A stretch of DNA of 64,000 bases from Mesotaenium endlicherianum (lineage: Eukaryota): positions 80,166-144,165 of the forward strand of contig WELA01003469.1 of the NCBI GenBank assembly GCA_009602735.1, in the 5' to 3' direction. The translations under genes and the position numbers were made by a program. Under the pieces are notes generated by a model. It saw nothing but the letters and a program-made list of their open reading frames with translations. It had not been told where the DNA came from and did no database searches. Positions within the stretch are counted from its first letter, which is position 1. The number at the start of each line of letters is the position of its first letter. Shown here piece after piece: positions 1 through 64,000 of this stretch.

Positions 1-1644
1 AACATGGGCTACCCTCTAATATAATCTTAGACAGGGACTCGAAATTTACCTCTAAGTTCTGGAGGGCTTTAATGGGGTTAATGGAAGTCAAGCAGCTGCT
101 CAGCACAGCAAACCACCCTCAGACTGATGGGCAGACTAACCGAGTCCTGCAAGAAGTACTGAAATCTTATATTAACCAAAAACAAGATAATTGGGATGAC
201 GTGTTACCCCAAATCCAATTTGCGGTCAACAGTGCGGTGCACGCGTCAACGGGCAAGACTCCTTTTGAACTAAGCCTGGGTAGGATCCCTAAGTCTCCTT
301 TGGATGTCTTAGGGGAGTCTTTAACTCACCCTCAAGGGACTGACAATCCGGTCTCCCTCCAGTTAACTCAGGAGTTTGCTGACACCCTGTCAGAAGTCCA
401 ACAAAACTTGCACAAAGCCCAAGAAAACCAACTAAAGTATGCTAATCAGCACCGTCGAGAACAAACCTTTTCTAAGGGCAATTTGGTCAAACTGCATTCT
501 CAGCACCTGTACCTCCCTGGCGTGGTCAAGAAAAAGCTTGGTCCTGTTTGGGTCATTCCATATTCGGTGGTGCGCCGTGTCGGTCAGATCACTTACAAAC
601 TGAACATGTCAACAGAATACAAGGGTCACCCGGTCTTTAATGTTTCCTTCCTTGAACCCTACATCAAAGGGGACACACTGTTCACAGGTCGGTTACCTGT
701 CCAACCGAAACCGATCCTCGCTGTCCGGGACGGTGACCCTGAGGAATTTGAGGTTGAGGAGATTTTAGACGCGCGCTCGGTCCGTCGATCGTCTAAATAT
801 GTCATGAAGTACCTCATTCGATGGAAGGGTTAGGATGCCTCTGGGGACATTTGGGAATTTAAGGACCATTTGACCAATGCCAAAGGGGCGTTGAAACGGT
901 TCCATCTTCGGGCGACTGGAGCCCCTCCATAACTGTCAATTCAGTTGACACGGGAAGGTTCTAGGCGGACCTGTCTCCATTTAAGTTGGAGGGGAAAATA
1001 TATGACAGTTAGTGTGCGAGAGCGAGAAAGGAACAGTTATGTAAACCCTAAGTGTCAGCATAGTGACAGATGGGACAGCCTGGCCAACATAACGCACCTT
1101 GGGCAGAAGGAAAATGGGCCTCACACAGCAATACATCACTTAACGCACCTTCAAACACATTCATATGTTTATGTATAGTGCACCGCAACTACGTCAACTC
1201 TTAGCAATCACTTGCTAAGGTAAACAGAGGCAAATCCACCATACTAATACGAACATACTTCCTGCCTGCAATTCCTATGACAAAGGTCGATATCCTACTA
1301 ACTTGTGCCCTGGTTACATGTGCAGAATGGCTTTCACCACACACAAGGAGGACAGAAAGCGCAAGGCAGAAGAAGCCAGGAGGACAATGGAGCAATACCT
1401 GAAGGAGCTGGCGGCGACGTCCCTCACCAAGAGAGAACAAGAAAGGGTCCGCAGACAACAAGAGGCGGCAGAAGAAGCACAGAGAAAGAAGGATCGAGAA
1501 GCGGAAAATCTCAGGAAAGCTGAGGAGGAGAGACAGAAGAAACAACAAGAAGAAGCGGCAGCGGCAGAGGAGGAGAGAAGGAAAAAGGCTGTAGCGGACA
1601 GGCAGAAGAGCTTGGCCACTTACGGGTATACTGTGGTGGGTGGC
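1..1644 (+). mobile_element. Family A chromovirus, older host copy, left part (integrase-chromodomain end, spacer, ORF3a N-terminus); interrupted by a nested copy at 1645
   Basis: ORF 72-833 is the integrase C-terminus (HPQTDGQ, GPY/F-like, chromodomain EVEEILD..YLIRWKG). 930-1644 parallels 7690-8380. Continues at 10588 across TSD GTGGC. Confidence 0.93.
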
Positions 1645-2365
1645 TGTAATGAATCAGTATATTAGTAGATATAATATTCATTTAGATGTAATAGTAAATT
1701 AAGTTCAACCTGCTGAACTTTAGTTAAATTATCAGTTTGCTGGACTTTATATTTAATAACAGTTTAATGACTCAGACGGATGCAGCAGGCTGAAGTCAAC
1801 TTAAGTCAGCTTGCTGACACATTCTTTGACAGCGAGCTGACTTCCGTACTCGGTAGCAGCGAACTGCCTCATATGCATTTAAGTGTGGTAGGCTAGATGA
1901 ATGGCCAGATGACATCCCTATGATGGATGGCCATTCGGGATGATGGGAGATGGCGGTGGATTTGGTTAATCGAGGTCCTACCAACGTGGTTAACTCCCGG
2001 GTAGGCGGTGCCATCGCATTGACCGTTGAACAGTAAACTCATTCCATGTACATACGCTAGGCATTGCTCTCGAGTTCGGCATTCGGAAACGAGGCCAACT
2101 CTCTTGTACAGCTTACCGAGAGAGATCCGAATCCAAGGCGAGAAGCCATTGATACGCACTGTCTTCTAACCTTGCTTATGTATGAGTTTACTGATTTGCA
2201 TTATTGATGCTAGTTTACTCGCATTTGACTTACGAGTATTATTCACTGCTAGTGTGTTGTCCTTTGCCGTTAAACCGATTAACGAAAAATACCATGAAGA
2301 TTACTTGCTGATATGAAGATCTTTATTAACTGTTAATCGCCTATTTGGTAAGTCGATTCATTTAA
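1645..2365 (+). repeat. 5' LTR, family A
   Basis: Starts TGTAATGAATC and ends GATTCATTTAA (CA mutated); followed by the PBS. Confidence 0.95.
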
Positions 2366-2366
2366 G

Positions 2367-2378
2367 TGGTATCGGAGC
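2367..2378 (+). promoter_or_regulatory. Primer binding site, tRNA-iMet type (TGGTATCGGAGC)
   Basis: 1 nt after the LTR; one mismatch from the canonical plant TGGTATCAGAGC. Confidence 0.92.
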
Positions 2379-2399
2379 AGTTATCACAGTCTTCTTTGT

Positions 2400-3877
2400 A
2401 TGGTAAGGACAAGGTCTCAAACTAGCAACTCCCGAGACATGGAGAACCATGATAACGAGAATGTCGAAAACCAGGCGGAAAGCCATGAAGCGGGAAACGT
2501 ACCTGTTCTGAAGCAGTAGCAGATACTGCAGCTAGGGAGGCTGCAGATGAGGCAGCTGCCATTGCGGCAGTCGCACCATAGCAAGCTGAGGAGGAGAGAG
2601 CCAGGCTAGAAGCTGAACAATTAGCAAAGGCCGCTGAAGATACAGAAAGGAGGGAAAGACAGCCAGCTGACGAGCGCACTGTCGAGGAACTTATGGCATC
2701 AAGGGCCAATATTCCGAAACCACCTCCTGCTGTACAACTCAATGTACCTCTAGGTCAAATACGTGACCGGCTGAATGCGGCAGGAATTGCTGCTGCAGGA
2801 GCGAGAGGGATTGTTGAGGACACTACTCAGCGAGTGGATGCCAATGCTGCTGCTGCAATTTCTAATCTACCACCCTAGAGTGTAGACTTGGGAGCATTGT
2901 TCGTTCAAATGCAGTCGCAAATGGCGACCATGTATCAGTCCCAACAGGAGGACAAAAGAATCATAATGTCCCTACTCCGGGACAGAGACCAACTGGGGTC
3001 TCACACCACTAGTGGTGGTGGCCGAGGGCCTAGTAAGCCCAAGCCAAAACCTCCCCAGGATTATGACCCTGAGGGAAACAGAAAATATTACCTGATCAAG
3101 TTTCTCGCGGATGTTGAGCAGTGGCTCGAGAACTACCCAGAACTGCAAGATTACGAGAAGGTCAGGCACACCGGTGCGCTACTGAAAGGCAGTGCCGCAG
3201 ACTGGTGGCTTTACTGGAAGGAAGAGCGTAAGGCTCGGCAACTCGGTGACCCTACGTGGGTAGAGTTTGTCGAGAAGTTGCATGAGAAGTTTGATGTCAT
3301 CAACCAGCAGGAGAAAGCTATCTATGCGATGATCTCCCTGACACTGAAGCAGACCACTTCAGTTGCTGAGTTTGCTCAAAAGTTCCAAGAGAACATGATG
3401 AAGCAGCCTGATTTGCCAGAACGGTATAGGATAGCATACTTCAGGTATGGCTTGAAATCCGAGGTCTCTGGTCATTTTGCTGAGAAAAAGTATGAGAAAC
3501 TGGCTGACTTGATCCAGGATGCTGACGCCTGGGATCAGCAGCAGTTCAATCACAAGCGCCAGAGTAATGCTTTGGTGTCTAAGATTGTCAAAAAGCCCCA
3601 CGGTTCCTACAATGCAGTTGAAGGAGACCAGGCTGAGGATAATCAGGGTGATGAATACAAGTATGAGTACAATGCTATTCAGTCTAGAGGTAGAGGTGGT
3701 TCCTCTCGAGGCGGCTATGAAAGAGGTGGTGGTAAGACTAAGCCGAGACCAGCCTCAGCAAAATTCACTTGCTACCATTGTCAGCAGTTGGGCCACTACA
3801 GAGAACAGTGTCCACTCAAGCACCTTCCGAAGGTCGAGAGAAAAGACCAGCCTTTAAAAGACAGCAACAGTCAGTAA
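2400..3877 (+). pseudogene. gag: gag (MVRTRSQ..., capsid-like domain, CCHC knuckle [14 protein letters not shown]), with premature stops
   Basis: Matches the intact 492-aa gag at 59583-61061; in-frame TAG near 2579 and 2876. Confidence 0.92.
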
Positions 3878-3894
3878 TCCAGTCTACTGACTGT
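3853..3894 (+). promoter_or_regulatory. -1 ribosomal frameshift signal: T TTA AAA heptamer, 7-nt spacer, 10-bp hairpin
   Basis: Heptamer is in gag frame at 3853-3859; stem ACAGTCAGTA/TACTGACTGT at 3867-3894; pol lies in the -1 frame overlapping the gag end. Confidence 0.82.
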
Positions 3895-6800
3895 GAGGAT
3901 GCTAGAGATAGTGAGTCGTCACTAGCTGCCCTCGTAGCAGGTATTATGGGTCCTGCAAAACTGAATTCACTATGCATGCCTGACAAACAGATAAAGGAGA
4001 CCATCAGCAATATGGACGTCCAGAGAGTGCACACTCTGGATGCTCTTGTTCCACCTGATGTCCAACATTTCTTTGCTACGTCAGGAGAACAATGCGAAAG
4101 TCAGGAAAAGACAGTCCCCCCTATCCTACTGCATTGCATGATTGCAGGTAGGAAGGTGAGGGCATTTGTTGACGGAGGGGCGTCACATACTTTTATCCAC
4201 AAGGACTTAGTTAAGCGGCTAAGGCTGCCTACTGTCACCCAAGGGAATAGAAAAATATTCCTTGGAGATGCCTCAAGTATCCCGGGAGGAGTTATAACCA
4301 AGCCTATTGAGGTCCAGTTAGGTTCTGGCATTGCAGTTCTAACTGAAACGCTTACATTTGAGGTACTCAACACTGGCTTTTATGATCTCGTGCTAGGCAG
4401 GTCCTGGCTTAATAGACATCAAGCTGAAGTGTGTTGGAGCAGAGGTACAGTTAAAGTGAGAGGAGCCAGTGATGGGCAGACTGACTTGGCACCCACCAGT
4501 GCTCTTCCTCTTGTCCTGTGTGGATGGCAAATGAAGGAAAAGAAGAGGCTTCCAGAAGGATGCAAGTTGCTGAATGCAATGGAGTTTGTCAAAAGCTGGA
4601 ACCAGAAGGAAGACCGAATGTTCTGTCTGCTGCTAAGAGAGGTACCTCCTCAACCTGGAGAAGTGGTTGAGAAAAAGGTAAGCCCTCCAGAGCACCCTAC
4701 AGCTGCAAAAATTGTTGCTCAGTACACTGATGTATTTAATATGCCTCCAGGACTACCCTCTAAGAGGGAAATAGATCATAGGATTGATTTATTACCTGGT
4801 AGTCAGCCACCCTGGCAACGCACATATGGCTTGTCTTATGTGAAGAGCGAGGAGTTGAAAACACAGATTGCAGAGCTTGAGGAAAACGGTTATATTTCTC
4901 CCAGTAAATCACTTTACGGCGCACCCATCCTATTTGTTAAGAAAAAGGATGGCAGTATGCGGATGTGTGTGGATTACAGAGCCCTGAACAGAATTACAGT
5001 AAAGAACAAGTATGCTTTACCCAGAATCGAGGACTTGCTTGATACTCTGTCTGGTGCTAAGGTGTTCAGTAAGATAGATCTCAAGAGTGGTTATCAGCAA
5101 ATCAGAATTGCTGAGGGGGATGAACACAAGACTGCATTCCGTACATGTTATGGACACTATGAGTTCAACGTGATGCCATTTGAACTGACTAATGCTCCTG
5201 CTACCTTCATGGGTGCTATGAATGACATTTTCAGACCTTATTTGGATAAGTTTGTGCAAGTCTTCCTGGTTGGTATTTTAATGTTCTCTGAAGATGAATC
5301 GCAGCACACTGAACTCTTAAAGACTGTACTAGACACTCTGCGGAAAAATCACTTATATGCTAAAATGAGCAAGTGTGATTTCTTTAAGGAAAGTACTGAA
5401 TTCATAGGCGACGTTGTCAGTAAAGAGGGCATCAGTGTGGATCCTAAGAAAGTCCAGACCATAAGGGACCGGCCAGTACCACAGTCTGTCTCTGAAGTTA
5501 GATCCTTCCTCGGGTTGGCTAACTACTATAGGAGATTTATTGAGAATTATTCCACAAAGGCCAGTAAACTGACTGACCTTACTAAGAAGGACATAGGGTA
5601 TGTGTGGGGGGAAGAGCAGCAGGCTGCCTTCCAGACCCTTAAAGATGCCCTTTGTTCTACCCCAGTGCTAGCCGTGTATGACCCAAGCAAACCGGTGCAG
5701 GTGGTGACTGATGCCTCTGACTTTGCCATGGGTGCTATTTTGTTGCAGCCTGCTGACAAAACCACAAAGGATGGTAAGGTACGGCAGGAGTGGCATCCTG
5801 TGTTGTATGAGTCTATGAAATTTAATCCAGCGGAGATTAATTACTCAGTGCATGATAAAGAGCTGCTAGCTATCATTCATGTACTCAAACAGTGGAGAGC
5901 ATACTTACATGGTAAAGCTTTTAAGGTGATTGCAGATCATCTAGCTCTGACCCACTTTCAGAAGAAGTCCAAGCTGTCGAGGAGGGAGAACCGNCGGGAG
6001 AAGCGCTGGAGCCAGATGCTGGAGCAGTTCCAAGTCCAGATCGACTACAAACCAGGGAACTTGGATCCTGCTGATGCACTTTCTAGAAGACCTGACTTGC
6101 AAGAAAGGAACTTTAGTCAGCATGCTGTAGACAAAGTCCTGTGTGCACTGACTTCACTAAAGGTGAAAAAGTCCTTCCTAGAACAACTTAGGAAAGCCTA
6201 CCTTTCTGACCCAACATTTGAGCCCAGCCCCACTACTGGTGTGTGTCGTGCTACTGCACTCGGGTATAAGCTTAAGGGAGGGGTCTGGGTGACTGAAGCC
6301 ACTTCAGGCAGGCTGAAGCTGGTCGTTCCTAATAACGTGGAAATAAGGTCCCTTTTATTGAGTCAAGCACATGACAGTTTACTGGGTGGGCATTTGGGGC
6401 AGGCCAAAACTGTTGGCAAACTGGCAAAACATTATCATTGGGAGGGATTACCTCGGGAGGTCTTGAAATACGTAAAGTCCTGTGACCAGTGTCAAAAGAA
6501 TAAGTCTAGGCACACACCACCGAGGGGCCTCTTACAACCGCTGCCCATCCCAACTGGCCGCTGGGAAACGATATCGATGGATTGGGTGGTCACACTGCCA
6601 CGAACTGCTAATAGGCATGATTCGATACTGGTAGTCGTGGATAAACTGACAAAAATGGTCATTTTTATCCCCACAACTGTCAAAGTAACTGCACTCGAAA
6701 CAGCGAGGCAGTTCTACAACCATGTAGTATGCCAACATGGGCTCCCTTCTAATATCATCTCAGACAGAGACTCAAAATTCACCTCTAATTTCTGGAGAGC

Positions 6801-7688
6801 TTTAATGGGGTTAATGGGAGTCAAACAGCTTCTCAGCACAGCCAACCACCCTCAGACTGCTGGGCAGACTGAAAGAACTAACCGAGTTTCGCAGGAGGTG
6901 CTGAGAGCCTATATTAACCAAAAACAAGATCATTGGGATGACCTGTTTCCTCAAATTCAGTTCGCGGTCAACAGTGCGGTGCACGCGCAACGGGCAAGAC
7001 TCCTTTTGAACTCAGCCTCGGTAGAGTCCCTAAGTCTCCTTTAGATGTACTGGGGGCGTCTTTAACTGACCCTGAAGGGATTGACAACCCGGTCTCCCTC
7101 CAGTTAACTCAGGAGTTTGCTGACACCCTGTCAGAAGTCCAACAAAACCTGCACAAAGCCCAAGAAAACCAACTAAAATACGCTAATCAACACCGCCGGG
7201 CGCTGACATTTTCCAAGGGCGATTTAGTCAAACTGCATTCTCAGCACCTGTACCTCTCGGGCGTGGTCAAGAAAAAGCTTGGTCCTGTCTGGGTCGATCC
7301 ATATTCGGTGGTACGTCGTGTCGGTGAGAATGCTTACAATCTGAATATGTCAACCGAAGACAAGGGTCACCCTGTCTTTAATGTCTCCTTCCTGGAACCA
7401 TACATCAAAGGTGATACACTGTTCACAGGTCGGTTACCTGTCCAACCGGGACCGGTCCCCGCTGTCCGGGACGGCGATCCTCAAGAATATGAGGTCGATG
7501 AAATTTTAGACGCCCGCTCGGTCCGTCGATCGTCTAAATATGTCATGAAGTACCTCATTCGATGGAAAGGTTACGATGCCTCTGGGGACACTTGGGAATT
7601 TAAAGACCATTTGACAAATGCCAAAGGGGCGTTGAAACGGTTCCACCTTCGGGCGGCTGGACACCTCCCTAACAGTCATTTCAGTTGA
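3853..7688 (+). pseudogene. pol: pol: aspartic protease (FVDGGAS), RT, RNase H (TDASD), integrase (HHCC, DDE), chromodomain; damaged
   Basis: ORFs 3769-7044 and 7263-7688; frameshift near 6988; RT catalytic motif mutated to FLVG. Confidence 0.95.
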
Positions 7689-7959
7689 CACGGGAAGGTG
7701 ACAGGAGGTCCCGTCTCCATTTAAGTCGGAGGGGAAAATATATGACAGTTAGTGTGCGAGAGTGCGAAAGGGACGGTTATGTGAATCCTACGTGTCAGCA
7801 TAGTGACATAGGGGACAGCCTGGCCCACATAAAGCACCTTTGGCTGAACGAAAAAGGGCCTCGCACAGCAATACATCACTTAACCCACCTGAAAACACAT
7901 TCATACGTTTATGTCTGGCGCACCGCAACTACGTCAACTCCTAGCAATCACCCTGTAAG

Positions 7960-8064
7960 GTAAACAGGAACGAATATACCATAGTAACATGAACTTACTC
8001 TCTCCTGCAACTCCTATGACAAAGGTCAATATCCTACTAACTTGTGCCCTGGTCACATGTGCAG
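7960..8064 (+). promoter_or_regulatory. Predicted 105-nt 5'-UTR intron of ORF3a
   Basis: AAG|GTAAAC donor, TACTAAC branch point at 8035-8041, TGCAG| acceptor 1 nt before ATG 8066; same signals at 1220-1325. Confidence 0.7.
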
Positions 8065-8065
8065 A

Positions 8066-9752
8066 ATGGCTCCCACCACACAAAAGGAGGACAGAACGCG
8101 CAAGGCAGAAGAAGCCAGGAGGACAATGGAGCAATACCAGAAGGAGCTGGCGGCGACGTCCCTCACCAGGAGAGAACAAGAAAGGGTCCGCAGACAACAA
8201 GAGGCGGCAGAAGAGGCACAAAGGAAGAAGGATCAGGAAGCAGAAAACCTCAGAAAAGCTGAGGAGGAGAGACAGAAGAAACAACAAGAGGAAGCAGCAG
8301 CGGCAGAGGAGGAGAGAAGGAAAAAGATTGAAGCGGACAGACAGAAGAGCTTGGCCACTTACAGATATACTGTGGTGGGTGGCCAAAACTTTGATAACCT
8401 GAAGGAAGCTTTGCTGGCAGCCCAGGAAATCAACAAGCTGGAACAGACAACACTGCTACAGGGGGAAGGAGCTGCAGCACTGGACAGGTACATCGAGACA
8501 CACACCGGCGTGGTCCTTTACAAAGATTATGCTAAGATGGTGGGCTATACAGCAGAGCAGGCCCGGTATCTCGCAGATGATTTAGAGGACAAGCCGGTCC
8601 CCATACCGGGAATAGTGGGAGATCAGGGACTCATCCGGATGGTGAGCATGCGGCCCGATAGCTTCAAGGATACTGTATTCTACCTCACATTACTGCCAGC
8701 TTACAATGAGGTTGAGAGAAGGAGCTGGGAGTACTTGGCCAAGGAAGCAGGACAGCAGATGTTCTCTCCTCACTGGTTCCCGTGTAAACTGAGGAAGGCT
8801 GAGCACGGACCCCAGTACTACCAGCAGCCAACAGACTGGAGGTGGATGACCGTCACAAATAAGAAGCAGGAGTGTGACCGAGCCCAACCGGATGACTTCC
8901 ACTATGGCCTAGACGGCTATCTCATCCTACCACCTCACATTGCCCCTTGGGACCCCAGGCTGAATGGATGCCTGAGCAATATGAATGCAGAGACCAAGGA
9001 ACATAGGAGGAGGGGAAGAGACTACTTCTCTAAGGGAAAGCATACCTTCGTCAAATGGGCGAAGAATGCAGGCCGGATAGATATCAGCAGGCTGAAGGCC
9101 AAGCAACCTCCAGCGCGCCCTAAGAAAGGGAGGTCGGTAGACTACTCCATGTCCACTAGGGAGCAGAACGATTTAGTGGACGAGACTCCTACTCTCTTCG
9201 AGGAGGATGAGGAAGAAGAACAGGGCAGAGGAGAAGCATCAGCAGCGGGTACTCAGGAGACTTAGGGGCAGGCAGGGGCACTTCCTAAAGAACCACGATC
9301 AGGTATTTGGAACGTGATCCCTGTCATGGAGGCAACTGGACCCCGCACTTGCTCCCCCAGCCCTCCTGCCCAAGCAGGGGAAGAAGCTGATTTGACTGTA
9401 CTTGGCAGCAGACACAGGCAGAAATCCTCAGAGGACAGGGGTGCCAGAAGAGGGACCCGCGGGGTGGCCAGAGGTATGCCGGCCTCTCCCTTCGCTCAGG
9501 GGCATGTACCTCTTGCCAATGTGTTTCAGCATCCTACTGGAATGCCTGTCTATGTGGGGATCAACACCCAAGTGGGTGAAGAGCAGGCTACCATCCTTTG
9601 TTCTCCTCGCGGTCTAACTTTAGAGCAAACNCGGTCTAACTTTAGAGCAAACGGGGTTCTTTAGAAGGCCAGCTGACAGACCTAGAGGGCTGTCCAGATC
9701 CAGGTCCAGAACTCCGTCTCCTGATCATGAAGCCCCAGCAACAACCCCCTAG
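8066..9752 (+). CDS. ORF3a: extra retrotransposon gene of unknown function (~555 aa consensus; coiled coil, W/H/C-rich core, acidic tract, conserved C-terminal motifs)
   Basis: ORFs 8042-9265 and 9314- are in frame across one TAG; assembly duplication at N9631; homologs at 1327-1644/10593-11954 and 40326-41987. Confidence 0.85.
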
Positions 9753-9852
9753 GCAAAAGGCTGAAGGAGCAGTCACTAGGAGAGGCGGGTCAGGTCCAGT
9801 TTGCTGAATAGCAGATCTTGAAGTTTAATGTTGTCGAGGCGACAACAAGTTA

Positions 9853-9864
9853 AGTTAGAGGGAT
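9853..9864 (+). promoter_or_regulatory. Polypurine tract, preceded by hairpin GTTGTCG-AGG-CGACAAC
   Basis: AGTTAGAGGGAT directly upstream of the 3' LTR; the equivalent site is seen on - at 40241-40252. Confidence 0.8.
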
Positions 9865-10587
9865 TGTAATGAATCACTATATTAGTAATTATAATATTCA
9901 TTTAGATGTAATAGTAAATTAAGTTCAGCCTGCTGAACTTTAGTTAAATAATCAGTTTGCTGGACTTTATATTTAATAACAGTTTAATGACTCAGACGGA
10001 TGCAGCAGGCTGAAGTCAACTTAAGTCAGCTTGCTGACACATTCTTTGACAGCCAGCTGACTTCCGTACTCGGTAGCAGCGAACTGCCTCATATGCATTT
10101 AAGTGTGGTAGGCTAGATGAATGGCCAGATGACATCCCTATGATGGATGGCAATTTGGGATGATGGGAGATGGCGGTGAATTTGGTTAACCGAGGTCCTA
10201 CCAACGTGGTTAACTCTCGGGTAGGCGGTGCCATCGCACTGACCTTTGAACAGTAAAACTCATTCCATGTACATATGCTAGGCATTGCTCTCGAGTTCGG
10301 CATTCGGAAACGAGGCCAACTCTCTTGTACAGCTTACCGAGAGAGATCCGAATCCAAGGCGAGAAGCCATTGATACGCACTGTCTTCTAACCTTGCTTAT
10401 GTATGAGTTTACTAATCTGCATTATTGATGCTAGTTTACTCGCATTTGACTGACGAGTATTACTCACTGCTAGTGTGTTGTCCTTTGCCGTTAAACCAGT
10501 TAACGAAAAAATACCATAAAGATTACTTGTTGATATAAAGATCTTTTTTAATTGTTAATCGCCTATTTGGTAAGTCGATTAATTTCA
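9865..10587 (+). repeat. 3' LTR, family A
   Basis: TGTAATGAATC...ATTTCA, followed by TSD GTGGC. Confidence 0.96.
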
Positions 10588-11959
10588 GTGGCCAAAACTA
10601 TGATAACCTAAAGGAAGCATTGTTGGCAGCCCAGGAGATCAACAAGCTGGAACAGACAACACTGCTACAGAGGGAAGGAGCTGCAGCACTGGATAGGTAC
10701 ATCGAGACACACACGGGTGTGGTCCTCTACGAAGATTATGTCAAGATGGTAGGTTATACAGCAGAGTGGGCCCGGTACCTTGCAGATAATTCAGAGGACA
10801 AGCCGGTCCCATTACTGGGAATAGTGGGAGATAAGAGACTCATCAGGATGGTGAGCATGCGGCCCGATAGCTTTAAGGATACGGTATTCTACCTCACACT
10901 ACTGCCAGCTTACAATGAATTTGAGAGAAGGAGCTGGGAGTACTTGGCCAGGGAAGCAGGACAGCAGATGTTCTCTCCCCACTGGTTCCCGTGTAAACTG
11001 AGGAAGGCTGAGCAGGGACCCCAGTACTACCAGCAGCCAACAGACTGGAGGTGGATGACCGTCACAAATAAGGAGCAGGAGTGTGACCGAGCCCAACCAG
11101 ATGACTTCCACTCTGGCCTAGACGCCTATCTCATCCTACCATCTCACATTGCCCTTTGGGACCCCAGGCTGAATGGCTGCCTGAGCAATATGAATGCCGA
11201 GACCAAGGAGCATAGGAGGAGGGGAAGAGACTACTTCTCTAAGGGAAAGCATGTTTTCGTCAAACGGGCAAAGAATGCAGGCCGGATAGATATCAGCAGG
11301 CTGAAGGCCAAGCAACCTCCGGCGCGCCCTAAGAAAGGGAGGTCAGTAGACTACTCCATGTCTGCCAGGGAGCAGGACGACTTAGTGGATAAGACTCCTA
11401 CCCTCTCAGAGGAGGAAGATGAGGAGGATGAGGAAGAAGAACAAAGCAGAGGAGAAACATCATGATGTGGTATTTAGGACACCCAGGGGCAGGCGAGAGC
11501 AGGGCTTCCACAGGAGCCTAGATCAGGAATATGGCATCTGACCCCGACCGTGGAGGTAACTGAACCGCGCACTCGCTCCCCCAGCCCACCTGCCCAAGCA
11601 GGGGAAGAAGCTGACCTGACTGTACTTGGCAGCAGACAAAGGCAGAATTCCCCAGAGGACAGGGGTGCCAGAAGAGGGACACGCGGGGTGGCCAGAGGTA
11701 TGCCGGCCTCTCCCTTCGCTCAGGGGCATGTACCTCTTGCCAATGTATTTCAGCACCCTACTGGAATGCCTGTCTATGTGGGGATTAACACCCAAGTGGT
11801 TGAAGAGCAGGCTACTATCCTTCATTCTCCTCGAGGTCCAACTTTAGAACAAACGGGGTTCTTTAGAAGGCCAGCTGACAGACCTAGAGGGCTGTCCAGA
11901 TTTAGGTCCAGATCTCAGTCTCCTGATCCTGAAGCCCCAGGAACAACCCCCTAGGTGAC
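10588..11959 (+). pseudogene. Right part of the host copy: remainder of ORF3a (stops near 11465; ends 11954), then truncated
   Basis: Frame resumes ..GG|QNYDNLKEALLAAQ, matching 8380 onward. Confidence 0.9.
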
Positions 11960-12559
11960 TGAAATGAATCGACTTACCAAATAGGCGATTAACAATTAAT
12001 AAAGATCTTTATATCAGCAAGTAATCTTTATGGTATTTTCCGTTAACTGGTTAAACGGCAAAGGACAACACACTAGCAGTGAACAATACTCGTAAGTCAA
12101 ATGCGAGTAAACTAGCATCCATAATGCAAATCAGTAAACTCATACATAAGCAAGGTTAGAAGACAGTGCGTATCAATGGCTTCTCGCCTTGGATTCAGAT
12201 CTCTCTCAGTAAGCTGTACAAGAGAGTTGGCCTCGTTTCCGAATGCCAAACTCGAGAGCAATGCCTAGCATATGTACATGGAATGAGTTTACTGTTCAAC
12301 GGTCAGTGCGATGGCACCGCCTACCCGGGAGTTAACCACGTTGGTAGGACCTCGGTTAACCAAATCCACCGCCATCTCCCATCATCCCGAATCGCCATCC
12401 ATCATAGGGATGTCATCTGGCCATTCATCTAGCCTACCACACTTAGATGCATTTCGAGGCAGTTCGCTGCTACCGAGTACGGAAGTCAGCTGGCTGTCAA
12501 AGAATGTGTCAGCAAGCTGACTTAAGTTGACTTCAGCCTGCTGCTTCCGGCTGAGTCAT
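11960..12559 (-). repeat. Family A LTR, truncated at its 5' end
   Basis: Begins TGAAATGAATC (reverse complement of the LTR end) and breaks at ..GAGTCAT. Confidence 0.92.
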
Positions 12560-15500
12560 ACATTGGTATCGGAGCAAGTCTTTGCTCCACTCTGAAAATC
12601 GTGCAAAATCGTTCAATTTTGTTTCAATTGTTTCAAATTTGCAGGGCGAAGTTTAGTTTTTTGTTGTCTGCAGAACACTAACTTAAGTTATTGTTATTTT
12701 TGCCGAGGTCATCAACAAGGAGCAAGGGGCCTGCTTGGCCGGAATCCCGTCGAATCTTTCAAGGGCCAACCATGTCAGCCTGGTCGGCCCGGGAAGACCC
12801 GTCGGCAAGCAGGAGGCCTGAGGGGCCTCCTCCTTTTCTCAACCGGGCTAAGGAAATCCTTGGCCCAAGTCGAGAAGTGGCAGAGCTGGCTCTTACAAGC
12901 CTGTACCCCGTCGCTTTGCCCAATTTGTCAGCAAAAGGGGGGCCGTGGTCGTCCTTGGCCCCTCGCTCTCATTTTGACAGCAAGAGGGGGGGACCTGGAT
13001 TTTCCTTGCTCCCCCCTTGTCCTCTTTTGGTCATGGGGGTCCGTGTGGTACCCCCTGGCCCGTTCAAATTTTGCGAACGGCATCGCACGGACGACTACAC
13101 CCGTGGCCGATTTGCAACTTTTAATGAGCCTGGTGGGCTCGTCTTTGTTCGTTTTGTTTGCGGAGTTAGCCGCGCCAGAACGTTATGCTCACGTCATGAG
13201 GCGTCAGCCATTCGATATTTTTTGACAGCAAGGGGGGAGGTTGAGAGTTTACCCTCGCTCCCCACTTGTTCTTGTTCTCTTTTGGTCAAGGGGTCTGTGT
13301 GTCACCCCTTGGCTTGTTCAATTTTGCGATCGGCATCGCACGGGCCGATTAGCCCGTGGCCAATTCGCAATTTCTCAAAGAGCCCATCGGGCTCGTTCTT
13401 GATTAGTTATGGCCGAGGCATGAGCCCATGCATAACGTTGTGCTCACGCACTGCTGCGTCACGTAAAAGCACCGCGGGGGGGGGGGTTAGCAAGCTCCTC
13501 CAACCCGTTCGATCTCGACGATGGGGTCGGCGTGGGGCTGTTTAACCGCGGAAATATATTTTGGAAAACTATATGTTTGGGGCAGTTCTTTATTGGGCTA
13601 GGTCATCCATCCCAATCCTGCCCTGAGCAACGGTCGCTTATCATTGTTTTGGGGCAGATTGAGGGGCGATCACCCATCCCAGTTCGCCCTGAGCTGCGGT
13701 TGATTATACTTTTTCCGACAGGCCGGGATTGTTTTCCCCGGGCCGGTTTTGCACCTGTTGGCGTCTGCATACGCCAACACGTTGTTTAACAACTTATTAG
13801 AGTGGGGGAGGGCATCTGCATGTGTCCCTCCGCCCGTCCAATCTTGCCAATGAAGTCGGCAAGTTCTCTTTTTTTCCCAAGTGCCCGTTTTGGTCCTTTC
13901 TTTGACGAAAAGGATCCATCTGGGGCCCGTTTTGGCCCTGGATGTTGTGTACTGGCAAATCTTGCCAGCAAATAAAGAGCGGGATTTTTTGGTGACACAA
14001 TGGGCGTATTGTGGTCCCAGAGGACCAAGTAAGTTATGTGCTACTACGGGAAGCACACGACTCTCCTTACTCGAGTCATTATGGATTTACCAAAACCACA
14101 TACGCTTGCGCCGAGAGTACATTTGGCCGTCTCTCAAGGTTGGTGTTGTCGAGTACAACACCAACTGCGCAATATGTCAGAGGAATAAACCGAGCAATAC
14201 ATTGTCGGTTGGGAAGTTGCAACCATTGGAACTTGGATGTGCTCCTTGGTAAAGCATGAGCCTCGACGTTGTCGTGCAATTGCCTACCACTAATACAGGA
14301 CACAATGGGAAGTTAACAATCGTGGATCGTTTCACTAAGGTGGTGCACTTAGGTGGCCACTAAACCATCACTTGATGCAATTGAGACTGCTGGTCTCTTC
14401 ATTGATTATGTGTTCAAGTTGCCTGGCATGCCGAACGAGATCATAAGTGGTCGTGCCACTCAATTTACAAGCAACTTCTGGCAGGAAGTTTGCTCGTATT
14501 TCAACACGACCCTTACAATATCCACAAGCTTATATCCTCAAACCAATAAGCCCGACAGAACGAATGAACTGCGTTCTGGAGCAGTTTCTCAAGCATTAGG
14601 TGAAGTCTCACTAAGACAACTCGGACACCCTCCTTTCAGTTGCAGAGTTGACTGTAATTCATGCTTCTCAGGAAAGTGATCATGGTAGACACCCGCACAC
14701 TCCGCTGACGGTTGTTGTTTCCCGTCGGATGGGGGTGCACACCATGAGAGTATCAAGTGCACGCCAATTTGTCCATCCTCTGTAGGAGATGCACAAACAA
14801 GCGTTGGCTTTGGCCGTTGCTCGAGATCGACGGAAATTTTTTGCTGATACGCACAAGATTGATTTGAGTTTTTAGGTTGGCAATAAAGTACTTTTGCCAC
14901 TAAAAACCTGCACCTCAATCACCCAGCTCCTGCCTCGCTGGATAAGCTCTTTTATTGTTTTTGGAAAGATTTGACAAGTTGCATAACGACTGGATTTGCG
15001 ACTCCATGGGGCAAACGCATCTTGTGTTCCATGTCAATTTACTCAAGCTGTTTAGGTCCGACGGCCGTTCTTAGCCACAAGCACCGGCATTGGAACTCAC
15101 CAAGGATGATAAGCCTGGGATGTAGAGAAAGTCTACACCCGTCATAAGCCTCTCAGAGTAGAGCTTTTGATCAAATGGCTCGATTATGACTCCAATTGGG
15201 ACTCGTACGAACTTCATGACAAAATCCTACTAAATTGTAGTGACCCGGTTCAACGTATTGTTTACGATGGGCTTTCACTCAGCAACCTCTGCCCCAAGGC
15301 AAGTATGCTACCAAGCGCTCTTCATAAGAAAAGGAACATACGCAAAAGAGACGCTCGCAAATATTCGTCACTTTCCGTCCCTGTGATGATGCAAAGTCTA
15401 TTTTGCTCACCATGTGTTTTCCGCTAGCTACGGCCAGTATTGACACCGATGAATTAAAAGACGTATGCTTAACGTGGACGTTAAGTTCTTCTAAGGGAGG

Positions 15501-16394
15501 AGGAGTGTAACAATCTGAGCTTTTTAGGCGTATTTGGGATATTTTTCTAATTACCTAAAATGCGCAAAAACATTTATCAATATATTAATTGATAAATGAT
15601 TGCATCTTGATGAACTATTCGACACACGCGTGTGCCGACTAATATCTGGTCGATTGGCAAAACCACCAAGATGCTATTGCAAAAAGCATCGTAAAGTAAC
15701 TCAATTACTTCGCAGTAGTACGACATAATTAGTCACAATGTTAGCTTGATTAATTATGAAGGATTAACTTAATTAATCGATGATTAATTAACTTATTATG
15801 ACTTTCATTATTTCGGATAATGACTGTCATTGTTTTTGATTAACGACAGTCGTTAACCCGTAACAAAACACCTTTGAAAGTGGCCCAAGGGAGCCACCAA
15901 CTGATTTCGCTACATTGTATTATCAAGTATAACACAGAAATACATAGCGCGGTATTTTGTATTATCAAGTATAATACTTATATACATATCAAGATATATG
16001 ATATATATTACGGATATATATTATGTTACCAAGCGGCACTATGACACCTGCGTAAAGTCATGAGGCTCGTGGCATAAGCCAAGAGTCATAACGAAACCTC
16101 CCAAGGAGAGGTTTGTCTCCTTTCACATGTCACGTGAAGAGGTAGACATTTTGGGTTGTCACGTTCACCAGGTACAGTTGTCCTGTCACAACCCCCTAAC
16201 ATAAGTGTCGCAGGAGTGCCAAGCGCACTCAAATGGCTCGCGTTGGCAAGTATAAATACTTGCAGAGCCAATCTCAGTGCAACTCTGAGGACACCTCTTC
16301 TAGTCATTGTATTTTCGTTCAGTTTTTGCACAACTCCTTTCTGAACAGCTTAGAAAAGTTCCTCTCTATTCTCTCGAAAGTGAGAATCGTTACA
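12559..16394 (+). mobile_element. Decayed, internally deleted gypsy chromovirus (family C): 5' LTR remnant, PBS, integrase/chromodomain relics, PPT, 3' LTR
   Basis: TACA-T-TGGTATCGGAGC at 12559-12575; relics LLREAHDS..SHYG, LQPL..PW, IVDRFTK, QFTSNFW, LIKWLDYD..WDSYE at ~14000-15230; PPT AAGGGAGGAGGAG at 15493-15505. Confidence 0.8.
15506..16394 (+). repeat. 3' LTR, family C (~890 bp)
   Basis: Follows the PPT; terminal inverted repeat TGTAACAAT...ATCGTTACA (8/9). Confidence 0.78.
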
Positions 16395-17590
16395 CTTCTT
16401 CAAGATCATTATATTTCATTTATGTATATGAGATCAGAGATAGGTGGAAGCGTGTAAAATCAGGGAGCGATCTTTGCCCTTATAATGAATTCCATTTACT
16501 CATCTATACCCCTTAAGTCACTTACCGTAGTGCGCCATAATTGCACACTAACACAAGGCACAAGAAAGAGGCGAACTTGAGGACTAGAGCTTCTCCTTCA
16601 GAAACTCATGGCCTCTTGTCTACCACGCATACAAGGATGTATAAGCACATACACAACATCAGAGGGTTCAATGGCAAAGGCGCTCTCATTCACATGACCA
16701 TAAAGTAGCTAAAACACATCCCACTGACTTAGGTGCAAAACCATGGAATCTGTTCGCTATGTGACCCCCAGATGTCAGAGGGCATAACTTTGTCAATACG
16801 ACTCCAAATTGAGCAAACTCAACGGCAACGAACGCATCTTTACGAGACCTTTTTAAAAACTTCTAGTTTACTCCATTTAGAGCACAGACAAAGGAGCCAT
16901 CTCAATTTTCGTGGAAGCTGGTCATAATAACGAACCCAAAAGTGCACACATGACTTGCAAGTAGAAATCCGACTGTAAAGCCTACTGTCCAGAATGAGGG
17001 ACCTCGAGATCCAGTCTGCTATGTACCTAGTGACCACTTGGTTGACCACGGCGCAAGGTGCGCCATTTTATGGGAAACCCGTTAAGTTGGGACCCACGGA
17101 TGTAGGTATAACGACCATATTGATTGGTCGGTTGATTGAAGTCCTAACTGTTCAATTGACTGACGACGGCTCCGCCTACCTGGGAGTTAACCACATTGGT
17201 AGGACATCGGTTTACCGAATCTCAGTCAACCTCCCGACTTTCAGTATACTACGGTCACATGTGGCAATCTATAAATAATTATTCAAATGAATATATGTAT
17301 CCTCAGCGTACTGAATCCAAGTATACTGACTAATGTATACGAGCTTACTATAGATCAACCTACTGATGTTATGTCCTATATATATACAAATAGTCTTAGC
17401 AAACTATGCTCTAATACAAAATGTCATCCTGCTGACCGTTTTGACAAAGTCAGCAAATTGCTCTATGATACAAAAGTCATCCTGCTTACCTTTTTGATAA
17501 AGTAAGTAAACTCGCATTATATCGATACATATTTATTTCGATGAACTCGCACACGTGAGTATATTGACACATTACTTATTTAATGATGTA
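16395..17590 (-). repeat. Family B LTR, both termini missing
   Basis: Colinear with 20570-21700 over ~1.1 kb. Confidence 0.85.
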
Positions 17591-18441
17591 TGTGTATGTT
17601 CATCATTCGAGTAGCTGGGAAGCTAACCAACGCTGCCTATCATCTTCACCAGAACAAGTATGGTCAAATGGAACTTCATATACTGGAGTCCTTCAAATGA
17701 CCAAGATCGTCGTGAGCGTCAGTGCAACCTTGGCGAATGAGGCGAGGCAAGCAATCAAAAGTTCGCAGACTCTGGAGGGTCTGGAAAGACTATATGCCTG
17801 GACCTGACTTTCAAAAGGCACAACGAGGTGGAAGAGAAAGGGCGTCAAGAAGCCGACGCAAAGCTGACTAATGAAGAACGCAAGATGATGACAGTCTGCT
17901 TAACTGCTGGAATAATTACCAGGCAAATCACGAATCAGCTCCTTGAGTGTAATGAATCAATATATTGGTAGATATAATATTCACTTAAATATAATAGTCA
18001 ATTAAGTTCAGCTTGCAGAACTTCAGCAAATATATGCCGGACTTTATATAATTACCAGTTTAATGACTCAGTCGAGAGCAGCAGGCTGAAGTCAACTTAG
18101 GTCAACTTGCTGACACATTCTTTGACAGCCAGCTGACATCCGTACTCGGTAGCAGCGAACTGCCTAGATATGCATCTAAGTGTGGTGTGCTAGATGAATC
18201 GCCAGATGACATCCTTAGGATGGATGGCGATTCGGGATGATGGCAGACGGCGGTGGATTTGGTTAACCGAGGTCCTACCAATGTGCTTAACTCCCGGGTA
18301 GGCGGTGCCATCGCACTTGCCGCTGGACAGTAAACTCATTTCATGTACATAGGCTAGACATTGCTCTCAAGTTTGGCATTTAAAAACGAGGCCAACTCTC
18401 TTGTACTGCTTACTGTTAGATATCTGAATTTAAGGCGAGAA

Positions 18442-18567
18442 GCGCTGCGACTGGCGTCACAACCGATACACCATAGGTTGATCTAACCTGGTCCTCTCGT
18501 ACTAAGGTTAGCGTCTCTCAATTCTCAGATTATATCCAACGGTAGATAGGAACCGAACTGTCTCACG
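18442..18567 (-). pseudogene. rnl: Mitochondrial-type LSU rRNA fragment (NUMT) including the sarcin-ricin loop
   Basis: Minus strand: CGTGAGACAGTTCGGTTCCTATCTACCGTTGG...TAGTACGAGAGGACC...CAACCTATGGTGTA. These are conserved LSU motifs and resemble plant mitochondrial rrn26. Confidence 0.88.
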
Positions 18568-18782
18568 CATGTATTCCTCATGTTTCCAAGAGGCATGGAC
18601 TATATCTTCATCCTGTGCTTAATTCTATCGCACAGCAAACACAGGAGTCGGCGTGTTATACTCCCTCTAACCAGAGGAAATATCTCCGAAGCTTTAAAAA
18701 GGCACAGCCTGTGCCTTTTAGAGCTCGGAAGTCTCTACAGGGAATAAAAGGTCTAATTCTTGACATACCACAGAATATTAAA
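18568..18782 (-). other. 3' part of a group I intron at LSU position 2593 (within the NUMT)
   Basis: Minus strand: R element GTAGAGACT, S element AAGATATAGTCC, P9-like hairpin, terminal G directly before CGTGAGAC (E. coli C2594). Confidence 0.82.
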
Positions 18783-20555
18783 ACGCATTGTCTTCTAGCC
18801 TTGCTTATGTATGAGTGTACTGATTGCAATATTGATGCAAGTTTACTTGCATTTGACTTGCGAGCATTGTCCACTGCTAGTATGTTGTCTTTTGCTGTTT
18901 AATCAGTATATAGAAAATACCATAAAGACTACTTGCTCATTAATTGTTATTCGCTTATTGGTAAGTCGATTCATTTCATTGAGGCAGATGCTGATCGACG
19001 CAACGAAGAGAAGGCGACGCAAGTGGCGCACTTGCTACAGCATGCGATTATCAACATGGCTAATCTCAACACAGAAGATGACGAAGAACCGTCACCACCG
19101 GGAGTAGAGGAGCCAGTTGGAGCTGAGGCAAAAACGCCTGCGACGCCAGAATTGAACTTGCCGGAGCTCGCAGATGGAGGAGACTTGGGGAATCAAATTC
19201 CACAATTTCCTACTCCGACGCTAGACCCTCAGGAGCTTCAAGAGCTCACAAAGGACGACTGGGTCTAACCAGTTAACGCTGGAGGGACCTAACCCAATGG
19301 ACCTATATGAAGACTTGAAGTCACCCACTGCTAGCATCACAGCACCCGAGCAGTCTACGTCTGGAAGGCAACAACAGCCACTAGAGGTGAGTGCATGTGT
19401 TGCTACGATGAAAGCAATCAAAGGGGAGTCACTAGGCCACGTCAGCAGGCCAAGGAAAGTGGCTCGTCAGGGAAACGCACCGTTCAGGCGGATGCTGACC
19501 CGCTATCGCAAATATTGGGGGAAAACCTCGCAGGGAAGGGGCTCCAAAAGGAATCAACGCCCCACCAAAGCCTATTCTGGACATCGTGCAAAAGGAAGGG
19601 GAAGCCGATTTAATGCGCAGAGATGACGCTATGGGAATTCACATTTCCATGGTTACACTTTCCACCACTGGAGCGTGGGGAGGAGCAGAACCTGCCCCTC
19701 GAGCACCCACAGCCACTGAGCAGGAACTCACTGATTTGAGAAGGACAGTGCAGCGCTTGGTGGAAGAGAATGCTGTGCGAAACAGGTTGATAGACGTGCA
19801 GGGCAGTTGGTTTGTGTCACGTGGCTACACCACCACTTGGAGAAAATCCACGGTTGACACTACATCGTCTAACTACTTTGGAACGTCAATGGGGATGGAA
19901 CATCGACCCAAGGACGGCCACACATGATGGAGCAGGATGGCCAGTGACCAACAATTGAGGCTGGAGGAACGGGTACCAGTTGAACTCCCCAAAATGAAGA
20001 AACATTCCTACGACACCTAAATTGGAGGCGGCTTGCAAGAAAAGCACCGGCTGCGAGGGAAGGGTAAGGGAATCAGAGTTAAGATGGCAGAGCCAAAACC
20101 TCAGGTTGAACAGGCAAAAAAGCATGTCACTCCACCACCAAGCGCGCAGGCTGAAAAGCCGGAGGGAAAGGAGGGTGGAAACCCACCGCCTAAGTCCCAA
20201 GAGCAGCAATTATTGGAAGCTTTTGCTGGGGAGAAGTAGCCGTAAGCTGAGACATTTGCCATTGGGAAAATGGTCTCACTCCAGCAAAGAGGTTTAATAG
20301 ACAGATTACTGAAAAAGCATTGCAAGGTGTTCGCTTTCACACAAGAAGAAATTTGCAGAAACCAATGCCAACGTGTGTGAAATCACACTAATCACAGATA
20401 AAACCTGTTCAACTTGGGCCGCATAAGCTCAGTCAGACAGAGTGAGACTGTGTGGAGAAAACCTGTCGAGGGCTGCAAAAGCTTGGAATGATTGAAAAAT
20501 CAACCTTTATACATGGAGCTCCCACAATAGTGGTCGCTATGACAGACGAGGATGG

Positions 20556-21745
20556 TGAAATGAATCTTGCTTATTCAAGATTAATATATTTCATTTATAA
20601 GATCAGAGATAGGTGGAAGCCTGTGAAATTAGGGAGCGATCTTTGCCCTTATAATGAATTCCGTTGACTCATCTATAACCCTTGACTCACTTACCGTAGT
20701 GTGCCATAGTTGCACACAAATACAAGGCACAAGAAAGAGGCGAGCTTGAGGACTAGAGCTTCTCTTTTAGAATCTCATGGCCTCTTGCCTACCAGGCATA
20801 CAAGCATGTATAAGCACATACACAACATCAGGGGACTGAATAGCAAAGGCGCTCTCATTCAGATGACCATAAAGTAGCTAAAACACATCCCACTGACGTA
20901 GGTGCAAAACCACAAAATCTGTCCGCTGTGTGACCCCGAAATGTCAGAGGGCATAACTCTGTCAATACTACTCCAAATTGAGCAAACTCAACGGCAACGG
21001 ATGCATCTTGACAAGACCTTTTTGAAAAGATCTAGTTTGCTCCATTTGCAGCGCAGACAAAGCAGTCATGTCAATTTCTGTGAAGGCTGGTCATTAGAAC
21101 AAACCCAAAAGTGCACACATGACTTGCAAGTAGAAATCCGACTGTAAAGCCTACTGTCCAGAATGAGGGACCACAAGATCCCAGCCTGCTATGTATCTAG
21201 TGACCACCTGGTTGACCACGACGCAAGGTGCGCCGTTTCGTGGAAAACCCATTAAATTGGAACCCACGGATTTAAGTATAACGACCATCTTAATTGGTCG
21301 GTTGACTGAAGTCCTAACTGTTCAGTTGACTGACGACGGCTCCGCCTACCCAGGAGTTAACCACATTGGTAGGACATCGGTTTACCGAGTCTCAGTCGAC
21401 CTTCCGACTTTCAATACACTACGATCACATGTGACTATCTATAATAATATTCTAAAGGAATATATCTATCCTCAGCGTACTGAAGCTAAGTATACTGACT
21501 AATATCAAGCGAGCTTATTGTATATCAACCTACTGATATTATATCCTATATATTACTGATATATAAATCTCAGCGATCGACACTATGATCCTGCTGACCT
21601 TTTTGGGAAAGTAAGTAAACTTGCATTAGATTGACATACATTCGTTTAGATAAACTCGCACATGTGAGTATATTGACATAATACTTATTTAGTGTTGTAT
21701 TTATACATGCAATTAATTAAATAAATAATGAACTGATTCATTACA
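20556..21745 (-). repeat. Family B solo LTR (1190 bp)
   Basis: Same 11-bp termini as family A with a different interior; TSD GATGG at 20551-20555 and 21746-21750; inserted in the family D RT. Confidence 0.92.
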
Positions 21746-22707
21746 GATGGCAATTACACCGCCACTCGCATGTGTGGTGATTACAGGAATTTAAACCTCC
21801 ACGCAGAGCCAGATAGCTACGTGATGCCTACACCAGAGCGGATCTTCTCTATCACTACCACCGGGAAGGTGTTCAACATCATTGATCTGCGCCAAGGCTT
21901 CAACCAAATCCGTGTGAAAACAGAAGATCGAGGGAAGACTGCTTTCTAGGCTCAAAGGGAATTATGGCAGTGGACAGTAATGCCCTTCAGGTTAAAAAAT
22001 GCCCCTGCAATTTTCCAAAGGACGGTGGACAAAGTGCTGGAGGGGTTGGACTTTGCAAAACCATATATTATGATGTTGTGGTATTCAGTCAATCAATCAA
22101 GCAACACCTCGAGCACTTGGAAAAGGTGTTCCAGCGCCTGGAAAAATTTCAGATGACGCTGCACCCTAGAAAATGCAGATTCTGAGGCTCATGTGCCGTA
22201 CCTAAGACATGAGATTGGGAACAATGCTATGTCCCCTCAAGCTGTAAAGATTGAGGCAATCTACAAGATACCTGCACCCACCATGGTAACTAAGCTGCAA
22301 GCCATGCTAGGACTCAGCGGGTACTATCGTAAATTTGTGAAGGATTATAGCAAAATTGCTAAACCCTTAACCAAACTCCTGAAAAAGGATGTGCCTTTTG
22401 TGTGGACGGAAGCCCAAGAGAAGGCCATGAACAAGCTGAAAGAGAGGCTAGTGACAACCCCAGTCTTGCGTACGCCAGACCACACAAAGTCGTTCCGCCT
22501 GCACACAGACTGGAGTCGTGTGGCAATTGGCGCAGTACTCACTCAGGTTGAAAGCCCTAAGGAGGAGTACATGATTGCCTATGCTTCTCGCTCTAACAAC
22601 CAAGCAAAAAGCAATTACTCATCCTAAAAGGGGCAGAGTGCCCTAGTGGAAACGTAGTAACTCACGAGGAAAGGAACTAGTTGCAATCATACTAAAGAGT
22701 GCAGCGG

Positions 22708-23452
22708 TGTAATGAATCAGTATATTAGTAGATATAATATTCATTTAAATATAATAGTTAATTTAGTTCAGCCTGCTGAACTTTAGTTAGTAGTCAGTCT
22801 GCTGAACTTTAGTTAATAGTCAGTCTGCTGGACTTTACATAATTATCAGTTTAATGACTCGGCCAAAAGCAGCAGGCTGAAGTCAACTTAAGTCAGCTTG
22901 CTGACACATTCTTTGACAGCCAGCTGACTTCCGTGCTCGGTAGCAGCGAACTGCCTTGATATGCATCTAAGTACCACCTGCTAGATGAATGGCCAGATGA
23001 CATCCCCATGATGGATGGCTATTCGGGATGATGGGAGATGGCGGTGGATTTGGTTAACCGAGGTCCTACCAACGTGGTTAACTCCCGGGTAGGCGGTGCC
23101 ATCGCACTGACCGTTGAACAGTAAACTCATTCCATGTACATACGCTAGGCGTTGCTCTCGAGTTCGGCATTCGGAAACGAGGCCAACTCTCTTGTACAGC
23201 TTACTGAGAGGGATCTGAATCCAAGGCGAGAAGCCATTGATACGCACTGTCTTCTAACCTTGCTTATGTATGAGTTTACTGATTTGCATTATGGATGCTA
23301 GTTTACTCTCATTTGACTTACGAGTATTATTCCCTGCTAGTGTATTGTCCGTTGCCGTTTAACTAGTTAACGGAAATACCATAAAGATTACTTGCTGATA
23401 TAAAGATCTTTATTAATTGTCAATCGCCTATTTGGTAAGACGATTCATTTCA
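22708..23452 (+). repeat. Family A LTR without a matching TSD
   Basis: Complete termini; flanks AGCGG and GCCAT differ. Confidence 0.92.
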
Positions 23453-24255
23453 GCCATCCTTGCAAGAGAAAGAGAGCTACATGAGAGAGGAGTAAAAAAG
23501 AACTCGCTTGGTTAAGAAAACTCGTGTACAAAATGTGAGCTTCCAAACTTTGAACTCTCTAAGCTAAGATTAGATAAATTTAAATCATATCTACTACTTT
23601 GTGCTTCCTATTTATCATTAAACTTTAAGGATCCTCTCTAGCAAATTACCTCCAAAATCTTATAATATAGCTCCTTCCATGTACGTTACCTTGCCTTGTT
23701 GGACAAGCTGAATACTCACACACACAGTAACACACTCTGGAATATTCTACTACTCAATCCTCTAACTCCACACGGAATTTTTAGAATTTCCACATTTACC
23801 TTGGGCACTCTACTTGATTGTACGGAGTTTTTGGAACCATCATGATTTAATGTCCTACTCCCTAGACTCCAAGCAAAATTTGCGTCACAGGACCAGTCCT
23901 TGTCACTGAATTGATCTTGTGACATTTAAAATTCACCAAATACTTCCAAAACATATAATTTTCTCAATACTCATCCAAACGACTTGAAATAAATACAAAA
24001 ACTTTTCTAACGTCATATTCTATGCATATAAAATGCTGATATAATACAAAAAATACTTCCATGACCTTACAGGTATTAGATTGATGCAGATGGATGATCT
24101 TGTCATCGTCAAGCGTGATTCAAAACATCCAAGGAAGCTTCCCAACGTTCCTAGACATCAAACGATCATGAACAATACACTCAGATGTTAGAGTCAAATC
24201 TGTCGCATTTCATTTTCTTGCAGCGAGTTTGACGCCCTTGCAGGAGGTTTTTTTG

Positions 24256-25054
24256 TGAAATGAATCGACTTACCAAATAGGCGATTAACAATTAATAAAG
24301 ATCTTTATATCAGCAAGTAATCTTTATGGTATTTTCCGTTAACTGGTTTGACGGCAAAGGACAACACACTAGCAGTGAATAATACTCGTCAGTCAAATGA
24401 GAGTAAACTAGCATCAATAATGCAATCAGTAAACTCATACATAAGCAAGGTTAGAAGACAGTGCGTATCAATGGCTTCTCGCCTTGGATTCAGATCTCTC
24501 TCAGTAAGCTGTACAAGAGAGTTGGCCTCGTGTCCGAATGCCGAACTCGAGAGCAATGCCTAGCGTATGTACATGGAATGAGTTTACTGTTCAACGGTCA
24601 GTGCGATGGCACCGCCTACCCGGGAGTTAACCACGTTGGTAGGACCTCGGTTAACCAAATCCACCGCCATCTCCCATCATCCCGAATAGCCATCCATCAT
24701 AGGGATGTCATCTGGCTATTCATCTAGCATACCGCACTTAGATGCATATCGAGGCAGTTCGCTGCTACCGAGTACGGAAGTCAGCTGGCTGTCAAAGAAT
24801 GGGTCAGCAAGCTNCTGTCAAAGAATGGGTCAGCAAGCTGACTTATATGGACTTCAGCCTGCTGCTTCCGGCTGAGTCATTAAACTGATAATTATGTAAA
24901 GTCCAGCAGACTGACTAATTATGTAAATTCCAGCAGTCTGACTAATTAGGTAAAGTCCAGCAGACTGGCTAATAACTAAACTTCAGCAGGCTGAACATAA
25001 TTTACTATTATATTTAAATGAATATTATACCCAGTAATATACTGATTCATTACA
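24256..25054 (-). repeat. Family A solo LTR
   Basis: TSD TTTTG at 24251-24255 and 25055-25059; expanded 27-bp tandem units at ~24895-24995. Confidence 0.94.
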
Positions 25055-25289
25055 TTTTGCCACATTGGGGGTCCGTAGTGGGGTCCGTTCGCTCATCTTA
25101 CGTCACTTGTCATCTCAAGTACCAACTAGAACACTTCGATCCATAAAAAAAGCGTTTTGTGATTTATCCAACTCTTTTATAGGATGTCGCTCGCTATCCA
25201 ATGTCTCACCTTTAAAGAAACCTTACAGCTGTTTGTCTTCCAACGCCTGCGCTTCCACAAGTCGTAAAGTAATATAAATACTTTTTTAT

Positions 25290-26758
25290 CGATGAATCAG
25301 TATATGTATATTGGTAGATATAATATTCATTTAAATAAAATAGTTAAATAAGTTCAGCCTGCTGAACTTTAGTTAGTATTGAGTCTGCTAGACTTTATAT
25401 AATTATTAGTTTGATGACTCAGCCGGGAGCAGCAGGCTGAAGTCAACTTAGATCAGCATGCTGACACATTCTTTGATAGTCAGCTGACTTCCGTACTCGG
25501 TAGCAGCGAACTGCCTAGATACGCATCTAAGTGTGGTGTGCTAGATGAATGGCCAGATGACATCCTTCGGATGGATGGCGTTTCGACATGATGGGAGATG
25601 GCGGTGGACTGGTTAACCGAGGTCCTACCAACGTGGTTAACTCCCGGGTAGGCGGTGCCATTGCACTGGCCGTTGAACAGTAAACTCATTCCATGTACAT
25701 ATGCTAGGTATTTCCCTTGAGTTCGGCATTCGGAAACGAAGCCAACTCTCTGGTACAGCTTACTGAGAGGGATCTGAATCCAAGGCGAGAAGCCATTGTC
25801 ATGATTTATTGAGTCGAAGTCGTTGCACGTACCCGAGCTACAAGCGTGTGAGCAATCAACCTCGAACGGGCATTTCCCTCTTGCATTTGTGTGATTTAGT
25901 TATTAAGTTGCTATGCTCGCTTAGCATCTCGCTTTTGATTGGACTGAGTAGTGACTAACCTATTGGAACGCTAGCACAATAGGTACATGCGTGTGTGTGC
26001 AAAGGTAGATCTTAGATACTGACTACGTACATTGGATCCGTGCCTAACCCGCCGGGTTTCCAGGAGTATAAGTACTAGAGGTGTCCCTAGAGAGACATCT
26101 TTTTAGAAGTCCCCATTATGCCAGTTGTAAGTCATAGAGATCATCAGTAAAGCTTACACTTTTATCTCTTGTGTTTTCAAGACCCCTTAGTTTCTCTCTT
26201 GTGAAGAGCAAGCCTTGCTGGCTTCCAGTCACTTGAAGAACTTTACAAGTGGTGAGCAAAGTCACAGCTTAAACCCATGCCATAGGACTACTCTTGAAGA
26301 TCATGATGTGCTTCCAGTGATCTTTTGGGCCATACTTCATTAGTTGTATTCCAACCAGTTTACAATTTTGAGGTGCTCACTCTGGAGAGTACACACTCCC
26401 TTGATTAAATCATCCAACACTTGCCTCCCTTTTTGGCTATAAAGCCACATGTATTGTAGACTTCAGTGCAGCAAAGCCTGCTTGCTTATTATGAATTGGT
26501 TGTGTCGATAGTACGCACCAGACTTCCTAGCGCACGACACCATTGATATGCACTGTCTCCTAGCCTTGCTTATGTGTGAATTTACTGATTGCATTATTGA
26601 TGCTAGTTTACTTCCATTTGACTTACGAGTATTGTCCAGTGCTAGTGTGTTGTCTTTTGTTGTTTAGTCAATTAACAGAAAATATCATAAAGATTACTTG
26701 CTGATATAAAGATCTTCATTAATTATTAATCGCCTATTTGGTAAGTTGATTCATTTCA
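25290..26758 (+). repeat. Older family A LTR, interrupted by another LTR
   Basis: Matches family A at 25290-25796 and 26540-26758; 5' terminus eroded. Confidence 0.88.
25797..26539. repeat. Solo LTR of an unrelated family (743 bp)
   Basis: TGTCATG...CACGACA inverted termini; 4-bp TSD CCAT. Confidence 0.78.
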
Positions 26759-29507
26759 AACATTCTCTTTTTCTAGAATTTGTGCAGGCTCCACAAGATG
26801 GTATATTCTACTACTTCTCAATTGTGTAAATAATACAATTCCTCCCACCCCTCTTCAATTTTGGTCAATGCGTGTCTTTGAGTTTTTCATCTTCAATTCT
26901 TTAGAAATTTTTTGTACCTTAGAACCAAACCAATAAAAATCTCGGAAGTGTTGCAGAAGTTACTATACTAGGGGGGCTCTTCACCCATGTTGAAGCGTTC
27001 ATAGCATTTGTGATTTACATAAATCAATTGCAAGCGGTGTAAGAATCAACATAATTCAAGAAATATATTGTTCTTAGACTTTCACTTTACTTTTCTTGAA
27101 ATACAAACTTCCAAAATCCTCAAACCTAAACCCATGTGGCTGGAGCTCCTTTGCTCTTAGCCACACTTATCCGTTCTTCACTGTGAGTATCTTCTTTTCC
27201 AGTTTTTCATTGAGAGCACAATCCTAGCATCTACTTATCGCAAAAGAATTTCTTACGACTTGAAAGCTGACCAACAATTTACCATCTTATACGTGTTCTG
27301 CACTCACTCGTTTTTGTCCTTGAATGCATTCAAGATTCTCCTAGCGGGTCAAATTTGCCAATCCTAGCCTGCCAAAAAATCAATTCTTATGTAAGAAACT
27401 CCTGAACGCTAGGTCGTCTAGTTATGACTGCGAATGAAAATTAAATCTCAAAAGGGTCGACAAAAATGTGGCTCATGACTCCTCATTGCCTTGATGATGC
27501 AATTCTTCCCTTCACGCCGTTTTTCTCTCTTTTCATTCGCGTAGAATATATTCCATCTTTTGCATGCATGTATTTCCACACAAGTTGGCATATGCAATTA
27601 TGATGTCAACTCGACCCAATTGTTCAAGCTTGTGTCGCCGAGCTCACTGAGACTACCTTACTGGAGTCGCGCGTGACTGGCTTGCCTCTGGAGGCGCGAT
27701 CAAGCTTTTGCGACTTCTTCCATGGTCCTTGTGCCGTGACGAATTTGCGGTGGCAAACCTGCCAGTGGACCAAGTGTTGATCTGGCCGCCCAGGTCACGC
27801 CGTCAAAGGTGTCGGACGCGTTGTGGCCTTTGTTGGCCCGACACTCGGTGAAGGAAAATCTGACCTGGCTTGTCCACCTTACCTATCCCAGGGTGTTGAG
27901 TTTTCTACAGTGCATCCCGCGCATGGGGTGCTAACTTTCGCAAGAAAGTGCCTACTATTGATTTTTTTCGCCAAACTTGTAAGTCGTGCCGCAAAGAAAT
28001 GCGTTTTATTGATTTTTTGCGCAGCTCCTAGGGCTAAATTTAGCCATTATTTTGATTTGCCGCAATTGAAAGAAAGTCACGATCCTGCCCCTTTTTTTCA
28101 AAAGAGTTATCAGCCCATGATCCCGCGTGATAAAGTCAAACTTAGTCCTATTCAGTTATCCAGCTCAGGTCAACCTTGTCAGGTTCATTGCTTGGTCTCT
28201 TGAAGTCAGCTGGACCCTGCCCTGCGCCGTACTTTGATTCACCGCAACGTCTGCTACACGTGTCAGACTAGTAACCTCCAGTCGCGACACTACTAGCCAC
28301 TTCCATTATAGACAACCAGAATCTACCTTTAAGATCTCTCTCTTCGTTCCATTCTGAAATATAATTATAAAAGGTGTTCGGGGGGACGTGCTTATAGGTC
28401 AGAAACTTATGTCTAATACGCAATAGTCTATCAGCTCTTGGAATAATAGAATATCATGAATTAAACCCCGATAGAAATAAGCTATCATTTCAAACAAAAT
28501 AACCAAACGTAAACAAATGTTGCTTAAAGACAAATTTCCCCCCCATGAAGTGACTATGCTTCTACACCTGTCTTTCTGCCTGACATTTTCTGGTTTGGTA
28601 TTGTCGCTAGTACTTACCCTCTTTCAGCGGGGTACAGATCTGGTACAATACGGCTGGATACAGCACTGACGTGCGCGTCAAATTACATATAATATGACAC
28701 GTTTGCTGGCAGTTTTGTAGTTATTGATATACGGCGAATCCGTCACTTCAACATGTGAGAACCTAGTCAAGTTTCTCCGTCAGCAAATGGCTAGATTGAC
28801 GCAGCATCACCCGGCCCCCACACACTTAATTCTTAGGTGAACTTATTGTACTGTTGTGCAGCAAAAGAATCGCCGTTTCTCAAAACCTGATTGACCGAAT
28901 TGCGTGCATCAATTATCTCGATCGCTTCCCACCCATTTCCACCACTTCCCACTCATTTATTAACCATGATCTGGTCAACATGTGGAGTACCTCCACCGGT
29001 AAGCTGATATATCCACTCTATTCTGCCTTTTTCTCGGTGTTGAGAGAAACATGTCGGTTAAGCCCGAAGAGATTGAGACCAGTGGATGAGCCTGCGAACG
29101 GTCGCCCAAGCCGTTCCAGTCATACCTCTTGCGAACGGCGTGTAATTGGTGAAGATAGCTCGCTGAGCGGAAGTGGCTAGCTTCGTGTTCATTTCCCGGA
29201 AGCAAGCGGGTGAAGAATTGCGGGAATACTAAAAGCTAGAGGAGTTCCATATTGCGGTAGTGGCTGACAGTGGCTATACACCTCTTAAGACACTAAGCTC
29301 ACAATCATTCGCATTGTTGCATGCATTTGTTGTATTGACTCGAGAAACTTATTTTTAATGCTTGATTTTTCAATAACGTTCCGGGTGCCTCGATAGCACC
29401 GATATACTTTGTGTATATAAATTCAAGTGAGGGCCGCACATTATCACTTATGTGGCATATGATGTGCTGGACAGCTTATTCTCTACTTGTCAAAATAATC
29501 GTCAAAA

Positions 29508-31580
29508 ATGGTGTATACCGCTGCTAAGATGAACGGGGATTTGGTAAAAGAAGCTAACAATAGCGGCCTTGGGCTTTGTAGTAATCCTCATGAAGAGCTG
29601 TGTGGCCCCCATTTATCGTCATCCTCAATGTCATCACCCCGCTCTGCTGGAGATTACAGGCGGATTGATTCAGTAAAGCAGGCATGTTACTCTAACGGCG
29701 ACATGCCGATATCTAGCGTGCATGAAAGTTCTCATCATCAAGCTGTCAGCCCCTGCGAGCTTCAGGCCTGGCACACGCACTGCTTATCCCCAACATCTCA
29801 GCACCAGGTACTGCTTTCCAGGTGCTTGACTCTTATTCGCTGCATATATCCTGCGCCCTGCCCAAGGAGCAAGTGCTGGCGCTATGGGAGCTAGGGGTTT
29901 ACTCTACCTTTGAGGCCTCATGTACAAGACTGGTACTGGCATGACGATGTGACGCCCTTGCATGCACGGTTGTCTCAAAGGCATGCGCACGTTTCTTGCT
30001 CCGTCTGACATCTTTGTGCTCCTGCAGGCTGATGCTCTCCCTCCGTGTGCCTGTCCTCTTGGTCCAGGTCAGTATGAACGGCAGCGCAGCCACGTCGCCT
30101 TCCGAGGCAGGTTCGCCCACCTCCGTTCTGACGAGAGACTCGGGGAGGACGTGGGATCTACTAGATGAGACGGCGGGGGAGATACAGAAGCTTGCTATTC
30201 ATGGCGGGGTCAACGGAGCAGGCAGCGCAGGCCTTCAAAGTCCTTATGCCTGCAGCTCTCCGCCGGGCCACCCCAGGCACCTTCCCAGCACTTCGCCCCC
30301 TGTGAGCTACAAGGGGCGTGCCTACGTGGTGGACAGGTCAGGGCAGCTGGCCTCATCCGACCAGCCAGCCTCTGTCCGCCACATGTCCCGCCTGGGTGGG
30401 CCTGCCAGGCATGCAAGGATGGGCTGGAAGGAGGGGATGCGGTTGCACGCGTGTGATGTACGTCCTCCATCCTTCCTGCTGTGGTCAAGGGTTCCTGATG
30501 CGCTCCGTCAAAGAGTTGGATGTGTCGGGCGTGTAATGTGTTCAGCTGGGGGTTATATCACGCGCTGTTTTGTGCAAATGTGCGGCTTCGGTAATGATGG
30601 CTTACAAAGACGGTAGCAGGATACTCTCAGTGGCTTGACACCCCTTTCGTTCGTCAATTTATGAAGAGAAGCTCCAGGGAAACATCTACTGCTTGTTGCC
30701 CTTGTTCTTACTAAGGGTGCACAGTGACGTACACAACTGCTATTGCACGCGAAGAGTGCGTGCGTTGTCTCGCCAGCCAACTGACTCCCTCCCGCCGCCT
30801 GACCGCGGTCCCCTGTGCCCGCAGGTGGACCCCACGGAGAGCGCTGCCATGCTAAAAAACTCCCCACAGTACGTGGCTGTGCAGCAGCAGCAGCAGCAGC
30901 AGGCAGCACAAGGTTACCACGCCTCGTTGAGGTCACCCCCGAGCATCGCCTTCCAAAGAAGGTGTGTCGGCGGGGAGTCTCGACACGCAAGCAGAGTTGT
31001 TCCTGCGGGGGTCGACGCGTACAGCAGCTACGGCCGCAGCCTGAAGGCGGCCTTCATCGACGAGCAGATCAGCCTGAGCCACAGCAATAGCAGCCGGCGG
31101 GAGGCAGCGGCTGGGACGGGCGTGTTTCTGCCCCCCTGCATCGCCGGCGGCGCCAACTACCGCAGCAAGGGGAAGTGTGCGACGGCTGCCCTTCAGCCCA
31201 CCCGGCTTGTGGACGCGTTCAATGTGCAGCAACAGCAGCAGCAGCAGGATTTGGAGGAAGCTGCCCGGCCGATTGCCATTCCCTACTTCCGGCATGCTCC
31301 CGCTGCCACCGCCGCTGCTGCTGCCATCGCCCGAGGGCTGCCGTCTCAGCTGAAGAGGGCGGTGTACAGTCAGCTCCCTCCGGCGCAGGTGGCAGAGGGG
31401 AGTTGCCGGCCCTCCCGCGCCCATCATGCCCCCGCCCACGGAGCCAAAAGCCCCCCCACTATTCCGTGTTCCCCCCCGCAGGTGTACCATAAGACCGACA
31501 ACGAGTGTGGGGCCTTCCCAGACGAGCCTCTGTGTGAAGGCGACGCCATTAGGAACCTCCCTTCTGAATGGGTGTACTGA
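29508..31580 (+). CDS. Host gene, plant-type uncharacterised family (often labelled 'TIP41-like'); predicted exons 29508-29807, 30068-30301, 30825-31580 (~429 aa)
   Basis: Phase-0 GT-AG junctions; motifs TWDLLDETAGEIQKL, GTGVFLP and terminal LPSEWVY*. Start and exon 2 boundaries are less certain. Confidence 0.72.
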
Positions 31581-33112
31581 AAGAAAGCGAGCAAAGATTG
31601 GTTACATTATAAAGGGTGGCCTGGTCCTCAAACCGGAGGATCGACACCCCCCCAACAGCACCTGTCCGCTTGTTGACACGTGTGCACGCCGACGCGCTAA
31701 GGATGCGTCCAAAGTGCGACAGCTTTTTAAGTTGTTTCAAGTTAGTTGCCGTTGTCGACGCGTTAAGGATGCATCTGAAGTGCGTCGGCTTTTAAAGTTA
31801 TTTTAAGTTAGTTGGCATAGTCTAGGCTAGCCTTAAAAATAACAAAATGAAGCTGGTGAGGAAGGCACACCCGCTCTCGACTCGAGTGGCAGCTGAATAA
31901 AAGAGGCTGGGCTGTCTGCACTCGCTGGCCAGGAGAGGCCAGGCCTCTCCCGGGTATACTGGTCGCCAGAGCGGCTTGAAAACATGAGATGCCTTATGCA
32001 TCCGCCATCATTGTTACACCATGGGTGTGTAAAGCGCTTCCAGCCCAAGTTGATGGAGGTTGAATAAAGCCGGCGCATTTGGCCGGTTCAAGGTGGATAT
32101 GGCTTGGCAGAGCCATGTGAAGGGGGAGGTGGGTATAATCTGTTACAGAGTACAGACGTAGGGGCAGGTAGAGCATGTGGGACCAGGATGCGTAGAGCTT
32201 CCCACATTGAGCAGTTTTGTATGGCAAGGTTGAATCACTGGGTCACGTCACGTGCTGCTTGGAAGTCACATGCACAAGGAGGAAAGTACAGGGCAGTTCA
32301 ACACTTAGGCAAAGGACGTGGTCACTGTGTTCAGCAGTTAGGCTGTAGCCCTCAGATGTGACGCTGGGAGTGGAAAGATATTGTGCTCTCAGTCTTCCAC
32401 TTGGTCAATTCGACACTGTCAATGTCAATGTAACAGACTCAGTGAAAAGCGAATGAACTCTCTTCTTCCGGCTGACCTTGTTCGGCCCTACTTGGGCACA
32501 TTGTGGAATCAACAGGCCAGGCACCGTGAATGAAATGTGGTCATAATGTGCAAGCCGGGAGAAGCCGCGAGCATTGTCAGCGAGGACACCTAAGTGGGAC
32601 AGTCCGAGCTGAGTGGGACAGGAGGAACTCGCGCTTGTTACTAGGGGGCTCAGGTGAGCATTGTAAGGGGCTCAACCAACCAACTGACGACTCTCCAATC
32701 AGATCAACAAAAAGGAGGAAATGTGTAATTTATCTCAAATTATTTTGGCGCCCAGCGCCAGGAGAGAAGAGAAGAGCTCATGTCCCACTGTCTTTTATCC
32801 TTAACCCCAAACTCTGCCCCCGTCCCACTTCTGACCCACCCACACTCAAGACCGTCACACTGCCTCCACGGATCCCTGAAGTATCGGGCCGTTAAATCTC
32901 TCAGACATAAACCTTGAGCTGTCTGACTGAGAGACCCTCACCTGCATCACCTCCACTGTCTGTAGAGCACACGCCCGGGTCCAGGCGTGCGCACTGCCCG
33001 TGGCCGCCTCAGGGCGTCGGTCACCATGAGGACTAGAGAAACAGAGCGAGCGAGCACACACGCACGTCGTGAGAGCCAGATCTGAGGGCAAACCAGATTC
33101 CAGGCCTGCCAC

Positions 33113-36100
33113 TCACGAGTGGCGCAGCTCCGACACGGCGAGCTGTGCATCGATCTCCAGCACCAACCTCCGCGCCAAGCGCCGGGCCACCGACAGCATG
33201 TCGGTGACGACCGAGACGTCGAGCCCCCGGGCCCCCCGCTTGGAGACCCCTCGGATGGAGCCCTTGCCGGTGGCGGCCACCGTCATGGCCGCCGACATCT
33301 GCGCCTCCTCGTCGCCGGATGCGTCCACGATGTAGTGCGCGCCCACCTGCAGCGCTCATCAGTGCAGACACAGGACGTGTCAGTGCACCACCGGTACGCG
33401 CCAATGCGTGGGAGGAGATGAGAGTGAAGGACCTGGAGAAGGGGCGTAGAGCGTTTGCGTTGGCATTGCAATACAAAGCCTCGCACTGACAGGCTGGGAA
33501 CAGAAACAACACTCAAGCACCCCCCCTCCGCCCTCCTTGATAACAGCCAGCCTCTGGGTCCCAAACACACCACCCTCTGTACCACCTCTCCTCTCCTCTT
33601 GAAAAGAGGCAATCTCTAAGCTCCGAGCCCAGCCTCCAGTGGGTCAGGCAGGGTCTGGCTGATGAGGCGGGTGCCCGCTTGAATGTGCGACGCACATCCA
33701 CCACAACCGCACGCATGCTCTAAGGACCCCAACCGTCACCTCCGTGCCTTCTGTCGGGCCACGCTCCACTCGTTCTCGTGCGCGCCCTAAAGGCTAACAA
33801 AGAAGAGGAGAGAAAGGGGGGCCTCCGGGCGGCAAGGAGCGTCGGTCTCCTCCACGGAAAAATGCCCGACAACCAAGTGGTGGCGTGACATGTCGTGCCG
33901 CTCATTTGGTCATGGTCCCCTGAGACGAGGAAGTCTCCGCGCCCAGAGGTGTAAGATGCGCATGCATGAAAGAGTTGCGTGGTCGACACTGAGCTCACGT
34001 CTTGCAGACCTTCGCCCACGCACTATCCAGGATGGTTGACCTGAGCTGCCCCCTATGCAGCAATTTGTGACAGGCAGCGGGCAAGGACTCCAGATGAGCA
34101 GCCCGGACCGCCGGCCAGCATGACCTCCAGAAGTGTCCCAGCCACAAGCAGCAGTCTGTTGGCAGGGGGGGAGCCAGAAGAAGGAGGGGGCTGACCTGGG
34201 TGAGCGTGATGACGGCGGGCACGTTGCTGATGTCCAGCAGGGTGCTCTCCTCGTCGCTGATGTCAAAGTCCTCCACCTCGTCCGCGTTCTCGCCTTCGCC
34301 CTTGATCAGGTCCACCTTGGGCAGCCGCGTGTTCCCCAGCGCCGCCTGTGCCCCCCCCCTCCGTCCCCCACCCAGAAAGAAGAAAAGGAGAGAAGCTCGA
34401 GCCAGAAACGTCAGCACGGAGAGCTTCGGAAAAGTACGGGGGTCACCCGACGCACGGCAGCCGGCCAGTCTGGAGCCCGTGCCAAATATTCCGTCAGGCT
34501 GTGCCTGCGCAGTTTTGTAGCCAAGCCAAGTTCTGCAAGAGACCGAGGGCCCGCCGTGGCAGCGTACACAAACTCCCCCCCCCCCTCTCCCCCCCCAGGC
34601 CTCCACACCCACCCTCCTCAGAGAAGCACACTCGGTGCATGGAAAATTGCGAGAGCACCAGAGGGGTCACTGGGGACCCAAGGAAGAGGGTGTGCGCGCG
34701 TATCCTCGACGCTCGGTTGAGCCAGACGGCGGCGGCCTGACAGTGTGAGCGATTGACCGGCTGGCCAACACAGCGGGCGGGAGAGTGAGGCGCGGACCCG
34801 GAGGGCGATGCAGAGCGCGTCAAGCACGTTGCCGTCGTCGTTGAGCAGCAGCGCGTCCAGGTGCAGCGCCCAGCTCAGCTTGCCGCGCACAATGCACAGC
34901 CCCGCCAGGTCCACCGCGCACCCTGCCGCCAACAACCCCCCCCCCCAAAAAAAAACCAGCACCAGCACCATCGTCATCATCGTGTCCATACCCGTGCCTG
35001 TGCCCGCAGCTATGCCCCCACACGTGCTCATCTCAATGTGTGGGATGTGCGATCGGGATGGCCTCCGACGGACGGATCACTCCCCTCCAGAAGAACAAGT
35101 GGCGACATCAGCAGCAGGAGCAGCAGCAGCAGCAGCAGGCCTTCCGTCGGACGCGCTCCCTCACACAGAGGCATCGAGCTTGCGCAAGCGTACGTGCGTG
35201 GGGATGTACGCGAATGCCCACACTTGCATCTGCCTGTATGGATGCCCACATGCTGCGAGCATATCATTCGGCTTACCGTGCGGAAAAAACACGTGAGGTT
35301 GACCACCTGTCAGCTCCCGGGTCATCTGACGGATGCTTACCCGATGCATAACCCCGAACCTAAACCCCCTCCAGAGACTGCGACACCAGCGGCGTCACAG
35401 CAGAAAGGTGAAATGGGATAAGGCTCCTCTACTACCAGGGTGACCAGCGGCCTCGCCCCTCCCTTTCAAGTGACGTCAGTTGTCACCCCTGCCCATGAGC
35501 AGCCCTCATCCTAGGGTGAACTAAGCAGGCACAGAGTGAGCAACTCCTACTCAAGCATGCACACGCTTGGCACCACTATCACCATGCGCAAAATTCTCAT
35601 GTGCACGCAGTTGCAGAGTTGAAGAGTATGACTGCGTGCCCATGTGTATGTATGTGTGTGTGTGTGTGTGTGGGTGTGTCTGTGCGCGTGCGTATGTGTG
35701 TGCATGCGTGCGCATGTGGGTGTGGGAATGAGCCTGCACGTTCACACGTAAATCTTGCGTTTGAGCATACACAACGTCTTGCAAGAGGGCCAGAAAAGCA
35801 CCCGGGCAGGCGCAAGCGGAGGACAGCCGCAGCCATACATGCACGCGTGCATGCGCACGCACACTTGCGATAGGACAGCAGACCTACCGGCGCCAGAGGA
35901 GCCGCCCAAAAAGCAGCGCTCAATTGCGTGTGTCAGGTCGGATGCCATGTCCTCGCCCCCTCTTCCCTGCAACCCCCCCACAGCTTGACCACGAAAAAGG
36001 GTCAGAATGTGCCTCTCTTCTTGAAAGAAGAGTGTGTGGGAGAGGTCAAGTCCCGAGCAGCAATGGCATGAGCAAGCAGCCCCCTCTCACCGGCCGTGAT

Positions 36101-37299
36101 TCAGTCATGCCTCACAGCAGCAGGAGTTCTCTTCCCCCCTCTGTCTACGAACCTCAGTGTACCCACCATGGACATCCACATTTGAGAACCACGGGTTAAA
36201 AAACGTAGATGGTGCCAAAAGACAGGAACCTTGGACCACCCGTGGGCGCATCTGGCGCATGCTCCTGCAGGCATGCACTTGTCCGCACCCCAGGCACCGC
36301 CAGCCCTGGAGCGCACCAGGTATCAGCGCTGAAGCACAGCAGCCACGCCACTCGCTGGGGTGGAGAGAGGCAGGAGCTGACCTCAAAATCGGGGGTGGCG
36401 GTGGGGGAGCATTCGACGCTGATGAACACGTTGCCATGGTGCGGGCGCCCGTCGGCCGGCCTGCCCACCTCCGCCTGCCGCCATCCCTCATCAACATCAT
36501 GATCATCAGTATGAGCGCACGAGGAGTGTCCCCCCCAAGATTCGTGACGTCCCACCACAGCCGCGCAAGAATCATGCATAGCAGAAACACCACACCCACA
36601 GACCCCCCCCCGCCCCTCCACCCTCCTGCCTGGAGCCCATGCCTCTTCCTTACACCCACAAGCACACAAGGGAGAGCACCGCGCTGCTGAACCCTAACCC
36701 CCCAAGGGGCACGTACATGATCAAGGCTTCCTTCTTTTTCAGGAGGAGAAGAAGAGCATGCTTGTTGGCCTCGAGCGGAGGAGCCAGGAGGGCATCAGCC
36801 GCATTCCATTTCTTGCCGGATGACGCCATCAAGGTCTATGCTGGCTGACGGACAGCCAGGGTTTATCCCCGTCAGGTCCAGTCAGTCCGGATCGAGGCGC
36901 CCTGCATGAGCTCAAGAATGTCGGACCTCTAGAAGCCGTCAGAAATCGCCATGCCACGGTTTTTGGAACCCCCTCTCCAAGGTTGGAAGGCCTCTTGCTA
37001 TAAGCCCAGCTAAACCCTGCAGTGTCTTGGTTTTGAGAGGAACGACGCGCTCAGAAGAAGCCCGCACAATGCAGGTCTGCGGAGACGCGTCTGCGCGGGG
37101 GCATGGTGTCTGGGAGGAGAGAGAGACCAGCACGAGAGCACGCACACACACCTTGACAGTTGCAATCACGTCTGTGTTGCCCAGCTGCACCCTCGCAGAT
37201 CCGTTTGCCTGCGGGACCACTGGCGGAACTTTTGAGAGAAGGAGCTGGCCTGTAGTCTCAGACAAGGCCTCCCACTCGAGTCAAGTGGGTGTGTGTGTG

Positions 37300-37374
<75 letters not shown>

Positions 37375-38264
37375 NNNNNNNNNNNNNNNNNNNNNNNNGG
37401 GGGGAGAGGGGGAGGGGGGGGAGGTTGAGACTCGGAGCTGTGAGCTATTAGCTGCAGTCAGTCACTGAACGTATCATTCTCCCGGTCAACGTCCGCCTCT
37501 AGTGTGGTTTGGGAAGCTCAGCATGCAGCCATTTTGCGGGGCCAGGAATGCGCTGCAGTAGTCAAAGGAGACGCCTGAATCGTCAAGAAGAAAGGGGGGG
37601 AACTGCCATGCGAGGCAAGAGAACGGTATGTACGGTGATGCACACCATGCCTCTGATTGGCGGTTCTCATGTGCAGAGAGAATGTTTAGTGTGTCAGAAA
37701 AAGCGTGCAGCCCCGATGCGACTACCTTATTCTGTTAGGTACAGGAGCAAGCAGAATGACTTCGTCAACAAAGGCTTCTGTCAAACTTAATGGCACCATC
37801 TATATTAACACACTTTGCTCCTTATTTGTATGCAATCTTAGGACACAATGAGCATGTTAATCAATATTCTCGCACATGCATACCCTTGCAGAAGCCTCCT
37901 CTCAGTCTGATCATAAACTTCCGATAGTCACTACAGGTTAGCGAATGGCTACTTGTAATGAGGACATTGCATGAACGTGATGCGAAATTGGTTATTAAGA
38001 AAAGACTGAAACTGAGAGTAGCAAGCCAGTCAAGGGTCAGTCGTTCACATCTGACCATTGACTCTCGGCGAGCTTCAGGTCGTACATATACTGAAGATGA
38101 CTAATGTTTTGGGCTTTGTCCATGAACCAAAAGCTGACCTGAGATACAACGCCTGTCTCAATAGTGAAGGGCCTATAATCTTCACGTGCCCGTCCGTCAC
38201 ACCTCAAGTCTTGCGCAATTCCATCTGCTATGTAAGTCCTCTCTCCTGCTGATAATCTCCCCAT
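33113..38264 (-). CDS. RRP42: Exosome complex component RRP42 (RNase PH family), 287 aa; exons 38264-38139, 37208-37152, 36474-36382, 35966-35888, 34922-34798, 34345-34196, 33346-33113
   Basis: Spliced translation MGRLSAGERTYIADGIAQDLRCDGR..ANGSARV..ECSPTA..FEGRGGE..W.LHLDALLLNDDGNVLDAL..AALGNTRLP..YIVDAS..EE; all introns GT-AG with consistent phases. Confidence 0.93.
37303..37374. repeat. (GA)n microsatellite in RRP42 intron 1, next to a gap
   Basis: Direct observation. Confidence 0.98.
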
Positions 38265-39388
38265 ATGACCAGCTTACCGCTAATTGTCCCAATTATTATA
38301 CTGCGTAAATTTATAGCATAGCTTTAAGCCAACAGCCCCTATCAGGGTCAAAACTTTCAGGTATTCCCTCAACTCAAATGGCCACATCTGCCATGCATAT
38401 CAACATACAAAATACAGCTTTAAGTACTTTGTATAAATCGGGCAATCGACTATCGACTCACAAAAGCTGTTAGAAATGACGCGCTTGTTCATCTACTCTC
38501 ATCACATGTTCCGCGTGGTCCTCGACCCTCCAAGTCCAGCCTTTCCAGAACACTTGAACCAACTTGAACAAAGGCTATGAACTTAGATGGTCCAGCGACA
38601 GAATATCTCATGCAACCGCGTCAGCGTGTCAGGAGTGAGCTGAGCTTCATTTGATCCGGACAAAGGCAGCAGATGAGTAGAGCAGCCACATTTTCCCTTC
38701 TAGCTCAAACATGCCTCCATGCACCTTCGCTTGCACGTATCCGGTTTAAGGCTCCGGGACCTCCGTCCACTTCAATCTGTTTGGCTTTATTTGGTTTCAG
38801 GAGCTCACGATGAAAGCCGAAGCACGCGCGGCAAAGGGTGTCTCGTGCTAGCAAAGCTGAGCAAAGCACTCGTGCTGCATGGCTTCGTCTGATCATTGCA
38901 GGTTCTTGCGAGTTCCTGCGCGCCTTTCAAGCACCGAAAAAATCCTCCGGAAAATAGGTCTCCCGAAAGTCGACATAATTCGGGAGACGCTCATAAGATC
39001 CGATTTCCCTGGAACCGATACAGGAATTTACGACTTCGGAACTTCACTCCCGTGGGAATATATTTAGGAGCCATTTCATTCTGACGCAGCTATACGGAGC
39101 GGGCCGGCAGCTCACAGAAGCTGTAAGTTTCCGGGTAGAAAAATATTTCTCTAAAGGTCGGCTGAAGAAGTTTTTTGTTCACACGTGTTGCCACGTTTTT
39201 TGTCCACACAATTTCACCTTATCTGTAGCGATATTTCGCCAATCCGTCTGTACGACTAAATATTTATCGCCAATACATCTTCACGACTGTACTTTATTGA
39301 TGTCAACTCTCTAATGACAACTTCAATGCCATTCACAGAGTCCCAGATGGAGAACCCTTCTCCACGGTTTTCCCGCGCATCTGGCAGT

Positions 39389-39519
39389 TGAGAATTGAAA
39401 TCTACTCACCGATAGACGATTAAGTATTAATAAAGATCTTAATATCAGCGAGTAATCTTTATGGTGTTTTCTGTTACCTGATTAAACAGCAAAAGATAAA
39501 TGTGCTAGCGGTGGACAAT
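39389..39519 (-). repeat. End of an old family A LTR, split by the 39520-52016 insertion
   Basis: Diverged LTR end; continues at 52017 across TSD ACAAT. Confidence 0.82.
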
Positions 39520-40325
39520 TGAAATGAATCGACTTACCAAATAGGCGATTAACAACTAATAAAGATCTTTATATCAGCAAGTAATCTTCATGGAAATTTC
39601 TGTTAACTGGTTAAACGGCAAAGGACAACACACTAGCAGTAAATAATACTCGTAAGTCAAATGCGAGTAAACTAGCATCAATAATGCAAATCAGTAAACT
39701 CATACATAAGCAAGATTAGAAGACACTGCATATCAATGGCTTCTCGCCTTGGATTCAGATCGCTCTCAGTAAGCTGTACAAGAGAGTTGGCCTCGTTTCC
39801 GAATACCGAACTCGAGAGCAATGCCTAGCATATGTACATGGAATGAGTTTACTGTTCAACGGTCAGTGCGATGGCACCGCCTACCCGGGAGTTAACCACG
39901 TTGGTAGGACCTCGGTTAACCAAATCCACCGCCATCTCCCATCATCCCGAATAGCCATCCATCATAGGGATGTCATCTGGCCATTCATCTAGCATACCAC
40001 ACTTAAGATGCATATCGAGGCAGTTCGCTGCTACCGAGTACGGAAGTCAGCTGGCTGTCAAAGAATGTGTCAGCAAGCTGACTTAAGGTGACCTCAGCCT
40101 GCTACTTCGGGCCGAGTCATTAACTGATATTAAATATAAAGTCCAGCAGACTGATCATTAACTAGAGTTCAGCAGGCTAAACTTATATAACTATATTATT
40201 TAAATGAATATTATGTCAACCAATATACTGATTCATTACAATCCCTCCAACTTATCATGTTGTCGCCTCGACAATACTAACACAAATAACAGCGTGCTGT
40301 CCCTTCCGTCCCCATCCTGCTGCTA

Positions 40326-41987
40326 TTAGGAGGGAGATGTCCCTGAGGTTCTATACTCAGGGGAGCCAGACCTCCTCCTGTCTTGGGGTCTTTTGAAGCC
40401 TGTCAGAGAGGGAGGTTCCGTGTAAGGACCCCGCGGAGAACACAGTAACTGGGCTGTTTCCTCCTGCACAGTCTGGAGGGAGGCAGCCTTCTCCTGGGCA
40501 GCCCTCAAACTGACAGGTACGTATACCGGCATCCCAGAAGGATGTTGCATGACATGAGCCAAGGGTACATGCCCTTTCTGCGAGGGAGATGCTGGCAGGC
40601 CTCTGGCTATCTCCCGAGCAGCCCTCCTGTCTGCCCTGTCTGACTGGGTCTCCTTGCCTGGAGATGGGGTCTGTCCTCTGGCAGTCCCCAGCCAAGTGAT
40701 ATCCTCCTCTTCAGCGAGTTGCTGCATGGCCAACCCCGTCTTCTCCCTTATAGGGGATGTGGCAGGCGTCAGGATCACGGCGGGGCTAGTGTCCTCCTCC
40801 TCGCCTTCCTCCTCGTCTTCCTCTGACTCCTCCTCCTCTCCGTCCCCGGGTTCCTCTGAGACTTCTGGGGTCTCTTTTGTCAGCTGCTCCAGCTCTTCCC
40901 GAGAAAAAGAATATCCTATTGACCGTCCCCTTTTGGGTGTTGGTGGGGGCTGCTGAGCCCGGACCGCATAGAGGTCCTTTTCCCCCTGCTTACTTGCCCA
41001 TTTGGCATAAGCGTGCTTCCCTTTGGAGAATGACTCTCGGGCCCTGCTTCTGTCCCCCTGCATCTCCTGGCTCATGCAGTCTCTGACTCCATCCAATCTT
41101 GGGTCCCAAGCCGCAATGTGAGGGGGCAATACTATGTTCCCCTTTAGGTCTGTCAGGAAATCCTCATCCGTCGCCCTGTCATTCTGCTGGTCCCTCATGT
41201 TGATGGTCATCCACCGCCAATCGGTGGGCTTTTGGAAGAAGGCAGGGTCTGTCCTTTTAAGAGTACAAGGGTACCAGTGCCCTGCAAAGTCCAGCTGACT
41301 GGTTTCCCTGGCCACGAATTCCCAGCTCCTCCTCTCCACCTCGTTGTACATGGCCTTGAACCTGTTATGGGGTGTTGAGTCCTTGAAGCTGTCCGCGTCC
41401 ATGGGGATCATCCTGATGACCCTATCTGCCCCCCAGATACCAGGAATCGAGACAGCTCCTGCTTCGTTTACCTGGGCCATTGCCTTGGCCTATCCGATCG
41501 TATATCCTACCATCCTGGCGTAATCGTGGTAGAGGAGGAGCCCTGTGTTGACCTCGATATACTTGTCAAAGTTTTTGGATGTCTCCCCTTCCTTTTGGAG
41601 GATTTCCTTCTGCGACTCACTGCGACTTCTCAGGGCATACTTGAAGGCCTCCTCCAGTAGATCAAAGCCCTTGCCCAGCACTGTGTAGCGATAGCTGCTG
41701 ACTCTCCTCTGTTCTTCTTCTTCAGCCTGCTGCTTCCGCTTCTCCTCAGCTTGCCTCTTCTCCTCTGCTTTCTTGGCCTCCTCTGCAACTTTTTTGTCCA
41801 TTTCTTCCTGCCTCAGTCTGGCCTGTTCCTCCTCCTCCTTCTTCTTCTGTGCCTCCCGCTGTTGTTGGAGTCGATCTGATTCTCGAGCGGTGATGGAAGA
41901 TGATTCAATGTCTCCACGGAATTGCAAGTATTCTGCATGTGCCTCTTCCGCCCTTCTCTTTCTCTTGAGTTCCGACTTTTGAGTCAT
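40326..41987 (-). CDS. ORF3b: divergent variant of the extra gene (~550 aa; one in-frame TAG at 41490-41492)
   Basis: ORFs 41490-41996 and 40326-41480 are in frame; shares YNEVERRSWE, HW.PC.L, PTDWRWMT, LPPHIA.WDPRL, FSKGKH, GHVPLA and QHP.GMPVYV with ORF3a. Confidence 0.85.
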
Positions 41988-41988
41988 C

Positions 41989-42096
41989 CTGCTCAATCAT
42001 AAACACAATGCAGTTAGTGAAGTCATGATATTTTGCCGCTACTGAGTGCCCTTGATGAAGAGGGACGCGATCGGGAGAGTTCCTAGAGTGGCATAC
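41989..42096 (-). promoter_or_regulatory. Predicted 108-nt 5'-UTR intron of ORF3b
   Basis: CAG|GTATGC donor, CACTAAC branch point at 42019-42013, AGCAG| acceptor 1 nt before ATG 41987. Confidence 0.7.
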
Positions 42097-42304
42097 CTGG
42101 TGTGAGCGAATATAAGGATAAATTGAGTTGGAGAGCAAGTGAGTGTGAGCGCACGTTGAGTGTGTAATATGGTGATCGAAGACTACCACTCCCTCCAACT
42201 TAAGGTGGGCTGCCTGTCACAACGGTCACTAACTGTCACATCCCCCTCCAACTTATATGGAGACAGGACCTCCTCTCACCTTCCCGTGTCAACTGAAATG
42301 ATTG

Positions 42305-45300
42305 TTAGGGAGGTGCCCCAGCCGCCCGAAGGTGGAACCGTTTCAACGCCCCTTTGGCATTGGTCAGCTGATCTTTAAATTCCCAAGTGTCCCCAGAGGC
42401 ATAGTAACCCTTCCATCGAATGAGGTACTTCATGACATATTTAGACGATCGACGGACCGAGTGAGCGTCTAAAATCTCATCGACCTCATATTCCTCAGGG
42501 TCGCCGTCCCAGACAGCGGGGACCGGTCCCGGTTGGACAGGTAACCGACATGTGAACAGTGTATCACCTTTGATGTATGGTTCCAGGAAGGAGACATTAA
42601 AGACCGGGTGACCCTTGTATTCGGCTGACATGTTCAGTTTGTAAGCATTTTGACCGCTACGACGTACCACCGAATATGGACCGACCCAGACAGGGCCAAG
42701 CTTTTTCTTGACCACACCAGGGAGGTACAGGTGCTCAGAATGCAATTTGACTAAATCCCCCTTGGAAAATGTCAGTTCACGACGGTGTTGATTAGCGTAT
42801 TTTTGTTGGTTATCTTGGGCCTTGTGCAAGTTTCGTTGGACTTCTGACAGGGTGTCAGCAAACTCCTGAGTTAACTGGAGGGAGACCCGATTGTCAATCC
42901 CTTCAGGGTGAGTTAAAGACTCTCCTAGAACATCTAGAGGGGACTTAGGGACCCTACCCAGGTTGAGTTCAAAAGGAGTCTTGCCCGTTGACGCGTGCAC
43001 CGCACTGTTGACCGCAAACTGAATTTGAGGCAACAGGTCATCCCAATTATCTTGTTTTTGGTTAATATATGCTCTCAGCACCTCCTGCGAAACTGGGTTA
43101 GTTCTTTCAGTCTGCCCATCAGTCTGAGGGTGGTTTGTTGTGTTGAGCATCTGTTTGACTCCCATTAACCCCATTAAAGCTCTCCCAAACTTAGAGGTGA
43201 ATTTTGAGTCTCTGTCTGAGATGATATTAGGAGGGAGCCCGTGTTGGCATACTACATGGTTGTAAAACTGTCTCGCTGTTTCAAGGGCAGTCACTTTGAC
43301 AGTTGTGGGGATAAAAATGACCATTTTTGTCAGTTTATCCACGACTACCAGTATTGAATCATGCCCGTTGGCAGTTCTTGGTAGTGAGACCACCCAGTCC
43401 ATGGATATAGTTTCCCAGCGTCCCGCTGGGATGGGTAGCGGTTGCAAGAGACCTCCGGGTGGTGTGTGCCGAGACTTATTTCTCTGACACTGGTCACAGG
43501 ACTTGACATATTTCAAGACCTCCCGGGGTAACCCCTCCCAATGATAATGTTTTGCCAGTTTGCCAACAGTTTTGGCCTGCCCCAAATGTCCACCCAGGAG
43601 ACTGTCATGAGCTTGACTCAGTAAGAGAGACCTTATTTCCAAGTTATTAGGAATGACCAGCTTCAGCCTGCCTGAAGTGGTTTCAGTCACCCAGACCCCT
43701 CCCTTGAGCTTATACCCGAGTGCAGTAGCACGACACACACCAGTAGTGGGGCTGGGCTCAAATGTTGGGTCAGAAAGGTAGGCTTTCCTAAGTTGTTCAA
43801 GGAAGGACTTTTTCACCTTTAGTGAAGTGAGTGCACACAGGACTTTATCTACAGTATGCTGACTAAAGTTCCTTTCTTGCAAGTCAGGTCTTCTAGAGAG
43901 TGCATCAGCAGGATTCAACTTCCCTGGTTTGTAGTCGATCTGGACTTGGAACTGCTCCAGCATCTGGCTCCAGCGGTTCTCCCTCCTCGACAGCTTGGAC
44001 TTCTTCTGAAAGTGGGTCAGAGCTAGATGATCTGTAATCACCTTAAAAGCTTTACCATGTAAGTATGCTCTCCACTGTTTGAGTACATGAATGATAGCTA
44101 GCAGCTCTTTATCATGCACTGAGTAATTAATCTCCGCTGGATTAAATTTCATAGACTCATACAACACAGGATGCCACTCCTGCCGTACCTTACCATCCTT
44201 TGTGGTTTTGTCAGCAGGCTGCAACAAAATAGCACCCATGGCAAAGTCAGAGGCATCAGTAACCACCTGCACCGGTTTGCTGGGGTCATACACGGCTAGC
44301 ACTGGGGCAGAACAAAGGGCATCTTTAAGGGTCTGGAAGGCAGCCTGCTGCTCTTCCCCCCACACATACCCGATGTCTTTCTTAGTAAGGTCAGTCAGTT
44401 TACTGGCCTTTGTGGAATAATTCTCAATAAATCTCCTATAGTAGTTAGCCAACCCGAGGAAGGATCTAACTTCAGAGACAGACTGTGGGACTGGCCAGTC
44501 CCTTATGGTCTGGACTTTCTTAGGATCCACGCTGATGCCCTCTTTACTGACAACGTGGCCTAAGAATTCAATACTTTCCTTAAAGAAATCACACTTGCTC
44601 ATTTTAGCATACAAGTGATTTTTCCGCAGAGTGTCGAGCACTTTCTTTAAGTGTTCAGTGAACTGAGCTTCATCTTTAGAGAAAATTAAAATATCATCCT
44701 GGAAAACTTGCACAAACTTGTCCAAATAAGGTCTGAAAATGTCATTCATAGCACCCATAAAGGTAGCAGGAGCATTAGTGAGTCCAAATGGCATCACGTT
44801 GAACTCATAGTGTCCATAACGTGTGCGGAAAGCAGTCTTGTGTTCATCCCCCTCAGCAATTCTGATTTGATGATAACCACTCTTGAGATCTATCTTACTG
44901 AACACCTTAGCGCCAGACAGGGTATCAAGCAAGTCCTCGATTCTGGGTAAAGCATACTTGTTCTTTACTGTAATTCTGTTCAGGGCTCTGTAATCCACAC
45001 ACATCCGCATACTGCCATCCTTTTTCTTAACAAATAGGATAGGTGCGCCGTACGGTGATTTACTGGGAGAAATGTAACCATTTTCCTCCAGCTCTGCAAT
45101 CTGTGTTTTCAACTCCTCACTCTCCAAATAAGACAAGCCATACGTGCGTTGCCAGGGTGGCTGGCTACCAGGTAATAAATCAATCCTATGATCTACTTCC
45201 CGCTTAGGGGGTAGTCCTGGAGGCATATTAAACACATCCGTGTACTGAGCAACAATGTTTGCAGCAGTAGGGTGTTCCGGAGGGTGTACCATTCTCTCAA

Positions 45301-46114
45301 CCACTTCTTCAGGTTGAGGAGGTACCTCCCTTAGCAGCAGACAGAACATTCTGTCTTCCTTCTGGTTCCAGCTTTTGACGAACTCCATTGCATTCAGCAA
45401 CTTGCATCCTTCTGGAAGCCTCTTCTTTTCCTTCATTTGCCATCCACACAGGACAAGAGGAAGAGCACTGGTGGGTGCCAAGTCAGTCTGCCCATCACTG
45501 GCTCCTCTCACTTTAACTGTACCTCTGCTCCAACACACTTCAGCTTGATGTCTATTAAGCCAGGACCTGCCTAGCACGAGATCATAAAAGCCAGTGTTGA
45601 GTACCTCAAATGTAAGCGTTTCAGTTAGAACTGCAATGCCAGAACCTAACTGGACCTCAATAGGCTTGGTTATAACTCCTCCCGGGATACTTGAGGCATC
45701 TCCAAGGAATATTTTTCTATTCCCTTGGGTGACAGTAGGCAGCCTTAGCCGCTTAACTAAGTCCTTGTGAATAAAAGTATGTGACGCCCCTCCGTCAACA
45801 AATGCCCTCACCTTCCTACCTGCAATCATGCAATGCAGTAGGATAGGAGGGACTGTCTTTTCCTAACTTTCGCATTGTTCTCCTGACGTAGCAAAGAAAT
45901 GTTAGACATCAGGTGGAACAAGAGCATCCAGAGTGTGCACTCTCTGGACGTCTATATTACTGATGGTCTCCTTTATCTGTTTGTCAGGCATGCATAGTGA
46001 ATCCAGTTCAGCAGGACCCATAATACCTGCTACGAGGGCAGCTAGTGACGACTCACTATCTCTAGCATCCTCACAGTCAGTAGACTGGATTACTGACTGT
46101 TGCTGTCTTTTAAA
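42305..46114 (-). pseudogene. pol: pol (PR-RT-RH-INT-chromodomain), nearly intact
   Basis: 1174-aa ORF; one TAG near 45864 upstream of the protease; slippery heptamer at 46114-46108. Confidence 0.95.
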
Positions 46115-47075
46115 GGCTGGTCTTTTCTCTCGACCTTAGGCAGGTGCTTGACCGGACACTGTTCTCTGTAGTGGCCTTTCTGCTGACAATGGTAGCAAGT
46201 AGATTTTGCTGAGGCTGGTCTCGGCTTAGTCCTACCACCACCCCTTCCATAGCCACCTCGAGAGGGACCACCTCTACCTCTAGACTGAATAGCATTGTAC
46301 TCATACTCATATTCATCACCCTGATTATTCTCAGCCTGGTCTCCTTCAACTGTATTGTAGGAATTGTGGGGCTTTTTGACAATCCTAGACACCAAAGCGT
46401 TACTCTGGCGCTTGTGATTGAACTGCTGCTGATCCCAGGCGTCAGCATCCTGGATCAAGTCAGNNNNNNNNNNNNNNNNNNNNNNNNNNNNNNNNNNNNN
46501 NNNNNNNNNNNNNNNNNNNNNNNNNNNNNNNNNNNNNNNNNNNNNNNNNNNNNNNNNNNNNNNNNNNNNNNNNNNNNNNNNNNNNNNNNNNNNNNNNNNN
46601 NNNNNNNNNNNNNNNNNNNNNNNNNNNNNNNNNNNNNNNNNNNNNNNNNNNNNNNNNNNNNNNNNNNNNNNNNNNNNNNNNNNNNNNNNNNNNNNNNNNN
46701 NNNNNNNNNNNNNNNNNNNNNNNNNNNNNNNNNNNNNNNNNNNNNNNNNNNNNNNNNNNNNNNNNNNNNNNNNNNNNNNNNNNNNNNNNNNNNNNNNNNN
46801 NNNNNNNNNNNNNNNNNNNNNNNNNNNNNNNNNNNNNNNNNNNNNNNNNNNNNNNNNNNNNNNNNNNNNNNNNNNNNNNNNNNNNNNNNNNNNNNNNNNN
46901 NNNNNNNNNNNNNNNNNNNNNNNNNNNNNNNNNNNNNNNNNNNNNNNNNNNNNNNNNNNNNNNNNNNNNNNNNNNNNNNNNNNGCTAATTGGCTTTCCGC
47001 CTGGTTTTCGACATTCTCGTTATCCTGGTTCTCCATGTCTCGGGAGTTGCTAGTTTGAGACCTTGTCCTTACCAT
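46090..47075 (-). CDS. gag: gag, mostly in an assembly gap
   Basis: MVRTRSQ start and CCHC end flank an N run. Confidence 0.85.
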
Positions 47076-47862
47076 ACAAAGAAGACTNNNNNNNNNNNNN
47101 NNNNNNNNNNNNNNNNNNNNNNNNNNNNNNNNNNNNNNNNNNNNNNNNNNNNNNNNNNNNNNNNNNNNNNNNNNNNNNNNNNNNNNNNNNNNNNNNNNNN
47201 NNNNNNNNNNNNNNNNNNNNNNNNNNNNNCCAGCAGGGAATATTACTCGTAAGTCAAATGCGCGTAAACTAGCATCAATAATGCAAATCAGTAAACTCAG
47301 ACATAAGCAAGGTTAGAAGACAGTGCGTATCAATGGCTTCTCGCCTTGGATTCAGAGTTCTCTCAGTAAGTTGTATAAGAGAGTTGGCCTCGTTTCCGAA
47401 TGCCGAACTCGAGAGCAATGCCTAGCATATGTACATGGAATGAGTTTACTGTTCAACGGTCAGTGCGATGGCACCGCCTACCCGGGAGTTAACCACGTTC
47501 GTAGGACCTCGGTTAACCAAATCCACCGCCATCTCCCATCATCCCGAATCGCCATCTATCGTAGGGATGTCATCTGGCCATTCATCTAGCATACCACACT
47601 TAGATGCATATCGAGGCAGTTCGCTGCTACCGAGTACGGAAGTCAGCTGGCTGTCAAAGAATGGGTCAGCAAGCCGACTTATATGGACTTTAGCCTGCTG
47701 CTTCCGGCTGAGTCATTAAACTGATAGTATGTAAAGTCCAGCAGACTGACTATTAACTAAAGTCCAACAAGTTGGCTACTAACTAAAGTTCAGCAGGCTG
47801 AATTTAATTATCTATTTATATTTAAATGAATATCATATCCACTAATATACTGATTCATTATA

Positions 47863-50800
47863 GTACCTTACCATCCTTTGTGGTTTTGTCAGCAGGCTGC
47901 AACAAAATAGCACCCATGGCAAAGTCAGAGGCATCAGTAACCACCTGCACCGGTTTGCTGGGGTCATACACGGCTAACACTCGGGCAAAATAAAGGGCAT
48001 CTTTAAGGGTCCGGAAGGCAGCCTGCTGCTCTTCCCCCCACACATACCCTATGTCTTTCTTAGTAAGGTCAGTCAGTTTACTGGCCTTTGTGGAATAATT
48101 CTCAATAAATCTCCTATAGTAGTTAGTCAACCCGAGGAAGGATCTAACTTCAGAGACAGACTGTGGTACTGGCCAGTCCCTTATGGTCTGGACTTTCTTA
48201 GGATCCACGCTGATGCCCTCTTTACTGACAACGTGGCCTAAGAATTTAATACTGTCTTTGAAGAAATCACACTTGCTCATTTTAGCATATAACTGATTTG
48301 TTCTTAGAGTGTCGAGGACTGTCTTTAAGTGTTCAGCGTGCTGAGCTTCATCTTTAGAGAAAATTAAAATATCATCCTGGAAAATTTGCACAAACTTATC
48401 CAAATAAGGTCTGAAAATGTCATTCATAGCACCCATGAAGGTGGCAGGACCATTAGTCTGTCCAAATGGCATCACGTTGAACTCATAGTGTCCATATCGT
48501 GTGCGGAAGGCAGTCTTATGTTCATCCCCCTCAGCAATTTTGATTTGATGATAACCACTCTTAAGATCTATCTTACTAAACACCTTAGCACCAGACAGGG
48601 TATCAAGCAAGTCCTCGATCCTGGGTAACGCATACTTGTTCTTTACTGTAATTCTGTTCAGGGCTTTGTAATCCACACACATCCGCATACTGCCATCCTT
48701 TTTCTTAACAAATAGGATGGGTGCGCCGTAAGGTGATTTACTGGGAGAAATATAACCATTTTCCTCAAGCTCTGCAATCTGTGTTTTCAACTCCTCGCTC
48801 TCCACATAAGACAAGCCATACGTGCGTTGCCAAGGTGGCTGACTCCCGGGTAATAAATCAATGCTATGATCTACTTCCCTCTTAGGGGGTAGTTCTGGAG
48901 GCATATTAAATACATCCGTGTACTGAGCAACAATTTTGCAGCAGTAGGGTGCTCCGTAGGGCTTACCTTTTTCTCCACCACTTCTTCAGGTTGAGGAGGT
49001 ACCTCTCTTAGCAGCAGACAGAACATTCTGTCTTCCTTATGGTTCCAGCTTTTGACGTACTCCTTGCTTTCAGAAACTTGCATCCTTCTGGAAGCCTCTT
49101 CTTTTCCTTCATTTGCCATCCACACAGGACAAGAGGAAGAGCACTGGTGGGTGCCAAGTCAGTCTGCCCATCACTGGCTCCTCTCACTTTAACTGTACCT
49201 CTGCTCCAACACACTTCAGCTTGATGTCTATTAAGCCAAGACCTGCCTAGCACAAGATCATAAGAGCCAGTGTTGAGTACCTCAAATGTAAGCGTTTCAA
49301 CTAGAACTGCAATGCCAGAACCTAACTGGACCTCAATAGGCTTGGTTATAACTCCTCCCGGGATACTTGAGGCATCTCCAAGGAATAATTTTCTATTCCC
49401 TTGGGTGACAGTAGGCAGCCTTAGCCGCTTAACTAAGTCCTTGTGGATAAAAGTATGTGACGCCCCTCCGTCAACAAATGCCCTCACCTCCCTACCTGCA
49501 ATCATGCAATGCAGTAGGATAGGGGGGCTTGTCTTTTCCTGACTTTCGCATTGTTCTCCTGATATAGCAAAGAAATGGTGGACATCAGGTGGAACAAGAG
49601 CATCCAGAGTGTGCACTCTCTGACGTCTATATTGCTGATGGTCTCCTTTATCTGGTCGTCAGGCATGCATAGTGAATCCCGTTCAGCAGGACCCATAATA
49701 CTTGCTACGAGGGCAGCTAGTGACGACTCACTATCTCTAGCATCCTCACAGTCAGTAGACTGGATTACCAACTGTTGCTGTCTTTTAAGGGCTGGNGGGC
49801 AGGTCTTTTCTCTCGACTTTTGGGAGGTGGTTGTCTGGACACGGCTCTCTGAAGTGACCTGGCTGCTGGCAATAGAAGCAAAACGATTTTGCTGAGGCTG
49901 GTCTCGGCTTAGTCCTACCACCACCCCTTCCATAGCCACCTCGAGAGGAACCACCTCTACCTCTAGACTGAATAGCATTGTACTCATACTCATATTTATC
50001 ACCCTGATTATCCTCAGCCTGGTCTCCTTCAATTGCATTGTAGGAACCAAGGGCTTTTTGACAATCTTAGATACCAAAGCGTGACTCTGACGCTTGTGAT
50101 TGAACTGTTGCTGATTCCAGGCGTCAGCATCCTGGATCAAGTCAGCCAGTTTCTCATACTTTTTCTCAGCAAAATGACCAGAGACCTCGGATTTCAAGCC
50201 ATACCTGAAGTATGCTATCCTATACCGTTCTGGCAAATCTGGCTGCTTCATCATGTTCTCTTGGAACTTTTGAGCAAACTCAGCAACTGAAGTGGTCTGC
50301 TTCAGTGTCAGGGAGATCATCGCATAGATAGCTTTCTCCTGCTGGTTGATGACATCAAACTTCTCATGCAACTTCTCGACAAACTCTACCCACGTAGGGT
50401 CACCGAGTTGCCGAGCCTTACGCTCTCCCTTCCAGTAAAGCCACCAGTCTGCGGCACTGCCTTTCAGTAGCGCACCGGTGTGCCTGACCTTCTCGTAATC
50501 TTGCAGTTCTGGGTAGTTCTCCAGCCACTGCTCAACATCCGCGAGAAATTTGATCAGGTAATATTCTTTGTTACCCTCCGGATCATATTCCTGGGGAGGT
50601 TTCGGCTTGGGCTTACTAGGCCCTCGGTTACCACCACTAGTGGTTTGAGACCCCAGTTGGTCTCTGTCCCGTAGCAGGGACATTATGATTCTTTTGTCCT
50701 CCTGTTGGGACTGATACATGGTCGCCATTTGCGACTGCATTTGAATGAAGAATGCTCCCAAATCTACACTCTGGGGTGGTAGTCTAACAAATGCAGCAGC

Positions 50801-51250
50801 AGCATTGGCATCTATTCGCTGAGTAGAGTCCTCAACAATCCCTCTCGCTCCTGCAGCAGCAATTCTTGCCGCATTCAGCCGGTCACGTATTTGACCTAGG
50901 GGTACATTGAGTTGTACAGCAGGAGGTGGGTTCAGAACATTGGCCCTTGATGCCATAAGTTCTTCAACAGTGCGCTCGTCAGCTGGCTGTCCTTCCCTCC
51001 TTACTGTATCTTTAGCGGCCTTTGCTACTTGTTCAGCTTCTAATCTGGCTCTCTCCTCCTCAGCTTGCTGTGCTGCGACTGCGGCAATAGCAGCTGCCTC
51101 ATCTGCAGCCTCCCTAGCTGCAGTTGCTGCGACTGCTTCAGAATAGGTACGATTTCCCGCTACATGGCTTTCCGCCTGGTTTTCGACATTCTCGTTATCC
51201 TGGTTCTCCATGTCTCGGGAGTTGCTAGTTTGAGACCTTGTCCTTACCAC
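47863..51250 (-). pseudogene. gag plus 5' pol (PR, RT, start of RNase H) of the outer copy, cut by the inner LTR
   Basis: ORFs 49502-51250, 49008-49616, 47858-48904; frameshifts; GTG replaces the start ATG; PBS at 51272-51283. Confidence 0.92.
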
Positions 51251-52016
51251 ACAAAGAAGACAGTGATAACTGCTCCGATACCACTGAAATGAATCGACTT
51301 ACCAAATAGGCGATTGACAATTAATAAAGATCTTTATATCAGCAAGTAATCTTATGGTATTTCCGTTAACTAGTTAAACGGCAAAGGACAATACACCAGC
51401 AGAGAATATTACTCGTAAGTCAAATGCGAGTAAACTAGCATCAATAATGCAAATCAGTAAACTCATACATAAGCAAGGTTAGAAGACATTGCATATCAAT
51501 GGCTTCTCGCCTTGGATTCAGATCGCTCTCAGTAAGCTGTACAAGAGAGTTGCCCTCGTTTCCGAATGCCGAACTCGAGAGCAATGCCTAGCATATGTAC
51601 ATGGAATGAGTTTACTGTTCAACGGTCAGTGCGATGGCACCGCCTACCCGGGAGTTAACCACGTTGGTAGGACCTCGGTTAACCAAATCCACCGCCATCT
51701 CCCATCATCCCGAATAGCCATCCATCATAGGGATGTCATCTGGCCATTCATCTAGCATATCGCACTTAGATGCATATCAAGGCAGTTCGCTGCTACCGAG
51801 TACGGAAGTCAGCTGGCTGTCAAAGAATGTGTCAGCAAGCTGACTTAAGGTGACCTCAGCCTGCTACTTTCGGCCGAGTCATTAAACTGATAATTANAAC
51901 TGATATTAAATATAAAGTCCAGCAGAATGCTCATTAACTAGAGTTCAGCAGGCTAAACTTATATAACTATATTATTTAAATGAATATTATGTCAATGAAT
52001 ATACTGATTCATTACA

Positions 52017-55000
52017 ACAATACTCGCAAATCAAATGCAAGTAAACTAGTATCAATAACGCAATCAGTAAACTCATACACAAGCAAGGCTAAAAGACAGT
52101 GCGTATCAATGGCTTCTCGCCTTGGATTCAGATATCTCTCAGTAAGCAGTACAAGAGAGTTGGCCTTGTTTCCGAATGCCAAATTCAAGAGCAATACCTA
52201 GCATATGTACATAGAATGAGTTTACTGTTCAACGGCAAGTGGGATGGCACCGCCTACTTGGGAGTTGACCACGTCAGTAAGACCTCGGCTAACCAAATCC
52301 ACAGCCATCTCCCATCATCCCGAATCGCGATCCATCCTAAGGATGTCATCTGGCCATTCATCTAGCATATCACACTTAGATGCATATGTAGGCAATTTGC
52401 TGCTACCGAGTACGGAAGTCAGCTGGCTGTCTAAGAATGTATCAGCAAGCTGACCTAAGTTGACTTCAGCCTGCTGCTTTCAGCTAAGTCATTTAACTGA
52501 TGATTATATGAAGTCCAGCAGTTTGAATGTTAATTGAAATTCAGCAGGCTGAACTTGATAGTGAGTGAGTGAGGTCCCGGTGTGAGTGAATACAAGGGAA
52601 AATAGAGTTAGAGAGAAAGTGAGTGTGAGTGCAGGTCGAGTGTGTAATATGGTTATCAGAAATTCTCCTGCTGATCCCGAAACATAATACCACTCCCTCC
52701 AACTTAATTTTAAAGGTGGGCTGCCTGTCACAACTGTCACTAACTGTCACATCCCCCTCCAACTTACATGGAGACAGGACCTCCTATCACCTTCCCATGT
52801 CTACTGAAGGGACAATTTGGGCGGTGCCCAAGCCGCCCGACGGTGGAACCGTTTCAACACCCCTTGGGCATTGGTCAGCTGGTCATTAAACTCCCAAGTG
52901 TCCCCAGAGGCATCGTAACCCTTCCATCGGATGAGGTACTTCATGACATATTTAGACGATCGACGAACCGCGCGAGCATCTAAAATCTCATCGACCTCAT
53001 ATTCCTCAGGGTCGCCGTCCCGGACAGCGGGGACCGGTCTCGGTTGGACAGGGAACCGACCTGTGAACAGTGTATCACCTTTGATGTACGGTTCCAGGAA
53101 GGAGACATTAAAGACCGGGTGACCCTTGTATTCAGCTGACATGTTCAGTTTGTAAGCATTCTGACCGACACGACGGAACACCGAATATGGACCGACCCAG
53201 ACAGGGCCAAGCTTTTTCTTGACCACACCAGGGAGGTACAGGTGCTGAGAATGCAGTTTGACTAAATCGCCCTTAGAAAATGTCAGCTCCCGACGGTGTT
53301 GATTAGCGTATTTTTGTTGGTTTTCTTGGGCTTTGTGCAATTTTGTTGGACTTTTGACAGGGTGTCAGCATACTCCTGACTTAACTGGAGGGAGACCGGA
53401 TTGTCAATCCTTTCAAGGTTAATTAAAGACTCCCCCAGTACATTTAAAGGAGACTTAGGGACTCTATCCAGGCTGAGTTCAAAAGGAGTCTTGCCCGTTG
53501 ACGCGTGCACCGCACTGTTGACCGCAAACTGAATTTGAGGCAACAGGTCATCCCAATTATCTTGTTTTTGGTTAATATATGCTCTCAGCACCTTCTGCAG
53601 AACTCGGTTAGTTCTTTCAGTCTGCCCATCAGTCTGAGGGTGGTTTGCTGTGCTGAGCAGCTGTTTGACTCCCATTAACCCCATTAAAGCTCCCCAGAAC
53701 TTAGAGGTAAATTTTGAGTCTTGATCTGAGATGATATTAGAGGGTAGCCCATGTTGGCATACTACATGGTTGTAGAACTGTCTCGCTGTTTTGAGTGCAG
53801 TTACTTTGACATTTGTGGGGATGAAAATGACCATTTTTGTCATTTTATCCACGACTACCAGTATCGAATCATGCCCATTAGCGATTCGTGGCAGTGTGAC
53901 CATCCAGTCCATGGATATAGTTTCCCAGCGTCCCGCTGGGATGGGGAGCGGTTGCAAGAGACCTCCCGGTGGTGTGTGCCTAGACCTCTCGGGGCAACCC
54001 TCCCAATGATAATGTTTTGCCAGTTTGCCAACAGTTTTGGCCTGCCCCAAATGCCCACCCAGTAAATTGTCATGTGCTTGACGCAATAAAAGGGACCTTA
54101 TTTCCAAGTTATAAGGAATGACCAGCTTTAGCCTGCCTGAAGTGGTTTCAGTCACCCAGACCCCTCCTTTAAGTTTATACCCGAGTGCAGTAGCACGACA
54201 CACACCTTTAGTGGGGCTGGGCTCAAATGTTGGGTCAAAAAGGTAGGCTTTCCTAAGTTGTTCAAGGAAGGACTTGTTCACCTTTAGTGAAGTGAGTGCA
54301 CACAGGACTTTGTCTACAGCATGCTGACTAAAGCTCCTTTCTTGCAAGTCAGGTCTTGTAAAGAGTGCATCAGCAGGATTCAACTTCCCTAGTTTGTGGT
54401 CGATCTGGAGACAGACTGTGGTACTGGCCATTTGCTTATGGTCTGGACTTTCTTAGGGTCCACACTGATGCCCTCTTTACTGACAACGTGGCCTAAGAAT
54501 TCAATACTTTCCTTAAAGAAATCACACTTGCTCATTTTAGCATATAACTGATTTCTTCTGAGAATGTCCATGACTGTCTTTAAGTGTTCAGCGTGCTTGG
54601 TCTCATCTTTAGAGAATTTTAAAATATCATCCAGGAAAACTTGCACAAATTTATCCAAATGAAAATGTCATTCATAGCACCCCTGAAGATTGCGGGAGCA
54701 TTAGTTAGTCCAAATGGCATCACGTTGAACTCATAGTGTCCATAACGTGTGCGGAAGGCAGTCTTGTGTTCATCCCCTTCAGCAATTCTGATTTGATGAT
54801 AACCACTCTTGAGATCTATCTTACTGAACACCTTAGCACCAGACAGGGTATCAAGCAAGTCCTCAATCCCGGGTAAAGCATTCTTGTTCTTTACCATAAT
54901 TCTGTTCAGGGCTCTGTAATCCTCACACATCCGCATACTGCCATCCTATTTCTTAACAAATAGGATGGGTGCGCCGTAAGGTGATTTACTGGGAGAAATA

Positions 55001-57436
55001 TAACCATTTTCCTCAAGCTCTGCAATCTGTGTTTTCAACTCCTCGCTGTCCACATAAGACAAGCCATAAGTGCGTTGCCAAGGTGGCTGACTACCCGGTA
55101 ATAAATCAATCCTATGATCTACTTCCCTCTTAGGGGGTAGTCCTGGAGGCATATTAAATACATCCGTGTACTGAGCAACAATTTTTGCAGCAGTAGGGTG
55201 CTCCGGAGGGCTTACCTTTTTCTCCACCACTTCTTCAGGTTGAGGAGGTACCTCTCTTAGCAGCAGACAGAACATTCTGTCTTCCTTCTGGTTCCAGCTT
55301 TTGACGAACTCCATTGCATTCAGAAACTTGCATCCTTCTGGAAACCTCTTCTTTTCCTTCATTTGCCATCCACACAGGACAAGAGGAAGAGCACCGGTGG
55401 GTGCCAAGTCAGTCTGCCTATCATTGGCTCCTCTCACTTTAACTGTAACTCTGCTCCAACACACTTCAGCTTGATGTCTATTAAGCCAAGACCTGCCTAG
55501 CACAAGATCATCAAAGCCAGTGTTGAGTACCTCAAATGTTAGCGTACGTTAGAACTGCAATGCCAGAACCTAACTGGACCTCAATAGGCTTGGTTATAAC
55601 TCCTCCCGGGATACATGAGGCATCTCCAAGGAATATCTTTCTATTCCCTTGGGTGACAGTAGGCAGCCTTAGCCGCTTAACTAAGTCCTTGTGGATAAGA
55701 GTATGTGACGCCCCTCCGTCAACAAATGCCCTCACCTTCCTACCTGCAATCATGCAATGCAGTAGGATAGGGGGGACTGTCTTTTCCTGACTTTCGCATT
55801 GTTCTCCTGACGTAGCAAAGAAATGTTGGACATCAGGTGGAACAAGAGCATCCAGAGTGTGCACTCTCTGGATGTCTATATTGCTGATGGTCTCCTTTAT
55901 CTTGTTGTCAGGCATGCATAGTGAATCGCGTTCAGCAGGACCCATAATACCTGCTACGAGGGCAGCTAGTGACGACTCACTATCTCTAGCATCCTCACAG
56001 TCAGTAGACTGGATTACCAACTGTTGCTGTCTTTTAAAGGCAGGTCTTTTCTCTCGACTTTTGGGAGGTGCTTGTCTGGACACTACTCTCTGAAGTGACC
56101 TGGCTGCTGGCAATGGAAGCAAAACGATTTTGCTGAGGCTGGTCTCGGCTTAGTCCTACCACCACCTCTTCCATAGCCGCCTCGAGGGAAACCACCTCTA
56201 CCTCTAGACTGTATGGCATTATACTCATACTCATATCCATCACCCTGATCATCCTCGGCCTGGTCTCCTTCAATTGCATTGTAGGAGCCGTGGGGCTTCT
56301 TGAAAATCTTAGACACCAAAGCATTACTCTGGCGCTTGTGATTGAACTGCTGCTGATCCCAGGCATCAGCATCCTGGATCAAGTCAGCCAGTTTCTCATA
56401 CTTTTTCTCAGCGAAATGACCAGAGACTTCGGATTTCAAGCCATACCTGAAGTATGCTATCCTATACCGTTCTGGCAAGTCTGGCTGCTTCATCATGTTC
56501 TCCTGGAAGTTTTGAGCAAACTCAGCAACTGAAGTGGTCTGCTTCAGTGTCAGGAAGATCATCGCATAGATAGCTTTCTCCTGCTGATTGATCACATCAA
56601 ACTTCTCATGCAACTGCTCGACAAACTCTACCCACGTAGGGTCACCGAGTTGCCGAGCCTTACGCTCTCCTTTCCAGTATAGCCACCAGTCTGCGGCACT
56701 GCCTTTCAGTAGCGCACCGGTGTGCCTGACCTTCTCGTAATCTTGCAGTTCTAGGTAGTTCTCCAGCCACTGCTCAACATCCGCGAGAAACTTGATCAGG
56801 TAATATTTTCTGTTTCCCTCAGGATCATAGTCCTGGGGAGGTTTCGGCTTGGGCTTACTAGGCCCTCGGCCACCACCACTAGTGGTGTGAGACCCCAGTT
56901 GGTCTCTGTCCCGCAGTAGAGACATTANAGACATTATTATTCTTTTGTCCTCCTGTTGGGACTGATACATGGTCGCCATTTGCGACCGCATTTGAACGAA
57001 CAATGCTCTCCAGTCTACATTCTGGGGTGGTAGTCTAGCAAATGCAACAGCAGCATTGGCATCTACTCGCTGAGTAGTGTCCTCAACAGTCCCTCTCGCT
57101 GCTGCAGCAGCAATTCCTGCCGCATTCAGCCGGTCACGTATTTGACCTAGGGGTACGTTGAATTGTACAGCAGGAGGTGAGTTCAGAACATTGGCCCTTA
57201 TTGCCATAAGTTCTTCAGTTCGTTGCTACCGAGTACGGAAGTCAGCTGGCTGTCAAAGAATGTGTCAGCAAGCTGACTTAAGTTGACTTCAGCCTGCTGC
57301 TTCCGACTGAGTCATTAAACCGATATTAAATATAAAGTCCAGCAGATTGATTATTAACTAGAGTTCAGCAGGCTGAACTTATTTAATTGTTATATTTAAA
57401 TGAATATTATAACGACCACTATACTGATTCATTACA
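52017..57436 (-). mobile_element. Older, multiply deleted family A copy (partial 5' LTR 57217-57436, gag, pol lacking RNase H, ORF3 deleted, partial 3' LTR 52017-52560)
   Basis: ORFs 52801-57207; deletion junctions near 57217, 54410, 53990 and 52560; retains the ORF3b-type upstream spacer. Confidence 0.88.
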
Positions 57437-58704
57437 TGTGCACTTGACAGGTGATAAGAGACTTATTCCAACTAGAAATAAAAAGTGTCCAGTCCGGGTG
57501 TATTGTCCTAAGAAGCCTTACAAATTTGGCATTGAGTTGTTCACACTGGTTGATAGTGTCACATATTACTGCTGGGACTTTGTAGTATTTGACAAGGTCA
57601 AGAGACCTGGCGGAATTACCACTGTTGTTTTGGAGGTGGTCAGCACTTTGCCAGAGGGTGAGACTTACAGCTTTGTATTAGATAGAGGCTTCACAAGTCC
57701 TATACTTGTGAGAGCACTGTCAGAGCTTGGCCATGGAGCAACAGGCACAGTTGTAAATAGAATGCACTATCCTACTAAGCAGCTGGTCTTAGACATACGT
57801 GCAGGAGAGAAAGAGGCGGAGCTAGGGTCATTCACAACGCTCGTGTCAGAATGGCCTGAACAGGTAGCTGTAGTTTGGCAAGACAAGAAGCCTGTATCTC
57901 TTATATCTCTTGTATCTCTTGTATCTCTTGTCTAACTGTCGAGGTCTTACTGTAGTTGAGGTTGAGAGGAGACAGAAGGGAGGAGAGACTAAGACTATAG
58001 TTGCACCTGGAATTGTGAAGCACTATAACATTTACAAAGACGCGGTCGATCAGTTTGACAAGTTATGCTTGAGAGACAATTACTCTGTGGAGATCGAGCA
58101 GGTAGCTAGGAAGTGGTGGCAACGCCTGTATTGGGGCTTATTTGATGGTGCCATTGCTAATGCATACATACTGTATGAGCTGACCCACCCTGGTGCTGAC
58201 AGATACTTGTTCATGTTGCAACTAGTGAGAGAGATGTCGGAGGGAGTACATCCTCGCGACAGGCAGACCAGGTCAAGTGCAGAAGGAGCTGCCGGAGAGC
58301 AGAGGTGGACTGGGAGGCACTTTCTTAACAAGGTGAAGAAAGGAGAAAGGGCAAGCTGTGTGGTGTGTAGTGCTAAGTACTTTGACTTAGGCGCTGCAGC
58401 AAGGAAGAAGAGGTGCCAGTTCATGTGTATACCTTGTAATATTGCCTTACATCCCACTCCTTGCTTTGAAATTTTTCACACTACCAAAAACATAGAGCAT
58501 TTAGTTGTGGTAGGAAGAGGTTGCCCACTGGTGCTCCTAAACAGTAGCATAGATGAAAGGTGCATAACTCTAAGACTTCAATTTTTTTTTTACCTCACAC
58601 CATCTGCCATATACCAGATTTTCCGACGCGTCGGCCATAGAGCCATACATGACAAGACTCATAACTTTCGCTTTACATATTTTTGGTGCTTTCATGTTTC
58701 ATAG
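57437..58704 (+). pseudogene. piggyBac-family transposase, 5'-truncated and frameshifted, with a Cys-rich C-terminal domain
   Basis: YCPKKPYKFGIE, LDRGFTS, GTV..NR, WQDKKPV, YN..K.AVDQFD, KWWQRL, ANAYILY, CxxC..CxxC..LH...CF..FH; frameshift near the 9-bp tandem repeat at ~57893-57930. Confidence 0.9.
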
Positions 58705-59582
58705 TGCTTGTGTAAGGTATTCTAAGCATGCTTGAACTTGTTTCAATGATTTCCATCAAAAATTGTAAAAGTTAAGCACCAAACAATAAATCTGCATGAT
58801 GCATTTTCTAGATTCCTTATGGGACCAATGTAATGAATCAGTATATTAGTCGATATAATATTCATTTAAATATAATAGTTAATTAAGTTCAGCCTGCTGA
58901 ACTTTAGTTAATAGTCAGTCTGCTGGACTGTACATAATTATCAGTTTGCTGACTCAGTCGAAAGCAGCAGGCTGAAAGTCCATATAAGTCAGCTTGCTGA
59001 CACATTCTTTGACAGCAAGCTGACTTCCGTACTCGGTAGCAGCAAATTGCCTTGATATGCATCTAAGTGCGATATGCTAGATGAATAGCCAGATGACATC
59101 CCTATGATGGATGGCTATTCGGGATGATGGGAGATGGCGGTGGATTTGGTTAACCGAGGTCCTACCAACGTGGTTAACTCCCGGGTAGGCGGTGCCATCG
59201 CACTGACCGTTGAACAGTAAACTCATTCCATGTACATATGCTAGGCATTGCTCTCGAGTTCGGCATTCGGAAACGAGGCCAACTCTCTTGTACAGCTTAC
59301 TGAGAGAGATCTGAATCCAAGGCGAGAAGCCATTGATACGCACTGTCTTCTAACCTTGCTTATGTATGAGTTTACTGATTTGCATCATTGATGCTAGTTT
59401 ACTCGCATTTGACTTACGAGTATTATTCCCTGCTAGTGTATTGTCCTTTGCCGTTTAACTAGTTAACGGAAATACCATAAAGATTACTTGCTGATATAAA
59501 GATCTTTATTAATTGTTAATCGCCTATTTGGTAAGTCGATTCATTTCAGTGGTATCGGAGCAGTTATCACAGTCTTCTTTGT

Positions 59583-61061
59583 ATGGTAAGGACAAGGTCT
59601 CAAACTAGCAACTCCCGAGACATGGAGAACCAGGATAACGAGAATGTCGAAAACCAGGCGGAAAGCCATGTAGCGGGAAACCGTACCTATTCGGAAGCAG
59701 TAGCGGATACTGCAGCTAGGGAGGCTGCAGATGAGGCAGCTGCTATTGCCTCAGTCGCAGCTCAGCAAGCTGAGGAGGAGATAGCCAGACTAGAAGCTGA
59801 ACAAGTAGCAAAGGCCGCTGAAGATATACAAAGGAGGGAAGGACAGCCAGCTGACGAGCGCACTGTTGAAGAACTTATGGCATCAAGGGCCAATGTTCTG
59901 AACCCACCTCCTGCCGTACAACTCAATGTACCCCTAGGTCAAATACGTGACCGGCTGAATGCGGCAGGAATTGCTGCTGCAGGAGCAAGAGGGATTGTTG
60001 AGGACACTACTCAGCGAGTAGATGCCAATGCTGCTGCTGCATTTGCTAATCTACCACCCCAAAATGTAGACTTGGGAGCATTGTTCGTTCAGATGCAGTC
60101 GCAAATGGCGACCATGTATCAGTCCCAGCAGGAGGACAAAAGAATCATAATGTCCCTACTCCGGGACAGAGACCAACTGGGGTCTCACACCACTAGTGGT
60201 GGTGGCCGAGGGCCTAGTAAGCCCAAGCCGAAACCTCCCCAGGACTATGATCCTGAGGGAAACAGAAAATATTACCTGATCAAGTTTCTCGCGGATGTTG
60301 AGCAGTGGCTGGAGAACTACCCAGAACTGCAAGATTACGAGAAGGTCAGGCACACCGGTGCGCTACTGAAAGGCAGTGCCGCAGACTGGTGGCTTTACTG
60401 GAAGGAAGAGCGTAAGGCTCGGCAACTCGGTGACCCTACGTGGGTAGAGTTTGTCGAGAAGTTGCATGAGAAGTTTGATGTCATCAACCAGCAGGAGAAA
60501 GCTATCTATGCGATGATCTCCCTGACACTGAAGCAGACCACTTCAGTTGCTGAGTTTGCTCAAAAGTTCCAAGAGAACATGATGAAGCAGCCTGATTTGC
60601 CAGAACGGTATAGGATAGCATACTTCAGGTATGGCTTGAAATCCGAGGTCTCTGGTCATTTTGCTGAGAAAAAGTATGAGAAACTGGCTGACTTGATCCA
60701 GGATGCTGACGCCTGGGATCAGCAGCAGTTCAATCACAAGCGCCAGAGTAACGCTTTGGTGTCTAAGATTGTCAAAAAGCCCCACGGTTCCTACAATGCA
60801 GTTGAAGGAGACCAGGCTGAGGATAATCAGGGTGATGAATATGAGTATGAGTACAATGCTATTCAGTCTAGAGGTAGAGGTGGTCCCTCTCGAGGTGGCT
60901 ATGGAAGGGGTGGTGGTAGGACTAAGCCGAGACCAGCCTCAGCAAAATCTACTTGCTACCATTGTCAGCAGAAAGGCCACTACAGAGAACAGTGTCCGGT
61001 CAAGCACCTGCCTAAGGTCGAGAGAAAAGACCAGCCTTTAAAAGACAGCAACAGTCAGTAA
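59583..61061 (+). CDS. gag: Gag, 492 aa, intact
   Basis: Uninterrupted ORF with capsid-like region ([19 protein letters not shown]) and CCHC knuckle. Confidence 0.95.
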
Positions 61062-64000
61062 TCCAGTCTACTGACTGTGAGGATGCTAGAGATAGTGAGT
61101 CGTCACTAGCTGCCCTCGTAGCAGGTATTATGGGTCCTGCTGAACTGGATTCACTATGCATGCCTGACAACCAGATAAAGGAGACCATCAGCAATATAGA
61201 CGTCCAGAGAGTGCACACTCTGGATGCTCTTGTTCCACCTGATGTCCAACATTTCTTTGCTACGTCAGGAGAACAATGCGAAAGTCAGGAAAAGACAGTC
61301 CCCCCTATCCTACTGCATTGCATGATTGCAGGTAGGAAGGTGAGGGCATTTGTTGACGGAGGGGCGTCACATACTTTTATTCACAAGGACTTAGTTAAGC
61401 GGCTAAGGCTGCCTACTGTCACCCAAGGGAATAGAAAAATATTCCTTGGAGATGCCTCAAGTATCCCGGGAGGAGTTATAACCAAGCCTATTGAGGTCCA
61501 GTTAGGTTCTGGCATTGCAGTTCTAACTGAAACGCTTACATTTGAGGTACTCAACACTGGCTTTTATGATCTCGTGCTAGGCAGGTCCTGGCTTAATAGA
61601 CATCAAGCTGAAGTGTGTTGGAGCAGAGGTACAGTTAAAGTGAGAGGAGCCAGTGATGGGCAGACTGACTTGGCACCCACCAGTGCTCTTCCTCTTGTCC
61701 TGTGTGGATGGCAAATGAAGGAAAAGAAGAGGCTTCCAGAAGGATGCAAGTTGCTGAATGCAATGGAGTTCGTCAAAAGCTGGAACCAGAAGGAAGACAG
61801 AATGTTCTGTCTGCTGCTAAGAGAGGTACCTCCTCAACCTGAAGAAGTGGTTGAGAAAAAGGTAAGCCCTCCGGAACACCCTACTGCTGCAAAAATTGTT
61901 GCTCAGTACACTGATGTGTTTAACATGCCTCCAGGACTACCCCCTAAAAGGGAAGTAGATCATAGGATTGATCTATTACCTGGTAGCCAGCCACCCTGGC
62001 AACGCACGTATGGCTTGTCTTATTTGGAGAGTGAGGAGTTGAAAACACAGATTGCAGAGCTGGAGGAAAATGGTTACATTTCTCCCAGTAAATCACCGTA
62101 CGGCGCACCTATCCTATTTGTTAAGAAAAAGGATGGCAGTATGCGGATGTGTGTGGATTACAGAGCCCTGAACAGAATTACAGTAAAGAACAAGTATGCT
62201 TTACCCAGGATCGAGGACTTGCTTGATACCTTGTCCGGCGCTATGGTGTTCAGTAAGATAGATCTCAAGAGTGGTTATCATCAAATCAGAATTGCTGAGG
62301 GGAATGAACACAAGACTGCTTTCCGCACACGTTATGGACACTATGAGTTCAACGTGATGCCATTTGGACTGACTAATGCTCCTGCTACCTTTATGGGTGC
62401 TATGAATGACAATTTCAGACCTTATTTGGATAAGTTTGTGAAAGTTTTCGTGGATGATATTTTAATTTTCTCTAAAGATGAAGCTCAGCACACTGAACAC
62501 TTTAAAACAGTCCTGGACACTCTGCGGAAAAATCACTTATATGCTAAAATGAGCAAGTGTGATTTCTTTAAGGAAAATATTGAATTCTTAGGACACGTTG
62601 TCAGTAAGGAAGGCATCAGGGTGGATCCTAAGAAAGTCCAGACCATACGGGACTGGCCAGTACCACAGTCTGTCTCTGAAGTTAGATCCTTCCTCGGGTT
62701 GGCTAACTACTATAGGAGATTTATTGAGAATTATTCCACAAAGGCCAGTAAACTGACTGACCTTACTAAGAAAGACATCGGGTATGTGTGGGGGGAAGAG
62801 CAGCAGGCTGCCTTCCAGACCCTTAAAGATGCCCTTTGTTCTGCCCCAGTGCTAGCCGTGTATGACCCCAGCAAACCGGTGCAGGTGGTTACTGATGCCT
62901 CTGATTTTGCCATGGGTGCTATTTTGTTGCAGCCTGCTGACAAAACCACAAAGGATGGTAAGGTACGGCAGGAGTGGCATCCTGTGTTGTATGAGTCTAT
63001 GAAATTTAATCCAGCGGAGATTAATTACTCAGTGCATGATAAAGAGCTGCTAGCTATCATTCATGTACTCAAACAGTGGAGAGCATACTTACATGGTAAA
63101 GCTTTTAAGGTGATTACAGATCATCTAGCTCTGACCCACTTTCAGAAGAAGTCCAAGCTGTCGAGGAGGGAGAACCGCTGGAGCCAGATGCTGGAGCAGT
63201 TCCAAGTCCAGATCGACTACAAACCAGGGAAGTTGAATCCTGCTGATGCACTCTCTAGAAGACCTGACTTGCAAGAAAGGAACTTTAGTCAGCATACTGT
63301 AGATAAAGTCCTGTGTGCACTCACTTCACTAAAGGTGAAAAAGTCCTTCCTTGAACAACTTAGGAAAGCCTACCTTTCTGACCCAACATTTGAGCCCAGC
63401 CCCACTACTGGTATGTGTCGTGCTACCGCACTCGGGTATAAGCTCAAGGGAGGGGTCTGGGTGACTGAAACCACTTCAGGCAGGCTGAAGCTGGTCATTC
63501 CTAATAATTTGGAAATAAGGTCTCTCTTACTGAGTCAAGCTCATGACAGTCTCCTGGGTGGACATTTGGGGCAGGCCAAAACTGTTGGCAAACTGGCAAA
63601 ACATTATCATTGGGAGGGGTTACCCCGGGAGGTCTTGAAATACGTCAAGTCCTGTGACCAGTGTCAGAGAAATAAGTCTCGGCACACACCACCCGGAGGT
63701 CTCCTGCAACCGTTGCCCATCCCAGCGGGACGCTGGGAAACTATATCCATGGGCTGGGTGGTCTCACTACCAAGAACTGCCAACGGGCATGATTCAATAC
63801 TGGTAGTTGTGGATAAACTGACAAAGATAGTCATTTTTATCCCCACAACTGTCGAAGTGACTGCACTCGAAACAGCCAGACACTTATACAACCATGTAGT
63901 ATGCCAACATGGGCTCCCTTCTAATATCATCTCAGACAGAGACTCAAAATTCACCTCTAAGTTCTGGAGAGCTTTAATGGGGTTAATGGGAGTCAAACAG
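61037..64000 (+). CDS. pol: Pol (-1 frame), apparently open to the window end
   Basis: Heptamer at 61037-61043 and hairpin at 61051-61078; PR, RT (FVDD), RH and integrase N-part; no stop noticed. Confidence 0.88.

What the first reader, a model, noticed from the sequence alone, without database searches (positions are those of the whole stretch)
7690..9864. Chromovirus carrying a third, ~550-aa gene of no recognisable family (ORF3)
Seen: a long sense ORF lies between the chromodomain end of pol and the PPT in three copies. It has an E/K/R/Q coiled coil, a ~200-aa aromatic/His/Cys core (YNEVERRSWE, HWFPCKL, PTDWRWMT, LPPHIAPWDPRL, FSKGKH), an acidic tract and conserved C-terminal blocks (ARGxPASP, GHVPLAxVxQHPxGMPVYV, SPRGP). 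It has no obvious signal peptide or TM helix, so it does not look like env. Known: extra 3' ORFs are typical of Athila, Tat/Ogre and SIRE elements and unusual in chromoviruses. Inference: a dedicated accessory protein, for example an anti-silencing, targeting or RNP factor. I cannot assign a function.
Basis: partly seen in the sequence, partly recalled or inferred. Interest (0 to 1): 0.9.

Follow-up and report, generated by a model that had tools for sequence, protein, structure and literature searches.

The report
Retrotransposon with two swappable accessory genes
A chromovirus-type jumping gene carries, behind its usual genes, a third gene of about 555 codons that matches no protein found in our searches, shows the marks of selection, and comes in two very different versions on nearly the same backbone; it is predicted to be read from its own spliced RNA and likely makes a nuclear helper protein that would let the element's unspliced full-length RNA leave the nucleus.

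Summary
ORF3 is real, but no copy here is intact. Each of the three copies has 1-2 premature stops, at different places. Copy B and the piece at 1327-1644 are one gene, split by element A. Read through with X, the frame is 553-559 codons. dN/dS is 0.25-0.35, like pol (0.23-0.29). No transmembrane helix, signal peptide, family hit, homologue or usable fold was found. (2) Both types have a donor, ACTAAC branch point and acceptor (105-108 nt) ending one base before the start codon. (3) A duplicate polypurine tract marks the cassette's left edge. Expression is not shown: type A has no polyA reads, type C a few sense reads in 1 of 3 runs, and no splice joints were seen. Best reading (35%): a nuclear CERV/Rev-like export factor; anti-silencing is nearly as likely. 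Sense extra ORFs are a known kind (18% of Tekay chromoviruses). The scan noted similar extra genes in other genomes, none alike in sequence. Verdict: new variant of a known kind.

The parts
1..932 (+). 3' end of pol (integrase, chromodomain) of element E1, the host of the nest
   Evidence: 88.7% to 6734-8383; sequence
982..996 (+). duplicate PPT right after pol, E1
   Evidence: pattern hit
1220..1325 (+). predicted 106-nt intron before ORF3, E1 (type A)
   Evidence: donor, ACTAAC, acceptor; splicing not observed
1327..1644 (+). ORF3 of E1, 5' piece, cut by insertion of element A
   Evidence: 91% aa to A; target duplication GTGGC
1645..2365 (+). 5' LTR of element A; holds a consensus-like donor G|GTAAGT at 2348
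   Evidence: 3.7% from the 3' LTR; donor scan
2367..2377 (+). primer binding site TGGTATC..., tRNA-Met type (label recalled)
2400..3877 (+). gag of element A (one premature stop)
   Evidence: Ty3_capsid, Retrotrans_gag, zf-CCHC on the sister copy 59535-61058
3742..7688 (+). pol of element A (PR-RT-RH-IN-chromodomain), with frameshifts
   Evidence: domains on sister copy 42308-45862
7722..7737 (+). duplicate PPT after pol; left edge of the exchanged cassette
7755..9824 (+). type A cassette: spacer, predicted intron, ORF3; about 60-69% nt to type C, against 86-97% in the flanks
   Evidence: sliding alignment, blastn limits
7960..8064 (+). predicted 105-nt intron (AAG|GTAAAC ... ACTAAC ... GCAG|), ends one base before the ATG
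   Evidence: 1-2 nt indels at 7988-8002 in a public contig
8066..9752 (+). ORF3, type A, about 554 aa: basic N-terminus, charged helix (to about aa 95), core (about 95-370), basic then acidic tract, conserved C-terminal blocks, R/S-rich tail; stop at 9263, duplication at about 9610-9652
9829..9847 (+). 8-bp hairpin just before the PPT, shared by both cassette types
9851..9864 (+). working PPT of element A
   Evidence: abuts the 3' LTR
9865..10587 (+). 3' LTR of element A
10593..11954 (+). ORF3 of E1, 3' piece (copy B), stops at 11463 and 11475; cut at its end by an inverted LTR piece
39520..40240 (-). 3' LTR of the type C element
   Evidence: 3.2% from LTR 51285-52016, target duplication ATTGT
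40241..40254 (-). working PPT, type C element
40326..41987 (-). ORF3, type C, 553 aa, one stop at 41492-41490
41989..42096 (-). predicted 108-nt intron (CAG|GTATGC ... ACTAAC ... GCAG|), ends one base before the ATG
   Evidence: splicing not observed
42188..42255 (-). two duplicate PPTs after pol, type C
42305..45862 (-). pol of the type C element, 1185 aa stop to stop
   Evidence: Pfam RVT_1, RT_RNaseH, Integrase_H2C2, SH3_Tf2-1, Chromo
52576..52766 (-). element D: type C spacer with both duplicate PPTs, then no ORF3; likeness to C stops at the predicted donor

Best explanation
ORF3 is a selected accessory gene of this chromovirus family that sits in an exchanged cassette, is predicted to be read from its own spliced mRNA, and likely encodes a nuclear, non-membrane regulator that would let the intron-keeping full-length RNA leave the nucleus, in the manner of CERV or Rev. 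Shown: coding frame, purifying selection, two cassette types on one backbone, splice-signal pattern, no hydrophobic segments. Inferred (my odds): the gene is functional in active copies 0.95; the 105-108 nt intron or its acceptor is used 0.8; the transcript starts in the spacer rather than the LTR 0.55; nuclear and nucleic-acid-binding 0.7; acts on RNA export rather than chromatin about 0.35 overall. How it would work: a short spliced mRNA removes the upstream ATGs and makes ORF3. The protein enters the nucleus by its basic N-terminus, oligomerises through the charged helix and binds element RNA with the basic end of the core. Genomic RNA that still holds the splice signals is then exported for Gag-Pol synthesis and packaging. 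If the RNA target lies in the cassette, protein and target travel together, which would explain why whole cassettes are exchanged.
For: Selection: dN/dS 0.25, 0.32, 0.35 at kappa 1, 3, 5 over 512 codons (bootstrap 0.16-0.49), against 0.23-0.29 for pol in three pairs; all four regions are below 0.45 for A versus E1. ORF indels listed in two public runs are multiples of three (3 and 9 in X11; 6, 3, 3 in X12), while 1-2 nt indels fall in the predicted intron (5 indel rows not shown). CpG observed/expected is 0.39-0.43, like pol (0.41), so ORF3 is a long-term resident. Cassette exchange: synonymous sites are near saturation between types (pS 0.60-0.76), against dS 0.11-0.12 in pol and 7% in the LTRs; both types sit in elements with LTR pairs 3.2-3.7% apart. 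Splice pattern: donor + ACTAAC + YAG-N-ATG occurs 3 times on both strands of the window, each at an ORF3 start; mean 0.0 in 60 Markov simulations (branch + acceptor + ATG alone 0.25). The two intron types do not align better than shuffles (21 of 300), and a host gene in the window has CTGAC-type branch candidates. The intron holds the three nearest upstream ATGs in both types. Protein: basic clusters (KRKRR at 8 in C; KKGR/KRGR at about 352), net charge +7 to +10 then -11 to -20 per 40 aa, 6-12 S/T-P sites, no N-glycosylation sequons. All three copies keep the intron, so unspliced RNA was packaged. Precedent: CERV is encoded in the env position of the gypsy element Cer1, comes from a spliced mRNA, has an NLS and a leucine-zipper motif, and is needed for genomic RNA export (PMC10309623, abstract and passages).
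Against: No homology to CERV, Rev or any family was found. No splice joint in 3 of 3 polyA runs. Type A has zero depth over 7947-9590 in 3 of 3 runs (4,352 million letters read, 6-12% of each run), while parts of pol and the LTR have reads. Type C has sense-oriented depth of 4.5-8 over 41339-41659 in X23 only, with 5 molecules ending at one place, so perhaps few molecules. The splice pattern was defined after seeing the sequences, and rests on two independent types. The introns show no stable structure (z +1.13, +0.75). Element D has the type C spacer and no ORF3. Most chromoviruses export their RNA without such a gene (general knowledge). Nothing here separates export from anti-silencing directly.
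Confidence: 0.35

Rival explanations
1. ORF3 is a nuclear anti-silencing or trans-activating factor (VANC-like in role). Made from its own promoter, it would reopen the LTR after the chromodomain has placed new copies in heterochromatin; the two types would be products of an arms race with host silencing.
For: Acidic tract, charged helix and basic clusters; chromodomain with the three cage aromatics by eye; copies nested in each other; CpG depletion; two deeply diverged types mobile at similar times. VANC21 is predicted to dimerise by a coiled coil, and accessory TE proteins evolve faster (PMC13547354 passages).
Against: No Pfam hit to PMD, Transposase_28 or other listed accessory domains at E 0.1 (list). 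No 8-mer is shared by the two spacers, and no tandem target motif was seen in spacer or LTR (a weak test). dN/dS within type A equals pol, with no sign of positive selection. It does not explain why the intron is kept.
Confidence: 0.28
2. ORF3 is a particle or integration-complex component: it helps nuclear import, target choice or packaging, possibly as a spliced Gag-ORF3 fusion.
For: A donor-like CAG|GTATGG at gag codon 348 is in the phase that would fuse Gag to ORF3 in frame; CERV is such a Gag-linked spliced product; basic clusters.
Against: One in three donors has that phase by chance, and the site is fixed by Gag coding. ORF3 keeps its own ATG one base after the acceptor in both types, with a local donor 105-108 nt upstream. 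Targeting is already served by the chromodomain.
Confidence: 0.15
3. ORF3 is an enzyme or host-directed effector of unknown fold (for example a nuclease, an RNA-silencing suppressor or a cell-to-cell movement factor), as with the enzymatic ORF3s of bdelloid LTR elements.
For: The core keeps W, H, D, R and Y blocks between types (115 invariant columns of 275), as folded catalytic domains do. Bdelloid LTR elements carry GDSL esterase and DEDDy exonuclease ORF3s (PMC5408684 abstract).
Against: No enzyme family hit; with two types only, invariant residues cannot single out an active site.
Confidence: 0.15
4. ORF3 is an env-like membrane protein.
For: Position, orientation and a splice acceptor before the start match env and plant env-like ORFs (PMC7264820).
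Against: Maximum 19-residue hydropathy 0.81-0.88, no signal peptide, 0 sequons in 3 of 3 copies.
Confidence: 0.02
5. ORF3 is a captured host gene or nested element riding along without function; the low dN/dS is inherited from its earlier life.
For: A duplicate PPT followed by TG at the left edge looks like an old element end with later capture; all three copies are broken; almost no RNA.
Against: dN/dS is 0.25-0.35 between A and E1, which diverged inside the element (dS 0.17-0.22). Both types keep length, motifs and splice signals at saturated synonymous distance. No cellular homologue in 1.84 billion representatives.
Confidence: 0.05

Closest known systems
[quoted passage not shown]
   Same: Position, orientation, length over 250 codons, presence in several copies, no clear homology, function unknown.
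   Different: No transmembrane segment, so not env-like; none of the domains listed for Athila, Ogre or Retand; host element has a cage-type chromodomain and a tRNA-type PBS; two exchanged cassette types with a predicted 5' intron.
CERV of Cer1 (C. elegans gypsy element; PMC10309623)
   Same: Non-env ORF in the env position, spliced mRNA (predicted here), NLS-like basic motif, helical dimerisation motif, phosphorylatable S/T-P sites, no homologues outside the lineage.
   Different: CERV takes its N-terminal half from the gag region; ORF3 has its own ATG. No sequence likeness was found, and export activity is untested here.
Tekay chromoviruses with forward 3' extra ORFs (18% in REXdb)
   Same: Chromovirus with a sense ORF after pol and a tRNA-Met-type PBS.
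   Different: Tekay is a seed-plant clade. In a quick RT-RH tree this element stays outside the well supported clade that holds 13 of 14 angiosperm rows.
Grande gene23 (maize) and Retand TRP28 ORFs
   Same: [quoted passage not shown]
   Different: Those are antisense and in non-chromoviruses; no Transposase_28 hit here.
VANC anti-silencing proteins of VANDAL DNA transposons
   Same: TE-encoded accessory protein with a predicted coiled coil and fast family-level divergence.
   Different: DNA transposon; MAIN-like fold proposed; no match found here.

Membership tests
Chromovirus (Ty3/gypsy) | pol order PR-RT-RH-IN | tested here: met
   Pfam on 42308-45862
Chromovirus (Ty3/gypsy) | chromodomain at the integrase C-terminus | tested here: met
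   PF00385 E 7.8e-08, residues 1125-1177
Chromovirus (Ty3/gypsy) | LTRs TG...CA, PBS, PPT, 5-bp target duplication | tested here: met
   (GTGGC; ATTGT)
Tcn1 clade | self-priming instead of a tRNA PBS (83% of members; 5% tRNA-Met) | tested here: not met
   TGGTATC PBS after the LTR; figures
Tcn1 clade | gag and pol in overlapping frames; aromatic cage in the chromodomain | tested here: met
   gag frame ends 61061, pol frame opens 61016; cage residues read by eye, positions recalled
Named chromovirus clades (Tcn1, Chlamyvir, Galadriel, Reina, Tekay, CRM) | placement in the RT-RH-INT tree with reference members | tested here: inconclusive
   quick tree of 65 rows, no clade-labelled references; no starred set holds the element; best identity 61%
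aORF-3S / eORF-3'F | [quoted passage not shown] | tested here: met
   425 and 387 codons stop to stop; 553-559 read through with X
aORF-3S / eORF-3'F | in most copies of the family and conserved like gag-pol, not a one-off transduction | tested here: met
   3 of the 4 copies whose post-pol region is in the window; dN/dS like pol; present in contigs of X11 and X12
env / env-like | signal peptide and transmembrane helix | tested here: not met
env / env-like | spliced subgenomic mRNA | tested here: inconclusive
   signals present; no joint in reads at depth near or below 1
Known plant extra-ORF domains (Athila ORF-1, PMD, Transposase_28, DUF390, DUF601, DUF1204, DUF1633) | profile match | tested here: not met
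   no such hit at E 0.1 in 6 ORF3 pieces; list
CERV / Rev-like export factors | sequence or fold homology | tested here: inconclusive
   no hit; no direct pairwise test; models too poor
CERV / Rev-like export factors | nuclear localisation, binding and export of unspliced RNA | not testable with these tools
   only sequence hints
VANC-like anti-silencing | sequence-specific binding of repeated motifs in the element, with demethylation | not testable with these tools
   no shared 8-mer between spacers, a weak proxy

The most novel reading that the evidence does not exclude
One chromovirus family runs a complex-retrovirus-style regulatory gene as two interchangeable alleles: an intron-bearing transcription unit, bounded by a duplicated polypurine tract, that encodes a new-fold nuclear protein which switches the element's own RNA on or exports it, with both cassette types kept side by side and swapped onto a common gag-pol-LTR backbone by template switching under host pressure.
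Probability: 0.2. Interest if true: 0.8.

Novelty: new variant of a known kind. Interest (0 to 1): 0.52.

Why it matters
What the extra ORFs of plant LTR retrotransposons do is an open question (PMC7264820). Most are too diverged, or sit in elements too large, to dissect. This family offers a natural experiment: two versions of one accessory gene, 47% identical, on almost the same backbone, plus an ORF3-less copy. Conserved residues, a predicted start and a predicted intron are already marked out. If ORF3 exports or de-represses element RNA, it would extend Rev/CERV-type or VANC-type control to chromoviruses, and add a protein family for which we found no relative in 1.84 billion cluster representatives. 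If it is only another lineage-specific extra ORF, it adds one more group to the 314 counted for Ty3/gypsy.

Tried and rejected
Homologue searches were all blank. Word search, type A core: 0 of 1,609 candidates, lengths 221-704 only. phmmer of the type C piece against 1.84 billion representatives: 1 hit at E 1.5e-4, a 1,739-aa repeat/helicase-like protein scored from 6 weak stretches, rejected as spurious. The type A piece and the N-terminal 165 aa were not run in that library. PDB sequences 0. NCBIfam and PHROGs gave only weak charged-helix or chance hits. Pfam DUF6462 and Borrelia_P83 were below cut-off. DNA scans: metagenomes 0 of 269 and 0 of 587 stretches, viral 0 of 47, prokaryote genomes 0 of 52. 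The ESM Atlas gave no answer. No whole genome is held, so copy number, intact copies and host homologues could not be checked.

Structure: two AlphaFold2 models from 3-row alignments had pLDDT 39.7 and 36.2. These say nothing about the fold. No complex was predicted, as the alignments are too shallow.

RNA: no RNA holder was listed for 7900-9860. The peak at 40697-40910 is cross-mapping of other genes on the acidic repeat (loose ends on both sides) and was discarded. X11 is labelled 'RNA?' but covers 30 of 30 bins flatly, so I treat it as DNA-like. The polyA runs share only a species label with the best DNA holder, and only 9 of 922 laid reads were 99% or more alike.

Splicing from the gag-start donor (ATG|GT) was rejected because it puts ORF3 out of frame. 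Rfam gave 0 hits. The ORF at 12682-13542 is unrelated to ORF3. The host ORF at 30639-31577 found no homologue, so the host lineage stays an inference. Paper searches listed no description of this ORF. The library lacks most subscription papers, and the per-element REXdb table (MOESM1) was too large to read; it may list such ORFs in non-seed-plant chromoviruses.

Full report
Setting. The window is a nest of decayed copies of one Ty3/gypsy family. The LTR is about 720 bp, a TGGTATC primer site follows it, gag has a capsid domain and zinc knuckle, and pol runs PR-RT-RH-IN-chromodomain. No whole genome is held. The host is a eukaryote with spliceosomal introns (RNase PH exon). RT-RH is 44-53% identical to angiosperm hits, 47-52% to Closterium, 43-44% to two fungal hits and at most 61% to unnamed environmental proteins. 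The chromodomain keeps the cage aromatics by eye, which in plants is limited to non-seed lineages (PMC6317226 passages). A non-seed green organism is my inference, not a result. A quick tree of 65 rows (64 of the 120 listed hits plus the element) does not place it in any supported set.

Observation. None is intact. Copy A (8066-9752) has a stop at 9263 and a duplication around an N at 9631. Copy C (41987-40326) has one stop. Copy B has two, and B with 1327-1644 is one gene of element E1, split by element A with the target duplication GTGGC. The stops are at different positions, so the frame was 553-559 codons in the active family. A fourth copy, D, has the spacer but no ORF3.

It is a gene. 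Between A and E1, differences fall 35/26/68 on the three codon positions (p 1e-5). dN/dS over 512 codons is 0.25-0.35 depending on kappa, with bootstrap limits 0.16-0.49; pol gives 0.23-0.29 in three pairs and gag 0.23. These are pairwise counts on dead copies, which pushes the ratio towards 1. In contigs of two public runs under different organism labels, the listed indels inside ORF3 are multiples of three, while 1-2 nt indels lie just upstream in the predicted intron. CpG depletion equals that of pol.

Two cassettes. A and C are 47% identical in protein (232 of 496), with synonymous sites near saturation. In 200-nt bins the DNA is 60-69% identical from about 7835 to 9834, and 86-97% on both sides; blastn puts the limits at 7754 and 9825. 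At the integrase end, A and E1 (both type A) are no closer (dS 0.32) than either is to C (0.24, 0.28). LTR pairs of the A and C elements differ by 3.7% and 3.2%, so both types moved at similar times. Synonymous sites cannot diverge ten times faster in one block without exchange, so the region is a cassette moved between backbones, most simply by template switching (inference). Its left edge follows a duplicate PPT (two in type C); its right edge is a shared hairpin and the working PPT.

How it is probably read. Each start codon is preceded by YAG plus one base, with ACTAAC 23-24 nt upstream and a MAG|GTA donor giving an intron of 105, 106 or 108 nt. The full pattern occurs three times in the window, only at ORF3 starts; simulations give a mean of 0.0 in 60. 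The A and C introns do not align better than shuffles, so the signals are kept while the rest is not. The pattern was defined after the fact and rests on two independent types. Splicing would remove the three nearest upstream ATGs. The acceptor could also be joined to the donor at the end of the LTR (2348) or to a gag donor at codon 348 that is in frame. Reads do not settle this. In three polyA runs, type A has no depth over 7947-9590. Type C has sense-oriented depth of 4.5-8 over about 320 nt in one run, about 2.5 or less elsewhere outside a cross-mapping peak, and no joints. Gag and pol are also nearly silent in these samples, so the family is mostly off and the test is weak.

The protein. 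Basic N-terminus, about 80 residues of charged helix, a core of about 270 residues with 115 invariant columns of 275, a basic patch, an acidic tract, two conserved C-terminal blocks and an R/S-rich tail with S/T-P sites. There is no transmembrane segment, signal peptide or sequon. No family or homologue was found. Two structure models were unusable, so fold searches carry no weight and the fold is unknown rather than new.

Mechanism. The anatomy points to a nuclear, trans-acting regulator. I commit to a CERV/Rev-like role (0.35). It is the one experimentally defined case I found of a non-env ORF in the env position of a gypsy element, made by splicing, with an NLS and a dimer helix (PMC10309623 abstract and passages). 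It also fits an element whose genomic RNA must keep strong splice signals, as all three copies do. Anti-silencing or trans-activation is close behind (0.28), then a particle or integration role (0.15), an unknown enzyme or effector (0.15), a passenger (0.05) and env (0.02). None of these was tested directly.

Comparison with what is known. Sense ORFs after pol are a described class of unknown function (PMC7264820, parts 1-2 of 3; PMC11963269 passages). REXdb counts 3,372 Ty3/gypsy elements with extra ORFs in 314 unrelated groups. Its summary table gives 18% forward 3' ORFs for Tekay and none for Tcn1, Chlamyvir, Galadriel, Reina or CRM (the Athila row looks shifted by one column, so the columns need care; the per-element table could not be read). 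Different ORF3 types shared among retroelements are known from rotifers (PMC5408684 abstract). PMC13547354, PMC12859917 and PMC7197481 were seen as passages only. Seven paper searches listed nothing on this ORF. Earlier notes of this scan report extra sense ORFs in chromoviruses or gypsy elements of other genomes (unchecked); none is alike in sequence.

Verdict. This is a new variant of a known kind: an orphan accessory protein, unusual for its chromovirus type, in two exchanged cassettes with a predicted 5' intron. Function and expression are unproven. Interest 0.52.

Noticed in passing
window 52576-52766 (minus): Element D matches type C up to exactly the predicted donor (42096 equivalent), then has 20 nt of other sequence and enters the LTR about 55 nt from its start. 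ORF3 and the working PPT are missing. It does not look like a spliced cDNA; the coincidence is unexplained.
   Followed up: partly
window 982, 7722, 42255, 42202, 52766, 52706: Copies of the PPT directly after pol, followed by TG as at an LTR start. They are either the relic 3' end of an ORF3-less ancestor or working central PPTs, as described for EVADE (PMC7197481 passages).
   Followed up: partly
window 9829-9847 and about 40258-40276: An 8-bp hairpin just upstream of the working PPT is kept in both cassette types.
   Followed up: partly
window 6577-7946 and 41981-42700: PolyA reads over the pol end and the type C spacer are mostly antisense to the element if the libraries follow the usual stranded convention; possibly read-through from a host promoter.
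   Followed up: no
window 5994 and 9631: Single Ns flanked by 12- and 21-nt duplications look like assembly joins; the 12-nt one is absent from a public contig.
   Followed up: partly
window 39520-52016 (minus): One target duplication (ATTGT) encloses LTR-gag-partial pol-LTR-gag-pol-ORF3-LTR, a three-LTR or nested structure of 12.5 kb.
   Followed up: no
window about 33000-37400 (minus): Host gene with an RNase PH exon (E 2.8e-5), likely an exosome subunit (Rrp43-like label recalled), with long GC-rich introns and CTGAC branch candidates.
   Followed up: partly
window 30639-31580: GC-rich 313-codon ORF with GTGVFLP and LPSEWVY motifs that recall a plant family (from memory); no homologue at E 0.001, no Pfam hit.
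   Followed up: partly
window 57387-58704: Decayed piggyBac-like transposase (DDE_Tnp_1_7, zf-Tnp_2).
   Followed up: no
window 12564-15430: A second, decayed gypsy element: PBS at 12564, Integrase_H2C2 at about 14100, chromodomain-like peptide at about 15113.
   Followed up: no
window 16395-22627: A third LTR element: direct repeats 16395-17461 and 20570-21624 (87%), with an RT/RNase H fragment at 22157-22627.
   Followed up: no
window 1701-1720: Near-palindrome AAGTTCA.C..GCTGAACTT in U3 of the LTR, a possible dimer binding site.
   Followed up: no
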